Part shown: piece after piece, positions 1-64,000 of the stretch
Position numbering within the stretch: position 1 is the stretch's first letter
Layout: each line of letters starts with the position of its first letter
NCBI GenBank assembly: GCA_963713615.1
Contig: CAVQMM010000001.1
Location: forward strand, 1,568,001-1,632,000
DNA: 64,000 nt
Origin: an uncultured Chlamydiae bacterium
Lineage (GTDB): Bacteria > Chlamydiota > Chlamydiia > Chlamydiales > JAJFMA01
Direction of reading: 5' to 3'
Translations under genes and position numbers: made by a program
The notes under the pieces: model-generated
What the model was told of the DNA's origin: nothing
The model's input: the letters and a program-made list of their open reading frames with translations, nothing else
Databases searched by the model: none

Positions 1-128
1 AAGATGATGAGAGTGATCCTGCAAATCATGCCGCGAAGCGATCCTGCATATCTTGTTAAATATGGGTGAGCTTCTATCCCTAAAGGTATCGTGCCTACTC
101 GCCCTATTATATTACAGGCTGTTCAGAG

Positions 129-410
129 TTAAGAGGGCTGAAGTTTGAGCGAACAGCTTTCTTCCAAGATGTCAGCTAAAGAATCGCATTGCCCTTCAAA
201 ATCGCCTTTCAAATTCGTTAGAGGAGAATTCAGGGGTGGTAATCTCTTTTTTTCTCTAAGATAATTGATGAGCGTTCTGAGAAATCTGAGCTCCAATTCA
301 AAGAGGATATCAGGAACTGCGATCTCATAAGGGAGTCGAAAAATAACTGAGGTCAAATTGCCATCTTCGATATCGATAAGAATGTTAGCATCGCTAATGA
401 CTAAAAGCAT
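129..410 (-). pseudogene. Truncated PIN-domain (DUF3368-like) gene fused in frame to a cobQ C-terminal fragment
   Basis: N-terminus LLVISDANILID...PDILFELE is PIN-like; the remainder is the cobQ tail; overlaps the stop of the upstream HTH-IrrE gene. Confidence 0.7.
135..279. repeat. Direct-repeat copy of the cobQ 3' end (matches 57945-58089)
   Basis: 145-bp alignment to 57945-58089 with 3 mismatches by eye; encodes RTLIN(Y/H)LREKKRLP...SLKLQP. Confidence 0.95.
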
Positions 411-1461
411 GTGACTTTTGCACCTGACGAAGAGCTTTTAATTGAGTAAGAGAACAGGACAACAGTTCTGCGGCTTTTGGTTCCCCAATATATTCTTCAC
501 CGAGGGCATGAAACAGCATTTGGTTAAAGGCACGATCTTTTTCTGAAGGAATTTCTATCCCCGGCTCTTTGCGATGCCATCCCTTCTGTCGAAAACGAAT
601 GATGAGGCTTTTGTAGTAGGATTCTTGAATGATTGCCAAATCTTTAAGACGATAGCAAATCGCTCCCATGCTCAATTGAAACTGTTCTTTGAGAAGAAGA
701 AGTTCCTGCCATTCAATAGCTCGACGCTCTTTTCCCACCACTTGAAACACAGCTTCACGCGGAAATAGAAAAGCACCTGCAAATCGATTGCAAGCCTGCT
801 CTTCATCTAATTTGGAAGAAAGACGATTAATAAAAATATAGTGAGCGAGTTCGTGAGCTAGATTGAAACGTTGTCGATCGCCAGGCCATCTGGAGCTAAT
901 CACTATAATTGGTTGATCATTGATGACAGTAGAAAGACCGTCAAAATGCTCTTCATCAGTGTTAATAATAAACACTCTTATGCCATGACTTTCTAAAGCA
1001 TCAATAAGATCGTGAATAGGAGCTAAACCCAGTTTCCAATGATTACGGAGCATTTCAGCAATTGACTCTATCTCTTCAAGACTATTAACTATCTGAGGAA
1101 AATCAGCTGGAAGTTTAAATGTCGGTAAAGGAGAAACCGGATAAAGATTCTCTAATTCTAAACGACGCTCGATTTGACTGATTACTTCAAATTTAATTGC
1201 TTCTTCAACTTTTCCATTCATTTTTTTTCGTTTTCGAAACTTTACACTTTCAAGGGAGACTTTGATTGGACGAAAAAAGAAATCAACACAAACTTTCAAT
1301 GCTCTCGCTAATTTTATGAGCATGTCCGAAGAGGGGTAAACATCTCCATCTTCATATTTTTTAATAGCGGCATGCCTCAAATGCACGAGATCAGCAAGTG
1401 CGCGTAAGCTTAAACCAGCAGCTTTTCTCGCTTGTTGGAGTCGAATGCCTAGGTTACTCAT
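394..1461 (-). CDS. XRE-family HTH regulator fused to ImmA/IrrE (DUF955) metallopeptidase
   Basis: N-terminal HTH (RLQQARKAAGLSLRALAD); RQRFNLAHELAH HExxH motif; NRFAGAFL. Confidence 0.9.
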   Translation of the reverse strand: MSNLGIRLQQARKAAGLSLRALADLVHLRHAAIKKYEDGDVYPSSDMLIKLARALKVCVDFFFRPIKVSLESVKFRKRKKMNGKVEEAIKFEVISQIERRLELENLYPVSPLPTFKLPADFPQIVNSLEEIESIAEMLRNHWKLGLAPIHDLIDALESHGIRVFIINTDEEHFDGLSTVINDQPIIVISSRWPGDRQRFNLAHELAHYIFINRLSSKLDEEQACNRFAGAFLFPREAVFQVVGKERRAIEWQELLLLKEQFQLSMGAICYRLKDLAIIQESYYKSLIIRFRQKGWHRKEPGIEIPSEKDRAFNQMLFHALGEEYIGEPKAAELLSCSLTQLKALRQVQKSHAFSH

Positions 1462-1589
1462 ATAGGTGCCTAAATTTATAGATTTCCTTTACAGTTTACA
1501 TTACAACAAAAAATACATATTTTGTAAACCAGACACCTTTGCAACCCTTCAAACAGGAGAATTTCCCTATGAACGTCTTTGAGAGATTG

Positions 1590-2134
1590 ACTGTCCGATC
1601 TTTTCCTGGAACCCCTTCCCCTGTTGCCAGCAGACGTTCCGTTTCAAGACGAGAATAGGTGTTTCCCTCCAAACGACTGGAATTCCAAGATAGATCAATC
1701 AAAAGTCGCTGATAAATGTTTCTGGCAGATGTTCCTGCGGGACGCCCCCTTTCTGATCCAGATCCTAACTTTAATAATTTTTCAAGAATCGCCTGCGATA
1801 AGTAGAATGTGTCAAATGATCATGCAGAATGACCCACTTGGCGGTCACCAAGTGGGTCATTCTGCATGATCATTTGACAGAATGTTCTATTTGGCTCATA
1901 CGAATCTAAAATTCCCTTCGATAGCTTACGTGTCGTCGCAATTGAATTGGAGTAGATATGAGTCTACGCAATTCCTCTCCCTCTTCTGAGAGCGGAATTC
2001 TAAAGGTAGCTTGTGGTACCTCAACACTTTCTAATGCTGGCTGTTCTAAATTTTTGTTGAGATAATATTTACTATTTCTACCTGCACCATCAAGTCTTAA
2101 TACCCCTGATTTAACAAGAATGGATAGCCTATAC
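1590..2134 (-). pseudogene. Fic-family protein remnant (frameshifted, MITE-interrupted, truncated)
   Basis: Removing the 70-bp MITE plus one TSD and correcting a 1-bp frameshift near 1909 gives EFLDSYEPNRTFYLSQ...PAGTSARNIYQRLLIDLSWNSSRLEGNTYS, typical of HTH-Fic proteins. Confidence 0.75.
1810..1879. mobile_element. 70-bp perfect-hairpin MITE (32-bp arms, 6-bp loop), copy 1
   Basis: TGTCAAATGATCATGCAGAATGACCCACTTGG-CGGTCA-reverse complement; 5-bp TSD GAATG at 1805-1809 and 1880-1884. Confidence 0.9.
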
Positions 2135-3205
2135 CAGGGAAATTGCATGAAGAAATGATTTGACTATTTTTCAAATTGTTGCGACTACTTCTCCTTTTCA
2201 TCAGGGAGATGTATAATGTCACAACAACATGCAGTCAGAGAAACTTCTATCATGCTCGCGTTTTCAATCCTACCAGATCCTCGTAAGGCAAGAAACCAGG
2301 CCTACAGTGTCTCCGAGATCGTATCGATCGCCATCCTCGCTATACTTTGCGGGGCTGATGATTGGGTAGAGGTTAGCTTATGGTCTGAGTCTAATCTTGA
2401 ATGGTTACACGAGCTTCAAATGTGTTCTGATGGTGTCCCTTCGCATGACACTTTCTCGCGCTTTTTCCGCTTTGTCAACCCACAGGCGTTTGAGCGGTGT
2501 TTTATTAACTGGACTCAGCATATTGCCAAAACGATAGGTGGCATCATCGCTTTGGACGGCAAAACCTTATGCAACTCTTCCGATACGACAAATGATGTAA
2601 GAGCCATTCATATCGTGAGTGCATTTTCAGCGGAAAATCAACTTGTTCTAGGGCAGCTTGCAACAGAGCTAAAATCCAATGAAATCACTGCTTTTCCCTT
2701 GCTTCTTGCCATGCTCGATATTAGGGGTGCTACAATTACAGTGGATGCCGGAGGATGTCATAGGCCACTTGTTAAGCAGATCGTGGAGCAAGGAGGAGAC
2801 TACGTGATAGGTCTAAAAGGGAATCAAGGACATCTACATGCTGAGGCTCAAAACTTTTTTGAGCAAGTGGTTGAAGGTCTACCGGAAGCCAGTGGTTGTG
2901 ACTTTTTTGTGAGCGAAGAAAAGTCGCGAGGACGAGTTGAGAAACGAGAAGTTTGGGTATGTGAAGATCTTGAGTGGCTACCACAAAAAACAGAATGGAC
3001 AGGTTTAAGGAGTCTTGCCGCAGTTAGGAGTACAAGAACAATTAAGGGTGTAACTTCAACAGAAACACGGTTTTACATATCCAGCCTCTCGTCCGATGCG
3101 AGGAAAATGGCCCATGCGATACGCTCTCATTGGACAATTGAGAACCAGTTGCACTGGCAGCTAGATGTATCCTATGCAGAGGATGGATGCAAAGTAAGAA
3201 AAGAT

Positions 3206-3410
3206 TGTACGGCGACAGCGATGATGGCACCTCGGCGACACGCAGTTGGCACCTTCCATCACCGCCCGGCGTCAGCGAGTTGGCACCTTCCATCACCGAC
3301 TGACGACAACCTCCTGGCACCTCCTCCATCACCGACCCGCGACACGCGGTTGGCACCTCCCATCACCGCCCGACGACAGTCGGTTGGCACCTAAAAACAG
3401 GCCAGAATCA
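3206..3410. repeat. IS21 left long inverted repeat with six GGCACC-core subrepeats
   Basis: Reverse complement of 6265-6469 with 1 mismatch; TTGGCACCTTCCATCACCG-like units at about 33-35 bp spacing. Confidence 0.92.
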
Positions 3411-3497
3411 CCCGGGCCCAGATCCTTCTCGTCTGAAGTCCTTCCAGCCCGGTCCATACCCGCAGGGCGAGTATGGACCATCTGTTCTAACTTCTTC

Positions 3498-3866
3498 TCA
3501 GATCACTGGATCGTCTCCGATAGTCTTTCTAGTGCTACCCTCCAGAGCCTCCAAGTCTTCCTCCAATTTTGCATGAAAGGCATAGATCTGTTCCAGATAT
3601 TCTGCAACAAGTTCTCTAAAACGTCTACGTAGATCTTCCTCCAAGCCAGCTACTAGGGCCAATAGCTGAAAAATCCCTTCTCGCACCTCTAAAGATGGGG
3701 CCACATAAGTCCTGTCTCCACTTAGGGCGTTTTCTATTGAGCTATCGGCTCTACGCTCAAGCTCAGCCACCGCATTTCGTAAATCCTCAACCAAAGCCCT
3801 ACTGAGAAGTATTTCTGAATGATGTTTCATGTTTACCTCGAATCTTGTATTTCTTGATTCATGCAA
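3498..3866 (-). CDS. Hypothetical helical protein carried inside IS21, downstream of istB
   Basis: 122-aa ORF overlapping the istB end, within the IRs; amphipathic helix pattern. Confidence 0.55.
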   Translation of the reverse strand: MHESRNTRFEVNMKHHSEILLSRALVEDLRNAVAELERRADSSIENALSGDRTYVAPSLEVREGIFQLLALVAGLEEDLRRRFRELVAEYLEQIYAFHAKLEEDLEALEGSTRKTIGDDPVI

Positions 3867-4657
3867 GTACTCAATGTTTTCGCCCGATCCTGGTCGGTCA
3901 CACTGGCTCTTGCTTTAGCTGACAAGCTGTTCCTGCGATAACTTTCGCCGTTGATCTGGATAATTTGAGCGTCATGTACCAGCCTGTCTATTGCGGCCAC
4001 CGCCATAGCTTTATCTTGAAATATGTTGGTCCATTCACTGAATGGCTGATTACATGTTATGATCAGGCTCTTTCGCTCATATCGCTCTGAGATCAGCTCA
4101 AAGAGAACATTTGTTTCCATGAGATCCTTGTTGGCATAGCCAAAATCGTCTAAAATCAAACAATCATATTTATCCAGCTTTGCTAGCGTTGTCGGTAGCG
4201 TCAGGGCCTGTTTTGAGGCTTGAAGCCTTTGAATGAGCTCGGTGGTACGCATGAACAAAACACGGAACTTGTGCTCTAAGAGTCCCGCTCCAATTGCAGC
4301 TGCCAGATGTGTTTTACCAACTCCTGAGGGGCCAAAAATCAGAATGTTTCTGCCCTCGCGTAGCCAGTTCCCACCTGAGGCTAATGTACAAATCAACGTC
4401 TTATTGAGCGATGTCACTTTGAAGTCGAAGTCTGTAAGTGTTTTACCTAGGGGCAGGCAGGATTCCTTCAGGTGCCTGATCATACGACGATCCGTTCTTC
4501 CTGTTAATTCGTGTTCACACAAGACTTTCAGGCATTTGGCGCTTCCCCACCCTTCAAGGTCCGCTTGATGACTCATTTCTTCCCACAAAGCGGCCATTGT
4601 TGGCAGGCGAAGCTGCTTGAGTAGTATCGGTAGTACTGCTTCTTCTTTTGTAACCAT
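3833..4657 (-). CDS. istB: IS21 helper ATPase IstB
   Basis: LKQLRLP start, Walker A GPSGVGKTH, LILDDFGY, AAIDRLVH, GESYR. Confidence 0.95.
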   Translation of the reverse strand: MVTKEEAVLPILLKQLRLPTMAALWEEMSHQADLEGWGSAKCLKVLCEHELTGRTDRRMIRHLKESCLPLGKTLTDFDFKVTSLNKTLICTLASGGNWLREGRNILIFGPSGVGKTHLAAAIGAGLLEHKFRVLFMRTTELIQRLQASKQALTLPTTLAKLDKYDCLILDDFGYANKDLMETNVLFELISERYERKSLIITCNQPFSEWTNIFQDKAMAVAAIDRLVHDAQIIQINGESYRRNSLSAKARASVTDQDRAKTLSTCMNQEIQDSR

Positions 4658-4673
4658 GAATCTTCTCCTAAAT

Positions 4674-6170
4674 TTATAATGTGGCGTGCTTTAACAGCTC
4701 GTCGTATGAGCCAAGATCGTGTTGTTCAATCTCTACCAGAGGGACAACGTGCTTCGCTTCCTTAAAGTGTTGCTGTAGCTCTTCAAAGCTTGGTATGCGT
4801 TGCTCGTTTAGTGCCTTTCGAAGCTCGGCTGCAATTTGTTGCTGGTGACCGTCTGCAGCCAGCTTTAAGATCCTCACCATTTCCTTACATGCCATACGCT
4901 CATCAAGCCGCGCATCCAGTAACACCCAAGCCTGGCGAAATTCATCGCTGGGAAATAAATCATCTCTAAAGATGTAGTGTCGAAACGCTTGAGGCTTGCG
5001 GACAAGCTCAGGAATGACATGGCGATAGTCGATGTTTCTTGGGCGAGGACCCGTCTTGCTCCAACGTAATCGCGGAAAAGTAATGATATGAGAGGCTGCA
5101 TGAAAACACTCTAATCGGTCGTCATGAACGTGTACCGTTAACGTATGACCTATCAAGCGCGAAGGCACTGCATAATATGCCTGTCGTACGGTTATGATGC
5201 CCGTGGTAGGAACACCGACGTTTTCTATATCGTGACTGCCTACCTTATGTTTTGGGAGAGGCTTTAGGTGCTTTCGTTCTTCAGCTACTTCAGCCTGACG
5301 TCGCGAATTGTCACTTTTAACAATTTCATCGACAAAGTTTCGATACTCTTGCAGTGAGGAAAAGTCTCTAGAACCCCTCAGGCGCAGCTTTTGATCGATT
5401 TTATTTTTAAGATGTCTGTGCGAACTTTCAATACTGCCATTTTCATGCTTTACTCCTTTATTGTTTCGCGTGGGCTTTACATCATAGTGTGCGCACATTT
5501 CATTGTACGCGTTTGTAAGGTCCTCTCTTGCTGATTCATTTAGATTTTTATATGCCGCTGAAAGACTATCGGTACGATGGGTTTCAGGTACCCCACCTAG
5601 CTCCCATAACGCATTTTGAAAACCTGCAGAGAGAGCTACATGGGACTCTCCTCCCAGAATGACAAAGGCATATGCCCAGCCGCTGAATGGAACCCTGAAA
5701 TGATACAGCAAATGAGGAAGCGAAGTACCCTCTATTGTTACATGCAGTTCATCGCAGTTGGTAAAGTCAGAAATGCCCTGAAAACCGGGAGGGTGGTTTT
5801 GCCGAAAGATCCGTTCCTTCTCCCTTCCATGGAGTGCTTTCCATTGCCGAACCCTTCTTTGTAGGGTTCTAAGTAGGCTGTCGGGATATTCCTGTGGATA
5901 GCGTTCCTGGAGATCCCGCATTAAGGTAATGGGCGTTAGGAACGGATCTCTTTCCAACAGGGGAACGAACTCGGTCCTCCAGACTTTCGCGAAGGGGTCT
6001 GATGAAGATCCAGATTTGGAGCGATACTCCTTGATATGAGTGCCTTTCTCGAAGCGCTTAGCGCTTCGCGTACTAATACCCGCTTTGGCAGCGGCAGTGG
6101 CCTGCATGCTGCCACCGTTTCTAATTTGCATATACAACCTCAATTGTTCTTTCGTAATTCTATTTGACAT
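4674..6170 (-). CDS. istA: IS21 transposase IstA
   Basis: LRTLQRRVR, GISDFT, HRTDSLSAA, HENGSIE (DDE) motifs; adjacent istB. Confidence 0.95.
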   Translation of the reverse strand: MSNRITKEQLRLYMQIRNGGSMQATAAAKAGISTRSAKRFEKGTHIKEYRSKSGSSSDPFAKVWRTEFVPLLERDPFLTPITLMRDLQERYPQEYPDSLLRTLQRRVRQWKALHGREKERIFRQNHPPGFQGISDFTNCDELHVTIEGTSLPHLLYHFRVPFSGWAYAFVILGGESHVALSAGFQNALWELGGVPETHRTDSLSAAYKNLNESAREDLTNAYNEMCAHYDVKPTRNNKGVKHENGSIESSHRHLKNKIDQKLRLRGSRDFSSLQEYRNFVDEIVKSDNSRRQAEVAEERKHLKPLPKHKVGSHDIENVGVPTTGIITVRQAYYAVPSRLIGHTLTVHVHDDRLECFHAASHIITFPRLRWSKTGPRPRNIDYRHVIPELVRKPQAFRHYIFRDDLFPSDEFRQAWVLLDARLDERMACKEMVRILKLAADGHQQQIAAELRKALNEQRIPSFEELQQHFKEAKHVVPLVEIEQHDLGSYDELLKHATL

Positions 6171-6264
6171 CCTAACTCTCGCTTAAGTTTGGGGACGTCA
6201 GCATTCTAAATGCTCTCTTGCAAGCTCCCAAGAAAGGACTGAAAGATTTGAGGGATTGGGCCGT

Positions 6265-6469
6265 TGATTCTGGCCTGTTTTTAGGTGCCAACCGACTGTC
6301 GTCGGGCGGTGATGGGAGGTGCCAACCGCGTGTCGCGGGTCGGTGATGGAGGAGGTGCCAGGAGGTTGTCGTCAGTCGGTGATGGAAGGTGCCAACTCGC
6401 TGACGCCGGGCGGTGATGGAAGGTGCCAACTGCGTGTCGCCGAGGTGCCATCATCACTGTCGCCGTACA
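6265..6469. repeat. IS21 right long inverted repeat
   Basis: Reverse complement of 3206-3410. Confidence 0.92.
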
Positions 6470-7021
6470 AAAAGATAATGGGGCGGAAAATTTTTCCGTG
6501 CTTCGACGGGCCACGCTAAATATTTTAAAGGCAGATAAAAAGACAAAGGCAGGGATTAAAAATCGCCGTTCGAAAGCAGGGTGGAACCGTGGCTACTTAT
6601 TGGGGTTGCTTGGCGTAAACTAAATTCTTCATGCAATTTCCCTGAGTAGGATATCGATTAATAATTGAGTTCGATCTTTCATTTTCCAATAAACTTAAAC
6701 AAATAATGGATATAGTGAGTAAATATGACGATCATTATTGCTTCGATCGCAGATTCTATAATTATATCGGCACTGATTTTTTGTCCAAAAAACATGCTCT
6801 TATGGGCCCTCCCTTCAGGAAGAAAATGGCTTCAGGAGTGAGTACTATCTGCTCTGGGGAAACAAAATGCCGTTTTAATTATGGTGGATTGCGCGCAAAA
6901 AAAATATTTAAATCCATCGCGGAAATATAGACAATCACTGATTATTTGCATAACCATTACAATTTCAACGATCTTATATTAATTTTATCAAATGAATTAT
7001 CCATTAGTCCCGCTCTAATCG

Positions 7022-8455
7022 TTATATCAGAAGGTGGCTGAAATCGATGACTTTATCGAAGTAATTCTCTTCTAAAACGCTGTCTTCCACGCCGTTCACA
7101 TGAATCAAAACCGGCCTGATTGAAAAGTGCCTAGGAACTTTCAACCGTTTTCTCTTTTCTTCCATTTCTTCAAGGATTTTTTTCCCGATCTTATCTTTTT
7201 TAAACTTGACCTCGCATAAATAGAGGGTATGGAAACGGGTTTGAATCATATAGTCGAGTTGGCATCCCGGCTGTTTTGTTGTCGGGCTTTGAAAAAAAGG
7301 CCCATCCATAACTACCATCTCAGCCGAAACATTCAGCATCTCCCAAAGAGTCTTATAGTTATGCGTAACAAGGTTTTCAAACTGCAATCCCATGACCACT
7401 TCCCAGTTGGGAAAATTATTTAGCATCGACTCCGGCACTTTCCCTTGTTCAATTTTGACTTGGTTTGGGCCAATGTATTTCAGATAGAAGCGCAAATAAT
7501 TATCGCTCAAACGATAACGACTCAACTTCCCATATTTTCCGCTCTTCAGGTCCCATGTAAAATCCCTTCTTACAAAACCAGCCTTCACCAATTCATCCAG
7601 ATACTGGCTGTATAAACCTCCTTGGCTTTTGCCAAGCTCTTTGCAAATTTGAGTAAGCTCTTTAGGCCCACTGGCAAGGCAGGTTACGAGTTCTTTATGG
7701 CTTCCTTTGCGGCGGGAAAAAAGATCTGAGAATATTTCATCGAATTCCCGTACAAGCAGGCCTCCCTTTGCAAAACAGAGCTCTCGAATATTCTGTTCCG
7801 CAGATAGATCTGGCTTGATCCGCTCCAAATAGAATGGCACTCCTCCGGTTACAGACAAAACTTTGAATTTTTCATAGGCTGTTATGCGTGTTTCTTTAGG
7901 ATGCCAGAATGCATTGCATGATTGAAGAGGCAGTTCGTCGAGAACCATATCGATCATGATTCTTCCAAGGAATCCCGTATTGCTGAGAATATTCTTTTCG
8001 ATCCAAGAAGAAATCGACCCGCAAAGAGCAAAAATCAAATGAGGATTCTTGCTGAAATACATATCCCAAGCAGTTTTTAAATGGCCTAAAAATTCAGAGT
8101 CTTTTCCGCCCATCCAGGAAATTTCATCAAACACAATAAGCACCCGCCCTTTTTGGGTGTGCTTGGAAAGATGCCAGAGGATATTCCCCCAATCGTCCGG
8201 CTGGATCCCGGGAATCCCGTTTCTTTCGAGCTGCTTCACAAAGACATCGCGCTGCGATTGCGCTGTTGTTTTACGGGCTGGCGGATTTCCAGAAAAGAAC
8301 AAGCTCTTTACTTCCTTGCCGAATTCGGCCAGCAGCCTGCTTTTCCCGATTCTTCTTCTCCCTCGCACTACAATGAGGCTCGCGCTTCTAGTGCTCAATA
8401 AGCCTTTGAGCCTTGCCATTTCGGCTTCGCGACCGATGAATTGAGCTGTTTTCAT
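7022..8455 (-). CDS. Archaeal-type AAA ATPase with wHTH and C-terminal PD-(D/E)xK-like domain (DUF234 type)
   Basis: FIGRE, GRRRIGKS, IVFDE, GGVPFYL, DNYLRFY, QLDY...LCEVK; ATG at 8455 preceded by GGAGAA (ORF track starts at 8503). Confidence 0.85.
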   Translation of the reverse strand: MKTAQFIGREAEMARLKGLLSTRSASLIVVRGRRRIGKSRLLAEFGKEVKSLFFSGNPPARKTTAQSQRDVFVKQLERNGIPGIQPDDWGNILWHLSKHTQKGRVLIVFDEISWMGGKDSEFLGHLKTAWDMYFSKNPHLIFALCGSISSWIEKNILSNTGFLGRIMIDMVLDELPLQSCNAFWHPKETRITAYEKFKVLSVTGGVPFYLERIKPDLSAEQNIRELCFAKGGLLVREFDEIFSDLFSRRKGSHKELVTCLASGPKELTQICKELGKSQGGLYSQYLDELVKAGFVRRDFTWDLKSGKYGKLSRYRLSDNYLRFYLKYIGPNQVKIEQGKVPESMLNNFPNWEVVMGLQFENLVTHNYKTLWEMLNVSAEMVVMDGPFFQSPTTKQPGCQLDYMIQTRFHTLYLCEVKFKKDKIGKKILEEMEEKRKRLKVPRHFSIRPVLIHVNGVEDSVLEENYFDKVIDFSHLLI

Positions 8456-8838
8456 GGAATTCTCCCGAATTTTAGTCACATTATATATTTTTTTGGATAA
8501 CAAATCAATCTACAAATGGTAAAAATGTCGATTTGCAGATGTTTTTTTGGATTCAAAAACACGGCAACAAACGGCATATTTTGCTTTTTGCGGATGAATT
8601 TTTTCCTTTCGAAATTAATCTGTAAATCTGCAAAATCACCTTTTGCGGATGATTCTTCTGTGAATTCCAAGTGTTTGAGAGAATCATTCGAATAGAATCG
8701 CCAGCAACCTGGAAAAACAGAACATCTATACATAACCCAAATTTTCGGATGCTAAATTTGCTACCTACCTAAAAATTCCTTGGGGTTCCTAGCTTGGATG
8801 AGTTTCATAATCTTTTTGGTGAATCCCTAGCTCCTAAT

Positions 8839-8998
8839 GGCCTTGTTCACCTTTACGGTCAGAATTTCGGTCGGACGAAAAAGGTCGGATGTCGTGGTTT
8901 GTGACGAGGGCATAGCGCCAGCTATGTCCGAGGAGCAAAACGCGACAGACGATCCTTTTGCAGTCGACCGAAAACTGACCGCAAAGGTGAATAAGGCC
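8839..8998. mobile_element. 160-bp palindromic MITE with GGCC ends
   Basis: 24-bp terminal IR GGCCTT(G/A)TTCACCTTT(A/G)CGGTCAG; whole element folds as an imperfect hairpin; 8-bp TSD CTCCTAAT (8831-8838; 8999-9006). Confidence 0.88.
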
Positions 8999-9240
8999 CT
9001 CCTAATCTTATGAAATATATTAAGTCCCGAGGCATATTCAATGAAGCAAGGTTTGGCGTAAAGGTGGCGACCTTTTGTCATGAAAATCAAATGACAGTCA
9101 AATAAGAAAATGGGGTCATAAGAAGGATTTACCTAGAGCACGGATTCATTCCGAGATCGATAGCATCTTCACCCATCAAATAGAAAAGTCGCTAGAATGC
9201 TCTGCCCAAAAGGGAACATACTTCATGTATCTTTTACCCG

Positions 9241-9310
9241 TGTCAAATGATCATGCAGAATGACCCACTTGGCGGTCACCAAGTGGGTCATTCTGCATGA
9301 TCATTTGACA
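9241..9310. mobile_element. 70-bp perfect-hairpin MITE, copy 2
   Basis: Identical to 1810-1879; no directly abutting TSD. Confidence 0.88.
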
Positions 9311-9926
9311 GCGCACCCGAAATTCGCTCACGCTTAGAAAATGGTTCATGTGGCCTGCGTATGGCAGATGGTAGCGTGTTAACGGACTTTAAGGTACGCG
9401 AAGCAAAGCCTGGTGAATGGAATGTTTTTATCGCAATTGCTGAAAGGCGCTTCGCTCAAAGTCAAAACAAAGCATTGCCAGATCATGCTGTCAAAGATGA
9501 GACAGATACAATCGCTAGCCGGAATCAAATCACGTCTGTAGCAACAAGCGTAGCAATTACAACACCTTCACCAGGCTCTATTAGTGACAACAGATAGCAA
9601 AACCTACAGACAAGGGATTAATAAGTCCGACCGTACGTCCTTAAAAAACTATGGCGCTGGCGCGCCACAGCTTTTCAATGTTTTTTAAGTTTCTCCTCAG
9701 CATCATGATGTTTAAATTTTGATTGATATTAGAAGTTCAATCGTAGATACTCTCTCAGTATGAATCTCGAGAATCTCCTCTCTGCATTTCCAGCCGAGGT
9801 ACGTGAATCAGCCTCCATGAAAGGTTTGGTAGTTCTAAGTAGGATTGATTGTGTCCCTCCCGTGAGCGTGCGTGAAAAAAATATTCCGCCGTGGCATGAT
9901 ACCCCTCATTAACGTGGGAGGGTATC

Positions 9927-10343
9927 ATGTCCTATCTGGATAAACTGGCTAAAGTCGAGGCGCTTCTTCAACGTGCTTCCTCTGAGGGAGAACGCCACGC
10001 TGCCGAGCTTGCCAAGCAACGAATCTTAGCCAGAATTTCCGATATACACACCAGTCGGCCCATCGAGTACAAGATCTCTCTGGATAGCCCGTGGAAAAGA
10101 AGGCTATTTGCAACGGTCTGCTCCAAACATGGTTATAAAACCTATCGGTATGCCAGGCAAAAACGCACCACAGCTCATGTGATGATTGCTAAGAATTTGA
10201 TGGAAGAAGTGCTTTGGCCTGAATTTTTGCGGTATGCAAAAATTCTGGAAGAACTCGTTGAGGATATATTAAAAGACTTAACGGCTAAGATCCATCATGT
10301 GGAAGAGGAAGAGTTAGAAATTGCTGGCGAGATCGCACATTGA
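9927..10343 (+). CDS. IS66 passenger protein, DUF2786-like N-terminus
   Basis: LAKVEALLQRASSEGERHAAELAKQRI; GGGAGG RBS; conserved in all three copies. Confidence 0.75.
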   Translation: MSYLDKLAKVEALLQRASSEGERHAAELAKQRILARISDIHTSRPIEYKISLDSPWKRRLFATVCSKHGYKTYRYARQKRTTAHVMIAKNLMEEVLWPEFLRYAKILEELVEDILKDLTAKIHHVEEEELEIAGEIAH

Positions 10344-11953
10344 GGAGGAGCAAGATTGTGTGAATAATTCCAGGGCAACCAAGCCTTGGGATCCTCTAGA
10401 ACACTTTCAGTATTCTTTTGGATTGCTGTGAGATAGTTATAGGGATTGATCTTATTTAGAGTGCAGGTTTCGATGACACTCATCAGAATATCAGCAATTT
10501 TGGCTCCAGTTTCATTTTTGAAAAAATAGGCGTTCTTACGGTTAAGTACGGCCCTTTTGAGTTGACGTTCGTTGTCATTGTTTGAGATTGGAACTCCAGG
10601 AATACGTAAGAACAGGGTCAGCCCCTCCCAGTGATTATCAAGATACTGAATAGCCCTCCCAAAACTGCTATTGGGCTCTATTTGCTTGGAGTCTATAAGG
10701 TCTTTGCAATAGGCTCTCATCTTGTTCATGATCGGAGCACTTTTGTCTTGGTGCCACTTTAGCCTATCTTCAGGAGTCAGGCTTTCTTTTTTTGCTATCT
10801 TGTCGTTCAGAAACACTAAGTCAAAGGACGAGACTACATTCACGCACTCATTAGGCCAGTGTGACGCGAGCTCATAAAAATTACGTCGTGCATGGGCATT
10901 GCAATAGGCTAGTTGAGTGGAATGATTCTTTGGAATGTTCCTGGACAAAGCGTCACAGGCTTGTATAGGCACTGGAAGAGCCTCGTCACGCATATCCAAA
11001 AGATCTTTTAAATTTTCTCCTGCGTGCTGTCTTCCAGTAAAAAACAAGGCGATCTCTTTGTCGTGTGCTTTTCCAAGAATGCCCGTTGTGAATATTCCCT
11101 TCCTTTCTGGATTGGCTACTTCGTTTTCCTTCATAAGGCTAAGCACTCTTGCCATCGTATCGTCGTTGTGAAGGCATTCACAGTTGGCCGCGAGTTGGCA
11201 CAGCTCTATGAAAACAGGCTCCATGCACTCTGCAACATCATGGGTCATGCCCCAAATTTCTGTATCTGAAATAGGGTTGCCCAAAATGGTCTGTATTTGC
11301 TCTTGACGATAGAAGGGCATGCCACCGCGATATTTAAGAATCGAGACTATAGCCTTAGCTGACTTATCGATTCTTGACTCAGTGTAAAGCTCTTCGGGTA
11401 GTCTAGCGGTGAACACCTGTTGACAAATAGGACAGCGAAGTCTTTCAGGTTTGTAGATATGCACATTTAACCAGGGTTGCCCCACAATGCGAAGCACCGT
11501 TCCGGAAGCTAGATTGAATAATTTGCCTTTACCACACGCAGGACAGGTAGAGCCCTTTTTAAGAACCTCGTGGGCTACTTTTATGAGCTGCGCTTCTTGA
11601 TAATCGCTTGCTGGTCGATGCCCGTGCCCTTTTGCCGGACCTGCATCAGAAGGCTTCTCACTTGAAGTATCCTCAGAAGTGCTATTTCCTTTCTCGCTTC
11701 CAGTGTTTTTTGGTCGCAGTAGATTCTTTAACTTCTGTGCACTTTCCGTCTTAATCCCGAATACAGCTTTAAGCCTTGCAATACTCAAAGACTGCTCTCG
11801 AAGAGATCCCTCCATCCATATCATTGCCCTTACAAGATCAGCAAGCAAGGGGAAATCGTCTACCTCAAGGGATTGACTCTCGATCCTCTGTATGAGGGAT
11901 TCAATCTCTTCTGTAGTAAAATCTATGCGTTTAGGTCGCTTTGCCATCTTCAA
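10295..11953 (-). CDS. tnpC: IS66 transposase TnpC
   Basis: CPACG zinc finger, MPFYRQ, LHNDDT, CNAHARRNF, SNNDNER, RKN motifs. Confidence 0.93.
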   Translation of the reverse strand: MKMAKRPKRIDFTTEEIESLIQRIESQSLEVDDFPLLADLVRAMIWMEGSLREQSLSIARLKAVFGIKTESAQKLKNLLRPKNTGSEKGNSTSEDTSSEKPSDAGPAKGHGHRPASDYQEAQLIKVAHEVLKKGSTCPACGKGKLFNLASGTVLRIVGQPWLNVHIYKPERLRCPICQQVFTARLPEELYTESRIDKSAKAIVSILKYRGGMPFYRQEQIQTILGNPISDTEIWGMTHDVAECMEPVFIELCQLAANCECLHNDDTMARVLSLMKENEVANPERKGIFTTGILGKAHDKEIALFFTGRQHAGENLKDLLDMRDEALPVPIQACDALSRNIPKNHSTQLAYCNAHARRNFYELASHWPNECVNVVSSFDLVFLNDKIAKKESLTPEDRLKWHQDKSAPIMNKMRAYCKDLIDSKQIEPNSSFGRAIQYLDNHWEGLTLFLRIPGVPISNNDNERQLKRAVLNRKNAYFFKNETGAKIADILMSVIETCTLNKINPYNYLTAIQKNTESVLEDPKAWLPWNYSHNLAPPQCAISPAISNSSSST

Positions 11954-11995
11954 CCATCCCTAGGGCATTTATTTGACAATAAAAAAACAATATTG

Positions 11996-12352
11996 TCATC
12001 GAATTTTTCGCCATGTGTCTGAAAAAGAGGCGAGGCCTGGGTCTCCATTCCACAGAAGTGTTTGGAGCTCACGAGCCTCCAAAATCACTTCAACACCGCC
12101 ACTTGCTGGTTTAGGCCACCAAGAAAACCTTCCCTTTGAAAGGCGTTTAATGCAGAGCCAAAACCCCTGTCCATCGTACACTAAAACCCTTAGAGAGTTG
12201 ACAGACCGATTTCGAAAGAGAAAAACCGCACCATCAAAGGGATCTTTGCCTAAGATTTGTCTGCAACAGGATGCAAGGCCATCGATTCCTTTACGAAAGT
12301 CAACAGGAGCAATAGCAACATAGATAAGCATTTGAGGGGTGATTTGAATCAT
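11996..12352 (-). CDS. tnpB: IS66 accessory protein TnpB
   Basis: PVDFRKGIDGL, FLFRNR, LVYDGQGFWLCIKRL. Confidence 0.95.
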   Translation of the reverse strand: MIQITPQMLIYVAIAPVDFRKGIDGLASCCRQILGKDPFDGAVFLFRNRSVNSLRVLVYDGQGFWLCIKRLSKGRFSWWPKPASGGVEVILEARELQTLLWNGDPGLASFSDTWRKIR

Positions 12353-12714
12353 GAGAACTCCCCTCTAAAGAGTTTACTAATAAGGGCAGGCAGATCCTTA
12401 ACAGGTCCAGTCCAGCGAAGAGTAAGAGGCCCTGCTTGGTGCTTGAGAGTGATTTCAACAAATGAATGAGACTCGCTAGGTAGAGGGCGCACTTGGGCAA
12501 AATCTTGAATAGTTTGTTTTCCACGCGCTAAGCGCTTCTTAAAGTACTGGACAGAGATGCCTAAGGCAGATGCAATTTCAGCAACAGAGTGAGTTGTCGT
12601 AAGATTGAACGCAGCTTGCCAGAGCTCCTTGGAGAAGCGTGGATGGCCTTTTTGCGATCTGACGCGATGAAATTCTTGAGCGACTTGTTCGAGCGAAAGA
12701 GTAGCAGATTTCAT
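12349..12714 (-). CDS. tnpA: IS66 TnpA-like HTH protein
   Basis: First ORF of IS66; AAGGAGG RBS before ATG 12714; ATGA overlap with tnpB. Confidence 0.8.
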   Translation of the reverse strand: MKSATLSLEQVAQEFHRVRSQKGHPRFSKELWQAAFNLTTTHSVAEIASALGISVQYFKKRLARGKQTIQDFAQVRPLPSESHSFVEITLKHQAGPLTLRWTGPVKDLPALISKLFRGEFS

Positions 12715-12886
12715 GAGCAACCTCCTTGGTTGTTTGCCCACGAATTTCGCTCAACCTTGTTTCAAAATCACGCACGCTCACGGGAGGGACACGATTGATT
12801 TAGTAGCCCAAACTGGGATATTTAGGACTGAGGGAAGTGATGAATGAGAAAAAGGTAAAAGAACTTAGATGGATGGCCGCTCTGGG

Positions 12887-12915
12887 GCTAGGGTCAGATA
12901 TGACTTATTGACTTT
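12887..12915. repeat. REP-like left end of the RAYT locus
   Basis: GCTAGGGTCAGATATGACTTATTGACTTT, inverted relative to 13954-13983. Confidence 0.75.
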
Positions 12916-12930
12916 TTGTCAAAAATTCTG

Positions 12931-13890
12931 TTAAGCCTTTTGAAAACCTAACAACAACTCGTTCTTTAGTGAAACAATCTCTTGTTTCAAACTAGGCAAA
13001 TCGTGGCATTTTTTATCAAGGTTACTCGCTAAACGGCTAAGACCACCCGGATCCCTCCCTAGCTTATTTGCCACCTCTATTATTGAAAGCCCCTTCAAAT
13101 CCCTTGCGATAAGTGTGATCACCGCTCTTGCATGAGCCAACTCCCTTGCTCTACTTTGAGACATGATTTCGGTTTCGGAAAGCCCATATTTTGCACATAC
13201 ATATTTGATAAGGCATAAAATCGTAATGTCGAAATCATCTCGTCCATCACATTCATTTTCTTTAGAAAGGACCGCTTGAATAAATGCATCATTTCCTATT
13301 ATTCCCGATTGAAGCCCTATCTTAAAGTCAATTTCCTCTGTCTGACCTATTGCGACATGGACAAACTCATTATATCGCCTTCTAGCAATTTCGCGATCTT
13401 CGGAATATTTTTTGAGGACATAGTCGCACTCAAGCCACGCAACCGGATCAATCCCAAGATAGGCGTTATGTCCACTCCACCTGTAAGCCTCAGGACTCTT
13501 GACGAGACCTGCTCGAACAGGATTTAGGTGAATATAACGGACCAATCTTGCCAAATAATTTTCCTTGTTAACAAGAATCGACTTAAATCTTCCCTGAAAA
13601 ACGTGACCAACTTCTCGACGAAGACGATTAGTCCGTTGCGCATATCGAAAGGCAAAGTTCTGAATAGCTGACGAAAGTCCATCATTACCTTGTTGCCAGG
13701 CGAGATGGATGTGATTCGACATTAGACAATACGCGTGTATTCGATGCCCAAAACGCTCAATGCCTTCTTGTATAAGTAGACAACACTGAACTCTGTCATG
13801 GTCTGAGTAAAAAATAGGACGCCCTTGATTACCACGAAGCATGACATGATGAATGGCTCCCGGTGAAATGTATCGAGGTGATCTTGGCAT
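12931..13890 (-). CDS. REP-associated tyrosine (HUH/Y1) transposase with C-terminal DnaA_C-like HTH
   Basis: HHVMLRGN, AYCLMSNHIH (HUH), HVFQGRFKS, RYIHLNPVRAGL, YRWS; C-terminal SRARELAHARAV...IANKLGRD. Confidence 0.9.
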   Translation of the reverse strand: MPRSPRYISPGAIHHVMLRGNQGRPIFYSDHDRVQCCLLIQEGIERFGHRIHAYCLMSNHIHLAWQQGNDGLSSAIQNFAFRYAQRTNRLRREVGHVFQGRFKSILVNKENYLARLVRYIHLNPVRAGLVKSPEAYRWSGHNAYLGIDPVAWLECDYVLKKYSEDREIARRRYNEFVHVAIGQTEEIDFKIGLQSGIIGNDAFIQAVLSKENECDGRDDFDITILCLIKYVCAKYGLSETEIMSQSRARELAHARAVITLIARDLKGLSIIEVANKLGRDPGGLSRLASNLDKKCHDLPSLKQEIVSLKNELLLGFQKA

Positions 13891-13953
13891 TGACAATCCC
13901 TTTGTCGTCGCGAACGGCATTCGAAAAAAAATTTATACCGCCTGTGTAATGGA

Positions 13954-14001
13954 AAAGTCAATAAGTCACGTCTGACCCCTAGCACGTCTGACCCCTAGCA
14001 C
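13954..14001. repeat. REP-like right end of the RAYT locus with 16-bp tandem duplication
   Basis: AAAGTCAATAAGTC(ACGTCTGACCCCTAGC)x2. Confidence 0.78.
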
Positions 14002-14337
14002 AAGATGAAAATGTCGGCTGAGTTCCTGTTTCGACTCGTTAGTCAAGGAAATTAAGATGCGATCGCCCTGGCTACGTTACCGATCAATATTGACCAACGA
14101 TAAGCCAACATGCTACGCTCCTTTGCACAGCCAACAAGATGCCGAAGGCAATAATCTTGTTTGACCACAAAAAACCACCAGCCCTAGGTGTCTACTCGCA
14201 CATGATGCCACCAATGTTACCTCAAAAAAAAGAGTCTTTTCTTTTTTTCTTTCCAACATTAAAGATAGCAGGAGTCGCGTCGCTACAATCTCAACCGGGC
14301 ATCAGCGAGGACAGCACCCCCAAATAAGCCATACATT

Positions 14338-15423
14338 ATGAATTTACAATCGCTAGACTACAACGAATTTTCCTCACAAGACGAGTTTAATCCTTGGGAA
14401 CTCCAAGGGCTTACTCTTGGCAAACACAACCTAATTGTAGGAAAAAATGCGACCGGAAAAACCCGTATCATAGGGGTCATCGATCGCTTAGCCAAGCTAA
14501 TTCAAGTACCTCAAACAAAATTGTATGGAAGTTGGTCAGCTTCCTTTGTTGACCAATTTGACCATCGCTATGAGTACTTGGTTGAGACTGAGCAAGGCGA
14601 GATTTTGCGCGAAAAACTCACTTTAAATGGTCTTGAAAAGCTTAATCGGACTCGTGCCGGTGCCAAGATATATAGTGAAAAAGCCTCAACTTGGCATAGC
14701 ATTTCTCCTCCCAATGATAGATTGGTACTTCACGTTCGCAGAGATAAAGACGAATTCCCATTTTTTGAAAGCCTCGTTTCATGGGCAACTGGAGTACGGG
14801 GTTTTAGCTTTGCCAACACTAGTCCTAACTTGATCGAGATTCCAGGTAACCCAGTTCAATTGACAAGTCTGAATGCCGTGCCATCAGCTCTTGAACAGTT
14901 ATCACCGTTTCAAATCGAAAATGTTCTCAGGCAATTGCGCGACATTGGCTACGAAATCGAAACCGCATCTACCAGGTTTACCGAAGGCTTACTACCCACA
15001 GCAAAAATAATCTATCTAAAGGAAAAAGGGATTCCTAACGCCTTAAAACAATTTGAAACATCTCAAGGGTTATTTCGCGCCTTTTCTCTGCTCACTATTA
15101 TCGAGTTTCTTAAATCACAAAGCAATGTTGGATGTATCCTAATTGATGACCTTGGTGAGGGGCTAGATTTTGACCGGTGCAGGAGAATGGCGGAGATTAT
15201 TTTTAAAAACATTCCTGATTCTAAAATTCAATTCATCACAACCTCAAACGATATTTCTCTAATGAATGCCGTGCCTTTGAGTGACTTTATTGTGTGTGAA
15301 CGATCAAATCACATAGTTCAATGCTTCACTAAAATGAACTCAAAGAAAAAATTTGATGACTGGCAACAACTAGGCTTGAATAATTTTGATCTCTTAACTT
15401 CGAATTTCTTACTAGACCGCTAG
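14338..15423 (+). CDS. ABC-type ATPase (AAA_21/AAA_15-like)
   Basis: N-terminal Walker A GKNATGKT, signature SQG, Walker B/D-loop ILIDDLGEGLD, QFITTSN. Confidence 0.85.
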   Translation: MNLQSLDYNEFSSQDEFNPWELQGLTLGKHNLIVGKNATGKTRIIGVIDRLAKLIQVPQTKLYGSWSASFVDQFDHRYEYLVETEQGEILREKLTLNGLEKLNRTRAGAKIYSEKASTWHSISPPNDRLVLHVRRDKDEFPFFESLVSWATGVRGFSFANTSPNLIEIPGNPVQLTSLNAVPSALEQLSPFQIENVLRQLRDIGYEIETASTRFTEGLLPTAKIIYLKEKGIPNALKQFETSQGLFRAFSLLTIIEFLKSQSNVGCILIDDLGEGLDFDRCRRMAEIIFKNIPDSKIQFITTSNDISLMNAVPLSDFIVCERSNHIVQCFTKMNSKKKFDDWQQLGLNNFDLLTSNFLLDR

Positions 15424-15424
15424 A

Positions 15425-16204
15425 ATGTATTTAAGAAAAATCGCCATCTACGTCGAGGGGCAAACGGAGCAAATTCTCCTTAAGCACCTCATACTGACCT
15501 GGTATTGTTACGCCGGCATCAAAATAGAGACTATTAAGTTACGAGGATACCAGAAAGTCCCCTGTACGGTACTGCCCTTTGAACCACTGGATGCTAACCC
15601 CGAATCGCTAATCTTCTTCGTGATCATTGATATCGATGGTATAGGGTCGCTTGTTTCTGCTATTGCCGATCGTGTAAAGAAACAGCGTGAGGCAAATTTT
15701 GATATTATTGCGCTCAGAGATCTCCATGCCGACGACTATCTGTCCTCCTGGAATAATCAAAAACGTTCTGGAGCGAGGCTAAGCAAGTTAGATATAATCC
15801 AGAAAATCACCAAACAAACGCGGCTAGCTCTACAACAACGAGGCTGTGAGGATAGCGATAAGATTGGTCTTTATTTTGCGATCATGGATGTAGAATGCTG
15901 GTTACTGACTTTTACAACCGCTGTGGCTAAATGGGCAAATATATCGGAAAGTGAGGTGTTGCAAGTCATAACCGGAGATGAGGAACAAGCGCGTCATTTT
16001 AATTTTGAAATGATCGACAATTCTGCCACATGTATGAAACGGATCGCAGAACTGGGCGGTAAGAAGTACGACAAATCACATGGAACCACCAAATTGCTTG
16101 TTGACCATATCACCTGCGAAGAGATTGACAATGTTTATAAATCCAACCAAAACCCGAGCTTCAGTATTTTTTGGAACAACTTACTCTGCCTGAGTCAAAT
16201 CTGA
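15425..16204 (+). CDS. DUF4276-like / OLD-type TOPRIM-fold protein
   Basis: IAIYVEGQTEQ start, IIALRD, AIMDVECWLL; 1 bp after the ATPase stop. Confidence 0.7.
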   Translation: MYLRKIAIYVEGQTEQILLKHLILTWYCYAGIKIETIKLRGYQKVPCTVLPFEPLDANPESLIFFVIIDIDGIGSLVSAIADRVKKQREANFDIIALRDLHADDYLSSWNNQKRSGARLSKLDIIQKITKQTRLALQQRGCEDSDKIGLYFAIMDVECWLLTFTTAVAKWANISESEVLQVITGDEEQARHFNFEMIDNSATCMKRIAELGGKKYDKSHGTTKLLVDHITCEEIDNVYKSNQNPSFSIFWNNLLCLSQI

Positions 16205-16211
16205 CTCTCTC

Positions 16212-16411
16212 CGGTGCAATGGCGGTGCAATTTGAGTCAGCACGAGCCGATAGAATCCAGTAGACTGAAAGGGTACAAGCTGCTTATAGTGTTGCTGATA
16301 GCGGTTGGATCGTGTTGGGTCGTAGGGTATTCCTCCGCCCTCGATAATCCGTTGGTCGCAGGTTCAAGTCCTGCTTGCCCCATTTTGTCTTTCACCATAT
16401 CAAAGAAAAAC
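16212..16411 (+). other. att-like remnant 1: arm-type CGGTGCAA repeats plus 3' half of a tRNA (16340-16382)
   Basis: 68 bp (16344-16411) identical to 57740-57807; T-arm GCAGG-TTCAAGT-CCTGC; no 5' half of the tRNA. Confidence 0.8.
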
Positions 16412-16487
16412 GTGTCCCTCCCGTGAGCGTGCGTGAAAAAAATATTCCGCCGTGGCATGATACCCCTCATTAACGTGGGAGGGTATC

Positions 16488-16904
16488 ATGTCCTATCTGG
16501 ATAAACTGGCTAAAGTCGAGGCGCTTCTTCAACGTGCTTCCTCTGAGGGAGAACGCCACGCTGCCGAGCTTGCCAAGCAACGAATCTTAGCCAGAATTTC
16601 CGATATACACACCAGTCGGCCCATCGAGTACAAGATCTCTCTGGATAGCCCGTGGAAAAGAAGGCTATTTGCAACGGTCTGCTCCAAACATGGTTATAAA
16701 ACCTATCGGTATGCCAGGCAAAAACGCACCACAGCTCATGTGATGATTGCTAAGAATTTGATGGAAGAAGTGCTTTGGCCTGAATTTTTGCGGTATGCAA
16801 AAATTCTGGAAGAACTCGTTGAGGATATATTAAAAGACTTAACGGCTAAGATCCATCATGTGGAAGAGGAAGAGTTAGAAATTGCTGGCGAGATCGCACA
16901 TTGA
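16488..16904 (+). CDS. IS66 passenger protein (DUF2786-like)
   Basis: Identical protein to 9927-10343. Confidence 0.75.
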   Translation: MSYLDKLAKVEALLQRASSEGERHAAELAKQRILARISDIHTSRPIEYKISLDSPWKRRLFATVCSKHGYKTYRYARQKRTTAHVMIAKNLMEEVLWPEFLRYAKILEELVEDILKDLTAKIHHVEEEELEIAGEIAH

Positions 16905-18514
16905 GGAGGAGCAAGATTGTGTGAATAATTCCAGGGCAACCAAGCCTTGGGATCCTCTAGAACACTTTCAGTATTCTTTTGGATTGCTGTGAGATAGTTA
17001 TAGGGATTGATCTTATTTAGAGTGCAGGTTTCGATGACACTCATCAGAATATCAGCAATTTTGGCTCCAGTTTCATTTTTGAAAAAATAGGCGTTCTTAC
17101 GGTTAAGTACGGCCCTTTTGAGTTGACGTTCGTTGTCATTGTTTGAGATTGGAACTCCAGGAATACGTAAGAACAGGGTCAGCCCCTCCCAGTGATTATC
17201 AAGATACTGAATAGCCCTCCCAAAACTGCTATTGGGCTCTATTTGCTTGGAGTCTATAAGGTCTTTGCAATAGGCTCTCATCTTGTTCATGATCGGAGCA
17301 CTTTTGTCTTGGTGCCACTTTAGCCTATCTTCAGGAGTCAGGCTTTCTTTTTTTGCTATCTTGTCGTTCAGAAACACTAAGTCAAAGGACGAGACTACAT
17401 TCACGCACTCATTAGGCCAGTGTGACGCGAGCTCATAAAAATTACGTCGTGCATGGGCATTGCAATAGGCTAGTTGAGTGGAATGATTCTTTGGAATGTT
17501 CCTGGACAAAGCGTCACAGGCTTGTATAGGCACTGGAAGAGCCTCGTCACGCATATCCAAAAGATCTTTTAAATTTTCTCCTGCGTGCTGTCTTCCAGTA
17601 AAAAACAAGGCGATCTCTTTGTCGTGTGCTTTTCCAAGAATGCCCGTTGTGAATATTCCCTTCCTTTCTGGATTGGCTACTTCGTTTTCCTTCATAAGGC
17701 TAAGCACTCTTGCCATCGTATCGTCGTTGTGAAGGCATTCACAGTTGGCTGCGAGTTGGCACAGCTCTATGAAAACAGGCTCCATGCACTCTGCAACATC
17801 ATGGGTCATGCCCCAAATTTCTGTATCTGAAATAGGGTTGCCCAAAATGGTCTGTATTTGCTCTTGACGATAGAAGGGCATGCCACCGCGATATTTAAGA
17901 ATCGAGACTATAGCCTTAGCTGACTTATCGATTCTTGACTCAGTGTAAAGCTCTTCGGGTAGTCTAGCGGTGAACACCTGTTGACAAATAGGACAGCGAA
18001 GTCTTTCAGGTTTGTAGATATGCACATTTAACCAGGGTTGCCCCACAATGCGAAGCACCGTTCCGGAAGCTAGATTGAATAATTTGCCTTTACCACACGC
18101 AGGACAGGTAGAGCCCTTTTTAAGAACCTCGTGGGCTACTTTTATGAGCTGCGCTTCTTGATAATCGCTTGCTGGTCGATGCCCGTGCCCTTTTGCCGGA
18201 CCTGCATCAGAAGGCTTCTCACTTGAAGTATCCTCAGAAGTGCTATTTCCTTTCTCGCTTCCAGTGTTTTTTGGTCGCAGTAGATTCTTTAACTTCTGTG
18301 CACTTTCCGTCTTAATCCCGAATACAGCTTTAAGCCTTGCAATACTCAAAGACTGCTCTCGAAGAGATCCCTCCATCCATATCATTGCCCTTACAAGATC
18401 AGCAAGCAAGGGGAAATCGTCTACCTCAAGGGATTGACTCTCGATCCTCTGTATGAGGGATTCAATCTCTTCTGTAGTAAAATCTATGCGTTTAGGTCGC
18501 TTTGCCATCTTCAA
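16856..18514 (-). CDS. tnpC: IS66 transposase TnpC
   Basis: Identical protein to 10295-11953. Confidence 0.93.
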   Translation of the reverse strand: MKMAKRPKRIDFTTEEIESLIQRIESQSLEVDDFPLLADLVRAMIWMEGSLREQSLSIARLKAVFGIKTESAQKLKNLLRPKNTGSEKGNSTSEDTSSEKPSDAGPAKGHGHRPASDYQEAQLIKVAHEVLKKGSTCPACGKGKLFNLASGTVLRIVGQPWLNVHIYKPERLRCPICQQVFTARLPEELYTESRIDKSAKAIVSILKYRGGMPFYRQEQIQTILGNPISDTEIWGMTHDVAECMEPVFIELCQLAANCECLHNDDTMARVLSLMKENEVANPERKGIFTTGILGKAHDKEIALFFTGRQHAGENLKDLLDMRDEALPVPIQACDALSRNIPKNHSTQLAYCNAHARRNFYELASHWPNECVNVVSSFDLVFLNDKIAKKESLTPEDRLKWHQDKSAPIMNKMRAYCKDLIDSKQIEPNSSFGRAIQYLDNHWEGLTLFLRIPGVPISNNDNERQLKRAVLNRKNAYFFKNETGAKIADILMSVIETCTLNKINPYNYLTAIQKNTESVLEDPKAWLPWNYSHNLAPPQCAISPAISNSSSST

Positions 18515-18556
18515 CCATCCCTAGGGCATTTATTTGACAATAAAAAAACAATATTG

Positions 18557-18913
18557 TCATCGAATTTTTCGCCATGTGTCTGAAAAAGAGGCGAGGCCTG
18601 GGTCTCCATTCCACAGAAGTGTTTGGAGCTCACGAGCCTCCAAAATCACTTCAACACCGCCACTTGCTGGTTTAGGCCACCAAGAAAACCTTCCCTTTGA
18701 AAGGCGTTTAATGCAGAGCCAAAACCCCTGTCCATCGTACACTAAAACCCTTAGAGAGTTGACAGACCGATTTCGAAAGAGAAAAACCGCACCATCAAAG
18801 GGATCTTTGCCTAAGATTTGTCTGCAACAGGATGCAAGGCCATCGATTCCTTTACGAAAGTCAACAGGAGCAATAGCAACATAGATAAGCATTTGAGGGG
18901 TGATTTGAATCAT
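18557..18913 (-). CDS. tnpB: IS66 TnpB
   Basis: Identical to 11996-12352. Confidence 0.95.
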   Translation of the reverse strand: MIQITPQMLIYVAIAPVDFRKGIDGLASCCRQILGKDPFDGAVFLFRNRSVNSLRVLVYDGQGFWLCIKRLSKGRFSWWPKPASGGVEVILEARELQTLLWNGDPGLASFSDTWRKIR

Positions 18914-19275
18914 GAGAACTCCCCTCTAAAGAGTTTACTAATAAGGGCAGGCAGATCCTTAACAGGTCCAGTCCAGCGAAGAGTAAGAGGCCCTGCTTGG
19001 TGCTTGAGAGTGATTTCAACAAATGAATGAGACTCGCTAGGTAGAGGGCGCACTTGGGCAAAATCTTGAATAGTTTGTTTTCCACGCGCTAAGCGCTTCT
19101 TAAAGTACTGGACAGAGATGCCTAAGGCAGATGCAATTTCAGCAACAGAGTGAGTTGTCGTAAGATTGAACGCAGCTTGCCAGAGCTCCTTGGAGAAGCG
19201 TGGATGGCCTTTTTGCGATCTGACGCGATGAAATTCTTGAGCGACTTGTTCGAGCGAAAGAGTAGCAGATTTCAT
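18910..19275 (-). CDS. tnpA: IS66 TnpA-like
   Basis: Identical to copy 1. Confidence 0.8.
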   Translation of the reverse strand: MKSATLSLEQVAQEFHRVRSQKGHPRFSKELWQAAFNLTTTHSVAEIASALGISVQYFKKRLARGKQTIQDFAQVRPLPSESHSFVEITLKHQAGPLTLRWTGPVKDLPALISKLFRGEFS

Positions 19276-19353
19276 GAGCAACCTCCTTGGTTGTTTGCCC
19301 ACGAATTTCGCTCAACCTTGTTTCAAAATCACGCACGCTCACGGGAGGGACAC

Positions 19354-20374
19354 AGTGCAACTGGTTCTCAATTGTCCAATGAGAGCGTATCGCATGGGCC
19401 ATTTTCCTCGCATCGGACGAGAGGCTGGATATGTAAAACCGTGTTTCTGTTGAAGTTACACCCTTAATTGTTCTTGTACTCCTAACTGCGGCAAGACTCC
19501 TTAAACCTGTCCATTCTGTTTTTTGTGGTAGCCACTCAAGATCTTCACATACCCAAACTTCTCGTTTCTCAACTCGTCCTCGCGACTTTTCTTCGCTCAC
19601 AAAAAAGTCACAACCACTGGCTTCCGGTAGACCTTCAACCACTTGCTCAAAAAAGTTTTGAGCCTCAGCATGTAGATGTCCTTGATTCCCTTTTAGACCT
19701 ATCACGTAGTCTCCTCCTTGCTCCACGATCTGCTTAACAAGTGGCCTATGACATCCTCCGGCATCCACTGTAATTGTAGCACCCCTAATATCGAGCATGG
19801 CAAGAAGCAAGGGAAAAGCAGTGATTTCATTGGATTTTAGCTCTGTTGCAAGCTGCCCTAGAACAAGTTGATTTTCCGCTGAAAATGCACTCACGATATG
19901 AATGGCTCTTACATCATTTGTCGTATCGGAAGAGTTGCATAAGGTTTTGCCGTCCAAAGCGATGATGCCACCTATCGTTTTGGCAATATGCTGAGTCCAG
20001 TTAATAAAACACCGCTCAAACGCCTGTGGGTTGACAAAGCGGAAAAAGCGCGAGAAAGTGTCATGCGAAGGGACACCATCAGAACACATTTGAAGCTCGT
20101 GTAACCATTCAAGATTAGACTCAGACCATAAGCTAACCTCTACCCAATCATCAGCCCCGCAAAGTATAGCGAGGATGGCGATCGATACGATCTCGGAGAC
20201 ACTGTAGGCCTGGTTTCTTGCCTTACGAGGATCTGGTAGGATTGAAAACGCGAGCATGATAGAAGTTTCTCTGACTGCATGTTGTTGTGACATTATACAT
20301 CTCCCTGATGAAAAGGAGAAGTAGTCGCAACAATTTGAAAAATAGTCAAATCATTTCTTCATGCAATTTCCCTG
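19354..20374 (-). mobile_element. ISAs1 copy 2, 3'-truncated by IS66; transposase pseudogene 19354-20293
   Basis: Reverse complement of 2135-3155; ends at ENQLH; only one IR (20355-20374). Confidence 0.92.
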
Positions 20375-21553
20375 AGACAATCCCTGATCAACTTGTACGA
20401 AAATCAAACTATTGACCTAGGGGAAGGAAAAAGAAAGACAAAGGCGAGGATATGGCTAGAGCATCCCAAGCGCCGCCAATATCAAGGAATAGCTTTTGAC
20501 CCAACAAGAGAGGGCCATAGTAATGGCTACTATAACATTTGGCGAGGGTATGCCATTGAAGCGAAAAGGGGATCTTGTGAGCGCTTCAAAGGCCATATGA
20601 AGGACATTATATGCGACGGGAGCGAAGCGCGCTTCAGATATCTTTGGCAATGGTGCGCGCATCTGATTCAGCACCCCGACAAGCCCCTTCCGGGGCTACT
20701 TCTGATGAGTAGCCAGGGTACAGGCAAAAACACGTTCGTAGACGCTCTTGGCAGGATTTTCGGTCCGCATTACTTACCCCTGGATAGCATGCAGCAGCTC
20801 TTAGGTAACTTCAATTTTCATCACAAAAACGCTGTGCTTATTCATGGAAATGAAGCGCTGTGGGGTGGTAATAAGAAGGACCTTGGAAAGCTCAAGACGA
20901 TGATAACAGAGGAATTTTGCTGCATTGAAGCCAAAGGGAAGGACGTCATCCAAATAAGGAATTTCCGGCACCTAATTCTCTCCAGCAATGAGGATTGGCC
21001 AGTCCACCTCGATCGTGACGACAGGCGCTTTGTTGTTTTTAAGGTCAGCGAGACCCGTAAGGAGGACACCGTATACTTTAAGGCGATCAAAGACGAGCTA
21101 CAGACAGGCGGCGATGAGGCGTTTCTTTATGAATTGTTGAATGAGGACCTGTCGGGGTTCAACTTACACAGAATGCCAAATGATAGTGAGGCTTTTAAGG
21201 TCAAGCTGAGGAGTGCTTCATCAGTCGAACAGTACATCTATGAAGCCCTTAACGTGGGGTGCTTTAATGTGTCTAATGCGACTCCGGCAGTTGAGGGGTG
21301 GAGGGATTCTATATCTCGAGATTCGGTCTATGCCGATTATAGGGGATGGTGTGAGGGTCAAGGGAATAGACAAATAGAGAACAAAGAGGCCTTAGGAAGA
21401 GCGTTGGCTAAGCTTGTTACTTCGGTATCTGAATCAAGGCCCACTGCCAATAACGGCGTTCGCTCTCGTCATTATGAGCTTCCATCTCTAGCGAGGGCGA
21501 GGGAGGACTTCCAGAGAGCCTACAAGTCAGGTAGCGACATATGGAGGAGCTAA
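20375..21553 (+). pseudogene. Phage/satellite primase-helicase C-terminal part (DUF5906/SF3), N-terminus removed by ISAs1
   Basis: WLEHPKRRQY.GIAFDP, YNIWRG, Walker A SQGTGKNT, EAKGKD, SSNE, DDRRF. Confidence 0.8.
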
Positions 21554-21570
21554 CCCATGACGATTGTTAG

Positions 21571-21852
21571 GTCCACGTCCTGTCCATGTAATGTCCTGGT
21601 GAAGGATGTTACTTAAACAGTTTATACCCAATGGTCAGTCCACGATGTCCATGCTGTCCAGGAAAAAAATAAAGTGCACACAAAAAGGGGTAAGTACCAA
21701 GGCTTCAATTATGGGTATCCTCTTGACATTTCTTGGCGAACAAACGTTCATGGACTACCTGGACCTCCTGGACGAAAATTAACAATCAGTATGTTAGGAA
21801 GAAAATCACCTGGACACTACCTGGACCGACCAGCAGAACTACCGCCTGGACC
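21571..21852. repeat. Symmetric inverted GTCCA/TGGAC iteron clusters (putative origin)
   Basis: GTCC(A/T) at 21571/21582/21593 and 21638/21647/21656; TGGAC at 21751/21760/21769 and 21811/21822/21847; directly after the primase. Confidence 0.65.
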
Positions 21853-22109
21853 GAGAATGCTCGAGGAGCCATAAACATGGAGAAACCCCGAGAGTGCCAA
21901 TCTGTGTCTTCAAATGAGGACGGGGATGATAAGGTATCAGACAGGTCTCCTAGCTACGAAATCCTCCCAATTTACCTGCCCTAAAAACTAGCGGTGAGGT
22001 CGTGGCAAATCAACGCTAAAAGCAGAAAAATCGGCAACCCTTTTCAAAAAAGAAGCACTGGCAATTGGAAATCTGTATTAACACAGTAAGTGTTTCCTAA
22101 CCTTGATTT

Positions 22110-22631
22110 TCAGGGGGTAGGAGTATTTTTTTCCAACCAATATTTCCTGTTCTTATACACTGTAGACAATTGACTTTCCCATTGGGGCCACTTGCTGACC
22201 ACATAGAAAAGCAGCTCATCTAACTCGCGGATGCTATTTGCTTTTTGCATTTTATTAACGCACCTTGCACATTCCTCATTAGGCGCTATGGGAATGAACT
22301 GCTCCTCTTTTGAAGATGCACTCTCCAGCTTTTCAATTATCCAAGAGCAACCACCACTCACACATATCCACATCAATTTGGCAGCTATCATATAGAGAGT
22401 GAATGCGATAATTTTTGCTATCGTTAGAGATGCTAGTGGTGTTTGGGCTATTTCTACAAAATCATAATAGCCAACCATCAACTTGGAAAAACCATAGCTG
22501 AACATAGATCCAAGATAACCATTTCCTGGACTATCCAGATCGTTTAAGACAAGGATTATCACTACCATCCAGGTAGATGTTTTTACCACTTTTTTTAATC
22601 GTTGATTGCAGTCTTTAAAAAATTCTTGCAT
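22110..22631 (-). CDS. Hypothetical membrane protein
   Basis: 173 aa, 2-3 hydrophobic segments. Confidence 0.65.
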   Translation of the reverse strand: MQEFFKDCNQRLKKVVKTSTWMVVIILVLNDLDSPGNGYLGSMFSYGFSKLMVGYYDFVEIAQTPLASLTIAKIIAFTLYMIAAKLMWICVSGGCSWIIEKLESASSKEEQFIPIAPNEECARCVNKMQKANSIRELDELLFYVVSKWPQWESQLSTVYKNRKYWLEKNTPTP

Positions 22632-22713
22632 CTATCAGCAGCTTCCTGATTTTTTTAAATTAATTGGTAATGACGTTCTACACCGAAGAGAAAATTTAAG
22701 ATAAACAAATTGA

Positions 22714-23187
22714 CTAGGTAGATATTGCTTCTATATTTCGGGACTTTTCTAACGCGAGCACTTGTGCATACCGATCAGCATCACGCTTAGTTCCTTCCAA
22801 AGAATTGACCTTTCGCAACCGAAGGCAATTAATCCAAAAATAGAGCTCTATAGATAACATCAGAATTAAAATAGGGCACATCATCAGCATAGCATCAACG
22901 CTATAGTCTACAAAAAACGTATCTACAATATGCCTAATCATAACCATCGGCATGCCAATTATCCATAAAGTAAGCAAAATTGTTCCCTTCTTACGGTATG
23001 CACAATGATAAGTGATAAATGCGTCAATGCTGGCAAATGCAAAAAAGAATAGTATGGAACCCATGCTAGACCAATTACCATCATAGCTTGCTAGACAAGC
23101 CACTATCAAAAGGCTTGGCCAAAGAAAGGCATATAGCAGGACAAATGCTGAAAACCACCGTTTTCTAACTAAGTCTTCATGCGACAT
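22714..23187 (-). CDS. Hypothetical 4-TM membrane protein
   Basis: 157 aa, four hydrophobic segments, GGAG RBS. Confidence 0.7.
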   Translation of the reverse strand: MSHEDLVRKRWFSAFVLLYAFLWPSLLIVACLASYDGNWSSMGSILFFFAFASIDAFITYHCAYRKKGTILLTLWIIGMPMVMIRHIVDTFFVDYSVDAMLMMCPILILMLSIELYFWINCLRLRKVNSLEGTKRDADRYAQVLALEKSRNIEAIST

Positions 23188-23261
23188 CTAAATATTCTCC
23201 ATATAATGCGACTTTCGCGATACCACAAGCACTCAAAGTGAGATGACAAGTCTTCCGCAGT

Positions 23262-24299
23262 CTAATCTTGCCCATCACTGCCTCTCTTGAAGAGCCCTTT
23301 AAGAAAGTAAAACAAGCCCGCAAAACAGGCAGCGATGACTCCTTTAAATGCTTTTAGAAGGCCTAGCCCCCCTATAACCGCTGCTTTGCCAAACTTAGCT
23401 CCAACCGTAGCGGCGACAAGGCCGGCAATGCCATAAGAAGCTACCTTGTCACTAGAAATGCGATCCGAATAATGAAAACCTGCGTCAAAACTGTGGGCGC
23501 GGAGCATAACATCCAAGTCCCCCCCAAAATGTTTATACGACGCATTATCTGTAACCCAATTTAAAAGCTCGAAGCCCTTTCTTCCTAACCTTAAAGCCAT
23601 TGAGTTGACGACTCTTTCGCCCGTGCCCCCTTCTACCTCAATAGCCCAATAAACGGTGCTGATACTGCGATCTAGTGTGGGCTCCTGTATCCAATCAATT
23701 ACATGTATTTCTTCTCCATTATGACATCGTCGATACTCGTTATCCTCTTCAGCACCTTTGCGGAATCCCTCAAGAAGCTGCTTTGGATCTATTTCAGTCC
23801 AATCATCGAGAGAAACAAAACCACTGTCGACATACGCAAATAACACAAGGGTCTCTTCGTTTGTATTGAAGGCCAGAGCTTCCAAGCTAGTATTAGGCGG
23901 TTGACCACCAAGTTCCCTAAGACGGTGGGCATCGTTGCCTATAACCGCAATAAATCCCTCTGGCAGTGAAAGAGTTGAGTTAGATTTTGGCATTCTATAC
24001 GTACCTGCAAACAACCAGTCAAACTCAGGATCAGGCTCTAGATAGTCTTCTTCTATTATCGACTGTTTCGTAGCAGATAGTGCTGTGTCGAACGGCATCA
24101 TAAAGCCACCCATCACAAAGGTCAGGCTGCCCAGAAAAATAACCCGTAAATAGTTTACTTTGAACACTTTTCTCCCTCCATTTACATAAACTGGAGCATT
24201 GTAGGCAACACTGTCTTTTTTTGTCCATTTTTCGAACCGATTTTTCGATGTAAAATATTGCATATCATATAGATAGACTTGAGATGATACCGTATTCAT
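23262..24299 (-). CDS. DUF2167-family membrane protein
   Basis: GFVSLDDW, IDWIQEP, LRLGRKG, DKVASYGIAGLVA, C-terminal TM. Confidence 0.8.
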   Translation of the reverse strand: MNTVSSQVYLYDMQYFTSKNRFEKWTKKDSVAYNAPVYVNGGRKVFKVNYLRVIFLGSLTFVMGGFMMPFDTALSATKQSIIEEDYLEPDPEFDWLFAGTYRMPKSNSTLSLPEGFIAVIGNDAHRLRELGGQPPNTSLEALAFNTNEETLVLFAYVDSGFVSLDDWTEIDPKQLLEGFRKGAEEDNEYRRCHNGEEIHVIDWIQEPTLDRSISTVYWAIEVEGGTGERVVNSMALRLGRKGFELLNWVTDNASYKHFGGDLDVMLRAHSFDAGFHYSDRISSDKVASYGIAGLVAATVGAKFGKAAVIGGLGLLKAFKGVIAACFAGLFYFLKGLFKRGSDGQD

Positions 24300-24436
24300 G
24301 AGCCATAAGAGAGTACCGATAAATAGTCATACGCGACTGCAATACATCTCAACTCTATCGCCGTACATCCATTGCATGCTGAGAGATTATGTGCTGAAGA
24401 GATAAATGTGATACAATTAAGAATAAAGGATTAGGC

Positions 24437-24770
24437 ATGCAGCGGACTAAAACGGACCAGACCCGACTAACAGACCGACAGGTTAAAGCCCTTCCGCACT
24501 TTATTGGATCGTCAAGTGACATTGATGCATGCAAGCAAGCAAAAGTATCCAAAGACACCTTTTACACCTGGCTAAAAGATCCCGTCTTCCGCGCGGAGTT
24601 GCAAAGACTGAGGGATCAGGTGGTGCATGATGCGGTCGAGGTGCTGAAAGCGAGTACAAGCAATGCGGTCGCAACCCTGGTTAACCTGCTAAATACACCA
24701 AACCCAATGCTTCAAAGGAATGTGGCCAACGACATACTGAACCGGGTCGCCAAATTCCAACAGCTACAGG
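24437..24770 (+). pseudogene. Phage-type HTH protein (phBC6A51 / small-terminase-like), C-terminus cut by IS66
   Basis: LTDRQVKAL...ACKQAKVSKDTFYTWLKDPVFRAEL...AVATLVNLL. Confidence 0.65.
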
Positions 24771-24848
24771 GTGTCCCTCCTGTGAGCGTGCGTGATTTTG
24801 AAACAAGGTTGAGCGAAATTCGTGAGCAAACAACCAAGGAGGTTGCTC

Positions 24849-25217
24849 ATGAAAGCTGCTACACTTTCGCTCGAACAAGTCGCTCAAGAATTTCATCGCG
24901 TTAGATCCCAAAAAAAGGGCCATCCACGCTTCTCCAAGGAGCTCTGGCAAGCTGCGTTCAATCTTACGATGACTTACTCTGTTGCTGAAATTGCATCTGC
25001 CATAGGCGTCTCTGTCCAGTACTTTAAGAAGCGCTTAGCGCGTGGAAAACAAACCATCCAAGATTTTGCTCAAGTACGCCCTCTACCTAGTGAATCCCAT
25101 TCATTTGTTGAAATTACTCTTAAGCACCAAGCAGGGCCTCTTACTCTTCGCTGGACTGGGCCTGTTAAGGATCTGCCTGCCCTTATTAGTAAACTCTTTA
25201 GAGGGGAGTTCTCATGA
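24849..25217 (+). CDS. tnpA: IS66 TnpA-like
   Basis: Homolog of 12349-12714. Confidence 0.8.
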   Translation: MKAATLSLEQVAQEFHRVRSQKKGHPRFSKELWQAAFNLTMTYSVAEIASAIGVSVQYFKKRLARGKQTIQDFAQVRPLPSESHSFVEITLKHQAGPLTLRWTGPVKDLPALISKLFRGEFS

Positions 25218-25570
25218 TTCAAATCACCCCTCAAATGGTTATCTATGTTGCTATTGCTCCTGTTGACTTTCGTAAAGGAATCGATGGCCTTGCATCCTGT
25301 TGTAAACAAATCTTAGGCAAAGATCCCTTTGGTGGTGCGGTTTTTCTCTTTCGAAACCGGTCTGTCAACTCTCTAAAGGTTTTAGTGTACGATGGACAGG
25401 GGTTTTGGCTCTGCATTAAACGTCTTTCAAAGGGAAGGTTTTCTTGGTGGCCTAAACCAGCAAGTGGCGGTGTTGAAGTGATTTTGGAGGCTCGTGAGCT
25501 CCAAACACTTCTGTGGAATGGAGACCCGGGTCTTGCCTGTTTTTCAGATACATGGCGAAAAATTGGATGA
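25214..25570 (+). CDS. tnpB: IS66 TnpB
   Basis: PVDFRKGIDGL motif. Confidence 0.93.
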   Translation: MIQITPQMVIYVAIAPVDFRKGIDGLASCCKQILGKDPFGGAVFLFRNRSVNSLKVLVYDGQGFWLCIKRLSKGRFSWWPKPASGGVEVILEARELQTLLWNGDPGLACFSDTWRKIG

Positions 25571-25612
25571 CAATATTGTTTTTTTATTTTCAAATAGATG
25601 CCCTGGGGATAG

Positions 25613-27225
25613 TTGAAGATGGTAAAGCGACCTAAACGCATAGATTTTACTACAGAAGAGATTGAATCCCTCATTCAGAGGATCGAGAGTCAATCCCTTG
25701 ATGTAGACGATTTTCCCTTGCTTGCCGATCTTGTGAGGGCAATGATATGGATGGAGGGATCTCTTCGAGAGCAGTCTTTGAGTATTGCAAGGCTCAAAGC
25801 TGTATTCGGAATAAAGACGGAAAGCGCACAGAAGTTAAAGAATCTACTGCGACCAAAAAAAAATGGAAGCGAGAAAGGGAAGAACACTTCTGAGGATACT
25901 TCAAACGAGAAGCCTTCTGATGCAGGTCCGGCAAAAGGGCACGGGCATCGACCAGCAAGCGATTATCAAGAAGCGCAGCTCATAAAAGTAGCCCACGAGG
26001 TCCTTAAAAAGGGCTCTACCTGTCCTGCGTGTGATAAAGGCAAATTATTCAATCTGGCTGCCGGAACGGTGCTTCGCATTGTGGGGCAACCCTGGTTAAA
26101 TGTGCATATTTACAAACCTGAAAGACTTCGCTGTCCTATTTGTCAACAGGTGTTCACCGCTAGACTACCCGAAAAGCTCTACACTGGATCAAGAATCGAT
26201 AAGTCAGCTAAGGCTATTGTCTCGATTCTTAAATATCGCGGTGGCATGCCTTTCTATCGTCAAGAGCAAATACAGACCATTTTGGGCAACCCTATTTCAG
26301 ATACGGAAATTTGGGGGATGACCCATGATGTTGCAGAGTGTATGGAGCCCGTTTTCATAGAACTTTGCCAACTCGCCGCCAACTGTGAATGCCTTCACAA
26401 CGACGATACGATGGCAAGAGTGCTTAGCCTTATGAAGGAAAACGAAGTAGCCAATCCAGAAAGGAAGGGAATATCACAACAGGCATTCTTGGAAAAGCAC
26501 ACGACCAAGAGATCGCCTTGTTTTTTACTGGAAGACAGCACGCAGGAGAAAATTTAAAAGATCTTTTAGATATGCGTGACGAGGCTCTTCCAGTACCCAT
26601 ACAAGCTTGCGATGCTCTATCAAGGAACATTCCAAAGAACCATTCCACTCAACTAGCCTATTGTAATGCCCATGCACGACGTAATTTCTATGAGATTGCA
26701 TCGCACTGGCCTAATGAGTGCGTAAATGTAGTCTCATCCTTTGACTTAGTGTTTCTGAACGACAAAATAGCAAAAAAAGAAAGACTGGCTCCTGAAGATA
26801 GACTAAAGTGGCATCAAGACAAAAGTGCTCCGATCATGAACAAAATGAGAGCCTATTGCAAAGATCTTATAGACTCCAAGCAAATAGAGCCCAATAGCAG
26901 TTTTGGGAAGGCTATTCAATATCTTGATAATCACTGGGAGGGGCTGACACTGTTCTTACGTATTCCTGGAGTTCCAGTCTCAAACAATGACAACGAGCGT
27001 CAACTCAAAAGGGCCGTACTTAACCGTAAGAACGCCTATTTTTTCAAAAATGAAACTGGAGCCAAAATTGCTGATATTCTGATGAGTGTCATCGAAACCT
27101 GCGCTCTAAATAAGATCAATCCCTATAACTATCTCATAACAATCCAAAAGAATACTGAAAGTGTTTTAGAGAATCCCAAGGCTTGGTTGCCCTGGAATTA
27201 TTCACACAACCTTGCTCCTCCTTAA
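25613..27225 (+). pseudogene. tnpC: IS66 tnpC with 1-bp deletion frameshift near 26474
   Basis: Two overlapping ORFs (25613-26557, 26518-27225) together match intact TnpC. Confidence 0.9.
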
Positions 27226-27638
27226 TGAGCGATCTCGCCAGCAATTTCTAACTCTTCCTCTTCCACATGATGGATCTTGGCCGTTAAGTCCTTTAAGATC
27301 TCCTCGACGAGTTCTTCCAGAATTTTTGCATACCGCAAAAATTCAGGCCAAAGCACCTCTTCCATCAAATTTTTAGAAATCATCACATGAGCTGTAGTGC
27401 GCTTTTGGCGTGCATATCGATAGGTTTTATAACCATGTTTGGAGCAGAGCGTTGCAAAGAGCCGTCTTTTCCATGGACTATCCAGAGAGATCTTGTACTC
27501 GATGGGCCGACTGGTGTGTATATCGGAAATTCTGGCTAAGATTCGTTGCTTGGCAAGCTCGGCTGCATGGCGTTCTCCCTCAGAGGAAGCACGTTGAAGG
27601 AGTGCCTCGACTTTAGCCAATTTATCCAGATAGGACAT
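27222..27638 (-). CDS. IS66 passenger protein (DUF2786-like)
   Basis: 3 aa differences from copy 1 despite many synonymous changes. Confidence 0.78.
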   Translation of the reverse strand: MSYLDKLAKVEALLQRASSEGERHAAELAKQRILARISDIHTSRPIEYKISLDSPWKRRLFATLCSKHGYKTYRYARQKRTTAHVMISKNLMEEVLWPEFLRYAKILEELVEEILKDLTAKIHHVEEEELEIAGEIAH

Positions 27639-27718
27639 GATACCCTCCTACGTTAATGAGGGGTATCATGCCATGGCGGAATATTTTATTTCACGCACGC
27701 TCACGGGAGGGACACCCC

Positions 27719-27955
27719 ATGCAAAGGTGTAAAGCAAAGTCAAAACGTAGCCAACAACAGTGTAAAAACTATGCTATTAAAGGCACTACCGTGTGTCGGA
27801 TGCATGGGGCAAGGGGAGGTCCTAAGACTGACCAAGGCCGTTATAATTGCAAAAAGGGACCTACCAAACATGGTATGTGCTGTCGTAAACGGTTAGACGA
27901 ACTTAAATTTCTTCGAGCTATTCTAAAGAATAAACATCAATGTGCTATAGAATGA
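27719..27955 (+). CDS. HGGxSTG-like Zn-binding small protein (possibly 5'-truncated)
   Basis: RCKAKSKRSQQQCKN.A....VCRMHGA..GPKT.QG...KHG. Confidence 0.7.
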   Translation: MQRCKAKSKRSQQQCKNYAIKGTTVCRMHGARGGPKTDQGRYNCKKGPTKHGMCCRKRLDELKFLRAILKNKHQCAIE

Positions 27956-28021
27956 CATACGCTAGAACTGCCGCAGTTACCAATAATAGAAGTAGTGTGC
28001 AAAGGTTTAAGTGGGAGGTAC

Positions 28022-29074
28022 CTAGGATAACCAACCATGGTTCTTGAGACGATGGAAGGCTACTTCGACTTGCTCAAGTCTCATTAGATGCGCTTTGCGC
28101 GTATTCCAATCCTGTATTGCTTTAAATACGATCTCAAAACTCAGCGGACAATCTCCAATCTCACGCGTTGCAGCCCAGTGGACAGTTGCTAACAACTCCA
28201 TCCCTAAGGGTGTTTCAAAACCTTCAACAAGCTGTGATACCCTATCGAAACGAGCTCGCGTATCGTTATGTTCCCTTAAAAATTGCTCCGCTTCCTCCAC
28301 CGCCATTGGGTCAAGCATAATTGGAGCTTCCGGCTTATTCAAACCAGCGGCATAACCATTAATAAAATGCCCGTCCAGCCTTTCCAAAACATGGCGTAGC
28401 ACATCAGCGTAAGGGCCATAGGGGGCCTTTTCGAATTTTACCTTATTCAATTCTTCGCCCGCCTCAACCAGAAAATAGACCAACTTTTGAATTTCCAATA
28501 ACGAGATTTCATAGACAAACCCCGGAACAAGATAGCGCTTAATCAGACCGATTATTACGGCCCTTCCCACAGTCATATTGGGGCGTGTTGATAGCTTTGC
28601 AATTCTCAGGGGCTTAGGCAAACCACTTGGTTCATAAACTAACCAACGCACCTCAGGCAATTCCTCAAAAGCCAATCGCATGAGGTGTTGAACCTCCTCC
28701 CAAGACAGTCCACCTAATCCACACCCTAGTGGTGGAACTGCTACAGAACGGATACCAAGACGACGAACATCACATATCAGGGCCTGTAACCCAGTCTCGA
28801 TATCGTCAAGCCTTGACTTGCTACGCCAGTGTCGTTTTGTGGGAAAATTAATTATGTACTTTGGATTACTCAGGGAATTACAATGATGGATGAACATTCG
28901 ACCTGGCCGCACATCACCAGCTCTGCATGCGCGTCTATATGCTTTATAGTTGTCAGGGTAAGCGTTTCGAAATTGCAAAGCAACGCCCTTTCCCATAACA
29001 CCTTCTGTATTGACGGTGTTCACGAAGGCCTCCGCATCGGCGTCAAAAAGATTTCCCTGCACTAACTCGAACAT
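28022..29074 (-). CDS. darG: DarG antitoxin (macrodomain DNA ADP-ribosyl hydrolase)
   Basis: VNTVNTEGVMGKGVALQF, INFPTKRHW, PPLGCGLGGL; C-terminal LEIQKLVYF, YGPY, GMELLATVHW. Confidence 0.93.
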   Translation of the reverse strand: MFELVQGNLFDADAEAFVNTVNTEGVMGKGVALQFRNAYPDNYKAYRRACRAGDVRPGRMFIHHCNSLSNPKYIINFPTKRHWRSKSRLDDIETGLQALICDVRRLGIRSVAVPPLGCGLGGLSWEEVQHLMRLAFEELPEVRWLVYEPSGLPKPLRIAKLSTRPNMTVGRAVIIGLIKRYLVPGFVYEISLLEIQKLVYFLVEAGEELNKVKFEKAPYGPYADVLRHVLERLDGHFINGYAAGLNKPEAPIMLDPMAVEEAEQFLREHNDTRARFDRVSQLVEGFETPLGMELLATVHWAATREIGDCPLSFEIVFKAIQDWNTRKAHLMRLEQVEVAFHRLKNHGWLS

Positions 29075-29083
29075 AACTACCTT

Positions 29084-29752
29084 TCAATAATACCAGTCGC
29101 TTCTAACCTCAACCTGAGGTTGATGCATTGAAACTTGAATAATACTTTGTACTCTATCAGCCATGGCTTGATTTTTTACCACAACCCTCTCTATCGCAGT
29201 CCAGGGACATCTATTATGAACCAGGAATTCCGCCTGTCTTTTTTCTTTGGTCTCTGGGGGCTTATTCCAATATTTCAATGACATGCTGTTCCAATCCACT
29301 TCAGTGCTAAGCCCGTCCAAAGTATCAAATTGCCGTGCATATTTAAGATCTGCATGGAGATCAGTCCAAAGCCAAGCCTGTCCTGTTACCAAAATCGAGT
29401 TTACCGAACTTACGAGATGTAATATAGGCTCCTGCCCACCAGAATAATCATCGTGTCCCTTAAATAATACAAAAAGCATTACTGAACGATTGCAGAAATT
29501 AAATGGCACATAATCGCCTAATACCCCTAATTTCGAGACTGTTACTGCATGCTTTAACCGCCGTTCTTTTATATGGGCATACCCCACATTCGTATGGGGT
29601 GGCTTCCTGCTCAATCGTTCGCTATCGCACCAAAGACCCCCGTCAGCAATTATGCTGGCCAAGTTATCGATATGGGTAATGTGATAAATGGAATGCTGAG
29701 TCAAGGGTAATAGTCCTGTCGTGCCAACACGGTCCCATCGATGCGGCCCCAA
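29084..29752 (-). CDS. darT: DarT toxin (DUF4433 DNA ADP-ribosyltransferase); start uncertain
   Basis: IYHITHIDNL.SI, DYVPFNF, RSVML, KRQAEFLV, WYY; upstream of darG. Confidence 0.9.
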   Translation of the reverse strand: MGPHRWDRVGTTGLLPLTQHSIYHITHIDNLASIIADGGLWCDSERLSRKPPHTNVGYAHIKERRLKHAVTVSKLGVLGDYVPFNFCNRSVMLFVLFKGHDDYSGGQEPILHLVSSVNSILVTGQAWLWTDLHADLKYARQFDTLDGLSTEVDWNSMSLKYWNKPPETKEKRQAEFLVHNRCPWTAIERVVVKNQAMADRVQSIIQVSMHQPQVEVRSDWYY

Positions 29753-30006
29753 ATGTTACGGAGAGGGAATTCTAGCTTGGCCTATGCCACATGTCAAGTT
29801 GTAAAAAATCAAAATTTCAATGAGTCAGCGTTTCCATTACAACCTCAGGTCGCCACACTCAGCAACATGGGGGCCGGAAATAATTATAGCAGAATCAACT
29901 AAGCGCACCTGACCGTGAACAGATAAAGTAAAGTCTGATAGTTGTTGAAAATTCTAGGTAATGCTAATATAAAACACTTGCAATCGCTATCAATGAAGTG
30001 ATTTAC

Positions 30007-30260
30007 ATGATGCATTGCGTCATTATTTTTTTGACCGCCCAGCTAAGCATCGCAAGCATTACATATGGCTGGGAAGGTTATGATAGGGAAGCCGGCGGTT
30101 ATAGCGAAATTGAAAAATGGTGAGACTTGGTTACGATATAAAAATGTGCCACTGGACCGATGGAGAATACATAGAAGAAGAAGTGCTCGATGTATCTTAG
30201 GGCGAAGTTGAGACCTACAAACTCGAGACCGGCGAATATCATGTGTACGACATAGATTAA
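30007..30260 (+). pseudogene. Degraded small secreted protein (DUF5334-like)
   Basis: Signal peptide + WEGYDREAGGYSEIEK ... GEVETYKLETGEYHVYDID across frameshifts and stops. Confidence 0.35.
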
Positions 30261-30498
30261 ATCTGGTGATGAAAAGTCCTGAACAATAACCAAGAAAAGA
30301 GAACATATAGCTCTCAATAGAGGAGAAGGAAAATGAATCAACTACTGGTTTTAACATGTGTAGCCATACTTCAGTTCACAGGGTTAGTGGCTGACACGAG
30401 CTGCAACAGTTTCCAGAGCATTGCAGCTCAAAATGACTTTGCAACCTACGGTGATCTTAATGAATCCAACTCGGACACCCTGCTTGCGTCGATACTAA

Positions 30499-32214
30499 CC
30501 TCATTTCCCGTGAAAATTGTAACTAGGTCTGGCCCGGCAACGCAATTTTTAGACCCTGTAAAATTTCCCTCTGTGGTTTTGTAACCTCGGTGAGGATATG
30601 GCCGTACTTACCAGAATACTTTATTTTAGTCAGTGTATCCATTTCTTGTAGAAGCTCCCGAACCGTGTATCGTTTAATAAGACCAGACTGTCTCATTTCT
30701 TTGCGCAGAGCGCTCATGTAAATAAGGGCAATGAATTGCACAAAAAGCCTGCCATCAACAGTTGCTGAACTATGCATGCGTAAGCGTTTCATATCCAACT
30801 GATTTTTCAGGTCATCAAAGCACTTTTCTACCACATCTTTGTCTCGGTAGATTTGCAAGGACTCCACCGGATCCTTAATACTATTGGTCAACAGCGCTTG
30901 GAATCCAGCATAGCGGTTGATGTACTGACTCACAGCTTGATCATTGTACGAGACTCGTATGCCTCGCTTGCGGGTGGTCTTTATCACAAAAAATGCGTCG
31001 TACGCATCTTGATGCGCGTTAATCAAATCTCCTGATTCCAGTTCCTTCTTATACCCAACCAATTCTTCAGTAAACTGATCGACGGCGGTGGCTCGTGCAT
31101 GAGCATTGTAGTAGAGGTGTAGATAGCAGCGACGCTTGTCATCCCCCCATGGGTACAGACGAGAGTGAACATATAGGATCTCATTATCAAGCTTTTGGTA
31201 TCCCTCAGGCCCATGGATCACCCCATAAATGTCATTTATAGCGAGTTGTACCCACTTGTTCTTCAGAGGGATTGATAGAGTAAATCTGTCCCTGGCAGCA
31301 AGCAGGTGATCAACATTTTTTTTGCTGTAGAACCCTTTGTCCATCACGTAGTGAAGTTTCTTTATCTCCAGAGCTTTGAAGGTCTTCAAGAGGTTGTGTA
31401 ATGTAGTCACATCGGTGATGTTGCCCGGAGTCCGTTCGAAATACACTGGCAAACGTCCCTTCTGGCCGAAGAGTATGGCAAGATTCAGCTGTGGTAACTT
31501 ATCCAGGTCGCGGTTGTGGCCGTATTTGATGTATTCATTGAGCTCAGAATATGAGGAAATAGAAGTGATGTCGTAACAGAGATAATCATCCTCTAACACT
31601 TTATTCATCCACTTGGTGAAAAAGGTTTGCTTCTTATCGATGCTAATGGCGCCAAGGATTTCGCTAATCCTCTGGCTGGTTAAGCACTCAACGGAAGGCA
31701 CATGGTTCTTGCACCATGTCCCGCAATAGCTCAGAGGCCCTCCTTGAATGGCAAGATAATAGGCCATTGCCTGAATCTGTTGGTACTCCTGAGGGAAGCA
31801 AGACCTCAACAACTGTTTCAGGCCTAACTGCTCGGTAATAGCATCGAGCACGATCGAAGGTCCCACAACTTCAGCAGATGCAGTGACCGCGGGATCTCGA
31901 ATGACTGCCTGTTCAGGTTTAAGACGCTTGGAGGGAATGAACTCTCCGGTGACTGGATCGAGCTTACCCACACACACTTGCTTATTACGAGACTGTTTTT
32001 TCTCTTTATCCCAGAATGAGGTGTATTCGTATACGTAGGTAACGCCGGTAGTCTTGTTTATATGGTTGACTCTGCATGGCATACACTATTTCCTTCCTTA
32101 AATCGTTACAATTGTAACGATGAAAAATGAAAAAATCCAGCATAAAATGTGCGCAACAGGCTTTTTTTTAGTGAATTACGACAGACCTAGTTACAATTTT
32201 CGCGGGAAATGAGG
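30499..32214 (-). mobile_element. IS1634-family element
   Basis: 33-bp IR CCTCATTTCCCG(T/C)GAAAATTGTAACTAGGTCTG; 6-bp TSD TACTAA. Confidence 0.93.
30523..32082 (-). CDS. IS1634 transposase
   Basis: YDITS, YGHNRD...LPQ, PGNITD, MDKGFYS, YRDKDVVEKCFDDLK. Confidence 0.92.
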   Translation of the reverse strand: MPCRVNHINKTTGVTYVYEYTSFWDKEKKQSRNKQVCVGKLDPVTGEFIPSKRLKPEQAVIRDPAVTASAEVVGPSIVLDAITEQLGLKQLLRSCFPQEYQQIQAMAYYLAIQGGPLSYCGTWCKNHVPSVECLTSQRISEILGAISIDKKQTFFTKWMNKVLEDDYLCYDITSISSYSELNEYIKYGHNRDLDKLPQLNLAILFGQKGRLPVYFERTPGNITDVTTLHNLLKTFKALEIKKLHYVMDKGFYSKKNVDHLLAARDRFTLSIPLKNKWVQLAINDIYGVIHGPEGYQKLDNEILYVHSRLYPWGDDKRRCYLHLYYNAHARATAVDQFTEELVGYKKELESGDLINAHQDAYDAFFVIKTTRKRGIRVSYNDQAVSQYINRYAGFQALLTNSIKDPVESLQIYRDKDVVEKCFDDLKNQLDMKRLRMHSSATVDGRLFVQFIALIYMSALRKEMRQSGLIKRYTVRELLQEMDTLTKIKYSGKYGHILTEVTKPQREILQGLKIALPGQT

Positions 32215-32336
32215 TACTAATGCAAGGATCTTCACCGCAAATGGCTCGTAGCACAGGGTGTTCTGTGAGTTGTTCAGGAGGGTGCTCAGTTAGTTGCTCA
32301 AATAGATGTTCAAACAGGTGTAAATAGCCAAGGTTT

Positions 32337-33860
32337 TTGATAATGAAGGAAGAAATATCGTGCTTGAGTCTACTTGACCGGGTAAGGTCTCTTGGTCCAT
32401 GCATGATTTTCTTCCTCCTATTAAGTAAGGGCTTTGGCAATATCTATCTTATGGCCTTGGGGGCCGCTATCCCTCTTGGTTACGGATTGGCTAATGCGAT
32501 AAAGTCTGCGTCTCATGTCCGGATTATTGGCCTCTCTTTTTGCGTCCTCATGTTGCTCATGCGGTGGCCTCTTGTTCATCTCTGGGGATATTGGGCCCTT
32601 GTAACAGCTTTATTAGGTTGGAGTAAACATAGTGCAGTTGCGGTGATCGGAAGTTTTGCAACACTCTGGCTTACTCAGGAAACGACGCTTGGCTCATGGA
32701 CTGTCATACCCTTCTTAAGTCTTGCAAGCTTTGTGGGTTTCTTTGCACTGTTGTGGTGTTTTCCACGTTCGGTGGCCCTCATCGTCGTTGGTGTTACTAT
32801 TCTGACCGGATATGAACTATATCAAATTGGTTTGACTCACCCTACCATCCAAATAGCTCAGGATTCCTCTACCGGAAAAGGGTATACTCCAGGCCCCACA
32901 CTAGCTTCAATTTTAAAAGCTAAGATTACCAAGCCCGGTATGGTTGAAGGAGATATAGGGGTCTCAAGCCTTGTCTTCGATACTGGTCCTTTCACCGCCT
33001 CTCATCAAATACTGATTGTGGAACATGACATATGCCCTGAAGAACTTAGTCATCTGATTCTACCATCGAATGCTCGCCAAAGTGAGCCCTGGTTTGAAAA
33101 CCAATTTCTGGGAAATCAATATCTACTTGAAGCCATAGCTCAAGATGGTTTTTTGGCAAGCAACCTTGGTGGCAGCTTAAAGCATACAGGTCAATTACTC
33201 CTTGCTTCGCTTGCTCATGAAAGCAATCAGTTAATCACACCTTTGGTTATTAAGAAGGGTAATAAAACATTGGTTCAAGACTCAGACCCCTTTGTCGACA
33301 GATTGGCTTGTAGACAGGAAAATGTCGTTAAAGAGATTGTCCGTGGACGTATCGAGCCTCGAGTGTTGAATCTCTCGCTACTTTTTACCGCATTTTTACC
33401 CCTCGCCTCCATCTATAATCTCATCAGGTGGTTACCAGTCATCATATTACTTCTAAACGGAGTTTGGATTCCTAAAGTAGGAGAGGTAAGGATCGTTGGA
33501 TCAATAGGATGGCCGCATGAGCCATCCAAGATCTCTGGATTAATCACCTCGCTAAATGATGCTGGTTTTAATTGGCGGCTGGGCACGTCGAAAACCAGGC
33601 TATTAGCTATCGGTGCGGGTAGATCTGCAACTCGGCAGGACGAGGAGTTGATAATTCTTGAACCAGGTGCGGTGGTAAAGATAGGTACTCATATCGTCCG
33701 AGCGGGAACCATACCGTTAGCTGTGGTGAATGGAATTTTGGATGCTCGAACTCTGGATGTTGATGGCGTAATAACGGCGACGGGCACCATCATTGATGGT
33801 GCCCTGGTTATCGCGACAGGAAGTCCCAGTAAATTAGAGTGGAAGGCACTTCTTAAATGA
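32337..33860 (+). CDS. Polytopic membrane protein with extracytoplasmic domains
   Basis: 507 aa; about 6 N-terminal TMs plus 2 internal; starts 10 bp after the Cys-peptide stop (start codon uncertain). Confidence 0.75.
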   Translation: MIMKEEISCLSLLDRVRSLGPCMIFFLLLSKGFGNIYLMALGAAIPLGYGLANAIKSASHVRIIGLSFCVLMLLMRWPLVHLWGYWALVTALLGWSKHSAVAVIGSFATLWLTQETTLGSWTVIPFLSLASFVGFFALLWCFPRSVALIVVGVTILTGYELYQIGLTHPTIQIAQDSSTGKGYTPGPTLASILKAKITKPGMVEGDIGVSSLVFDTGPFTASHQILIVEHDICPEELSHLILPSNARQSEPWFENQFLGNQYLLEAIAQDGFLASNLGGSLKHTGQLLLASLAHESNQLITPLVIKKGNKTLVQDSDPFVDRLACRQENVVKEIVRGRIEPRVLNLSLLFTAFLPLASIYNLIRWLPVIILLLNGVWIPKVGEVRIVGSIGWPHEPSKISGLITSLNDAGFNWRLGTSKTRLLAIGAGRSATRQDEELIILEPGAVVKIGTHIVRAGTIPLAVVNGILDARTLDVDGVITATGTIIDGALVIATGSPSKLEWKALLK

Positions 33861-35905
33861 ATATAGCTAGAACCCGAGGCTTTTCTGTGCGGATGATCGA
33901 AGCGGGCTTTATAATGATTAGCTGCATACTTTGCCAAGGCATGGGGCGCTATTCGGAAGCCATACTTATCTTTTCTTTGTTGACCTTAGTTTGTTTATTT
34001 CAGCCACGCCTCCGAGGGACCAGTTTTTTAGGTTTCATATCTGTTATCGGATTTGCGCTAATGACTGCTCTTGAGGGGAAATTATCAGCATTAATACCCG
34101 CGATCCTAGTCCTTGGTGCGAAACAGATTTTATTACCTGTATCCTCGGGCAATCCATATATTGCTTCCATCTGTGTGATAGGAGCCCTGTTATCGTACTT
34201 TTTGCCGGATCGAGACTGGTTGGCATGCCTGCTGAGTATCGCAGCCTGTACATTACCAACAATTAAAGCCAAAGAAGCAATCGATTCCAACAAAACCTTG
34301 ATTATATCGGGCTGTGCTGGCTGTATTATGGTTGCAGGGCTTCTCGCCTGTCATTTTACAGATAAATCAGTCAAAGTAGGTATTATAGAAGGGGGGCAGT
34401 GGGCCTCAACTCATGACCGTCTAGATTCTCTCAAAACCCTGGACCTGAGACAACTCTACGGCTACACGGAACTTTTAGAACTAGTTGAAGGGGATTCTTT
34501 ACAATTAGATAGCCCGATAGATTCTTATTCCGAACTATGGCTGATTATTCCAACTACCCCATTAACGGCAGAAAAAAAGGAACGGTTGCTAAAATGGGTG
34601 GAACGGGGCGGCCATCTTGTAATAGTAACAGATCATACCGACTTATTCGGTCATGCATCGGTCTTAAATGATTTGCTTGCAGAGACCTCTCTTCACATCG
34701 GCACAGATGCTCTCTTTCCGCAAGATCCTGCCGCGCACTCCCAAGTCACCCTGCACAGGGACATTCCACTGAAAACCGCCAATAGCGAATTTGGCTGGCT
34801 ACTATGGCCTACAATGACTGCTAGATGGATTTCGGAAGAAGTTGACTATTCATCCAAAAATTTCTTTGGTCCACAAGAAGCGACAGATAATGCATCATTT
34901 GGCCGGCATGTGATTAGTGGGGCAAAATCCTATGGAAGAGGCGTTATTACGTTGTTTGGTGATAGCACAGTCTTTGCCAATTTTGCCATTTATCAACCGG
35001 GTATCATCCCTTTTCTTGAACATCTCCGCTCACCGAAACTAATGGCACATGCATATCCCTGGATACTCCTATTTGTAGCGCTCGCTTTGGTTTGTCGACT
35101 CTGCTGGCGTCGAGATTTCCTTCTCGTAATAACCTCGGTTTTGGGGATATTAGTCATTGGAGACCTGCGGAGAGTTTCGACAAATTGGCCGGATTTCATC
35201 GTTTTTGGGGGTGAAAGCGAAAGGGTATCCGAGTGGGCAGAACCGAATACCAGCCTATCCACCGCATTCGCATTTATACCTCTATCCGGAAAGAAACCAC
35301 GCTGGTCAAATGAGCTATTATCCAAAAGCAAGGGTTGCTGGCTTTCGGCCAATGTACCACCACCATCGTCACAATGGATCTGGATTACTCCAGAAGCTGA
35401 AAACGATGAACACGTTGCTCTGCAAATGGACAGCGCTATAACAACCGCACTCGCACCACTGCTCACTGTTATAACCGAAGACAAACCACAAGCTTGGGAT
35501 ACTATCTCCTTGAAAGAGCAACCACTAAAAGTTGGCCATGTTGCAACCAATGATGCCATGGGCCAGTGGTGGTTAGACCATGGGATAAGCAATGCTAAGA
35601 AAGTCAGGATTCAAGGCTGGCTAAACCTTGTTGCAAATGGGAGTCCAAAACAAGGTACATCTTATGCATGGATCCGGGTTGGGGTTATACCACATGAATA
35701 TAAACTCCGACGAGCCGGCGAGGAGTGGCAGACGATTACTCTTCCTGAATTGTTGATAGATGGGACAGAAGGTGAGGTATATCTCGGACGTGGCGTGTCG
35801 GCAAAGGTAGTCAAAATGGAGGGCAATAAATTAGCGCTCCTAGGCACCTCCGCGCTAACCGAAGGTTGGCGCGTGGTAGACTCCTGGATTCTAATGCTGA
35901 ACTGA
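33857..35905 (+). CDS. Polytopic membrane protein with DUF4350/GATase-like domain
   Basis: 682 aa; N-terminal TMs; LLKWVERGGHLVIVTDHT and YGRGVITLFGDSTVFANF; ATGA overlap with the previous gene. Confidence 0.75.
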   Translation: MNIARTRGFSVRMIEAGFIMISCILCQGMGRYSEAILIFSLLTLVCLFQPRLRGTSFLGFISVIGFALMTALEGKLSALIPAILVLGAKQILLPVSSGNPYIASICVIGALLSYFLPDRDWLACLLSIAACTLPTIKAKEAIDSNKTLIISGCAGCIMVAGLLACHFTDKSVKVGIIEGGQWASTHDRLDSLKTLDLRQLYGYTELLELVEGDSLQLDSPIDSYSELWLIIPTTPLTAEKKERLLKWVERGGHLVIVTDHTDLFGHASVLNDLLAETSLHIGTDALFPQDPAAHSQVTLHRDIPLKTANSEFGWLLWPTMTARWISEEVDYSSKNFFGPQEATDNASFGRHVISGAKSYGRGVITLFGDSTVFANFAIYQPGIIPFLEHLRSPKLMAHAYPWILLFVALALVCRLCWRRDFLLVITSVLGILVIGDLRRVSTNWPDFIVFGGESERVSEWAEPNTSLSTAFAFIPLSGKKPRWSNELLSKSKGCWLSANVPPPSSQWIWITPEAENDEHVALQMDSAITTALAPLLTVITEDKPQAWDTISLKEQPLKVGHVATNDAMGQWWLDHGISNAKKVRIQGWLNLVANGSPKQGTSYAWIRVGVIPHEYKLRRAGEEWQTITLPELLIDGTEGEVYLGRGVSAKVVKMEGNKLALLGTSALTEGWRVVDSWILMLN

Positions 35906-36031
35906 AGGATTGATTTTTGGCATACACACCAAGCGTTCTAATCCTGCTGCGATGTCTAAGCGGAGAAATTTGCTGGCCCAAAACTCAAGACCACCAATAA
36001 CTCCAATTTTGGATCTTATACAGGACAATTG

Positions 36032-36964
36032 ATGACTATACCAGACTATCAAGAGTTGATGCTTCCTTTACTCGAACTTGTAGCCAAACGACCCAATCTA
36101 TCAAATCAAGATATGGTCGAAGAACTATGTAATCGCTTCAAGCTTACGGATGAAGAGATACGACGTCTACTCCCCTCTGGTACCCAGCGCGTGATTTTGA
36201 ATCGCATTGGATGGGCGAAGACATATCTTAAGCACGCTGGGCTAGTGAGCTCTCCAAGGAGAGGAACTATAATTCTTACAGAGCAAGGACATGAGACGCT
36301 TGCTTCCCAGCCCACACGCATTGATAGGAAATTTCTTCATCAATTCGACTCCTTCCGAGAGTTCATACGGCGTAGATCGGACGACCAAATCGCCTCGGCA
36401 ACAATGGATTATCGAGAGCCACTAGACATGGAATCTCATGAGACATTAGAAGAGTCGATGGGGCGTATCTATCAACGCTATAAAGATACCATCCTAGCGG
36501 ACCTTATGGAAAAAATCCAATCATGCTCCTTTACTTTCTTCGAGCAGCTAGTAGTCGATTTAATGCTTAAGCTGGGGTATGGGGGTGGCCACAAAGATGC
36601 AGGTTTCGCCTTAGGTAAAACCGGTGATGAAGGAATCGATGGAGTCATTAAAGAAGACCGTCTGGGCTTGGCATTAATCTACCTTCAAGCAAAACGTTGG
36701 AAAAGTTCTATCACGGTGGGACGACCGGAAATTCAAAAATTCGCTGGCGCCCTTTTGGGGAAAGCTGAAAAAGGGGTGTTTATCACAACATCAAGCTTTT
36801 CGGACGAAGCACGCCGGTTCGCGGAATCAACCTCCCATCTCAAGATTATCTTGATTGACGGAAAGTACCTATGTGAGCTGATGTGGGAGCGCGACCTTGG
36901 ATTGGAAGACGCTGGCGGCTATCGTTTCAAACGACTTAAATTGGACTACTTCTCAGAGATCTAA
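36032..36964 (+). CDS. mrr: Mrr restriction endonuclease (type IV)
   Basis: IPDYQELMLPLL, NRIGWAKTYL, FFEQLVVDL, GDEGIDG, IYLQAKRW, GVFITTSSF, LIDG. Confidence 0.95.
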   Translation: MTIPDYQELMLPLLELVAKRPNLSNQDMVEELCNRFKLTDEEIRRLLPSGTQRVILNRIGWAKTYLKHAGLVSSPRRGTIILTEQGHETLASQPTRIDRKFLHQFDSFREFIRRRSDDQIASATMDYREPLDMESHETLEESMGRIYQRYKDTILADLMEKIQSCSFTFFEQLVVDLMLKLGYGGGHKDAGFALGKTGDEGIDGVIKEDRLGLALIYLQAKRWKSSITVGRPEIQKFAGALLGKAEKGVFITTSSFSDEARRFAESTSHLKIILIDGKYLCELMWERDLGLEDAGGYRFKRLKLDYFSEI

Positions 36965-36990
36965 AGATATTAATGGCTAGTGGTCAGACG

Positions 36991-37133
36991 TAGAGTGTTG
37001 ATTTGAGGCTTTTTTGTGCCAATAGTTTCAGGGAAATCTTGTCCATCCTTCCAATACGATTCCTTCTCCATTTTAAAGGGACAAAATTTGACAATGCCCA
37101 TGGGTGATGAAAATGGCTTGAATCAACACCCTA
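36991..37133. mobile_element. 143-bp MITE inserted in a REP-like copy
   Basis: 13-bp IR TAG(A/G)GTGTTGATT; 9-bp TSD GGTCAGACG (36982-36990; 37134-37142). Confidence 0.75.
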
Positions 37134-37164
37134 GGTCAGACGTGACTCCAAGCAAAAACGATAA

Positions 37165-37959
37165 TCAGTAACACCCAAATCCCTGGCATTCACCACTTCT
37201 TTTCGCTTTTATAGCAAACGACTTTTGAGGTGAATTGCATAACGCTCTTGAATTCTGAAATTGAAAACCACCACCTTGAGGATTGACAAATTGAAATATT
37301 CCATTATTAATGATAAATTTGAATCCTTGATAAAACATATCTAATTCGGAAATTAATATTTTTTTGGGTTGCTCATTTACAGAAATCTTCACTAACGTTT
37401 TGACCTGCTCTCCTCTGGTCTTTATGGTAATGATTCCTCCTTCTGTAGTAGCATCCCAGCAGTCTGGATTTCCTCTCCATTCATTTTGTTTGATGCTTAG
37501 TAATTCTTCACCATTCTCATTAAAAAAATGGCCTGACAGTCTAAAAGGGCTATTTTCAAATTCAGGGGGGTCTATTCGCAGGAGGCTAAACTCCTCAATT
37601 AAAATAACATCTTTATAACCAAAAAACTCATTAGAACCTAAGAAGAGCCTTGGACAGTCCTCATTTAGGTATAATTGATTTTTGAACCCTTGTTTTTTGC
37701 AAAAAGGAGACTGATTTGCTATTTCTATTTTCTCTAACGGAAGAAATCCTCTTTCCTTTTCATCATGGTGACTGCCACACAGGAGAGTAATTCCTTCTGC
37801 GGAATGATGTCTGCAATCCATAAATGGCGGATTAAAATGTTCATATTGATAAATTCCTGATCCGCAAATGACACATCCGAACCCGCAGCGTTGGCGAACT
37901 TGTCTAGCGATTTTTTTAGGAATATTACGAGAAAGGTTAAATTCATTTTTATTAGACAT
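37165..37959 (-). CDS. HNH endonuclease-domain protein
   Basis: VRQRCGFGCVICG...YEH...GITLLCGSHH; beta-rich C-terminus. Confidence 0.8.
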   Translation of the reverse strand: MSNKNEFNLSRNIPKKIARQVRQRCGFGCVICGSGIYQYEHFNPPFMDCRHHSAEGITLLCGSHHDEKERGFLPLEKIEIANQSPFCKKQGFKNQLYLNEDCPRLFLGSNEFFGYKDVILIEEFSLLRIDPPEFENSPFRLSGHFFNENGEELLSIKQNEWRGNPDCWDATTEGGIITIKTRGEQVKTLVKISVNEQPKKILISELDMFYQGFKFIINNGIFQFVNPQGGGFQFQNSRALCNSPQKSFAIKAKRSGECQGFGCY

Positions 37960-38077
37960 ATCTTGCGCGAGCTTGTTTTTGAATTATTATTAAAATAATA
38001 GCATTATAGAATTTTAAATTCGCTACTAAAATCGCATAGACATGACTGATCTTCTTACAAGGCATTAGTAATTTCTC

Positions 38078-38584
38078 TTATTTTATCCACTTAAAGCCAA
38101 TAACGGATTCAGGCAGATTTAATGCCTTAGCAATTTTATAAAGTGTCGTACGACGCGGCATAGAACTAGATGTGAAAAATCGACTAAGAGAGGGCTGTGG
38201 AATACCGGTCTTTCGAGCCAGTTCGTTAATTCCACCCTGTCGATCAACTTCTGATCGTAGTCGCTCTTTAAATGCCATGACATCATTTTTAATATCCTTG
38301 AGATCGTTAAAAAGGAGATAGGGCCGCTCCTCTGTTTTTGAGGGAGCATCTACAATATCCTCAAGTGAATCTTGCAAATCAGCAATAATTCTGTCGCGCT
38401 CACCGGAATCCACTTCTTCAAACCACAGTTCCATCAAATCTCGAATTCCTTCGTAGCGCTGACAATATTCCATCAATAAACAAATAAATGCTCCCTCAAT
38501 ACCAATACGGCGCATTTCGTTGAGAATATCTAGAACGTGCAAATCAGCACTTGGATTATCTTCGTGGGTTTGTGCATGGCTCAT
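38078..38584 (-). CDS. XRE-HTH antitoxin-like protein
   Basis: C-terminal HTH INELARKTGIPQPSLSRF...TTLYKIAKAL; ATGA overlap with the upstream gene. Confidence 0.8.
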   Translation of the reverse strand: MSHAQTHEDNPSADLHVLDILNEMRRIGIEGAFICLLMEYCQRYEGIRDLMELWFEEVDSGERDRIIADLQDSLEDIVDAPSKTEERPYLLFNDLKDIKNDVMAFKERLRSEVDRQGGINELARKTGIPQPSLSRFFTSSSMPRRTTLYKIAKALNLPESVIGFKWIK

Positions 38585-38976
38585 GACAACCTACCTCGAA
38601 AAAAGAATCTTCCCTCTTTGATGAGTTGGATTTTTGTTTTAAATTTGAGCATCTCTCGCAGGTCGGTGCTCTTATTGTCTTTAACGTAGGCATTGCATAA
38701 ATATACAGTATCATCGGCAATAGCCACGAGCAACCGTAATTGGATTTGTCCTGGGCCCATATTATGCCATTTCATCTTGTATCCCTGACGAATGATCTTG
38801 CCACTTTTGTCCTTGCAAGGTCCCCAGAACTTATCGTTGCTAAATCTGAGATGCCCAGGATAATCTTTTAAGAGCTCTGCATCTGGACGGAGAACCTCTC
38901 TGTACTCTTCAGGTGAAAATACACCAACCAAGTCCAAAAAGGACTGCAGCGCCCATTCCGTGATTACGATCTCCAT
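38581..38976 (-). CDS. RelE/HigB-like toxin candidate
   Basis: MEIVITEWALQ...LRLL...VYLCNAYVK; toxin-first order with an HTH gene. Confidence 0.6.
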   Translation of the reverse strand: MEIVITEWALQSFLDLVGVFSPEEYREVLRPDAELLKDYPGHLRFSNDKFWGPCKDKSGKIIRQGYKMKWHNMGPGQIQLRLLVAIADDTVYLCNAYVKDNKSTDLREMLKFKTKIQLIKEGRFFFRGRLS

Positions 38977-39134
38977 CGTCCCATTCCCGCATATAACTTA
39001 TGATAACATAAGATAGCATATCATAGCAATACACTCCAGGAGATAATGAAGGCATTGTGAGGTCATGGCACACCTGTGGCACAGTGGCACACGTTTCATG
39101 TCATTTCTGGCCATCACTTCTCGGTTGATTTCAA

Positions 39135-39266
39135 TGCTAGGGGTCAGACGTGACTTATTGCTAGGGGTCAGACGTGACTTATTGACTTCTTGTCTGAAAT
39201 TCTGCTTTCTCACCAAAGTCTCTCGTGTGCTAAACAAGTCAATAAGCCACGTCTGATCCCTAGCAC
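39135..39266. mobile_element. Non-autonomous RAYT-end element (REPIN-like)
   Basis: Tandem 24-bp GCTAGGGGTCAGACGTGACTTATT x2, then the inverted copy AAGTCAATAAGCCACGTCTGATCCCTAGCAC; matches both ends of the 12887-14001 locus. Confidence 0.8.
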
Positions 39267-39515
39267 CACCCCTGCCGACTCTCACCTTGTGATGCTCTTT
39301 AAGCATTATGTTGTTCCGATATAACCAGCTGATTCTATGTCACATAAACGCGCATCTATTGAAATTATAATATACAAAATAATAGCATGACCTTCTATAA
39401 AATAATGAACAGGCCGTAACCAATCACCTCGCAATGACTACAAAAATTAATAGCACATGCAAGTTACGTATTAGTTTTCGGAGAGTAGGAAGAATAGCGT
39501 TCGTGCATCAGAAAT

Positions 39516-39872
39516 ATGTTAAGTGAGTTTAATATAGCCAGCTTATCGGCTAGAGAAAAGAAACGAGTTCTAGAGATGATTGACAGAGGAGATTCGCTTC
39601 CCGAAAGATATCGTCATCTACTATTTGAACAACCGCACAAAGCGGAATTGGTTTGGTCTGGAAAAACTCAAGAAACAACAAAGTTGTTCTACCATTCCAA
39701 ACAATTGAGCAAATTGATGAACCCCGCCTTGAGCCGTCTAAAGAGACCCCACTTGATTTTTTTCGCTGCAACACATCTACAGGAAGACAGTCGGCTGGTT
39801 GGACCAATAAATTAATTTGGGGAGACAATCGGTTAGTTCTTTCATCTCTAAAGAACGGTCCCTTACGGAAGC
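39516..39872 (+). pseudogene. N-terminal fragment of a type III Mod-like DNA methyltransferase (frameshifted, truncated)
   Basis: LPERYRHLLF..ELVWSGK / VLPFQTIEQIDEPR..GWTNKLIWGDNRLVLSSLKNGPLR. Confidence 0.7.
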
Positions 39873-39875
39873 AAA

Positions 39876-40082
39876 CAGCGTATTAGCAATGCGTTTAGAG
39901 GCGATGATGGGTCTTGCCTACAGACTTTGTGCCGGTACGAATCCACTCTTGAGCGAAACTTTTACAAAGCAATTCATGAACTTCAGCGTCTTCAGGCAAT
40001 GCGTATGGGTATTGCTGTAGCTACCCCTACGGCAATAGATATTAACCTCAACCGCTCTGATGAGATTGGCTTCGTTTCGTAA
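39876..40082 (+). pseudogene. C-terminal fragment of a phage/satellite-type hypothetical protein
   Basis: Startless frame CLQTLCRYESTLERNFYKAIHELQRLQAMR...IDIN. Confidence 0.4.
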
Positions 40083-40147
40083 TTTTATTAAATCACACCA
40101 AGAGCTCTTTGGAGACACGAAATTTTCCGGTTCAGCAAAGTAGCAGT

Positions 40148-40303
40148 CTAAAACCACCTGCTACCAAATAATTTTCCTATAAGGGCACCAATTTTGCGCT
40201 GTCTTCCCGATTTAGTAAGAGGAATTCCGATTGCGCGCGATATTTGCGCTTTAAATGCTGAAATACCTAGAAGCCGTCTCCAGGAAAACCCACCTCTGTT
40301 CAT
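40148..40303 (-). CDS. 51-aa basic small protein, last gene of the kinase-helicase operon
   Basis: MNRGGFSWRRLLGISAFKAQISRAIGIPLTKSGRQRKIG; AGGTG RBS; 19 bp after the 41708-40323 stop. Confidence 0.7.
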   Translation of the reverse strand: MNRGGFSWRRLLGISAFKAQISRAIGIPLTKSGRQRKIGALIGKLFGSRWF

Positions 40304-40322
40304 AAATTCACCTAATAAATGT

Positions 40323-41708
40323 TTAAGTTTTGCGATTTTGAAGGCTAGGACCATGAGTTCTACTACGCGCGTCTGAAATAACTGAACTATTCTCTACTTG
40401 CTTTAGAGCTTTAGCCCCAACCGGTAAAGCTTTTTCGATATACAAAGCAGTTCCTGATTTTTCGAGTAAAGACTTAAGACGGGAGAATTCAGAGCACCAA
40501 ATCGTTTCTCTATCTGAATCTTTAGAGGCTTTAGAAGCATCGTTTACCTGCTCATATGTAACAAGCTGCACCTGCATTCTTTCCGCATCTTCAACAGCTC
40601 CAAGCTCAACCCCATAGTCATTTTCGTTGGGTTTTCTAACAACAATACGACCATTTTCCGCCCAAGCTGTTGCCATATTTTCTCTGACTTCATAACCAAG
40701 CTCGGATAATCCCTTTAGAATAGCCTCTCTTCTTGAGGCTCCTGCCATAGCCCTTGTCTCTTCTTTGAGTAAGGCGACACCTTTATCTCTTAGAAGCTTG
40801 CTTGAAGATATATCATTGGAATCAATGGCTTTTGTTAGCAGAACTTCAAGGTCTTTGGCCGGTTTGGATGTCAATCTGTGCAATTCGCTGCGAATCTCCC
40901 GCATTGATGCTATTGCAAGCTCTTTGGCCTTTCGTTCATTTGAGTGAGCTACTAAATCAAGAATGAGAGAATCGGTTAAAAGAGAACGACGACTTGAAGA
41001 CGACTCTTGTGCAATCAAAGTTGCGCGAGCAAGGAATGGTTGAACGCTTTCCCCTTCAATAGCTTCAATCTCAGCTAATAGTCTATCTAATCGTCGATCG
41101 GCTTCTATAGCCTTGATATCCCCTTCTTGACGCATTTTCCAGTCAGTGAGAGTTTGTAGCTTCTCTCCTTCCGATAGCTTTTTAGAGAGTTCTTTTTGTA
41201 GAGGGGTCATGCTTTGCTTTTCAACCGCGCTGAGGGTGTATTCAATCAGTATTCGGCTCAGCGTTGAATTCATAGTAGCTAAATCTGCCTCGTTAGCTGT
41301 TATTGCAGAAGAGGCAATATTCGATAATTCTTCCGGAATTTGACGGTGGCTTGCTTCAAAAGTTCTAATAAGTGTTTCTGCAGAATACTGTAATCGTCTA
41401 CGCAGGCTGCGTTCTAGCTCTGCTTTTGCAATCGTTTCAGTTCGAATACGGCTCATATCGGCTTGTAAAGCTGCTATTTCCGTAGCGCATTGTTTCTGTA
41501 TATCAAGAAACTGTTCACGTTCAAACATCTTAACAATGGAAAGAAACTTGCTTTCTACTGTTTTTTCCTCTTCAGAAGTCAACGCGTCATGGTTAGAAGC
41601 ATATCTACGCCATTGATCGATCGCATCTTGAAGGGCATCGATTCGGCCTTTGCAAATGGACATCACTTCTTGTTTTGTAACAACTCGCACAACCTTAGGA
41701 CCGCTCAT
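40323..41708 (-). CDS. Coiled-coil-rich hypothetical protein
   Basis: 461 aa; MSGPKVVRVVT start; C-terminal RREAILKGLSELGYEV...ETIWC; 6 bp after the helicase stop. Confidence 0.85.
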   Translation of the reverse strand: MSGPKVVRVVTKQEVMSICKGRIDALQDAIDQWRRYASNHDALTSEEEKTVESKFLSIVKMFEREQFLDIQKQCATEIAALQADMSRIRTETIAKAELERSLRRRLQYSAETLIRTFEASHRQIPEELSNIASSAITANEADLATMNSTLSRILIEYTLSAVEKQSMTPLQKELSKKLSEGEKLQTLTDWKMRQEGDIKAIEADRRLDRLLAEIEAIEGESVQPFLARATLIAQESSSSRRSLLTDSLILDLVAHSNERKAKELAIASMREIRSELHRLTSKPAKDLEVLLTKAIDSNDISSSKLLRDKGVALLKEETRAMAGASRREAILKGLSELGYEVRENMATAWAENGRIVVRKPNENDYGVELGAVEDAERMQVQLVTYEQVNDASKASKDSDRETIWCSEFSRLKSLLEKSGTALYIEKALPVGAKALKQVENSSVISDARSRTHGPSLQNRKT

Positions 41709-41714
41709 ACTCTC

Positions 41715-44700
41715 TTATCCTCCCGAACCAAATTGAATGGGCTTGTCTGCGAACCTAATTCCTAAGGCTTCTTCGAGCACCTGCTTTAAACGTCCCATTT
41801 CTTCTTTTCTTCGATGATACCATGCATAACTAGTCACTCTATAGACATGCGGGATCTCCATGCGCAGGACTTTGGGACGCCAAACTTCACGGGCTCTTGC
41901 TGTTTCTAAAATAGGGTGGCAGTGGGCATCACATTCGATGCCAATTCCAAATCGCTTTTTCTCTGGATCTTCTATTACAAAATCCAATCCAAAAGCATCG
42001 CTTTCTTTGATTGCAGATGTTTTTAGTCCAAGACTTTTGATGAAGGTAGCGACTGATCGAGTAAAACCATCTTTGTCAAAATTTGAGTTTCCCTGGGAGA
42101 CTGGATTTTCAGAAGTGATATTGTCGAGAGACTTTCTGGCTGCTCCCAAAAATCCTTCACTGAGTTTAGAGGCATAGTCGAAGTAAGCTTGAAGGTAATC
42201 TCTAGAGTTTTTAGGGCTCTGGCTCTTGGATAAAGCATCTGAGATCTCGTTGATGGGAAGGGAAGTGATCAGAATGATTTTTTCCCTCGCTCGCGTAATA
42301 GCTACATTCAAACGACGCTCTCCTCCGCCTTGGCTAAGAAGACCAAATTGTCTTCGGAATATCCCTTGCTCATCTCTTCCGAAAGTCGAGCTAAAAATGA
42401 TTACATCCCTTTCGTCTCCTTGAACGTTTTCAATGTTTTTCACAAAGAAGCTCATATCTTCCCTGTCTTGCTGACGTTCTCGTTCTTGGCTTAGAACTTG
42501 CCGGAAGGGGGCATCCTGATCGGCTCGTTCGGCTAGAACATCTTCTATCAGGTCGGCTTGCTTAGCGTTGAAGGTCACGATGCCAATGCTGGGTTTATCT
42601 GGTAAAGACCAATATTCAGCTAGTAGGTCGACGACCCTCTCGGCCTCTTCCCTATTGGTTTGGTTTGCGTAGACTCCGTCGACTCGTATTAGCTCAATAG
42701 GCCGAATATTTTGAATCACATTTTCTGGGTGTCTGACAGGAACGCTTAATCTATTGCCATAGAAAGCTGCGTTTGAAAAAGCAATCAGCTCGCGGTATTT
42801 TGAGCGATAGTGGATTTGTAGCATGGATCTTGGTAAAACGGTTTTCCCAAGAGTTAGCAAATCTGTACAATCTTTAATTTCTCTTTTGTTCCAAGTGTCT
42901 TCAAGTGCTTCCCTTTCCGCATCACTGATTATTATGTCTAGGTCTTCATCAATGGAAGTTGGCTCCTCGTCATCTTCGATTCGTTTCATGAACACGCTTG
43001 TAGGGGGCATTTGTTTCTCATCTCCGCTAATGACAGTTCGTTTAGCCCGATAGAGAGTTGGAAGAGCATTTTCTATAGGGATTTGACTTGCCTCGTCGAA
43101 AATAATCACATCAAACATTCCAGCCCTTAAAGGAAGCAGTTGGCTTGCGGTATCTGGATTCATTAGCCAGACTGGTCGGAGATGTCCTAGCCCCATATCC
43201 CATCCGCGCTCAATGACTTGCCGAAGACGACGAGCTCTTGGACCTCTTAGACGAGTGATATCTTCCCAATCTTCAGGACCCCTGATCTTCTCTATATCTA
43301 TATTGTAAGCCAAGAACTTCTGGTTCAATTTTCTCATGTGAGTAGTTGATTCGTCGAGAGTTTGGATTTTCCGTGAGAGCTCTTTTTGAGAAAGACGCAA
43401 GATTGGGAAGTTCTGCTCGATTCGGTCTTTCCAGGCAAGTCGGGCTTCACGAGCAATAATTCTTCGAATCACTTCTTCAAGTTCTTCTGCAGGATATTCC
43501 CTCAATTCTTTATCTTTTTCCCGGAGAACGGCCAAAATCTTTAAGACCTCCAGAGAAAGATTTGGTGCTTCCAGGCGGAATTCTTGATAGGCAGAGAGGG
43601 ATGGGAGTGCTTCAACTAAGAGGTGGAGATCATGAAAACTAGACTGATTATTATGAATATTTGCTTGGCAAAGTTCAAACAACTTTTCAGAGAAAAATGG
43701 AACTAGCCGGTCTAAAGCCTTGATGCTCTGTAGTCTAGATTGATGGCGCGCAAAGGCTTTTTCATACCGAGAGATAAGATCTTGGTACGCGCGTACACCC
43801 ATTTGGGTTATCGGCTCGACTTCTTCTTGGCGAGGGCAGGCATGAAGGGCATGGATACCTTCTTGTGCTAAGCGTAGCTCCTCTATCATACGATCGGCCT
43901 TCAAACGCAACTCCTTCAAAAATAAGGGAGTGGACGTATGCCTGTCGGCGTAAAGCAGATTAGAAAATTCTAAAAGCTTCTCTCGGATCGGTCTTTGTTG
44001 CAGTTCGAGTTTAGCAGCATCCTGAAGTTGTAAAATATGCTGCATCCTTGTGCAATTCATCTCGCGTAAGGGATGAAGACAAAGCTCTTGGTGGGTTAGG
44101 CGCAAAGACAGTAATTGCTGGATTCGCTTACAATTTATATTGTACGAAGAATTAATACGATATTTTTGGTAAGCCGAGAAGGATGGTAGCGCTTGATATA
44201 ATTGTTGAAGCTCGTCAAAATTCAATCTATTATTTCGAATATTAGCGTAACATCGCTCAAATAGTGCTTCGGAGAAAAATGCAGAAAGGCTCTTTAAAAT
44301 ATCGATACTCTGACTTCTAGCTTGCTGGCGCTCAAAGGCTTTTTGGTATCGAAAGATCAGATCGTGATATGCGAGTTTACCTGTTTTGGCTATTGGCTCG
44401 ATTTCTTCTTGGCGAGGGCAGGCATGAAGGGCTTGCACACCTCTTTGTGCTAGGTGCAGATCCTCTATCATACGATCAGCCATCAAGCGCAACTCCTTCA
44501 AAAATAAGGGAGTGGACGTATGCCTGTCGGCGTAAAGCAGATTAGAAAATTCTAAAAGCTTCTCTCGGATCGGTCTTTGTTGCAGTTCGAGTTTAGCAGC
44601 ATCCTGAAGTTGTAAAATATGCTGCATCCTTGTGCAATTCATCTCGCGTAAGGGATGAAGACAAAGCTCTTGGTGGGTTAGGCGCAAAGACAGTAATTGC

Positions 44701-47700
44701 TGGATTCGCTTGCAATTTATATTGTACGAAGAATTAATACGATATTTTTGGTAAGCCGAGAAGGATGGTAGCGCTTGATATAATTGTTGAAGCTCGTCAA
44801 AATTCAATCTATTATTTCGAATATTAGCGTAACATCGCTCAAATAGTGCTTCGGAGAAAAATGCAGAAAGGCTCTTTAAAATATCGATACTCTGACTTCT
44901 AGCTTGCTGGCGCTCAAAGGCTTTTTGGTATCGAAAGATCAGATCGTGATATGCGAGTTTACCTGTTTTGGCTATTGGCTCGATTTCTTCTTGGCGAGGG
45001 CAGGCATGAAGGGCTTGCACACCTCTTTGTGCTAGGTGCAGATCCTCTATCATACGATCAGCCATCAAGCGCAACTCTTTTAAAAATAAAAATGTCGACA
45101 TTTGTTTTTCATGATAAAGCTGGCTGTAAAGTTCTAAAATTGTCTCACGGATTGGTCGTTGCTCCAACTCCAGTTTGACTGCATTTTGAAGTTGTACAAT
45201 CCTTTCCTGAGTTGGTTTTTCGTTACAATTTCTCAAGAGGCTTTGAATCCGTCTGTAGTTTACATACCGTAAAGGATTGAGGCGACCAATTAAGGAAACT
45301 GATGAAGTAGCACTCTTAGCCCATGAGAGCCATTTTTCTACGGTCAAAATAGGCAATTGAATCAATTGGGCAGATAGCTGAGAGTCATGATCTTTTAAAT
45401 CTAAATCGCTTAATGACGCTTTGAGTAATTCAAGCTGCCGAATTAGATCACGACCTTTTGGCTCTCCATCTGCAGGAAATAGGTGAAACCAAGATGAAAT
45501 ATTTTTCCAGTCTACTTTACTAAAGAGAGGCTCATGTGATGTGATCCACTCTTGATGAGGAGATGGGTCATCTATTTCGAAAGATGTGGTCGAAGGCGTG
45601 ATAGACTCTTCTCGTCTTTTTTCTTTATCAATGAATGCAAAAAGAAGGCTGGCGAATTCATTGACTAAAGGAGAGTCAGGGGAGAAGACTTTGAGTTTTT
45701 CTAATGGATTTCTTTCAAAAAAAGAGGATTCAAGCCAGATTCCAACCATCGAAGATCGGATTTTTTCAATTGCCTTGATTTGTTTTTGATGGCCTAAGTA
45801 GGCAACCGATACGATGCCTGTCTTAGCCCATGAGAGCCATTTTTCTACGGTCAAAATAGGCAATTGAATCAATTGGGCAGATAGCTGAGAGTCATGATCT
45901 TTTAAATCTAAATCGCTTAATGACGCTTTGAGTAATTCAAGCTGCTGAATTAGATCACGACCTTTTGGCTCTCCATCTGCAGGAAATAGGTGAAACCAAG
46001 ATGAAATATTTTTCCAGTCTACTTTACTAAAGAGAGGCTCATGTGATGTGATCCACTCTTGATGAGGAGATGGGTCATCTATTTCGAAAGATGTGGTCGA
46101 AGGCGTGATAGACTCTTCTCGTCTTTTTTCTTTATCAATGAATGCAAAAAGAAGGCTGGCGAATTCATTGACTAAAGGAGAGTCAGGGGAGAAGACTTTG
46201 AGTTTTTCTAATGGATTTCTTTCAAAAAAAGAGGATTCAAGCCAGATTCCAACCATCGAAGATCGGATTTTTTCAATTGCCTTGATTTGTTTTTGATGGC
46301 CTAAGTAGGCAACCGATACGATGCCTGTCTTAGCCCATGAGAGCCATTTTTCTACGGTCAAAATAGGCAATTGAATCAATTGGGCAGATAGCTGAGAGTC
46401 ATGATCTTTTAAATCTAAACCGCTTAATGACGCTTTGAGTAATTCAAGCTGCTGAATTAGATCACGACCTTTTGGCTCTCCATCTGCAGGAAATAGGTGA
46501 AACCAAGATGAAATATTTTTCCAGTCTACTTTATTAAAGAGAGACTCATATGATTTGATCCATTTTTGATGAGGAGATGGATCTTCTACATCGAAAGATG
46601 CCATTGACTGTCGGATGGATTCATCTCGCCATTTTTCTTTATCAATGAATGCAAAAAGAGAACTGACAAATTCATTGACTAATGCAGAATCAGGAGAGAA
46701 CAGTTTGAGCTTTTCTAATGGATTTCCTTCAAAAGAGGACTGCAACCAAGTTCTGGCGATCGGAGCACAGGTTTCTTCAATTACTGTAAGCCGTTTTTGA
46801 TCGAGGTCTTTTAATACTCTTCGTAGAACAGGCACATCAATCAATTTGATTTCTTGATCTTCTAGATCGATTAATTGACCTAAGAGGATTCGATAGCTTA
46901 GTCCCGTTGTTTGGTCAGTTGTGTGAATCGCTGCATGGTGCTTATCGATTTCCCTTTCTAAGTTTTCGATTTTTTCAGCCAGCTCTTCGCGTTTAAGTCC
47001 TACATTTTCCGCACTGTAGGCGCTGATAGCTTGTACAATCCCTTCGATTTGAGATCTCAGATTTTCTAGGACAGAGGCACGATCTTTATTTACGTGCGTT
47101 ATATAGAAATAACGATTCTTAAGCCCTTCTGCATCGAGTCTTTTTGCCAGGACTTCTAGAGCTGCAGACTTTTGGCAGACAACGAGTACTGTCTGATTGC
47201 GACCGATGCAGTCCGCAATGATATTTACAATCGTTTGGCTTTTCCCCGTTCCTGGAGGCCCTTCAATGAGCAGGCCTGGAGTTTGTCGTGCGCGAAAAAC
47301 GGCTTTCTCTTGAGAAGGGTCACTCTCCATTGTGAAGAAACGATCTTTTTCAGGAATCGAAGGAAGGGCGGGGGAAGCGAAAGGCTCTCTGTTCACGCGG
47401 AGTGCCATTTCTAGTCCCGTTCCATTTACGGACTTTTTCCTCATTTGGCGCAAATCTTCTCCTATGGCCTGACCCATAAATTCAGCATGGAAGAGAACGG
47501 CAGAGCAAACCACTTGCCTACTTCCTGCCTTAACTGTGTAGTCATTATCTGGCAGAGCACATAGAGACCTTTCTCTTGGATCTGCTAGGGATCCGAAAGC
47601 ATCGATCACGTCTCCGATATGAATCGTAGACCTTCCTAATAGCTCTTTAGCAGTTTCTGCACATCGTTTCGCTTCTTCAGTACCAATCAGTCCCATAAGA

Positions 47701-50123
47701 GCTGGATTCACTCTCACTTCTTCTCGATCACGATCAAAAAGAATGCAGACGCGATCTCTATTCTCAATGTTAATTTTGATAGGCCAAAGCAAAATGGGCG
47801 CAATTCTTGGTTTTTTTTCTGTTGCCTCCGCTCGGCTGTCTTTCATGACAAGGAATGGAAATCCAACATAGAGGCTATCGATACCTGTATCCTTCCTATA
47901 TGTTTTTGCATGGCTTACTAGATGGCGCAGCCTTCGATCGAGATCAGAATCATCTTCAAAAGCTATCCTATCGATTCCTATTGGAGTCTCTATCCTACTC
48001 ATTAAGTGTTCGAGAATGGATGAGGCTTTTGTTTTTTTCCCTGCAATACGTGCAAGGTCAACACGCGAATTAGATTTTCCGATCAGCATTCTAACAAGTG
48101 GGCCTCGTTGTGCTAGACTTGCAGTACGCTTTTCGAAAAACTCCAGTATCGTAGAAACATACTGCTGTCGAGGCAGCTCCTGCCAGGATTCTTTGGAAAC
48201 GGAGAGGAGAGCCAATGCTCGGGGAAGTGAAATCCTTCTCTCATTTCTGAAGGCATCGGCCCACTCATCCACACGTGCAATTCCACATCGTGAATAGTTT
48301 GCAGTTCGCTCTTCGATTTCTCGGTAAAGATCCCTTCTTGAAATGTCAAACCATTGTTGTGCAGCTGACCCATCGTATGAAGGAAGGCCAGCCTGTGAAG
48401 CAACGGCATTTGCCTGATTTAAGATTTGTTCGGCGGGTTGATACTGCTGAAGACTGGCTCCGAGGAGGATTATCAATTCTTCATCGGTAATTTTTTGTCT
48501 ATCCACCAACGAATTTATACCACTGTGGTCAGATCCTGGATACAGCCGACGATGAATGGCCCATAGGCGTTCCAAATTTGGTCGGGAGGAAGTAAGTGCT
48601 AATAGTCTAAAACTTTCTTCATTGAGTTCGATTTCGAAAATTTTAGCTCTTGCACGTGCTCTTTCGATTCGATCATGCAAATCGCAGAGGTGAAGCTCGC
48701 GGTTCATTTGACGGAGCTGACCAATGAGGGGACCTGTGATGATGTCGTACCCTTGAATCGGATTTTGCAGCAGCCACGAACATGTAAGGATTTCCCCTTG
48801 ATTGATTAATGGAAGGCTAGGATTCATCCACATCAGAGCTAAAGCGTGCCTAAAATCTTCAGAAACGGAATCTATAGAGGTCGCAAGTCGAATACCGGCT
48901 ATAATCTTAGGGTCTGCTTTGCGATCTTCTAACCAAGTGACTACTACCCCTCTCATTAAAAGATCTTTAGCTTGCTCCCAATTTGCCGCCTCGGCAGCGG
49001 CTAGGGAGTACGCTTTGGGACAAACATAAGAGTGCTCTTTGAATTCTAAAGCTGGGCCATTGTGAGCTTCTTCAGAATTACCATCTGAAGGCGCCTCTAT
49101 AGACTCTCCAGAAAGCCAACTTTGTACTTGTGTCCATTGCCAACGTTGATCGGGATCCCGCGCCAATAATCCACGAAGTAATAAGTTAAGAGCAGGATCA
49201 ATGCCTTTTGGGAGGGAAACTCCTCTTGTTAGTACGTGAATACGAAAGGCTTTTTCATTGATCCCATCAAAACACTGGCCATTTGTAATTAGGTGAAGAA
49301 TAATCATTCCTAAGCTCCACCAATCAGAAGCTACGCTGATTCCTCCTGCAATCACTTCTGGGGCTGTATAATGGGCTGAAATAGGTTGTATGACGGTATC
49401 AAGATCAAAGGTGGAGAGGCGGCTAAATTGAAATCCAGTAAGTAGCAAGCTCAATGGGTCTCGATGACTAATTAAAATATTTTCTGGTCGAAGATTCCCA
49501 TGACGCAATCCATATTCTGTAAGAGTGCGTAAGATTCTCCCTATAGATTTAACGATTTGCCGAGTCATTTCCAGATCGGTGCACGTAGATGTCAGATCCA
49601 ATAAATTTGACTGACCAATAAAACCTGTAACCTCATATCGACGCCCCTGCCATTCACCGTGAGCTAGAAGCTCTGGTACATAGTCTTTTGGCAACCGCTT
49701 GAGGACTTCATAGATTGTTGAATCTGGGTGAGCATCAGGAAGGTATAAAGTAAGAACGGCTTGATGTCCATATCGCTCAACAATAAAAGTTTCGAAAGCT
49801 TCGCTACGACTCTCAAGTTGATCAATAGCTGCCCATCCATCAATGACCGTTTCATTTAATTGAGGATTTTCTTCTACGCATTCTCCTGCTACTGCTTCCG
49901 CTGCTCCGCATTCAAAACACATCTCGTCTCCCTCATTGAGAGGGTGACCGTTATGACAGCGTCGTATGGTAGGAGGGGTGATGGGTGTTTCAGGAATGAA
50001 ATCAATCTGGCCAGGAGGTCTTAGAGGTTCTAGGGTTAAGTCCCATCCACAATTTCCGCAGAGGACTTCTTCTTGAGGACGTTCTTGGCTACATCCCAGA
50101 CACTTACGAACACGGATTGTCAT
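41715..50123 (-). CDS. Zn-ribbon / Ser-Thr kinase / DUF4011-like / SF1 (UPF1-like) helicase / Vsr-like nuclease fusion, about 2800 aa
   Basis: CxxC ribbons; RHGNLRPENILI, YTAPE, SDWWSLG; DTGIDSLYVGFP, APILLWP; EGPPGTGKSQT, FDEASQ, SGDEKQMPP, HYRS, NVQGDERD, RRLNVAITRAR; IGIECD. AGGAGG RBS favours start 50123 (track: 50150). Confidence 0.9.
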   Translation of the reverse strand: MTIRVRKCLGCSQERPQEEVLCGNCGWDLTLEPLRPPGQIDFIPETPITPPTIRRCHNGHPLNEGDEMCFECGAAEAVAGECVEENPQLNETVIDGWAAIDQLESRSEAFETFIVERYGHQAVLTLYLPDAHPDSTIYEVLKRLPKDYVPELLAHGEWQGRRYEVTGFIGQSNLLDLTSTCTDLEMTRQIVKSIGRILRTLTEYGLRHGNLRPENILISHRDPLSLLLTGFQFSRLSTFDLDTVIQPISAHYTAPEVIAGGISVASDWWSLGMIILHLITNGQCFDGINEKAFRIHVLTRGVSLPKGIDPALNLLLRGLLARDPDQRWQWTQVQSWLSGESIEAPSDGNSEEAHNGPALEFKEHSYVCPKAYSLAAAEAANWEQAKDLLMRGVVVTWLEDRKADPKIIAGIRLATSIDSVSEDFRHALALMWMNPSLPLINQGEILTCSWLLQNPIQGYDIITGPLIGQLRQMNRELHLCDLHDRIERARARAKIFEIELNEESFRLLALTSSRPNLERLWAIHRRLYPGSDHSGINSLVDRQKITDEELIILLGASLQQYQPAEQILNQANAVASQAGLPSYDGSAAQQWFDISRRDLYREIEERTANYSRCGIARVDEWADAFRNERRISLPRALALLSVSKESWQELPRQQYVSTILEFFEKRTASLAQRGPLVRMLIGKSNSRVDLARIAGKKTKASSILEHLMSRIETPIGIDRIAFEDDSDLDRRLRHLVSHAKTYRKDTGIDSLYVGFPFLVMKDSRAEATEKKPRIAPILLWPIKINIENRDRVCILFDRDREEVRVNPALMGLIGTEEAKRCAETAKELLGRSTIHIGDVIDAFGSLADPRERSLCALPDNDYTVKAGSRQVVCSAVLFHAEFMGQAIGEDLRQMRKKSVNGTGLEMALRVNREPFASPALPSIPEKDRFFTMESDPSQEKAVFRARQTPGLLIEGPPGTGKSQTIVNIIADCIGRNQTVLVVCQKSAALEVLAKRLDAEGLKNRYFYITHVNKDRASVLENLRSQIEGIVQAISAYSAENVGLKREELAEKIENLEREIDKHHAAIHTTDQTTGLSYRILLGQLIDLEDQEIKLIDVPVLRRVLKDLDQKRLTVIEETCAPIARTWLQSSFEGNPLEKLKLFSPDSALVNEFVSSLFAFIDKEKWRDESIRQSMASFDVEDPSPHQKWIKSYESLFNKVDWKNISSWFHLFPADGEPKGRDLIQQLELLKASLSGLDLKDHDSQLSAQLIQLPILTVEKWLSWAKTGIVSVAYLGHQKQIKAIEKIRSSMVGIWLESSFFERNPLEKLKVFSPDSPLVNEFASLLFAFIDKEKRREESITPSTTSFEIDDPSPHQEWITSHEPLFSKVDWKNISSWFHLFPADGEPKGRDLIQQLELLKASLSDLDLKDHDSQLSAQLIQLPILTVEKWLSWAKTGIVSVAYLGHQKQIKAIEKIRSSMVGIWLESSFFERNPLEKLKVFSPDSPLVNEFASLLFAFIDKEKRREESITPSTTSFEIDDPSPHQEWITSHEPLFSKVDWKNISSWFHLFPADGEPKGRDLIRQLELLKASLSDLDLKDHDSQLSAQLIQLPILTVEKWLSWAKSATSSVSLIGRLNPLRYVNYRRIQSLLRNCNEKPTQERIVQLQNAVKLELEQRPIRETILELYSQLYHEKQMSTFLFLKELRLMADRMIEDLHLAQRGVQALHACPRQEEIEPIAKTGKLAYHDLIFRYQKAFERQQARSQSIDILKSLSAFFSEALFERCYANIRNNRLNFDELQQLYQALPSFSAYQKYRINSSYNINCKRIQQLLSLRLTHQELCLHPLREMNCTRMQHILQLQDAAKLELQQRPIREKLLEFSNLLYADRHTSTPLFLKELRLMADRMIEDLHLAQRGVQALHACPRQEEIEPIAKTGKLAYHDLIFRYQKAFERQQARSQSIDILKSLSAFFSEALFERCYANIRNNRLNFDELQQLYQALPSFSAYQKYRINSSYNINCKRIQQLLSLRLTHQELCLHPLREMNCTRMQHILQLQDAAKLELQQRPIREKLLEFSNLLYADRHTSTPLFLKELRLKADRMIEELRLAQEGIHALHACPRQEEVEPITQMGVRAYQDLISRYEKAFARHQSRLQSIKALDRLVPFFSEKLFELCQANIHNNQSSFHDLHLLVEALPSLSAYQEFRLEAPNLSLEVLKILAVLREKDKELREYPAEELEEVIRRIIAREARLAWKDRIEQNFPILRLSQKELSRKIQTLDESTTHMRKLNQKFLAYNIDIEKIRGPEDWEDITRLRGPRARRLRQVIERGWDMGLGHLRPVWLMNPDTASQLLPLRAGMFDVIIFDEASQIPIENALPTLYRAKRTVISGDEKQMPPTSVFMKRIEDDEEPTSIDEDLDIIISDAEREALEDTWNKREIKDCTDLLTLGKTVLPRSMLQIHYRSKYRELIAFSNAAFYGNRLSVPVRHPENVIQNIRPIELIRVDGVYANQTNREEAERVVDLLAEYWSLPDKPSIGIVTFNAKQADLIEDVLAERADQDAPFRQVLSQERERQQDREDMSFFVKNIENVQGDERDVIIFSSTFGRDEQGIFRRQFGLLSQGGGERRLNVAITRAREKIILITSLPINEISDALSKSQSPKNSRDYLQAYFDYASKLSEGFLGAARKSLDNITSENPVSQGNSNFDKDGFTRSVATFIKSLGLKTSAIKESDAFGLDFVIEDPEKKRFGIGIECDAHCHPILETARAREVWRPKVLRMEIPHVYRVTSYAWYHRRKEEMGRLKQVLEEALGIRFADKPIQFGSGG
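43530..45090. repeat. Intragenic tandem repeat B, 582-bp period, three units
   Basis: 43906-44495 equals 44488-45077 with 1 mismatch seen; the third unit is more diverged. Confidence 0.9.
45314..46745. repeat. Intragenic tandem repeat A, 507-bp period, three units
   Basis: TCTTAGCCCATGAGAGC recurs at 45314, 45821, 46328; near-identical except the N-terminal unit. Confidence 0.9.
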
Positions 50124-50775
50124 AAGGCCCCTCCTTTTTTGAGCGCTCATCTTGTGTAGTTATGGCAACGTGACCTTCCTTAGCTAAGATCGTTTTTAGG
50201 CGTCGCATGTCATCACGCCTAGGAATCCCAGCGAGCCATATAGCTCCTTCTTCTTCAAACATAATATCAAAGGTCTTGTCCGATGGCTTAAGAGTGCGTT
50301 CAAATTGACGGAATCGCGTTTCTCCGAGAGGGGTAAGGCAATGAAGACGTTGATTATCACTGCCACGCAGGGCAAGTGTTTGGGAATCACTTTCTTCGTA
50401 AGGGTCTGAAATAAGAGCGTCTATTGTTCCTTTGCACTGATTAACTAAAGGAGCAATCTTCTCAAAAGGATGTCCACTATAAACCAGAATATCCTTAGTG
50501 ATTTTAGAGCGAATCTGAGCAAGGAGATTAATCAACGCTTCAGATTGATCAAAAGGTTCCCCACCAGAAATAGTAATTCCATCCGCCTCGTCCAGCCAAG
50601 GATCGATAACGGCCATGATTTCATTAATTGAAACACCACCCCTTCCAGTTCCCCACGTATCGGCTGATACACATCCCTTGCAACGAATAGAACATCCTTG
50701 AAACCAGATGCCAATACGGCGACCTGGTCCCAGGGTCGTTACTGGGAAGTGGATTCTAGAAAGGTAAAGGATCAT
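50104..50775 (-). CDS. Radical SAM / 4Fe-4S protein, NrdG-activase-like
   Basis: LGPGRRIGIWFQGCSIRCKGC (CxxxCxxC), ITISGGEPFDQ, VYSG, LRGSDNQR. Confidence 0.9.
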   Translation of the reverse strand: MILYLSRIHFPVTTLGPGRRIGIWFQGCSIRCKGCVSADTWGTGRGGVSINEIMAVIDPWLDEADGITISGGEPFDQSEALINLLAQIRSKITKDILVYSGHPFEKIAPLVNQCKGTIDALISDPYEESDSQTLALRGSDNQRLHCLTPLGETRFRQFERTLKPSDKTFDIMFEEEGAIWLAGIPRRDDMRRLKTILAKEGHVAITTQDERSKKEGPYDNPCS

Positions 50776-52637
50776 AATATCGCACTGGGAAAATCGCTGA
50801 TAAGATTTAGCTTGGTTACTATACCGATGTCAACAGTACTAATGCAAAGCTGTCTGCCAGATTCGATATTGTCATCAAAGAGAGCTCTAGAAAGAGGATT
50901 GACTAGATGAGTTTCGATTTTATTGCGGATCCCTCGTCCGCCATTAGATAGGTCTTTTAAGCAAAGTTCTCTAAGGGTTTGCAAGGCGGAAGAGGTTGCA
51001 ATAACCTCGATCCCTCGAGATCCTTTTAAATCTGCGAGCACGTTATTTATCATGCTCTTGAAAATTTGTTCGGCTATATCATCACGAATGAAGTCAAATA
51101 CGATAACATTGTCTCCTATTCGGTTGAGAATCTCAGGCCGGTTGAGGGTGAGCTTGAAGTGCTTCTCAATCTCTTCTCGAATACACTTTTGAATAGTTTC
51201 AAAGGAATCTGTCGGTGCAACCGTTGCTTTTCTATCCCCAGTGATATCTGTTTGATAGATACCAAGATTGGAAGTAAAAACAATAAAAGCTTCTGTAAAA
51301 TAGACCCTCTCCCCCCTGCCGGATGTCAAAACCCCATCATCGAGAATTTGAAGAAACTTATCGAGAATCCTGGGATGGGCTTTTTCAATTTCATCAAATA
51401 AAACGACACTAAAGGGTTTTTCTCGAATCGCGTTTGTCAGCTCTCCTCCTATGTCGTAACCGATGTAGCCTGGAGGGGCTCCAATTAAGCGTTGATCCGA
51501 ATGTTCAGCACTAAATTCGGACATATCAAAACGAATATAGGCGCTTTCATCACCAAATAGTAGGCTTGTAATGGATTTGGCTAGTTCTGTCTTTCCCACG
51601 CCTGTAGGTCCCGCTAAAAAGGCTACTCCTCTCGGACGCCCGCCTCGACGTGGAGCCCCTACTCCTGTAACCGCCCGCTTGATGATATCAAGCATATGGA
51701 CAACCGCATGGTCTTGTCCCTTGACTCGTTGCATAATAAAATTTTCGCCATCATGGATCTTGCTTCGATCGATTTTTTGCCAAGGATCCTCAGAAACACC
51801 TACCTTGTAACGGCGAACAGCTTCGCTTATCTTGGCGTATCCTAGCTTTTCCTCTCGACAGAGTTGAGCTATTAGCATGAGATCAACTAAAAGCAACCCT
51901 TCAGTATTATCCACAAAGTCTTGAAGCGCGACATCTTTTAGCTGGGCGGATGCGTCCTTTGCTCCCTCAAGGGACTGAATAAGAGAATTCGCCAGAATTC
52001 GACGCATCTGATGGTCTGGATTTGGAATAGAAATATGACGAACCTTTGAATTGTCAACCGTAAGCCAAGCAGGCATATCCCCTTCTTTTTCAGCTACCCA
52101 TAAGATCGTATTAAAGAATGGTTTTGATGGAGACCCATGAGCACGAACTCTAGCTTCGTGCGATCGAATCAAAGCTCTTGTAAAAAGACGATGTTCATTG
52201 TCACTAAGATTATTTTGGTTAATGATTAAGCGCGATGCAAAGTCGATGATTAGAGCGATTGGTTCCGCTTTCCACGTAATCACTTTTTCTAAAACTTCTT
52301 CGAAAAGATCTAGACCCGCAGGCGCACAACCATTTGCGGGTTGAAGCCCTAGTTGCTTCATCAAGGTTTCTGCATCTTTGTAACCTTGTTGACCATTTAA
52401 TGAACCAATACTTTTGAAGCCATTGACGAAGTCATAGCATAATACATGAGTGTAGCCGCACGTTCGCAATTCTTCGTTTAAGAAAGAACTGAGTGGTCGA
52501 ACAACAGCACCGCTTGCTTTGTCTTCGATCTGAAGGTCTCGTACATTGCCTGAAAGCACAAATTGACTTTTCAAAGGCAAAAAACGTATGAGATCGCGCA
52601 ACCACTTTGATTTTTTCACTTCTAAGTCTTTGATCAT
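50772..52637 (-). CDS. ClpB-like AAA+ ATPase (single intact NBD2-type module)
   Basis: VKGQDHAV, AGPTGVGKTE, FDMSEF, LIGAPPGYIGY, VLFDEIEKAHP, RPEILNRI, GGRGI. Confidence 0.9.
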   Translation of the reverse strand: MIKDLEVKKSKWLRDLIRFLPLKSQFVLSGNVRDLQIEDKASGAVVRPLSSFLNEELRTCGYTHVLCYDFVNGFKSIGSLNGQQGYKDAETLMKQLGLQPANGCAPAGLDLFEEVLEKVITWKAEPIALIIDFASRLIINQNNLSDNEHRLFTRALIRSHEARVRAHGSPSKPFFNTILWVAEKEGDMPAWLTVDNSKVRHISIPNPDHQMRRILANSLIQSLEGAKDASAQLKDVALQDFVDNTEGLLLVDLMLIAQLCREEKLGYAKISEAVRRYKVGVSEDPWQKIDRSKIHDGENFIMQRVKGQDHAVVHMLDIIKRAVTGVGAPRRGGRPRGVAFLAGPTGVGKTELAKSITSLLFGDESAYIRFDMSEFSAEHSDQRLIGAPPGYIGYDIGGELTNAIREKPFSVVLFDEIEKAHPRILDKFLQILDDGVLTSGRGERVYFTEAFIVFTSNLGIYQTDITGDRKATVAPTDSFETIQKCIREEIEKHFKLTLNRPEILNRIGDNVIVFDFIRDDIAEQIFKSMINNVLADLKGSRGIEVIATSSALQTLRELCLKDLSNGGRGIRNKIETHLVNPLSRALFDDNIESGRQLCISTVDIGIVTKLNLISDFPSAIL

Positions 52638-52800
52638 TTAAAATTTCCAAAGGTAACGGTTATTTTGGTTCTCTCTCACCTTTAGTTCTTCAAAGCTCGA
52701 TCTAGAACTTTTTTTTCAGTCATAAGCGTCTAACGTTCTGGTTGTTGACCGGAAATTGTAATGCTGACGAGCATTTATCTGCAACTAAAGAGACTATTTT

Positions 52801-54294
52801 GGGTGCAATCCAAACTTGTACGCAGAGCAATTCTTGTGTAAGATTGTTTACACAATGTTGCGGCTGACCCAGCATGAAACCCTATCCAAATCAATAATAT
52901 GCGAATTTAGATGAAGACTATTCCACCATCACACGACCTTTCTGAGGATGAACGTTATATTTTACATGTGCTTAGAGAAAATCCAAGTCTGTTACAGCCG
53001 CTCCTGGAGATGGTTGATGTCGTTGGTAAGAATTTTGAAGCGCTTAAGACGGGCGATGAAGCAGAAGAAGCTACCATAGCTGCTATTCGTAAGTCTGGGC
53101 AGGCCATTCTTCAAAATTGGGCGGATCATCGTGTTAAGCAGGTAGAATCTCAATACGAGCCTGAGAAGGGCATCCGTCCCCACGGAAAAAAAAAGTCGAA
53201 TGGCAGACAACACTAGGACGCATCACTGTTGTTCAAAGGTGTTTTCTACAAAAGAAGCATCGTGGTCGACCTTCACATCGTTTAAGGCCTTTTGAGGACT
53301 TTTCAGGGATAAAACACCAAGATTGGTCAAAGCGGTGTCAACGCTTGATAACTGATCTAGGATCCGAGGAATCCTTTTCGAGGGCCGCGAAACAGATGAA
53401 GGAGCACCATGGATTGGAAATCAGTCCCACTACGATATCAAATATCACGCTTAAACATGCCAAGAGGGCGCAGCTGATGATGAAAAAGCCTCCTATCGGG
53501 AAAAAGGCAGACAATCCAACAACCCCACTTGTGGTTGAAATGGATGGTGGAATGGTGCCCCTAGTTGAAACAGCTGGTTCTGGAGATAGACGGAAAAACA
53601 GAAGAGTATCCTGGGCAGAGCTTAGAGTGGGGGTTATTCAGCGCTTAGGGGAAGCAGACTGGAAATACACGTGTTCCTTTAATAGCCCTGATGATTTGGG
53701 AAATAGAATGCTAACATTATTAGAACGGCAATTTGGGTGGGAAGGACAGAGCCAATTACATGGTATAGGGGATGGAGCAAAATGGATAACTGAACAGATG
53801 GAAAGGGTAGCAGGAAGCCGAGGGAACTACCTAATTGATCTGTATCATTTAAGTGAGTATCTAGCGGGAGCAGCAACGGCCTGGACTGAGGATATTAAAA
53901 AGGAGACTCGAGCGCTAAAGACCCGCTTAAAAAAAGGACAGATCGTGAATGTGAAGCGAAAGCTTCGAAAGTACTCCAAAGTTCACCCTGAGCATGAGGG
54001 CCTGCAAAAGTGTATACAATACATAACTAATAGACCTGGGCAGTTTAAGTATGATGAAGCGATTAGAAAAGGTTTGCCAATAGGTTCGGGGAAAATAGAA
54101 AGCACGCATCGCCATGTGATTCAGAAGCGGTTGAAAAAGCCCGGAGCATGGTGGAGACGGGATCATGCGGATCAAATGGCAAACCTTAGAACTCTTCGAG
54201 CTAACGATGAATGGGAAAGGCTTTGGCAAGATGAGGTAGTCTGTGAGCTCGATTGCCTAGCCGCCTAAGGTGAGTACAAATTTGAATTACACCC
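52801..54294 (+). mobile_element. ISKra4-like (UPF0236) IS element
   Basis: 21-bp imperfect IR GGGTG(C/T)AAT(C/T)CAAA(C/T)TTGTAC; no TSD. Confidence 0.85.
52911..54268 (+). CDS. ISKra4-like transposase, likely expressed by -1 frameshift at A9G (53186-53195)
   Basis: ORFA ends GKKKSNGRQH; the -1 frame continues KKVEWQTTLG... into VEMDGGM, GDGAKWI, DLYH, IGSGKIESTHRHVIQKRLK. Confidence 0.8.
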
Positions 54295-55893
54295 GACATT
54301 ATCCCCTATTCGGTTGAGAATTTCAGGTCGGTTGAGCGTTAGCTTGAAGTGCCTTTCAATCTCTTCTCGAATACGCTTTTGAATACTTTCAAAGGAGTCT
54401 ATCGGTGCAACCGTTGCTTTTCTCTCCCCAGTGATATCTGTTTGATAGATACCAAGATTGGAGGTAAAGACGATAAAAGCTTCTGTAAAATAAACCCTCT
54501 CCCCCCTGCCGGATGTCAACACCCCATCATCGAGAATTTGAAGAAACTTATCGAGAATCCTGGGATGGGCCTTTTCAATTTCATCAAATAGAACGACACT
54601 AAAGGGTTTTTCTCGAATCGCGTTTGTCAACTCTCCTCCCATGTCGTAACCGATGTAGCCTGGAGGGGCTCCAATCAAGCGTTGATCCGAATGTTCAGCA
54701 CTAAATTCGGACATATCAAAACGAATATAGGCGCTTTCATCTCCAAATAGGAGGCTGGTAATGGATTTGGCTAGTTCTGTCTTTCCCACGCCTGTTGGCC
54801 CCGCTAAAAAGGCTACTCCTCTAGGACGTCCGCCTCGACGCGGAGCCCCTACTCCTGTAACTGCTCGCTTAATGATATCAAGCATATGGGCAACCGCATG
54901 GTCTTGTCCCTTGACTCGTTCCATAATAAAGTTCTCGCCATCATGGATCCTGCGTCGATCGATTTTTTGCCAAGGATCCTCAGAAACACCTACCTTGTAA
55001 CGACGAACCGCTTCGCCTATCTTGGCGTATCCTAGCTTCTCCTCTCGACACAGTTGAGCGATTAGCATGAGATCAACTAAAAGCAGACCTTCAGTATTAT
55101 CTACAAAGCTTTGAAGCGCGACATCTTTTAGCTGGGCCGATGCTTCCTTTGCCCCCTCAAGGGACTGAATAAGAGAACTCGCAAGAATTCGACGCATCTG
55201 ATGGTCTGGATTTGGAATAGAAATATGACGGACCTTTGAATTGTCAGCCGTTAGCCAAGCAGGCATATCCCCTTCTTTTTCGACTACCCATAAAGCAGGC
55301 ATATCCCCTTCTTTTTCGACTACCCATAAGATCGTATTAAAGAATGGTTTTGATGGAGATCCATATGCACGAACCCGAACTTCGTGCGATCGAATCAAAG
55401 CTCTTGTAAAAAGACGATGTTCGTTATCATTGAGTACATTTTGATGAACGATCAACCGAGATGCAAAGTCGATGATTAGAGCGATTGGCTCTCCTTTCCA
55501 ATTAATCACCTTTTCTAAAACTTCTTCGAAAAGATCTAGACCTGCCGGCGCACAACCATTTGCTGGTTGAAGCCCTAACTGCTTCATTATATTCTCTGCA
55601 GCTTCATAACCTTGTTGGCCATTTACTGGATCAATAACTTTAAATCCATTAACGAAGTCATAGCATAAGACTTGAGAGTAGCCATACGTTCGTAATTCTC
55701 CGTTTAGACAAGAAGTAAGTGGTCGAACAACGGCACCACTTGCCTTGTCTTCGATCTGAAGGTCTCGTACATTGCCTGAAAAAACAAATTGGCTTTTCAG
55801 GGGTAAAAAACGAATGAGATCCCGCAACCACTTTGATTTTTTGACTTCCGAAGCTATTACCAAATTACCATCGAAATTAATACTCAAGATCAT
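54295..55893 (-). pseudogene. Second ClpB-like AAA+ ATPase paralog, 3'-truncated by the IS
   Basis: High identity to 50772-52637 up to RIGDNV; 36-bp tandem duplication at 55257-55328. Confidence 0.9.
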
Positions 55894-55915
55894 CCTCCAA
55901 ACAAACTAGTCGAAT

Positions 55916-57265
55916 CTAGAAACCAAGACCAGCCAGCAATTCATCTTTAGACTCGTCTTCGCGGTATTCTGTATGCCAAGCATCACGGAATGCCTCAAAG
56001 GTTTCCCAGGTTCCTTTTTTGATATGATAAAATAAAAACCTTAAGCCATCTGTATCGATCCAATACTGTGATCCAGGCTTTTTACTTCCCCAAGGCATAA
56101 TTTTTTCCGCTAACATATAAAGTCGCAAATCTCGAACGCAACCTCTACCAATAATCCCATCTGTGATTTTCTTGTGTATTTCTTTCTTTTTAATAGCAAC
56201 ATCCCTGCGCAACCAGTTCAAATCAAAAATGTGATTGTTATGGCAAAGCAGATAATTACCGGACGCAACAGACATAACCGGTTGACAGCTTTCGGATTGC
56301 AATAGACTGGTTAAAATCTGAATTCTTCTTGGCATTGGTAATTGAAGAATCTGCAGAAATTCATCACTGAATGCAGGGTCCTCTAATTCGAAATTATTAG
56401 ACGTCACTGCCGCCAAGAGACTTTCGGATATATCATAGGGTGTATTACATATCATAAAGAACATTTTTCTTCGAAATTCTCTCTGATACACATCTGGCCT
56501 AGATAATAACATTTCTAACTGTAGTGAAGACATGATTTCGAAGAGTTCTTCTGGAATACATTCATGATAATCTCCGTCTTGAGCAGGTAGTTTTTCTATA
56601 AGAAGAAATGCCACAATTTCAGGAACTGTAGAAATCAATCTCCACATATTTTTAAGCCCATGACCTTGAGCCCACATATTCCCAACGTCACTTGGTTCAT
56701 AAGTATAATACCAGATAAATCTATCCGCGGACAAATACGTATCCACTATTTCATATACTTCGATCTCTGAGATCCTTTGGTTGGAAAGACCGTTAAGGCA
56801 AAAATACTTAATGAATTCCGCAAAATTCTCCCCATTAATTTCCCCAGATTTTACGAAAGCTAATCGAGCCTGATGTTCAAAATCTAACAATTCTTCAAAA
56901 TCCTTCTCGCAGGGCTTCCATCCCCAGGGTGTGGTTTCAAGAGGTAGATATCTAATCAAGTGATGCGAATCACTGTCAATGATTGCCTGAATCATTGGGT
57001 CTAAATTTTTGGACCATTTACATTTAAATTCATACGACTTAACTGCCAAATAACGAATAAAAGGATTACTGCTTTCTGCGGCCAATAGACATAACTCATT
57101 CATTAAATGCGTTAAAACCCTTAGATCTTTCTTGTTTGTTTTTTCGATGAAAAACGTAATTTTCGTTTCATCACTCAGATAGGGCCACATCGCCATAATT
57201 TCTGCGAATCGAGCAGGAGAAGGAGATTTAAAAAACTGCTGAAACAATAAACTGTCATTTGTCAT
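55916..57265 (-). CDS. Hypothetical alpha-helical protein
   Basis: 449-aa ORF, AT-rich, 22 bp upstream of the AAA paralog; no motif recognised. Confidence 0.7.
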   Translation of the reverse strand: MTNDSLLFQQFFKSPSPARFAEIMAMWPYLSDETKITFFIEKTNKKDLRVLTHLMNELCLLAAESSNPFIRYLAVKSYEFKCKWSKNLDPMIQAIIDSDSHHLIRYLPLETTPWGWKPCEKDFEELLDFEHQARLAFVKSGEINGENFAEFIKYFCLNGLSNQRISEIEVYEIVDTYLSADRFIWYYTYEPSDVGNMWAQGHGLKNMWRLISTVPEIVAFLLIEKLPAQDGDYHECIPEELFEIMSSLQLEMLLSRPDVYQREFRRKMFFMICNTPYDISESLLAAVTSNNFELEDPAFSDEFLQILQLPMPRRIQILTSLLQSESCQPVMSVASGNYLLCHNNHIFDLNWLRRDVAIKKKEIHKKITDGIIGRGCVRDLRLYMLAEKIMPWGSKKPGSQYWIDTDGLRFLFYHIKKGTWETFEAFRDAWHTEYREDESKDELLAGLGF

Positions 57266-57598
57266 GTTTTATTTTCCAAAACTATTTTTTCTAAAAACTC
57301 ATGTATCCACACAATAGAACTGTCTTTTTATAGCTTCGCCACTGAATGATAAATCCATTTAATTCAAAAAGCAAGACAAAAGTCATCTATATCTAATTGA
57401 TAATAATTGACTTGTGTCAGCCGAGCCTGACAACATGATCTCCAACATTAGGCCCCCTGTTTTTTTATCTTTTGTTGTGAGAAGCCTATCAGGATGAACT
57501 TGTCTAACGAATTGGCGATAAGCTCTCTACAATCGTAGCGTGAAAACGCATTTCCCCCTAGGCTCCGATTCCTGCGCAAGAGAAACTGTTATCTTTGG

Positions 57599-57807
57599 CG
57601 GTGCAATGGCGGTGCAACGCGGTGCAATTTGTGTTAGCACGAACCGATGGAATCCGGTAGACAGAAAGGCTACAAGCTGCTTATAGTGTTGCTGATAGCG
57701 GTTAGGTGATGTCGGGTATTGTGGAGGACCTCCGCCCTCATAATCCGTTGGTCGCAGGTTCAAGTCCTGCTTGCCCCATTTTGTCTTTCACCATATCAAA
57801 GAAAAAC
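57599..57807 (+). other. att-like remnant 2: CGGTGCAA x3 arm repeats plus 3' half of tRNA(CAT) at 57737-57778
   Basis: CTCATAA anticodon loop, TCCGT stem strand, T-arm and TTGCCCCA acceptor strand; 5' half absent. Confidence 0.85.
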
Positions 57808-57899
57808 TTGGGGTCGGGCCTAGGGTGTTGATTTGAGTTTTTTTCGACTCAAAAAATTTTAACTGACAGTCATTGCATTCCTTTAAGGGGTACGTGGGA

Positions 57900-59432
57900 T
57901 CACGGATTTGGACTTGGGCCTATGCGGTCATAAGCAGCCTCTTTGGGCTGAAGTTTGAGCGAACAGCTTTCTTCCAAGATGTCAGCTAAAGAATCGCATT
58001 GCCCTTCAAAATCGCCTTTCAAATTCGTTAGAGGAGAATTCAGGGATGGTAATCTCTTTTTTTCTCTAAGATGATTAATGAGCGTTCTGGTGAAAAGGGG
58101 GTTTTTAAAGATATCATGGATAAATGTTCCAAACATAAGAGGATGTTCAGAAATAGCTCCATCGACGCCATCTTCTGACATGAAGAGAGGGGCGGCATCG
58201 ATTCCATACTCGACTTCCCCACAGTGAATTTCATAGCCCGAGATTTCTCCAACTTCTTCAAAGAGATGATGACCTGTCGGCCGATAAAGAACCTGAGCAA
58301 CCTTCTTATTTTTTTTGAATTTCACGACAAAATCAAAAAAACCAAAACCAGAAAGCTCGGAAAAATGCGACTCTACGTTATTGGGGTCATACAGATGCTT
58401 CCCCATCATTTCAAAGCCTCCACAAATACCCATCACAGGCGTTGTGGACAGATTCAATTTAATGGCCCGCTCCCAGCCTATTCTTCGTAAAAAATCCAAA
58501 TCCCAAAGGGTATTTTTTGATCCGGGAACAATGATCAAATCGGGAGATCCCAAAGTCCCGGGAGAGCGCACGAAACGCACTTTAACATTTTGTTCAGCGA
58601 TTAAGGCATTAAAATCATTTGCATTGGATATGTGTGGGAGATAAACAACGGCAATATCTATCTCTGGATTTGTGCAGACTTGGGTTTTGATACAATCTTC
58701 TTCCTCTAAAAGGAGATCCGAAATGTATGGGATCACTCCAGCAATAGGAATTCCAGCATGTTCTTCAATAAAATCAATGGCCGGTTGAAGGATTTCTCTG
58801 TCTCCTCGAAATTTATTGATGAAAATGCCCTTGATGAGTTTTTTGTCCTCTGGAGCCACTAATTCTAAAATACGTAAAGTCCCCAAAATATCTGCAAAGA
58901 CTCCTCCTTTATCGATGTCAACAACCAGGTAGACATCAGCGTCCAACAAGTGGGCCATTCCCATGTTAACGAGGTCATTGGAACGGAAATTTGGCTCCGC
59001 ACAGCTGCCCGCTCCCTCCGCAATAATCAAATCAAATGAGTGATGAAGAACTTTGAGGGATGTTTGGATAGCCTCAAACTTGCGTTGGTACCATTCCGAA
59101 GAAAAGAAATAATCCTTCGCTGCAAAATTCCCCACTGCCTTGCCATGCAGAATGACTTGAGACTCTGTATCACTGTTCGGTTTTAGAAGAATGGGATTCA
59201 TATGAATAGATGGCTCTTGCTTCGCTGCAAAGGCCTGAACAGCTATTGATCTAGCGATTTCCTCTCCATTTAAAGTAGCAAAACTATTGAGCGACATATT
59301 TTGCGATTTGAAAGGAGCTACCCTTATTCCCTGGTTGGCAAAAAGGCGACAGAGACCTGTCACAATCGTGGTCTTCCCAGCATGCGAACTAGTTCCTAAA
59401 ATCATAATGGGTTTGAAAGTCACAGAACTCAT
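57900..59432 (-). CDS. cobQ: Cobyric acid synthase
   Basis: GTSSHAGKT, APFKSQNMSLNS, MNPILLKP, EGAGS, DIDKGGVFA, INKFRGD, PHISN, GICGGF, GYEIH. Confidence 0.95.
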   Translation of the reverse strand: MSSVTFKPIMILGTSSHAGKTTIVTGLCRLFANQGIRVAPFKSQNMSLNSFATLNGEEIARSIAVQAFAAKQEPSIHMNPILLKPNSDTESQVILHGKAVGNFAAKDYFFSSEWYQRKFEAIQTSLKVLHHSFDLIIAEGAGSCAEPNFRSNDLVNMGMAHLLDADVYLVVDIDKGGVFADILGTLRILELVAPEDKKLIKGIFINKFRGDREILQPAIDFIEEHAGIPIAGVIPYISDLLLEEEDCIKTQVCTNPEIDIAVVYLPHISNANDFNALIAEQNVKVRFVRSPGTLGSPDLIIVPGSKNTLWDLDFLRRIGWERAIKLNLSTTPVMGICGGFEMMGKHLYDPNNVESHFSELSGFGFFDFVVKFKKNKKVAQVLYRPTGHHLFEEVGEISGYEIHCGEVEYGIDAAPLFMSEDGVDGAISEHPLMFGTFIHDIFKNPLFTRTLINHLREKKRLPSLNSPLTNLKGDFEGQCDSLADILEESCSLKLQPKEAAYDRIGPSPNP

Positions 59433-59586
59433 GCTGCTAGAAGATTCATAGAGGAGACGTGTACGACCCCTGGCATTATGTCAGAAATTTGGTCAGGATT
59501 CCACTGTAGTTTTTATACCCGAATCAGCCATAACATGAACCTCATGGATATGAGGTGTGCTCCAAAAAAATAATCATGGCTTGCTA

Positions 59587-61020
59587 ATGAAAATCTTGCT
59601 CACGGGCGCCAACGGCTATATTGGCACACGACTCCTGCCTCTTCTTCTAGAAAAAGGACATGAAGTTTTCGCTCTTGTCCGCAGCGACAAACGTATGTCA
59701 ATTCCTGAGAAATTTGAACAACAGGTTCATGTTATCCAAGCTGATCTGCTGGATGCACAGTCACTAGAAAAAATCCCTAGTGACATCGACGCTGCTTACT
59801 ATCTTGTTCATTCTATGAGCACTTCTACTGAAAAGTTTTCCTCGCTCGAATCCAAATCAGCAATGCATTTTCGTGACCGGCTCTCCTCTACTAAGACTCG
59901 TCAAATCATCTATCTAAGCGGTATTGTCAACGATGAGGAACTCTCCCATCATCTTGAATCTCGTAAGAATGTTGAGACCATCTTACGCCAAGGAAAGGTC
60001 CCCGTAACAACACTCATGGCTGGAATCATCATTGGGGCTGGCAGCGCTTCATTTGAGATCATCCGAGATCTTGTAGAAAAGCTTCCGATCATGGTTGCCC
60101 CGAAATGGACCACAAACCTCACGCAGCCAATCGCCATCCGTGATGTGCTCGACTACTTAATTCTCGTCCTAGATCATCCTGCATGCATTGGTAAACAGTT
60201 TGAAATCGGCGGACCTGATGTTCTTAGCTACAAGGACCTCCTTCTTGAATTTGCACATATCCGGGGCTTGAAGCGCTGGATCATTACTGTGCCCGTATTA
60301 ACGCCAAAACTCTCGTCGTACTGGCTCTATTTTATTACCTCAGCAAGCTTCCCTCTGGCACAATCACTTGTCGAAAGCCTTAAAAATAATGCCATATGCA
60401 AAGAAAGCAACATCCAAAGGATCTTCCCCAAAGAGCTTTTGAATTTTGAAGCAGCTGTTAAACGCTCATTTGAATGCATTGAACAAGACAATGTTCCTTC
60501 TAGTTGGAAGGATGCCATAGGAAACTCCAACCTAAACCCCGACCTTACAACCTATGTCCAAGTCCCTCAATTTGGAACAGTTTTTGATACACAGGTCGTT
60601 CCTTTCACTCAATCTCCAGAAGTCGTTCAAGACAGAATTTGGTCGCTCGGTGGGGATAACGGTTGGGCCTATATGAACTGGGCATGGGAGGTAAGAGGAT
60701 TTGTCGATAAAGTATTCGGAGGTACAGGCCTTCGTCGCGGAAGAACTCAACCAACTCGCCTAAAGGATGGAGATGCTCTTGATTTTTGGCGCGTTCTGCT
60801 GGCAGATAAAAACAATCATCGCCTCTTGCTGTATGCTGAAATGAAGCTTCCGGGCGAAGCTTGGCTTGAATTCAAGATTATTAACCAAACGCTATATCAA
60901 ACAGCCACCTTCCGACCACACGGACTCTTAGGAAGGCTCTATTGGTACGGCCTGTTTCCTTTCCATTACTTGATCTTTAAGGGACTGGCAAGAGCTTTAG
61001 TGAAGAAGTCGATAGATTAG
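59587..61020 (+). CDS. NAD(P)-binding SDR/epimerase with C-terminal DUF2867 (YbjT-like)
   Basis: LLTGANGYIG, AYYLVHSM, GSASFEI, DFWRV, AEMKLPGEAWLEF, GRLYWY. Confidence 0.9.
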   Translation: MKILLTGANGYIGTRLLPLLLEKGHEVFALVRSDKRMSIPEKFEQQVHVIQADLLDAQSLEKIPSDIDAAYYLVHSMSTSTEKFSSLESKSAMHFRDRLSSTKTRQIIYLSGIVNDEELSHHLESRKNVETILRQGKVPVTTLMAGIIIGAGSASFEIIRDLVEKLPIMVAPKWTTNLTQPIAIRDVLDYLILVLDHPACIGKQFEIGGPDVLSYKDLLLEFAHIRGLKRWIITVPVLTPKLSSYWLYFITSASFPLAQSLVESLKNNAICKESNIQRIFPKELLNFEAAVKRSFECIEQDNVPSSWKDAIGNSNLNPDLTTYVQVPQFGTVFDTQVVPFTQSPEVVQDRIWSLGGDNGWAYMNWAWEVRGFVDKVFGGTGLRRGRTQPTRLKDGDALDFWRVLLADKNNHRLLLYAEMKLPGEAWLEFKIINQTLYQTATFRPHGLLGRLYWYGLFPFHYLIFKGLARALVKKSID

Positions 61021-61077
61021 CCTGTAAACCAACCTCTCCTAGCGGGAGTTTCAAGAACGTTTGGAAAAAGGAGAGAA

Positions 61078-62481
61078 GTGGAAAAGGAATTTGAAACATC
61101 GCTCTTTTTGTTTCGGCGTGATCTACGCCTTGAAGATAATACTGGCCTCATTTTTGCTCTTAAGCACTCCCATACTGTCATTCCAGCCTTTATCCTGACA
61201 CCAGAGCAGATCGAACACAATCCCTTTCGTAGCAATCATTGTCTCAAATTTATGATCGAATGTTTGAGAGATCTCGACAGTCAGCTGAAGGAAAAACACA
61301 GTAAACTCTATCTCTTTTCTGGAAAGCCTGACGAAATTGTAGACCTATGTATCTCTAAGCTACGTATAGAGGCCGTCATCGTCAACAGGGACTATACACC
61401 ATATAGCTTACAAAGAGACCGCAAAATCGAAAACAGCTGTATCTCTCATCATATTCCATTTTACTCTTTGGATGATGCCCTGTTACACCCCCCAGAGACC
61501 ACTTTGAAAAAAGATGGTACGCCCTATTCAATCTTTACTCCCTATTTCCGTAATGCATCAAAACAGCACGTTTTGCCACCCGTTGCCAACGGAAGAAATA
61601 ATTATTTCAATGGATCAATCCCTTTTTCAAAAGATAAGTCGTTGCTTTCCGAAATTCTCCCGGAAAATACAATCCACAACATATTAAGAGGTGGCCGGAC
61701 AGAGGGTCTGAAAATTCTCGAAAATCTCGGTTCTCTTAGTCAATATGAACACCAGCGGAATTTTCCTGCGAATGGTGGCTCCTCATACCTCTCTCCTTAT
61801 CTAAAATTTACCGTCTGCTCTCCGAGAGAAATTTATGCCGCTATCTGCAACAATCTAAGCGCACATCATGAATTAATCCGTTCGCTTTATTGGAGGGACT
61901 TTTTTACCGGGATAGCTTTGTTCTTTCCTCACGTATTTGAGGGGTCCTTTCATCCCAGGTTTGACAGATTAACTTGGTCAAATGACCCTAAAACTTATCA
62001 GCAATGGAACACTGGTATCACCGGATTTCCAATGGTCGATGCGGGAATGCGGGAAATGAATGAAACAGGCTTTATGCACAACCGTGTTCGAATGATCGCA
62101 GCATCATTCCTTGTCAAAGACCTGCACATCGATTGGAGATGGGGAGAAAAGTACTTTGCACAAACCCTGGTTGATTACGACCCAGCAGTGAATAACGGAA
62201 ATTGGCAATGGGTGGCCAGCACGGGTTGCGATGCTCAACCCTATTTCCGCATTTTCAATCCGTGGACTCAGCAGAAAAAATTTGATCCCGACTGTGTCTA
62301 TATCAAGAGATGGATTCCTGAACTCCGCGATCTCGCTCCTAAAGTCATCCATGCCTGGCATGAAGAAAAGCATCATCTCCTATGCCCTAGCTATCCCCAT
62401 CCTATGGTCAATCATGAACAAGCCGCAAAAGAAACCCTACGGTCTTACACATCGCTTCGGAGTCTTAAGAACGCTGAATAA
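61078..62481 (+). CDS. phrB: Deoxyribodipyrimidine photolyase / cryptochrome family
   Basis: FRRDLRLEDN, SYLSPYL, LYWRDF, TGFPMVDAGMR, MHNRVRM, DYDPAVNNGNWQW, YFRIFNP. Confidence 0.93.
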   Translation: MEKEFETSLFLFRRDLRLEDNTGLIFALKHSHTVIPAFILTPEQIEHNPFRSNHCLKFMIECLRDLDSQLKEKHSKLYLFSGKPDEIVDLCISKLRIEAVIVNRDYTPYSLQRDRKIENSCISHHIPFYSLDDALLHPPETTLKKDGTPYSIFTPYFRNASKQHVLPPVANGRNNYFNGSIPFSKDKSLLSEILPENTIHNILRGGRTEGLKILENLGSLSQYEHQRNFPANGGSSYLSPYLKFTVCSPREIYAAICNNLSAHHELIRSLYWRDFFTGIALFFPHVFEGSFHPRFDRLTWSNDPKTYQQWNTGITGFPMVDAGMREMNETGFMHNRVRMIAASFLVKDLHIDWRWGEKYFAQTLVDYDPAVNNGNWQWVASTGCDAQPYFRIFNPWTQQKKFDPDCVYIKRWIPELRDLAPKVIHAWHEEKHHLLCPSYPHPMVNHEQAAKETLRSYTSLRSLKNAE

Positions 62482-62567
62482 CTCTCTCCTGAGTGTGATT
62501 TGACAAATATTTCTTAGTTATGCCATGGGTGGAAAGCAGACTAATCCCATAAGAAAGAGGCCGAACC

Positions 62568-62894
62568 TTGGAAACTCTACTGATCCTCGGACTTATAGTT
62601 CTTGTCGTGGTTGTCTATTTCATTATTCAAACATTGCTGCGTCTGCAGGACACGTTACAAAAATTAGACCTCGTTCTAGTGGAAACGGAAGCAAAATTAA
62701 AGAAATTGAGTTCCCTGACCAATGCAGTGGAAAATATCAGCGACATCGTAGAGCGCGAAAGTGCAATCATGAAAGATGAATACGCACGCCAGAAACTCTG
62801 CGAAGTCAATGAGAAGTCGCTTGATTCAGGAGAGCTAGCTACGTGGATAGTTTCTAGTATAAAATTAGGTATAAAGATCCTTAACAGGAGATGA
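62568..62894 (+). CDS. Membrane-anchored coiled-coil protein (DUF948/YtxG-like)
   Basis: N-terminal TM then heptads; precedes YtxH-like genes. Confidence 0.65.
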   Translation: METLLILGLIVLVVVVYFIIQTLLRLQDTLQKLDLVLVETEAKLKKLSSLTNAVENISDIVERESAIMKDEYARQKLCEVNEKSLDSGELATWIVSSIKLGIKILNRR

Positions 62895-63472
62895 GTTTTA
62901 TGACTGGTACCAACGGATTCCTTAAAGGCGCCTTGATTGGCGGGGCATTGGCCGGAGTTGTAGGTCTATTACTAGCTCCAAAGCCAGGAGCTGCTCTACT
63001 CCAAGACATTTTAGATACCTATGATGCTGCCCAAAAAAATGGACACGATTTTATTGAAACGATTAAGGAAAAGGGTGCGTGCCTTACGCACTGGAGCGAA
63101 GAGGAGGAATGTGATGAATGTGATCACTCATTCCTAGTAGGCGGAGCTTTAGGTGCCGTCATTGCAGGCATCGCAGCTCTCTTGCTGGCTCCAGCTTCCG
63201 GAAAGAAATTAAGGAAATTGCTCGGTGATCAATACGATGATATCGTCGAAAAAGCCGAAGACTTCACTTCCAAGGTGGGAGATAAGGGAAGGCATGTCAT
63301 CGATGAAGTCAATGATTGGCGAGGTACTCTGGCTAGTCTCGTCAATAAGCTGTCTCATAGCGCCCCTAAAGGAAAACATCCTCATCACCGCAATGGATCG
63401 CACGTTAACGATATACTGGACTTGGCACATCTAGGAATTCGTCTTTATCAGCAATTCCAAAAAAGGGGATGA
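62891..63472 (+). CDS. YtxH-domain protein (two repeats)
   Basis: FLKGALIGGALAGVVGLLLAPKPG and ALLLAPASGKKLRK. Confidence 0.85.
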   Translation: MSFMTGTNGFLKGALIGGALAGVVGLLLAPKPGAALLQDILDTYDAAQKNGHDFIETIKEKGACLTHWSEEEECDECDHSFLVGGALGAVIAGIAALLLAPASGKKLRKLLGDQYDDIVEKAEDFTSKVGDKGRHVIDEVNDWRGTLASLVNKLSHSAPKGKHPHHRNGSHVNDILDLAHLGIRLYQQFQKRG

Positions 63473-63473
63473 T

Positions 63474-63746
63474 ATGATTTCTCAAAAACAATTTATTCTC
63501 GGGTGCCTAGTCGGCGGAGTATTTGGGGCGTCGGCAGCTTTATTGCTACCTACTGTCACACATGGTCTTAATGGTTTGACACGTTCACTAAACAAAAAAC
63601 AACCCCGTCATCGAAGTCAGGAAGCACACAGCCACAATCATGAGCATGTCGCGGCCAAGCATCATGCATCTGCACCTAGAAAAGTGCGCACCAAGAGACC
63701 TTCAAGTACAAGAAAGACGAAGGGGGCCTCGAAGGAGAGCTCGTAA
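63474..63746 (+). CDS. Small YtxH-like protein with His/Lys-rich tail
   Basis: FILGCLVGGVFGASAALLLP. Confidence 0.7.
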   Translation: MISQKQFILGCLVGGVFGASAALLLPTVTHGLNGLTRSLNKKQPRHRSQEAHSHNHEHVAAKHHASAPRKVRTKRPSSTRKTKGASKESS

Positions 63747-63871
63747 AGCTCTGGACCCTAGTAAGCCCACTGAACATTTTTGTATTTAAGCATCATCGAA
63801 TAACACGCGCGCAGCGCTTTGGAGCCCCAACCGACTGCGTCGCCAATATCCTAAAGTAACAAGGTTTCCTA

Positions 63872-64000
63872 TGTGGCGCAGTCATTCCATGACTGCGAAC
63901 AATCCGTTGCAATTGTGGAGACGTGCAAAACAAACGTCCCATGTGATGCAAACGGAATCTGTTTCAACCGTTCTCGCAGTCATGGAATGACTGCGCCACA
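63872..64000. repeat. Inverted doublet of 27-bp palindromic REP-like units
   Basis: TGTGGCGCAGTCATTCCATGACTGCGA (63872-63898) and its exact reverse complement (63974-64000). Confidence 0.85.

Follow-up and report, generated by a model that had tools for sequence, protein, structure and literature searches.

An insertion sequence in the genome of an uncultured Chlamydiae bacterium interrupts the gene of a small cysteine-repeat peptide precursor, and intact homologs of this gene (P) lie next to the genes of two membrane proteins, here called A and B, in several other lineages. We analyzed the cassette within a 64,000-nt stretch of that genome, referred to below as the window. We think it probable that A and B form a dedicated peptide-maturation system that works outside the membrane and carries out a chemistry on each Ser/Cys unit of the precursor. 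As a three-family system, P-A-B matches nothing named; the mechanism outlined below is a proposal. All ribosomal peptide maturases of which we know act in the cytoplasm. If this reading is right, a leader-guided membrane machine that works on exported peptides would extend the known sites and means of peptide modification, and the bacterial GIFT/DUF4350 domains found in A and B would gain a defined client. The cassette is compact and easy to express, with three genes in less than 4 kb and a precursor of about 100 residues with identical units.

The interrupting element (30499..32214, 1716 nt, minus strand) has 33-nt terminal inverted repeats with one mismatch and lies between two copies of a target-site duplication, TACTAA, at 30493..30498 and 32215..32220 on the plus strand. 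Its 519-aa transposase (30523..32082, minus strand) matches PF01609 and scores 286 bits against NF033559 (cut-off 100), which together with the inverted repeats and the 6-nt duplication places the element in the IS1634 family. Nine copies are present in the genome, 100% identical and each flanked by its own duplication of 6–7 nt, so the insertion is recent. In four peat and soil sequencing runs coverage barely reached past the element and showed no empty-site joint.

The earlier note had predicted a hidden 90-aa reading frame at this site. When 30499-32214 and one TACTAA were excised by script, 273 nt remained, comprising 90 codons and a stop, in agreement with that prediction. A ribosome-binding site, GAGGAG, stands ahead of the gene at 30320..30325 (plus strand, as are all parts of the gene). 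In the 5' part (30333..30498), which scores 23.7 bits against the leader profile, a predicted Sec signal covers about residues 1-20 and is followed by the start of a conserved leader. From sequence and profile, the 3' part (32221..32327) encodes the end of the leader, a conserved Arg (32247-32249), a core of six Ser-x-x-Cys units (32250..32321) and the stop. The six cysteines noted before do lie at four-residue spacing, at positions 69, 73, 77, 81, 85 and 89; two further cysteines, at 9 and 24, had gone uncounted. A profile of the leader alone scores both halves of the gene, which puts the junction inside the conserved leader. Because the element parts signal and leader from the core, this copy of the peptide gene is probably inactive, and we regard it as probably a fresh pseudogene beside intact A and B. 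The window thus offers an example of an insertion sequence that hides a precursor gene from gene callers. At 32211-32327, an ATG at 32220 is in frame with the core and has, five bases ahead of it, a GAGG contributed by the end of the element; translation from this start could yield a 35-aa peptide devoid of the signal and of most of the leader. The promoter scan behind a promoter-like site at 32120-32148 was at chance level (11 versus 10.5).

The rejoined frame is the sole run of at least four (S/T)xxC units in all six frames of the 3.97-Mb genome. Against a profile of 23 intact homologs it scored 69.8 bits over nearly its whole length, compared with 22.9 for the interrupted frame, and an intact database protein of 89 aa (P0096) aligned with it end to end at 42% identity. 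Leaderless CSxG runs do occur in viral contigs, where the leader, A or B accompanied them in 0 of 65 such loci, and they could suggest that our frame too is an artefact, either a chance frame or the antisense of another repeat. Serine is encoded by both TCN and AGY codons and cysteine by both of its codons, a mixture that indicates selection on the protein frame, and the antisense frames of many repeats contain stops. Together with synteny in 46 loci and full-length intact homologs that carry both signal and leader, this makes the artefact reading next to impossible, and we rejected it on the strength of the intact homologs. The viral runs themselves (L058-L122) are common and resemble antisense readings of 12-nt repeats; a search by motif alone would therefore mislead.

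A profile search for precursors returned 147, of which 120 were listed and analyzed; 119 of these contained a run of units. Their register is nearly invariant. Among 829 units in the 119 precursors, a Ser or Thr stands three residues before the Cys in 828 and a Gly directly before it in 745. The first Cys has its Ser/Thr at -3 in 118 of 119 precursors, with an Arg ahead in 102, while a Ser/Thr comes after the last Cys in just 15, so that the core opens with Ser after the Arg and closes on Cys. A hydroxyl residue that consistently precedes the Cys and rarely follows the last one defines the unit as (S/T)-x-G-C, one hydroxyl per thiol; the unit had earlier been written as C-S-x-x, with the serine on the wrong side. 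Intact precursors have 4–11 cysteines at four-residue spacing. The count is odd in 46 of 119 and even in 73, and the number of units differs by one between close strains. Odd counts and gain or loss of single units suggest that the units act singly; the even majority leaves room for disulfides.

What had been called an acidic linker is the conserved leader, with the motif F-S-S-P-A-A-x-x-S-F/Y-x-x-S-G-D and the boundary Arg about 25 residues further on; some of the weaker precursor matches have a leader of a second type. The proposed export-type N-terminus, still a prediction, agrees with hydropathy and with the homologs. By Sec-type heuristics, 109 of 112 precursors have an N-terminal Lys/Arg and 97% a hydrophobic stretch scoring above 2; among those scanned there were no Tat motifs and one lipobox-like match. 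By these heuristics the family shares with the precursors of bufferins and other MNIO-modified peptides a Sec signal on a Cys-containing chain. Since the leader is conserved behind the signal, it would exit the cytoplasm together with the core. Leader identity followed the identity of A and B weakly across 20 loci (Mantel r 0.27 and 0.22), and shared ancestry explains part of this. In one gut clade (L030, 7616-8452), the precursor extends past the core, first through a low-complexity stretch and then through two small domains of the form H...C..C..C. This domain also occurs as a separate gene (L023, 12445-12789) and at the end of a nuclease (L049, 9520-10491), and it had no Pfam match at E 1e-8.

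Searches with an alignment of B recovered 55 loci, 10 in genomes and 45 in metagenomes. An intact precursor was present in 46 of them, and the remaining nine contigs begin inside A or B; the suggestion that a Cys-repeat peptide should be sought beside homologs of 32337-35905 was thus borne out. A was present in 53 of the 55; wherever a gene is missing, the contig breaks off within A or B. The genes are arranged P-A-B or, in nine loci, A-B-P. When 627 ORFs from the loci were clustered, only P, A and B were common across lineages, with no fourth shared gene. The gene is real and conserved, as first claimed, and no genes other than those of A and B accompany it constantly. In five of five genomes there was a single precursor, located at the cassette. 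Identity between B proteins was below 60% in 20 of 23 compared loci, and many gut loci were nearly identical.

In the window, A (507 aa; 32337..33860, plus strand) and B (682 aa; 33857..35905, plus strand) are encoded by genes that overlap by 4 nt. Each is predicted to have seven transmembrane (TM) segments, a first outward domain of the GIFT type (residues ~165-340 in A, where it is degenerate; ~169-395 in B, GIFT/DUF4350), a TM hairpin and a second outward domain. Alternation of Lys/Arg-rich loops predicts that both soluble domains of each protein lie outside. AlphaFold models had a pLDDT of 91.8 for A and 88.7 for B, and in these both proteins have the GATase-like GIFT fold. The B domain matched IFT52N with a VIA Z of 19.1 (rmsd 2.8, 193 aligned residues), the site-1 protease GIFT domain with Z 17.8 and OST48 with Z 15.5; A matched IFT52N with a VIA Z of 10.1 (rmsd 3.9, 167 aligned). 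B matches PF14258 at 36.5 bits (cut-off 30.4), A has no Pfam or NCBIfam match, and NCBIfam names none of the three families. In the ESM Atlas the top match was an unnamed 60-member cluster, followed by GldG/DUF4350 at under 0.9, and Foldseek with A returned nothing at E 0.001. The TM bundles and second outward domains gave no informative fold match, GIFT matches having filled the lists. A and B aligned to each other with a probability of 86.5 (53.8 with a smaller alignment), which makes them likely paralogs.

All strongly conserved polar residues of A and B fall in the predicted outward domains. In B these are D259, H260, T261, H266, E327, D369, S370 and T371, and in A they are H228, D268, N274, D313, S314, D315 and H392. 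They include an acid-His pair (D259-H260 in B, with the full motif in 84 of 93 sequences; E/D-H in 28 of 31 sequences of A) and a D-S-T/D-S-D motif. GIFT domains commonly carry a D-S-T/D motif behind their last strand, so part of this conservation may be structural. The best Cys column reached a conservation of only 0.32 in A and 0.22 in B. With no conserved Cys, the two proteins are not classic amidotransferases or thiol-disulfide oxidoreductases; the Cys nucleophile of the Cys-His-Glu triad of class I glutamine amidotransferases is absent from both. To our knowledge, the closest folds (IFT52, the site-1 protease GIFT domain, OST48/Wbp1 and GH42 domain B) are non-catalytic, and we know of no catalytic precedent among GIFT folds. 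A and B share the fold of their first outward domain with the GIFT proteins IFT52, GldG, OST48/Wbp1 and the C-terminal domain of site-1 protease, and with DUF4350. Unlike these, they combine it with seven TM segments and a hairpin, occur as paired paralogs with a family-specific D-H-T motif and a dedicated peptide gene, and have neither an ABC ATPase nor a permease as partner. One Akkermansia B is named 'Gldg family protein' in RefSeq; a GldG/ABC accessory system was rejected on a TIGR03521 score of 13 bits against a cut-off of 390 and the absence of shared ABC genes from the loci.

A leader that outlasts the signal, the Arg boundary, the strict pairing of Ser with Cys, the outward polar residues and the lack of cytoplasmic enzymes at the loci all point to maturation after export by A and B. 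The precursor, made up of signal, conserved leader, Arg and 4–11 Ser-x-Gly-Cys units, would leave the cytoplasm through Sec. The outward GIFT domains of the A/B pair are predicted to bind it by its leader, and beyond the membrane the pair would act chemically on every Ser/Cys unit. A cut behind the Arg would free the core. Co-folding of the intact peptide of one other locus (L003) with the outward parts of its own A and B scored 0.43, with 0.01 for the best control, in a range (0.60 or below) that in our calibration held 18 of 157 solved complexes and both of the passing mismatches (2 of 215). The runs had at least 46% of contacts in common, and partner pLDDT was 44–48. This model lends weak support to binding of the precursor by A and B.

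Which chemistry the pair might perform is a more tentative matter. The spacing S-x-G-C is that of nisin ring B, and by this analogy with the register of lanthionine rings, a Ser-to-Cys thioether staple of the lanthionine type within each unit is our first guess and the chemistry that we think likeliest, although taken by itself it is less probable than not. Other per-unit chemistry, for example transfer of a lipid-derived group onto Ser combined with disulfide ladders, takes up the remainder of the maturation reading. Lanthipeptides (LanB/C, LanM, LanKC and LanL systems) likewise have a leader and a core with Ser/Thr N-terminal to each Cys, and the ring-forming spacing is found here in the 828 of 829 units. 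The cassette departs from them in its predicted Sec export and outward domains, and in that both A and B lack a dehydratase, kinase or Zn-cyclase domain as well as a conserved Cys. Known lanthionine synthesis requires ATP/GTP or glutamyl-tRNA, together with a Zn-Cys cyclase; neither is available to, or was seen for, A and B, and this counts against the thioether. The main weakness of this guess is that we know of no mechanism by which Ser could be activated outside the cytoplasm. Our literature search found no precedent for ThuA-fold lyases. Pfam and NCBIfam searches of A, B and their neighbors matched no Lan enzyme (LanB/LanC, LanM, LanKC or LanL); a genome-wide search matched a LanC-type enzyme in 0 of 5 genomes, though its control matched in none either.

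A profile search of 1.84 billion representative sequences recovered about 95 B-type proteins and, beyond them, a family of ~800-900-aa double-GIFT proteins, which we call the sister branch. These share with B the motifs D-H-T, D-Y-S..F-F and D-S-T and align to it by hhalign at probabilities of 100 and 99.4. They occur in 23 of 301 genomes from the phylum of one carrier (G062, itself counted) and form a tandem paralog pair in 19 of 20 fetched regions. With a fixed filter, an exported protein with Cys and Thr/Ser repeats was found near the pair in 11 of 28 loci and in none of 20 control windows taken from these genomes; in the other 17 loci, several of which are short contigs, the filter found no such client. 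In nine of the 11 clients, Ser/Thr keeps one fixed offset from the Cys at 74–97% of cysteines, even where the Cys spacing itself varies. The offset differs between clients (-1, -2, -4 or +1/-5, and +1 alone in L175). Thr beside Cys in these clients fits a disulfide solenoid as well as it fits a staple. A leader tag with the pattern S-P-L-Y-x-x-T-L / S-P-A-A-x-x-S-F was matched in 6 of 28 sister loci and in none of the 20 controls; of the compact precursors, 44 of 120 matched. The pattern was composed to fit both branches, so the shared tag counts as suggestive. In L172, L174 and L187, three of these six cases, the tagged protein is an exported TPR protein encoded ahead of the pair, with only three cysteines.

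On a broader and still more tentative view, A and B would represent a new enzyme class that forms Ser/Thr-Cys thioether staples beyond the membrane and uses no ATP, tRNA or Zn-Cys cyclase, with the S-x-G-C cassette as its minimal member and the larger branch acting likewise on long repeat proteins. The TM part of the sister proteins aligned to exosortases with hhalign probabilities of only 2.2 and 0.4 (three exosortases were compared) and did not match PF09721. Three sister clients (L171, L177, L180) have a predicted C-terminal membrane anchor, and in L177 and L180 a Cys recurs at every sixth residue, which recalls insect antifreeze solenoids. At L219 9566-11074, in a genome of the same order (G857), a 502-aa protein has two GIFT domains and the D-H-T motif; its ORF holds no TM bundle, and it has no Cys-rich client.

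The peptide might instead be an unmodified, metallothionein-like metal binder of the envelope, for which A and B would serve as receptor, loader or unloader. The free number and parity of the cysteines suit such a role, and the His/Asp clusters of A and B could be metal ligands. GIFT folds are, moreover, mostly binding modules. We nevertheless judge this explanation unlikely, for it leaves unexplained the near-absolute Ser at Cys-3, the Thr/Ser offsets of the sister clients and the leader that ends in Arg, and the neighboring genes share no metal transporter, metal regulator or oxidoreductase. Exported Cys-rich peptides that bind metal do exist, namely the bufferins (PMC11626156).

The bufferins also bear on where the modification takes place. 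The earlier note had set the export signal against known ribosomally synthesized, modified peptides as cytoplasmic products, a contrast that the bufferins weaken: they carry a Sec signal, and MNIO enzymes modify them (PMC11626156), so that cytoplasmic modification is still compatible with the presence of an export signal. Bufferins and oxazolins (MNIO + DUF2063) are the nearest described Sec-exported Cys peptides, likewise with a short operon and a membrane gene. The present cassette differs from them in the absence of MNIO/DUF2063, in a ~45-residue leader that stays after signal removal and in its two GIFT membrane partners.

The peptide might be modified in the cytoplasm before Sec export by a radical SAM, MNIO or lanthipeptide enzyme from another locus, as bufferins are by MNIO enzymes (PMC11626156); A and B would then only export, anchor or protect it. 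This genome has 14 radical SAM matches and one MNIO locus, one other cassette (L005) has a radical SAM gene 3.3 kb downstream, and the peptide tail weakly matches TIGR04117 and TIGR04114. These last matches reached 14.4 of 20 bits and 15.2 of 50 bits, respectively, and all tested precursors fell below the cut-offs. SPASM had no match in this genome (the control matched 8 of 14), the MNIO locus, at a distance of 1.57 Mb, has a partner gene of its own and, upstream, an ORF that contains Cys, and four of the five other carriers, which are incomplete metagenome-assembled genomes, had no MNIO match. The 66 flanking proteins scanned included that one radical SAM enzyme and no MNIO, YcaO or Lan enzyme. 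As the cassette is patchy across phyla, a suitable host enzyme would be needed in each, and we consider this explanation distinctly improbable. The CXXX-repeat radical SAM system (TIGR04114, TIGR04117), whose maturase we take to be TIGR04115, likewise has a small precursor with a C-terminal Cys at every fourth residue; our cassette differs in having no radical SAM/SPASM gene, a constant Ser at Cys-3 and another leader. At the MNIO locus of this genome (C1, 3172729-3176446), the MNIO gene and its downstream partner follow a 442-aa, signal-bearing ORF containing Gly and Cys, possibly a large bufferin-like precursor. Our literature search, whose coverage took in few subscription papers and no supplements, found no description of the P-A-B cassette.

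Named hosts of the cassette belong to the Verrucomicrobiota, Planctomycetota, Bacteroidota and Bdellovibrionota, and include Verrucomicrobia, Akkermansia, Kiritimatiellia, Phycisphaerae, Bacteroidaceae and Bacteriovoracaceae; intact cassettes are present in gut Akkermansia. The gene content of the window's own host resembles that of an environmental chlamydia. B was not found in the 60 relatives searched, and among 401 genomes of its own phylum the window's genome alone gave a full match, alongside one weak, different GIFT protein. In two further phyla, B was found in 1 of 301 genomes (phylum of G070), and B or a sister protein in 2 of 301 (phylum of G061). Plasmids gave no match to B or the sister protein, and viral contigs contained one true, complete cassette, on a 76-kb IMG/VR contig (L057).

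In the window, the cassette lies between a darTG pair (28022-29752) upstream and an Mrr-type nuclease (36029-36964) downstream, and this setting, with its rarity in the phylum, suggests island cargo. The same setting could be taken to mean that the three genes serve in defence or sensing at the envelope, phage being one conceivable target, in which case the peptide would act as decoy or trigger. A helicase with defence-type matches lies nearby, and other loci are close to integrases, a restriction-modification pair, an antitoxin or a KAP NTPase. PADLOC, however, matched neither A, B nor an intact precursor, housekeeping genes are the neighbors at other loci, and residence on an island is expected of any mobile cargo; we regard this explanation as very improbable, although a defence role would be compatible with maturation by A and B as its downstream outcome. 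Further out in the window, 24822-27225 holds what we take to be an IS66-type element with its transposase split over two frames (25613-26557 and 26518-27225). The helicase region (41715-50150) encodes a 2811-aa kinase-like and helicase protein with internal duplications, whose best PADLOC match is PDC-S37, with Hhe and MkoA also matched. In four other loci, a DNA/RNA non-specific endonuclease follows the cassette (L006 13924-14742, L028, L039 4188-4993 and L049 9520-10491), an assignment that Pfam confirmed for L006 and L049.

Follow-up and report, generated by a model that had tools for sequence, protein, structure and literature searches.

A candidate defence cassette in which an AAA+ ATPase, an orphan radical-SAM activase and a coiled-coil protein accompany a Prometheus-like helicase-nuclease

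Several described systems resemble parts of the locus analyzed here. In P. aeruginosa, ProA has been validated as a system made of one protein, whose four domains are all essential (PMC13700489, in the part consulted). In cyanobacteria, the AAA+ protein Ycf46, DUF1257 (Ycf35) and DUF2997 are encoded in a gene cluster (PMC4284462, in the part consulted), and no function for this module is described in the literature searched. Ternary NTP-dependent conflict systems of the MoxR-vWA type pair a constant core that includes an ATPase with exchangeable effectors, and in one subtype a radical-SAM gene is thought to modify a peptide; DUF4011, NrdG and Ycf46 are absent from the available text of that paper (PMC7159879). 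PflA, the activase of pyruvate formate-lyase, uses Asp16 and Asn38 as peptide anchors (PMC9326890, available excerpt). In known glycyl-radical enzymes the radical is, as a rule, relayed from glycyl to thiyl, and oxygen destroys glycyl radicals (PMC13450708, available excerpt). In the literature searched, glycyl-radical activases serve anaerobic enzymes of a single fold. No description of the present operon was found in that literature, including term searches of the accessible text of PMC13069673, PMC7159879 and supplements; candidate lists in subscription journals and bioRxiv supplements, which lay outside the search, may hold it.

The window is a 64,000-nucleotide stretch of an uncultured Chlamydiae bacterium in which a sequence-only reading had proposed an intact five-gene operon within a defence island (Table 1). 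The island location was borne out by Mrr, DarT with a macro-domain gene, an HTH antitoxin-like gene and many transposases. All five ORFs are open on the minus strand, with junctions as tight as claimed: the ATPase and radical-SAM genes overlap by 4 nt, the radical-SAM and giant genes by 20 nt (given a giant start at the ATG at 50123, most likely the true start, with a ribosome-binding site ahead of it), and 6 nt and 19 nt separate the giant from the scaffold protein CC and CC from the micro-gene. Every frame is open, as stated, but the giant contains two in-frame tandem triplications. The fifth cistron did not hold up. The micro-gene is a real ORF conserved in chlamydiae but is mostly found on the opposite strand or alone, and was rejected as a component in favor of a chlamydial hitch-hiker. 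The cassette unit is thus four genes, and its conserved core is three (ATPase, activase and CC). Promoter and terminator scans gave signals no better than chance. A truncated ATPase paralogue, interrupted by an ISKra4-family element with more copies elsewhere in the genome, lies directly upstream. The upstream gene of 449 aa proved unrelated to CC.

Table 1. Coordinates of the cassette genes and associated features in the window
Feature	Position	Strand	Size or identity	Remark
AAA+ ATPase gene	52637-50772	(-)	621 aa	core gene 1
Radical-SAM activase gene	50775-50104	(-)	223 aa	core gene 2
Giant effector gene	41715..50123	(-)	2,802 aa	partner of core, varies between loci
Coiled-coil scaffold (CC) gene	41708-40323	(-)	461 aa	core gene 3
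Basic micro-gene	40303-40148	(-)	51 aa	outside core
Truncated ATPase-gene paralogue	54265..55893	(-)	89% nt identity over 1,553 nt	IS-cut
ISKra4-family element	52801..54294	(+)		between both ATPase copies
Tandem triplication	45314..46801	(-)	507-nt (169-aa) unit	helicase insert
Tandem triplication	43580..45200	(-)	582-nt (194-aa) unit	helicase insert
CC Met-Ser-Gly-Pro codons	41697..41708	(-)		conserved N-terminus; proposed radical target
CC Cys405 codon	40494..40496	(-)		invariant residue

The giant comprises zinc ribbons, a pseudokinase, an unnamed middle domain, DUF4011, an SF1 helicase (Upf1/DNA2-like, AAA_11/12) with a helical insert, and the Vsr-like nuclease MTES_1575; its C-terminus lies 20 aa past the nuclease, and DUF3320 gave no Pfam hit. 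It is matched best by the models of anti-phage ProA (504 bits), PDC-S37 (E 6e-149; a single-protein profile for a PADLOC candidate, best stretch 398-1341 of 1550) and Hhe. DUF4011, the helicase with its large insert and the MTES_1575/Vsr nuclease are common to Prometheus, PDC-S37 and Hhe; however, the window giant differs in having zinc ribbons, a pseudokinase and a middle domain, and in always being accompanied by three partner genes. As anticipated by the sequence-only reading, defence and curated-model searches returned no described system at curated cut-offs. Prometheus was rejected on its NF058533 score against the cut-off of 1500, the absence of DUF3320 and the four-gene operon, which differs from a single-gene system, and Hhe on 300 bits against a cut-off of 2000 (NF042953). 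Mokosh type I, a helicase with a PLD nuclease, was also rejected, as the helicase part alone matches MkoA/MkoC and there is no PLD domain. The novelty resides in the three-gene core; the effector by itself belongs to a known type.

The kinase had been called degenerate (HGN for HRD, TGF for DFG), and both substitutions are present, together with replacement of the beta-3 Lys; the window giant has Leu, Asn and Gly where active Ser/Thr kinases have the beta-3 Lys, HRD Asp and DFG Asp. The beta-3 Lys is kept in 1 of 13 giants versus 35 of 35 free kinases, and by its residues the domain is a predicted pseudokinase.

The ATPase (AAA_2/ClpB_D2-small) carries a C-terminal ClpB-D2-type domain with Walker A/B motifs and a GYVG/GYIG pore loop. 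Its N-terminal half is family-specific, with no Pfam match and no Walker A, so the protein has a single such motif. The D2-type ring domain and pore loop resemble those of ClpB/ClpA and DolB, but the window protein lacks the Clp N-domain, the M-domain and an active D1. An identity with ClpB was rejected for the single Walker A and a TIGR03346 score of 255 of 1232 bits, confined to 263-603. As for Dodola, the DolB match covers part of D2 alone, and no DolA was found among 20 neighbouring proteins. An inactive N-terminal half is also a feature of the Ycf46 module, and the half matched the Ycf46 N-terminal domain weakly (HHalign 11%, E 0.003); however, the active domain is of AAA_2/ClpB-D2 type and not classical AAA (PF00004-type). 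The ATPase is likewise of another class than in MoxR-vWA systems, and there is no vWA gene.

The activase (Fer4_12/NrdG) shares an intact CxxxCxxC and the GxGxR and GGE motifs with PflA and NrdG, the CxxxCxxC and activase-type sequence by which glycyl-radical activases are recognized, and PflA is its nearest solved structure (E 9e-17). Membership in NrdG itself was rejected, the score against its model being 83.6 of 126.1 bits. The earlier suggestion of an orphan activase was extended to the whole genome, which is 99.1% complete: PF01228 and PF13597 gave 0 matches for a glycyl-radical enzyme or NrdD, with positive controls. In contrast to PflA and NrdG, the window activase has no cognate glycyl-radical enzyme in its genome, its family is common in aerobes, and its anchors are altered. 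Leu and Ser occupy the places of Asp16 and Asn38, as in 37 of 58 activases, and the substrate may therefore not be a Gly peptide. An acidic residue is retained at the Asp16 place in a helicase+PIN clade.

CC consists of an N-terminal MSGP motif, a long helical body and a C-terminal alpha/beta domain with Cys405. The family numbers 3,056 clusters and has no Pfam family; a Pfam search with 56 members found none in common. In their alignment, where identity is mostly 10-30%, Ser2 and Cys405 occur in 56 of 56 and Gly at position 3 or 4 in 50 of 56. Ser-Gly is found at the first start of 36 of 45 CC ORFs versus 11 of 819 control ORFs, and right after the start residue in 93 of 112 full-length database representatives. 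An activase here accompanies an unnamed family, thousands of clusters in size, with a terminal Ser-Gly and an invariant Cys, which makes CC a candidate substrate and names two residues. The N-terminal Gly is absent from 6 of 56 CCs and from both CCs of viral contigs, some of which adjoin a Leu-type activase. CCs of the helicase+PIN clade (6 proteins) lack this Gly but have a Gly three residues ahead of the Cys; as the swap is confined to one clade, it counts as one event.

Foldseek with the full CC model (pLDDT 81) gave no match at E 0.001 and otherwise generic helical-bundle matches, and the look-alike clusters of an Atlas search were all unnamed. The C-terminal domain (pLDDT 91) best matched KA1 of Chk1 (Z 6.4, rmsd 3.0, 80 aligned), a match within the range of common arrangements that neither names nor excludes the fold; there was no viral match at E 0.001. 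By HHalign, the C-terminus resembles DUF2997 (78%, Cys on Cys) and DUF1257 (40%), with controls at or below 2%. The Pfam DUF2997 model reached E 0.012 and 0.23 in 2 of 15 fragments from relatives, below cut-off, and did not match the window protein. This moderate similarity may tie the system to the Ycf46-Ycf35 module, some of whose loci contain the same activase family, which lay beside DUF2997 in 3 of 20 loci and beside a Ycf46-type ATPase in 14 of 20. However, in CC the two small domains seem to be joined within one long helical protein, and the window-type core has nuclease or kinase partners.

A co-occurrence survey confirmed the proposed linkage, as the four large genes are linked across phyla. 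Their order is kept in Rhizobium, Caballeronia, Bradyrhizobium, Pseudomonas, Burkholderia, Verrucomicrobia, Bacteroidota and chlamydiae, and core loci span many phyla and one archaeon. The 54 loci of at least 15 kb contained activase (47), CC (47), both (46), kinase (40), helicase (18) and giant (11); activase and CC occurred together in 46 of the 48 with either one, and 6 of 54 had the ATPase with no detectable activase or CC. The giant is not a defining member of this core, contrary to what had been assumed, as the three genes have other partners in most loci: in the majority a helicase is absent and an intact Ser/Thr kinase is present, often alongside phosphatase or FHA genes. In a quick tree, the giant-bearing rows (n=14) group as a single clade with support 99. 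GC-rich loci contain long 'activase fusion' ORFs; these had no ATPase motif and were not counted as fusions.

The cassette is widespread in bacteria and mobile. Within the host's order, 3 of 250 genomes carry CC (one copy is broken), with one further borderline match, and no full-length ATPase was found among 40 relatives. Some copies are plasmid-borne, and in close relatives the cassette adjoins integrases, IS66 or AbiE; this rarity, location and neighborhood mark it as patchy and mobile. A search of 5,426 E. coli genomes with one distant DNA query gave nothing of full length, annotated phages gave no match, and the ATPase motif occurred on 3 viral contigs. Defence neighbours, clear at the window locus, are scarce at distant loci: 13 giant-type loci (117 ORFs, short flanks, no background control) yielded one clear case (Wadjet JetA) and one possible, and one such locus adjoins dnaK/groEL.

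The explanation we prefer, with about even confidence, is a mobile four-gene cassette, likely for defence against phages or invading DNA, whose three-gene core, with an ATPase of unfoldase type, is predicted to control the Prometheus-like helicase-nuclease. The activase would bind the N-terminal Ser-Gly of CC and abstract a hydrogen, in the way that PflA acts on the Ser-Gly of pyruvate formate-lyase. The radical would then move to, or be trapped by, Cys405 to leave a covalent mark (for example a cross-link or chain break), which we favor over a lasting radical because many hosts are aerobic. Marked CC would dock the giant through the pseudokinase and middle domain and keep it inactive until infection, when the ATPase would remodel the complex and the helicase-nuclease degrade nucleic acid. 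We suggest more tentatively, and consider rather doubtful, that a new class of protein-radical switch has CC as its substrate: the activase would act on the N-terminal Ser-Gly and the invariant Cys, within a fold unlike the glycyl-radical barrel, and an AAA+ motor would read the mark and free interchangeable effectors. The orphan Ycf46/Ycf35 genes of cyanobacteria and algal plastids would then be accounted for by the same switch, divided between DUF1257 and DUF2997. Should the cassette serve defence, radical protein modification would be an added control step in bacterial immunity, with an effector-swapping core. The DUF1257/DUF2997 link may open a way into the unexplained Ycf46/Ycf35 genes. 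The oxygen sensitivity of glycyl radicals counts against the preferred explanation, as do the scarce distant defence neighbours, altered anchors, missing Gly, ATPase loci with neither activase nor CC detected, and dnaK/groEL locus.

The scarcity of defence neighbours also fits another reading, in which the core serves general protein remodelling or stress signalling as a module of the Ycf46/Ycf35/DUF2997 type that senses damage or redox state, with the giant as a repair or surveillance client. The CC C-terminus, the DUF2997 and Ycf46-type genes beside the activase family and the intact kinases with phosphatase or FHA genes at most core loci are consistent with such a module. However, the very patchy spread, plasmid and island sites and frequent decay fit conflict genes, and the giant's closest relatives are tested anti-phage proteins; we regard this alternative as unlikely. 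Less likely still is a defence cassette whose activase acts elsewhere, on a nucleotide or small molecule, the ATPase, the giant or a phage protein, with the Ser-Gly and Cys of CC being structural or metal-binding. The altered PflA anchors, a CC Gly that is not invariant, and Ser2 in DUF1257-like proteins, mostly at loci with no detected activase, would suit this reading; co-occurrence of activase and CC, the protein-activating class of the former and a terminal motif more persistent than the rest of the CC sequence argue for CC as the target.

The system may also be real elsewhere while the window copy is decaying or partly mis-assembled, which is compatible with the other readings and which we again think improbable, on a par with the stress module. 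The triplications add 726 aa to the helicase insert and contain identical runs of 473 and 365 nt, and no public sequencing-run contig, all being too short, spans either array; no RNA dataset with this sequence was listed among the runs. The HRD Asp is kept in 12 of 13 giants versus HGN in the window, and the upstream ATPase duplicate is IS-cut. The window copy may be impaired by repeat expansions and extra kinase decay. However, every frame is open, the motifs of the helicase and nuclease, the Walker motifs and CxxxCxxC are all preserved, the repeat copies diverge at their edges (87-93% identity overall), and the helicase insert of a homologue is likewise made of diverged repeats.

The ATPase, the radical-SAM activase and the coiled-coil protein (CC) form the core of this system. 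A motif search specific for the ATPase in species-representative genomes returned at least 120 stretches (80 with flanks among the matches listed), and the locus survey covered the 54 that were at least 15 kb long, with 26 shorter ones left out. Among the matches listed, these 54 loci encoded the activase in 47 cases and CC in 47 (both in 46, neither in 6), together with a kinase in 40, a helicase in 18 and the giant protein in 11. The hosts were Pseudomonadota, Bacillota, Actinomycetota, Bacteroidota, Verrucomicrobiota, cyanobacteria, Acidobacteriota and one archaeon. Four architectures recurred: ATPase, activase, giant and CC, as in the window; helicase, PIN, CC, ATPase and activase; kinase/FHA/phosphatase types; and the core with other genes. 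A quick tree built from 52 ATPases (the motif picked no ORF in 12 of the 80 loci) placed the 14 giant-bearing rows in one clade with a support of 99, and the kinase-middle-domain protein occurs free in other clades. Because of these locus architectures and the giant clade on the tree, we assign the core to the ATPase, activase and CC, and the giant is a kinase-middle-domain protein fused to a ProA-like effector. The conserved linkage of the four large genes that the sequence-only reading called for is supported, but the giant does not belong to the defining core. Within the host's order, CC was found in 3 of 250 genomes, once broken, plus one borderline match.

Six clostridial and actinobacterial loci (L021, L022, L024, L076, L053 and L069) had the ATPase family with neither activase nor CC detected; there the ATPase adjoins a 220-390 aa gene of no named kind, a possible further system. 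Gene sets similar to that of a cyanobacterial plasmid (L014; see table) were seen in two other stretches, L040 and L073.

All five minus-strand ORFs claimed for the operon are present, with the tight junctions described (4-nt overlap, 20-nt overlap, 6-nt gap and 19-nt gap), and a ribosome-binding site precedes the start of the giant. By Pfam, PADLOC and NCBIfam the ATPase is of ClpB-D2 type and the activase a radical-SAM protein similar to NrdG, and the giant carries a zinc ribbon, a kinase, DUF4011, an SF1 helicase and an MTES_1575 nuclease; none of the three gave a family for CC or the micro-gene. The nearest homologues with a name carry the labels Chlamydiales/Chlamydiae and Legionella. No NCBIfam model matched to the operon proteins reached its curated cut-off: the giant scored 504 of 1500 bits as ProA and 300 of 2000 as Hhe, the ATPase 255 of 1232 as ClpB, and the activase 84 of 126 as NrdG. 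Term searches found no description of the operon in open-access literature text, in the text of PMC13069673, or in the supplementary files searched for PMC13069673 and PMC7159879. The combination matches no characterised system at these cut-offs, as had been supposed, and the three-gene-core system is real, widespread and apparently undescribed.

The micro-gene had been counted as a fifth component, but it is a clade-limited neighbour. This ORF is conserved, with copies in 10 of 251 genomes from the host's order, adjoining CC in 3 of those 10, and it also lies on a Criblamydia plasmid that lacks the operon. Eleven metagenome loci encode a CC of 60% identity or more; the micro-gene comes after CC at 9 of these, and at 8 it is on the opposite strand. 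The query matched nothing in the other 19 loci or in stretches L009-L135.

The nearest solved structure to the activase is PflA, whose target motif in pyruvate formate-lyase is Ser-Gly. A glycyl-radical enzyme had been noted as missing beside the activase, and the whole host genome likewise yielded neither a glycyl-radical domain nor NrdD in a search whose positive controls matched. With fragments counted, the C-terminal profile of CC gathered 3,056 clusters at 50% identity, of which 1,805 matched at E 1e-10. Met1, Ser2 and Cys405 are the only invariant residues in 56 CC members, and the Cys is kept in 150 of 150 members of a profile-selected set. Since CC start codons had been picked with a preference for Ser-Gly, the N-terminal motif was checked twice: where the chosen start was the first in frame, Ser-Gly was present in 36/45 CCs vs. 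11/819 control ORFs, and among 112 full-length representatives whose genes had been called independently, 93 began with it. The CC model has an N-terminal strand (residues 5-10) and a C-terminal alpha/beta domain, and one structural match, covering residues 3 to 424, suggests that the N-terminus joins that domain. PflA holds its Gly peptide through Asp16 and Asn38 (PMC9326890); 37 of 58 activases have Leu and Ser at these positions. The helicase+PIN clade retains Glu/Asn there, and its CC has an internal Gly ahead of the Cys and no N-terminal Gly, a swap that is one evolutionary event. Exceptions are three aligned CCs with neither Gly and two on viral contigs without the N-terminal one. The system offers a specific, testable radical-chemistry hypothesis.

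Profiles of 32 DUF2997-locus fragments (two in the wrong frame) and 17 DUF1257 proteins were aligned to the CC C-terminal domain. HHalign gave 78% for DUF2997, with Cys on Cys, and 40% for DUF1257; unrelated, reversed and 20 shuffled controls gave at most 2%. Among 2,946 local ORFs (63 CC), the top 20 of the two profiles held 5 and 10 CCs, respectively, counts that include non-independent kin. The scanned ORFs included a Ycf46-type ATPase at 14 of 20 extended DUF2997 loci; the window activase's family occurred at 3, two of them near-identical. The N-terminal halves of the window-type ATPase and Ycf46 aligned weakly (11%). These comparisons lend a DUF2997/DUF1257 link of CC moderate support. 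A compact test case is the operon on stretches L211 and L212, whose activase belongs to the window's family and has Asp at the PflA anchor.

The kinase of the giant is degenerate, as first read. Of 13 giants, 1 retains the beta-3 Lys and 3 the DFG Asp, the window's lacking the HRD Asp as well, whereas Lys and both Asp are intact in 35/35 free kinases; the domain is best read as a docking pseudokinase. Walker A and QGDERD of the helicase are retained in 14/14 giants listed, and the nuclease pattern matched 11 of the 14, the other three being similar by eye.

A defence role in some form is probable for the operon. The giant's effector family, patchy occurrence, plasmids and island context favour it, as do the integrases and AbiE that adjoin close relatives. 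However, only Wadjet JetA and one nuclease-helicase looked defensive among 117 ORFs at 13 distant giant-type loci, a raw count over short flanks without background control. The full mechanism, in which an activase-marked CC scaffold and the unfoldase would control the giant, we regard as an even bet.

Compared with a close homologue of 2,074 aa (stretch L143), the window's giant has 728 additional residues, of which 726 come from two in-frame triplications with units of 169 and 194 aa. The copies are 87-93% alike overall. Because they share identical runs (473 and 365 nt) and no public contig spans the arrays, recent duplication is their likely origin, and mis-assembly may account for them instead. 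Operon GC is 43% vs. 47% for the genome. Between the operon and a second, truncated copy of the ATPase gene lies an ISKra4 element. The surrounding island is IS-rich and holds DarT and macro-domain genes, Mrr and an HTH antitoxin-like gene.

Coordinates of features in the window, the host genome (G000:C1) and other stretches
Feature	Position	Remark
DarTG-like pair	window 28022-29752	DarT ADP-ribosyltransferase gene, then macro-domain gene; same island
Mrr type IV restriction gene, 264-aa ORF, 131-aa/168-aa pair	window 36029-38976	264-aa ORF unmatched in Pfam, its Cys/His pattern HNH-like by eye; pair resembles toxin and HTH antitoxin
Short direct and inverted repeats containing GGGGTCAGAC	window 36973-37141, 39133-39265, 57803-57845	flank island genes; possibly a dispersed repeat element
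Overlapping short ORFs	window 39516-39886	resemble a frameshifted relic of the N-terminus of a type III restriction-modification methylase
Start of giant	window 50123	
449-aa gene, no known family	window 55916-57265	upstream of truncated ATPase; homologues adjoin CC or micro-gene in L140 and L176
Broken CC gene fragment	G000:C1:607493-607612	short; elsewhere in host genome
Ycf46-type ATPase, DUF1257-like gene, GYF_2/HhH gene, DUF2997, activase	L211:7350-11774, L212:3254-7678	operon
Activase, several small GTPase-like and unnamed genes, CC, HigBA, ATPase	L014:2616-13980	cyanobacterial plasmid
CC without the other three genes	L141:7264-12310	downstream of RepB primase and DUF3987, near integrase

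Follow-up and report, generated by a model that had tools for sequence, protein, structure and literature searches.

We report that a 2811-aa protein encoded in the window (the whole 64,000-nucleotide stretch of DNA analysed here) carries, within a helicase, two blocks of repeats, A and B, which we posit, with a probability of about 0.8, to be the outbound and return halves of a single antiparallel helical arm, in which extra copies nest and the tip stays distal. As the A and B sides are always longer or shorter together among the homologs, the arm likely grows like a telescope.

The giant protein, its operon and its repeat blocks

The features of the region, from the upstream end of the operon to its downstream end, are:

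50772..52637 (-), operon gene 1, ClpB-D2-like AAA+ ATPase, in 63/65 loci examined
50104..50775 (-), operon gene 2, NrdG-like radical-SAM 4Fe-4S protein, in 63/65 loci
41715..50150 (-), giant protein: zinc ribbon, kinase-like domain, DUF4011, UPF1-like SF1 helicase that contains the helical arm insert, and a nuclease domain of Vsr-like type (MTES_1575)
47238..47261 (-), Walker A (GPPGTGKS) of the helicase, motif I, starting at 47261
46293..46801 (-), A1, outermost unit of the proposed outbound half: 157-aa core and 12-aa tip-like linker
45786..46292 (-), A2, middle outbound unit, with a single-nt difference from A3 in the common core
45315..45785 (-), A3, innermost outbound unit
45201..45314 (-), predicted arm tip, 38 aa, the hairpin turn between the blocks, with an S-L-x-x-R-L-N-P-x-R type motif
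44619..45200 (-), B1, innermost unit of the proposed return half: 152-aa core and 42-aa linker with tip-like relics
44037..44618 (-), B2, middle return unit, its linker a second copy that departs from the first by one synonymous change
43581..44036 (-), B3, outermost return unit, diverged, 74% nt identity to B2 over 333 nt
43083..43097 (-), helicase motif II (DEASQ), starting at 43097
40323..41708 (-), operon gene 4, protein of 461 aa, likely coiled-coil, without a family name, in 58/65 loci

The open reading frame of the giant protein is unbroken across 41715-50150 (-), and Pfam matches show that one chain holds DUF4011 (PF13195), the helicase (PF13086/PF13087) and the Vsr-like nuclease (PF18741), with no match to DUF3320. 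The AAA_11 and AAA_12 domains are present, and the UPF1-like SF1 helicase motifs I (GPPGTGKS), II (DEASQ), III, V and VI are intact. An active Ser/Thr kinase was considered for the kinase-like domain and rejected, since the catalytic HRD Asp and the DFG Asp are both missing, the protein reading HGNLRPEN and TGFQ; the DFG position in homologs is mostly TGF, GGF or SGF. A whole-protein search gave weak kinase-domain matches only, in 38/60 relatives, and this domain is likely a pseudokinase.

The protein is a likely defence-type helicase-nuclease. Genes for Mrr and DarTG lie within 15 kb, and PADLOC at 1e-20 matched 4/51 downstream ORFs, at 4/24 loci, a modest defence context counted without a control set. 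The operon also occurs at a P. paraeruginosa locus (L032). Atlas matches of the 461-aa protein fall in unnamed clusters.

The preliminary description had placed three A units followed by three B units between Walker A and DEASQ, and the coordinates, the periods and self-blastn show this arrangement to be real. The A block (45314-46801) has a period of 507 nt (169 aa; 2.9 copies) and the B block (43580-45200) one of 582 nt (194 aa; 2.8 copies), with self-blastn E-values from 0 to 2e-71, far above chance. An A period consists of a 157-aa core and a 12-aa junction linker, a B period of a 152-aa core and a 42-aa junction linker, and both old junction linkers are similar to the arm tip. The units are mosaic, with 99% identity among the three A units over their final 204 nt. 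One recent and one older duplication had been read in each block, with like ages on both sides, and nucleotide mismatches and dS agree with that reading. In the recent duplication, A shows 2 mismatches over 713 nt (lag 507) and B shows 1 over 590 nt (lag 582); the older one retains about 81% (A) and 74% (B) nucleotide identity, with dS of 0.58 and 0.65 and dN/dS of 0.35 and 0.37, respectively. As read from the sequence, the gene records two rounds of expansion, each of similar age on the A and B sides, and its older copies of A and B are under purifying selection. A-side copy identity likewise tracks B-side copy identity in 27 homologs (r = 0.80; window protein excluded, and 4/32 expanded proteins skipped).

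We consider it very improbable that the third A and the third B are assembly artefacts and that the real gene has two of each. The recent copies are only 1-2 nt apart, and none of the contigs built from public read runs covers an entire repeat block; however, the region sits in a 3.9-Mb contig without N, and contigs from four public runs agree without differences at each copy-specific letter. These letters are 46420 (X5), 45439 (X2), 44712 (X3), 44130 (X5), and 45913 and 45946 together in one 502-nt contig (X1), at a depth of 2-4 and with several sites close to contig ends. An artefact would, moreover, need to add one in-frame A plus one in-frame B, and three plus three modules are also found in ten other proteins. 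A second public-read comparison yielded six short contigs, with run X7 representing a relative only.

Paired length changes and the predicted fold of the arm

Matching numbers of A and B units had been predicted for homologs, and this holds: there is no clear one-sided change among 203 scorable homologs. These come from 269 proteins, of which 65 lack Walker A or motif II (mostly fragments) and P0165 lacks a tip-spanning match. The baseline of one A and one B, with an SD of about 3 aa per side, is seen in 169/203; both sides are longer in 32 and both shorter in one, P0260 (-27/-82) is a borderline case, and one side alone is longer in 0/203, with Walker A, tip and motif II all located. The length changes of A and B are matched in 33 of the 34 variants and correlate at r = 0.98, with kin among them not independent. 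The side lengths are unequal, with a B/A ratio of 0.95-1.4 in most variants and outlying ratios of 1.9 (P0026/P0028), 2.2 (P0010) and 3.0 (P0260). About nine distinct unit-size pairs occur among homologs, including, in aa of A/B, 169/194, 59/75, 89/168, 150/149, about 160/152, 147/178, 251/273 and 136/171. On a 195-tip tree built from non-arm sequence, which leaves out 8/203 homologs with a short scaffold (variants P0031 and P0131 among them), the Fitch count gives at least 11 arm-length changes. Long arms are found in deep clades, the longest having five modules (P0125, 3387 aa). Across 300 other genomes of the phylum, the arm profile has matches in four, three of them one-module and one broken.

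The boundaries of these changes fall in antiparallel register. In the majority of the top multi-stretch matches a two-half profile breaks into 3, 5, 7 or 9 stretches, as expected from nesting, and the two ends of the inner modules map to 3/356, about 40/348 and about 120/262 in profile coordinates. The deletions in P0018 remove positions about 68-137 together with 225-300, again in antiparallel register and with the tip intact between them; the tip is retained in expanded as well as deleted homologs. A mirror-order test of copy similarity, based on crude unit slicing, favoured the nested order in only 11/21 multi-copy proteins.

Structure prediction of the A-B complex gave an antiparallel pairing with a score of 0.75 versus 0.00 for the best control; the score mark, reached by 116/157 solved complexes and 2/215 mismatched pairs, is a rough guide here (self-made alignment). 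The model runs share at least 93% of contacts, with partner pLDDT of at least 85 and about 290 predicted contacts, including the pairs 54-302, 83-265 and 121-249, and beside unrelated proteins pLDDT drops to 38-42 (A) and 40 (B). A model of A3, tip and B1 reaches pLDDT 93, and compact bundles run in the arm model from residue about 41 to 349. A and B are thus predicted to co-fold along their whole length, the start of A with the end of B. Coupling analysis, noisy at an Neff of 220 for 356 columns, placed 20/32 top A-B pairs within an antidiagonal band that was picked after viewing the list and has an expected share of 0.29; among the top 70 coupling pairs there was no significant rank correlation (-0.20, p 0.27). 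A six-unit model (pTM 0.42) paired A3 with B1 and A1 with B2, with low confidence for A2 and B3, and so departed from the predicted strict nesting of A1-B3, A2-B2 and A3-B1; this test is confounded because its faulty alignment matched B2 to the outermost B of the homologs and B3 to helicase residues. Predicted co-folding, homolog counts and breakpoint register together support the earlier suggestion of outbound A and return B strands in an antiparallel helical arm whose length changes pairwise.

A Foldseek search with the arm module found no match at E 0.001, and its best VIA match (Z 8.6, rmsd 3.8, 106 residues) was to generic four-helix bundles. No relatives of the arm were found by sequence or fold in solved structures, NCBIfam or Atlas, which is not proof of a new fold. 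In the antiparallel coiled-coil arms of SMC and Rad50, the outbound and return strands must change length together. Unlike their long two-helix coil, the arm here is modelled as stacked short helical bundles and would grow by whole nested modules.

Proposed origin and role of the nested copies

We propose that the arm projects from the helicase-nuclease and that nested copies lengthen it while the tip remains at the far end. A half without its partner would misfold, so that only paired changes would survive. Many gains probably arose by copying of the distal part of the arm into the tip, the copied part running from an A-side sub-bundle boundary to the facing B-side boundary. More tentatively, the arm might be a spacer holding the basic, aromatic tip off the motor; the tip might touch either a trigger or a partner, the latter being the ClpB-like unfoldase or the 461-aa protein, whereupon the helicase could pass nucleic acid on to the Vsr-like nuclease. 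We read longer arms as tolerated variants.

The A/B matching may stem either from two separate duplications that were co-selected or from single events of nested insertion or exchange, and the old junctions of the window gene point to one insertion at the tip. An alternative is that the mutation process alone is responsible, a single recombination placing a copy of the entire inner hairpin within that hairpin's tip and so giving equal A and B numbers, with no selection for pairing and neutral long arms. The two old junctions map to roughly one position in the tip, A-side and B-side ages match, and an adjoining second operon fragment, 89% identical, is a possible donor. Yet P0018 lost two separate stretches that flank an intact tip and lie opposite one another in the predicted register, tandem duplications of one side only would be expected to arise more easily but are seen in 0/203 homologs, and the older copies are under purifying selection. 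As a full explanation we hold this process to be unlikely; it is compatible with the arm model, accounting for the origin of gains but not for the missing one-sided changes. The notion that A and B are independently folding tandem domains, equal in number by coincidence, is scarcely credible against matched changes in 33/34 variants with many unit sizes, the roughly 290 predicted A-B contacts and the low pLDDT that each half has next to unrelated proteins.

The preliminary description had also offered a molecular ruler or tunable sensor, in which arm length would set a distance (to a membrane, partner or nucleic-acid site) and be adjusted adaptively by lineages. The tightly kept baseline length, the long forms retained in deep clades and the tip kept in every case would fit such a role. 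However, unit sizes vary between lineages, leaving no common step for a ruler, and the 461-aa partner aligns over about 450 aa alike in L021 (arm 143 aa shorter) and L023 (268 aa longer). With one length in 169/203 proteins and a likely coiled-coil partner whose length stays constant as the arm varies, we find an adaptive ruler or sensor doubtful. Equally improbable, in our view, is a hitherto undescribed and widespread four-gene immune machine, made up of an unfoldase, a radical-SAM enzyme, a pseudokinase-helicase-nuclease and a coiled-coil partner, whose telescoping arm would evolve by taking a copy of its distal hairpin into the tip and whose arm length (one to five modules) would serve lineages as a ruler for the reach of sensing or cutting.

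Relationship to known helicases and significance

The nearest known proteins are the Hhe, ProA and CoCoNuT CnuH helicases, and the window protein is a member of none of them. The best family match is the anti-phage protein ProA (NCBIfam NF058533), which combines DUF4011, an SF1 helicase with a long insert and a Vsr-like end and which we take to belong to the Prometheus system. Membership was rejected: the window protein scores 504 bits, well below the cut-off of 1500 (homologs 460-534, the single-module P0001 reaching 534 in one stretch), and leaves the 1903-position profile unmatched beyond about 1710. Unlike ProA, it has an N-terminal zinc ribbon and a kinase-like domain, and sits in a four-gene operon. 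The DUF4011-helicase-Vsr-like layout is also common to Hhe (NF042953, PADLOC PDLC02194; E 2.8e-89) and candidate PDC-S37 (E 5.7e-149). Hhe was likewise rejected, with 300 bits versus a cut-off of 2000 (single-module homologs 319-324). The accessible text of 10.1101/2024.10.26.620412 lists Hhe as a single-gene system; unlike stand-alone Hhe, the present family has operon partners in 58-63/65 loci.

The likeness to CnuH lies in a UPF1-like SF1 helicase whose Walker A is followed by a large helical insertion; according to the accessible text of PMC11090510, CoCoNuTs are defined by McrB/McrC homologs, and Type III-B has a fused Vsr-like nuclease and encodes a separate coiled-coil protein. Type III-B was rejected, as the operon holds no McrB-like GTPase or McrC-like gene, having instead the ClpB-D2-like, NrdG-like and unnamed proteins. 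Nested repeats in the CnuH insert are not described in that accessible text. Weak PDC-M37B/DolB matches were confined to the AAA core. In P. aeruginosa, a large DUF4011 gene beside a radical-SAM gene is reported to flank cDHS1 in every isolate searched; the available portion of PMC10250203 uses it as a marker only and assigns it no function. By its description it likely belongs to the window protein's family. A literature search, confined largely to papers available without subscription, found no paper on nested A/B expansion or on the function of the operon.

Most repeat proteins grow by side-by-side duplication, whereas here two distant parts of a gene repeatedly change in step, with varied unit sizes, the likely reason being that both belong to a single folded unit. 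The family thereby offers a graded set of natural arms (shortened, 1, 2, 3 and 5 modules) in which to test how nested architecture originates and whether arm length has a function. These findings also reveal where one can trim or lengthen the large helical inserts of DUF4011 helicases, and draw attention to a conserved four-gene operon.

Repeat blocks within the helicase

Between the Walker A (47261) and DEASQ (43097) motifs of a giant SF1 helicase we observed two repeat blocks, namely three copies of an A unit (169 aa; period 507 nt) and three of a B unit (194 aa; period 582 nt), arranged along the protein as A1, A2, A3, a 38-aa tip, B1, B2 and B3.

41715-50150, minus strand: helicase ORF, 8436 nt, 2811 aa
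49122-49649, minus strand: kinase-like domain, HRD and DFG aspartates missing

The repeat feature noted in the preliminary description is thus real, as is its claim of one near-identical and one diverged duplication per block with matching ages. The recent duplication shows 2 differences in 713 nt for A (lag 507) and 1 in 590 nt for B (lag 582); the diverged parts of the older one give dS of 0.58 (A) and 0.65 (B), with dN/dS of 0.35 and 0.37. As mismatch counts in the recent round and dS in the older one are similar for A and B, the ages agree in both rounds, on small numbers in the recent one. The copies could instead reflect an assembly error, and none of the aligned public contigs spans either block. 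Against this, the 3.9-Mb contig is free of any N, each copy-specific letter is crossed without differences by public contigs from four runs, and a single 502-nt contig bears a letter combination found only in A2. Hence, three copies per block are supported by these contigs, which, being short-read and of low depth, back the number without proving it.

Pfam recovers a zinc ribbon (under cut-off), a kinase-like domain, DUF4011, both UPF1-like helicase halves and a Vsr-like MTES_1575 domain. The DFG aspartate is absent in most homologs and the HRD aspartate also in the window's clade; given established kinase knowledge, the loss of both in the window points to a likely inactive pseudokinase.

Paired length changes across homologs

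From two word-based searches plus a full profile search came 268 homologs; of the resulting 269 proteins, including the window's, 204 have both helicase anchors and 203 a locatable tip. Among these 203, 169 are baseline (one A and one B), 32 are longer on both sides, one is shorter on both and one, P0260, is borderline (-27/-82), shares that are not population frequencies because the profile search favours multi-copy proteins. Expansion on one side only was found in none of the 203, though the profile contained both arm halves and one-sided expansions would therefore rank high too. The expectation of equal A and B numbers was thus borne out, and the length changes correlate at r = 0.98 across 34 variants. 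Unit sizes are lineage-specific (169/194, 59/75, 89/168, 150/149, ~160/152, 147/178, 251/273 and 136/171), with side lengths unequal (ratio 0.95 to 3.0); extra units number two or four at the 59/75 size and one, two or four at 147/178. On a tree of the non-arm sequence (FastTree, 195 tips, rooted at the midpoint, with some weak nodes), 11 switches between baseline and variant are required. Copy identities on the two sides correlate at r = 0.80 in 27 proteins excluding the window's, kin among which are not independent.

The longest arms are those of the homologs P0126 (3420 aa) and P0125 (3387 aa). P0126 has two 251/273-aa units added over an older 147/182-aa pair; therefore, a later nested unit is able to extend across older junctions.

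Predicted antiparallel arm

The A3-tip-B1 model is all helical (pLDDT 93, pTM 0.84), and compact four-helix matches cover residues ~41 to 349, so that the first part of A and the last of B share one bundle in the model; structure comparison found no solved structure covering the whole module. As separate chains, A and B attain a predicted binding score of 0.75, as against 0.00 for the best control, with ~290 contacts, at least 93% agreement in contacts between runs and partner pLDDT of at least 85. The binding mark, roughly valid for this test, was attained in 116 of 157 solved complexes as against 2 of 215 mismatched pairs. With unrelated partners, pLDDT falls to 38-42 for A and 40 for B. The modelled contacts are antiparallel (54-302, 83-265, 121-249), and natural start/end positions of inner modules (3/356, ~40/348, ~120/262) agree with them. 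The homolog P0018 has lost ~68-137 together with 225-300, the tip between remaining intact. Coupling analysis hints at the same pairing, with 20 of the 32 strongest A-B pairs falling in a band chosen afterwards and a rank correlation that is not significant. The proposal that A runs outbound and B returns in an antiparallel arm is consequently well supported by independent natural events taken with prediction.

In the six-unit model A3-B1 and A1-B2 are paired and A2 and B3 uncertain, which shows that A and B units lying far from each other are able to re-form the bundle; because the alignment misplaced the homologs' outermost B onto B2 and helicase residues onto B3, it is no test of the window's order. 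From chain connectivity we infer strict nesting, since B2 starts at the end of B1, beside the end of A2. In a mirror-order test, no more than 11 of 21 proteins came out in favour of nesting.

Operon context, and proposed growth and role of the arm

The helicase is the third gene of an operon whose other members encode a ClpB-D2-like ATPase, an NrdG-like radical-SAM protein and an unnamed protein of 461 aa. In the 65 best-matching loci (L021-L085, of 131), the first two partners recur in 63 and the third in 58; the third keeps its length in both variant loci seen (L021, L023). A second ClpB-like gene (54265-55893, minus; 90% aa and 89% nt identity to 50772-52637) breaks off at the position matching residue 511, and a UPF0236 transposase-like gene (53345-54268, plus) starts there. 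The fragment may be a relic of another operon copy; neither 52500-56000 nor the rest of the genome yielded a helicase copy to go with it. Locus L021 has, downstream of its operon (13523-16677), opposite-strand ORFs of 213 and 618 aa that approach the radical-SAM and ClpB-like genes in size, possibly a second operon facing the first.

The closest family matches are ProA (504 bits; cut-off 1500), Hhe (300 bits; cut-off 2000) and PDC-S37. Within 15 kb of the operon lie:

28022-29752, minus strand: DarT/DarG pair
36029-36964, plus strand: Mrr-family restriction nuclease

These neighbors give the region the look of a defence island, and the family matches and context suggest a defence role for the operon. 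A PADLOC match within ~4.5 kb downstream occurs in only 4 of 24 loci, a count that has no control set. Of 301 genomes from the phylum, the window's included, 5 were found to carry the arm.

Directly ahead of Mrr are overlapping plus-strand ORFs, one (32337-33860, 507 aa) with no match in Pfam, PADLOC or NCBIfam, the other (33857-35905, 682 aa) matching DUF4350 alone in these. A probable insertion sequence of 2.9 kb occurs thrice (9851-12792, 16412-19353 and 24771-27715; 99.97% and 95% identical), the third copy inverted and with its long ORF seemingly in two pieces; ISAs1 has two identical 1022-nt copies (2135-3156, 19353-20374). A P4-family primase-like ORF (20393-21553, plus) amid transposases suggests an integrated mobile element.

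According to excerpts of PMC11090510, a large helical insertion follows Walker A in CoCoNuT CnuH helicases, with a fused Vsr-like nuclease in Type III-B; unlike the window's helicase, they are accompanied by McrBC. Excerpts of PMC10250203 place a large DUF4011 gene adjoining a radical-SAM gene beside cDHS1 in all of the P. aeruginosa isolates searched, likely the same operon to judge by the description. An excerpt of 10.1101/2024.10.26.620412 counts Hhe among single-gene systems, and one of PMC12629846 simply names Prometheus. Among main texts, none was found that describes nested matched expansion in such helicases or a function of the four-gene operon.

The tip is echoed in the linkers, its first part in the 12-aa A linker and its second part in the 42-aa B linker, a likeness that fits older growth by a single insertion of a complete A-tip-B module into the tip. 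For the recent round, one unequal double exchange and two duplications are equally compatible with the sequence. As two-site deletions occur and one-sided changes are missing, we infer that selection for pairing is also at work. Given that the tip motif is always retained at the apex, the arm likely serves to position it. It might conceivably act as the ruler or sensor first envisaged.
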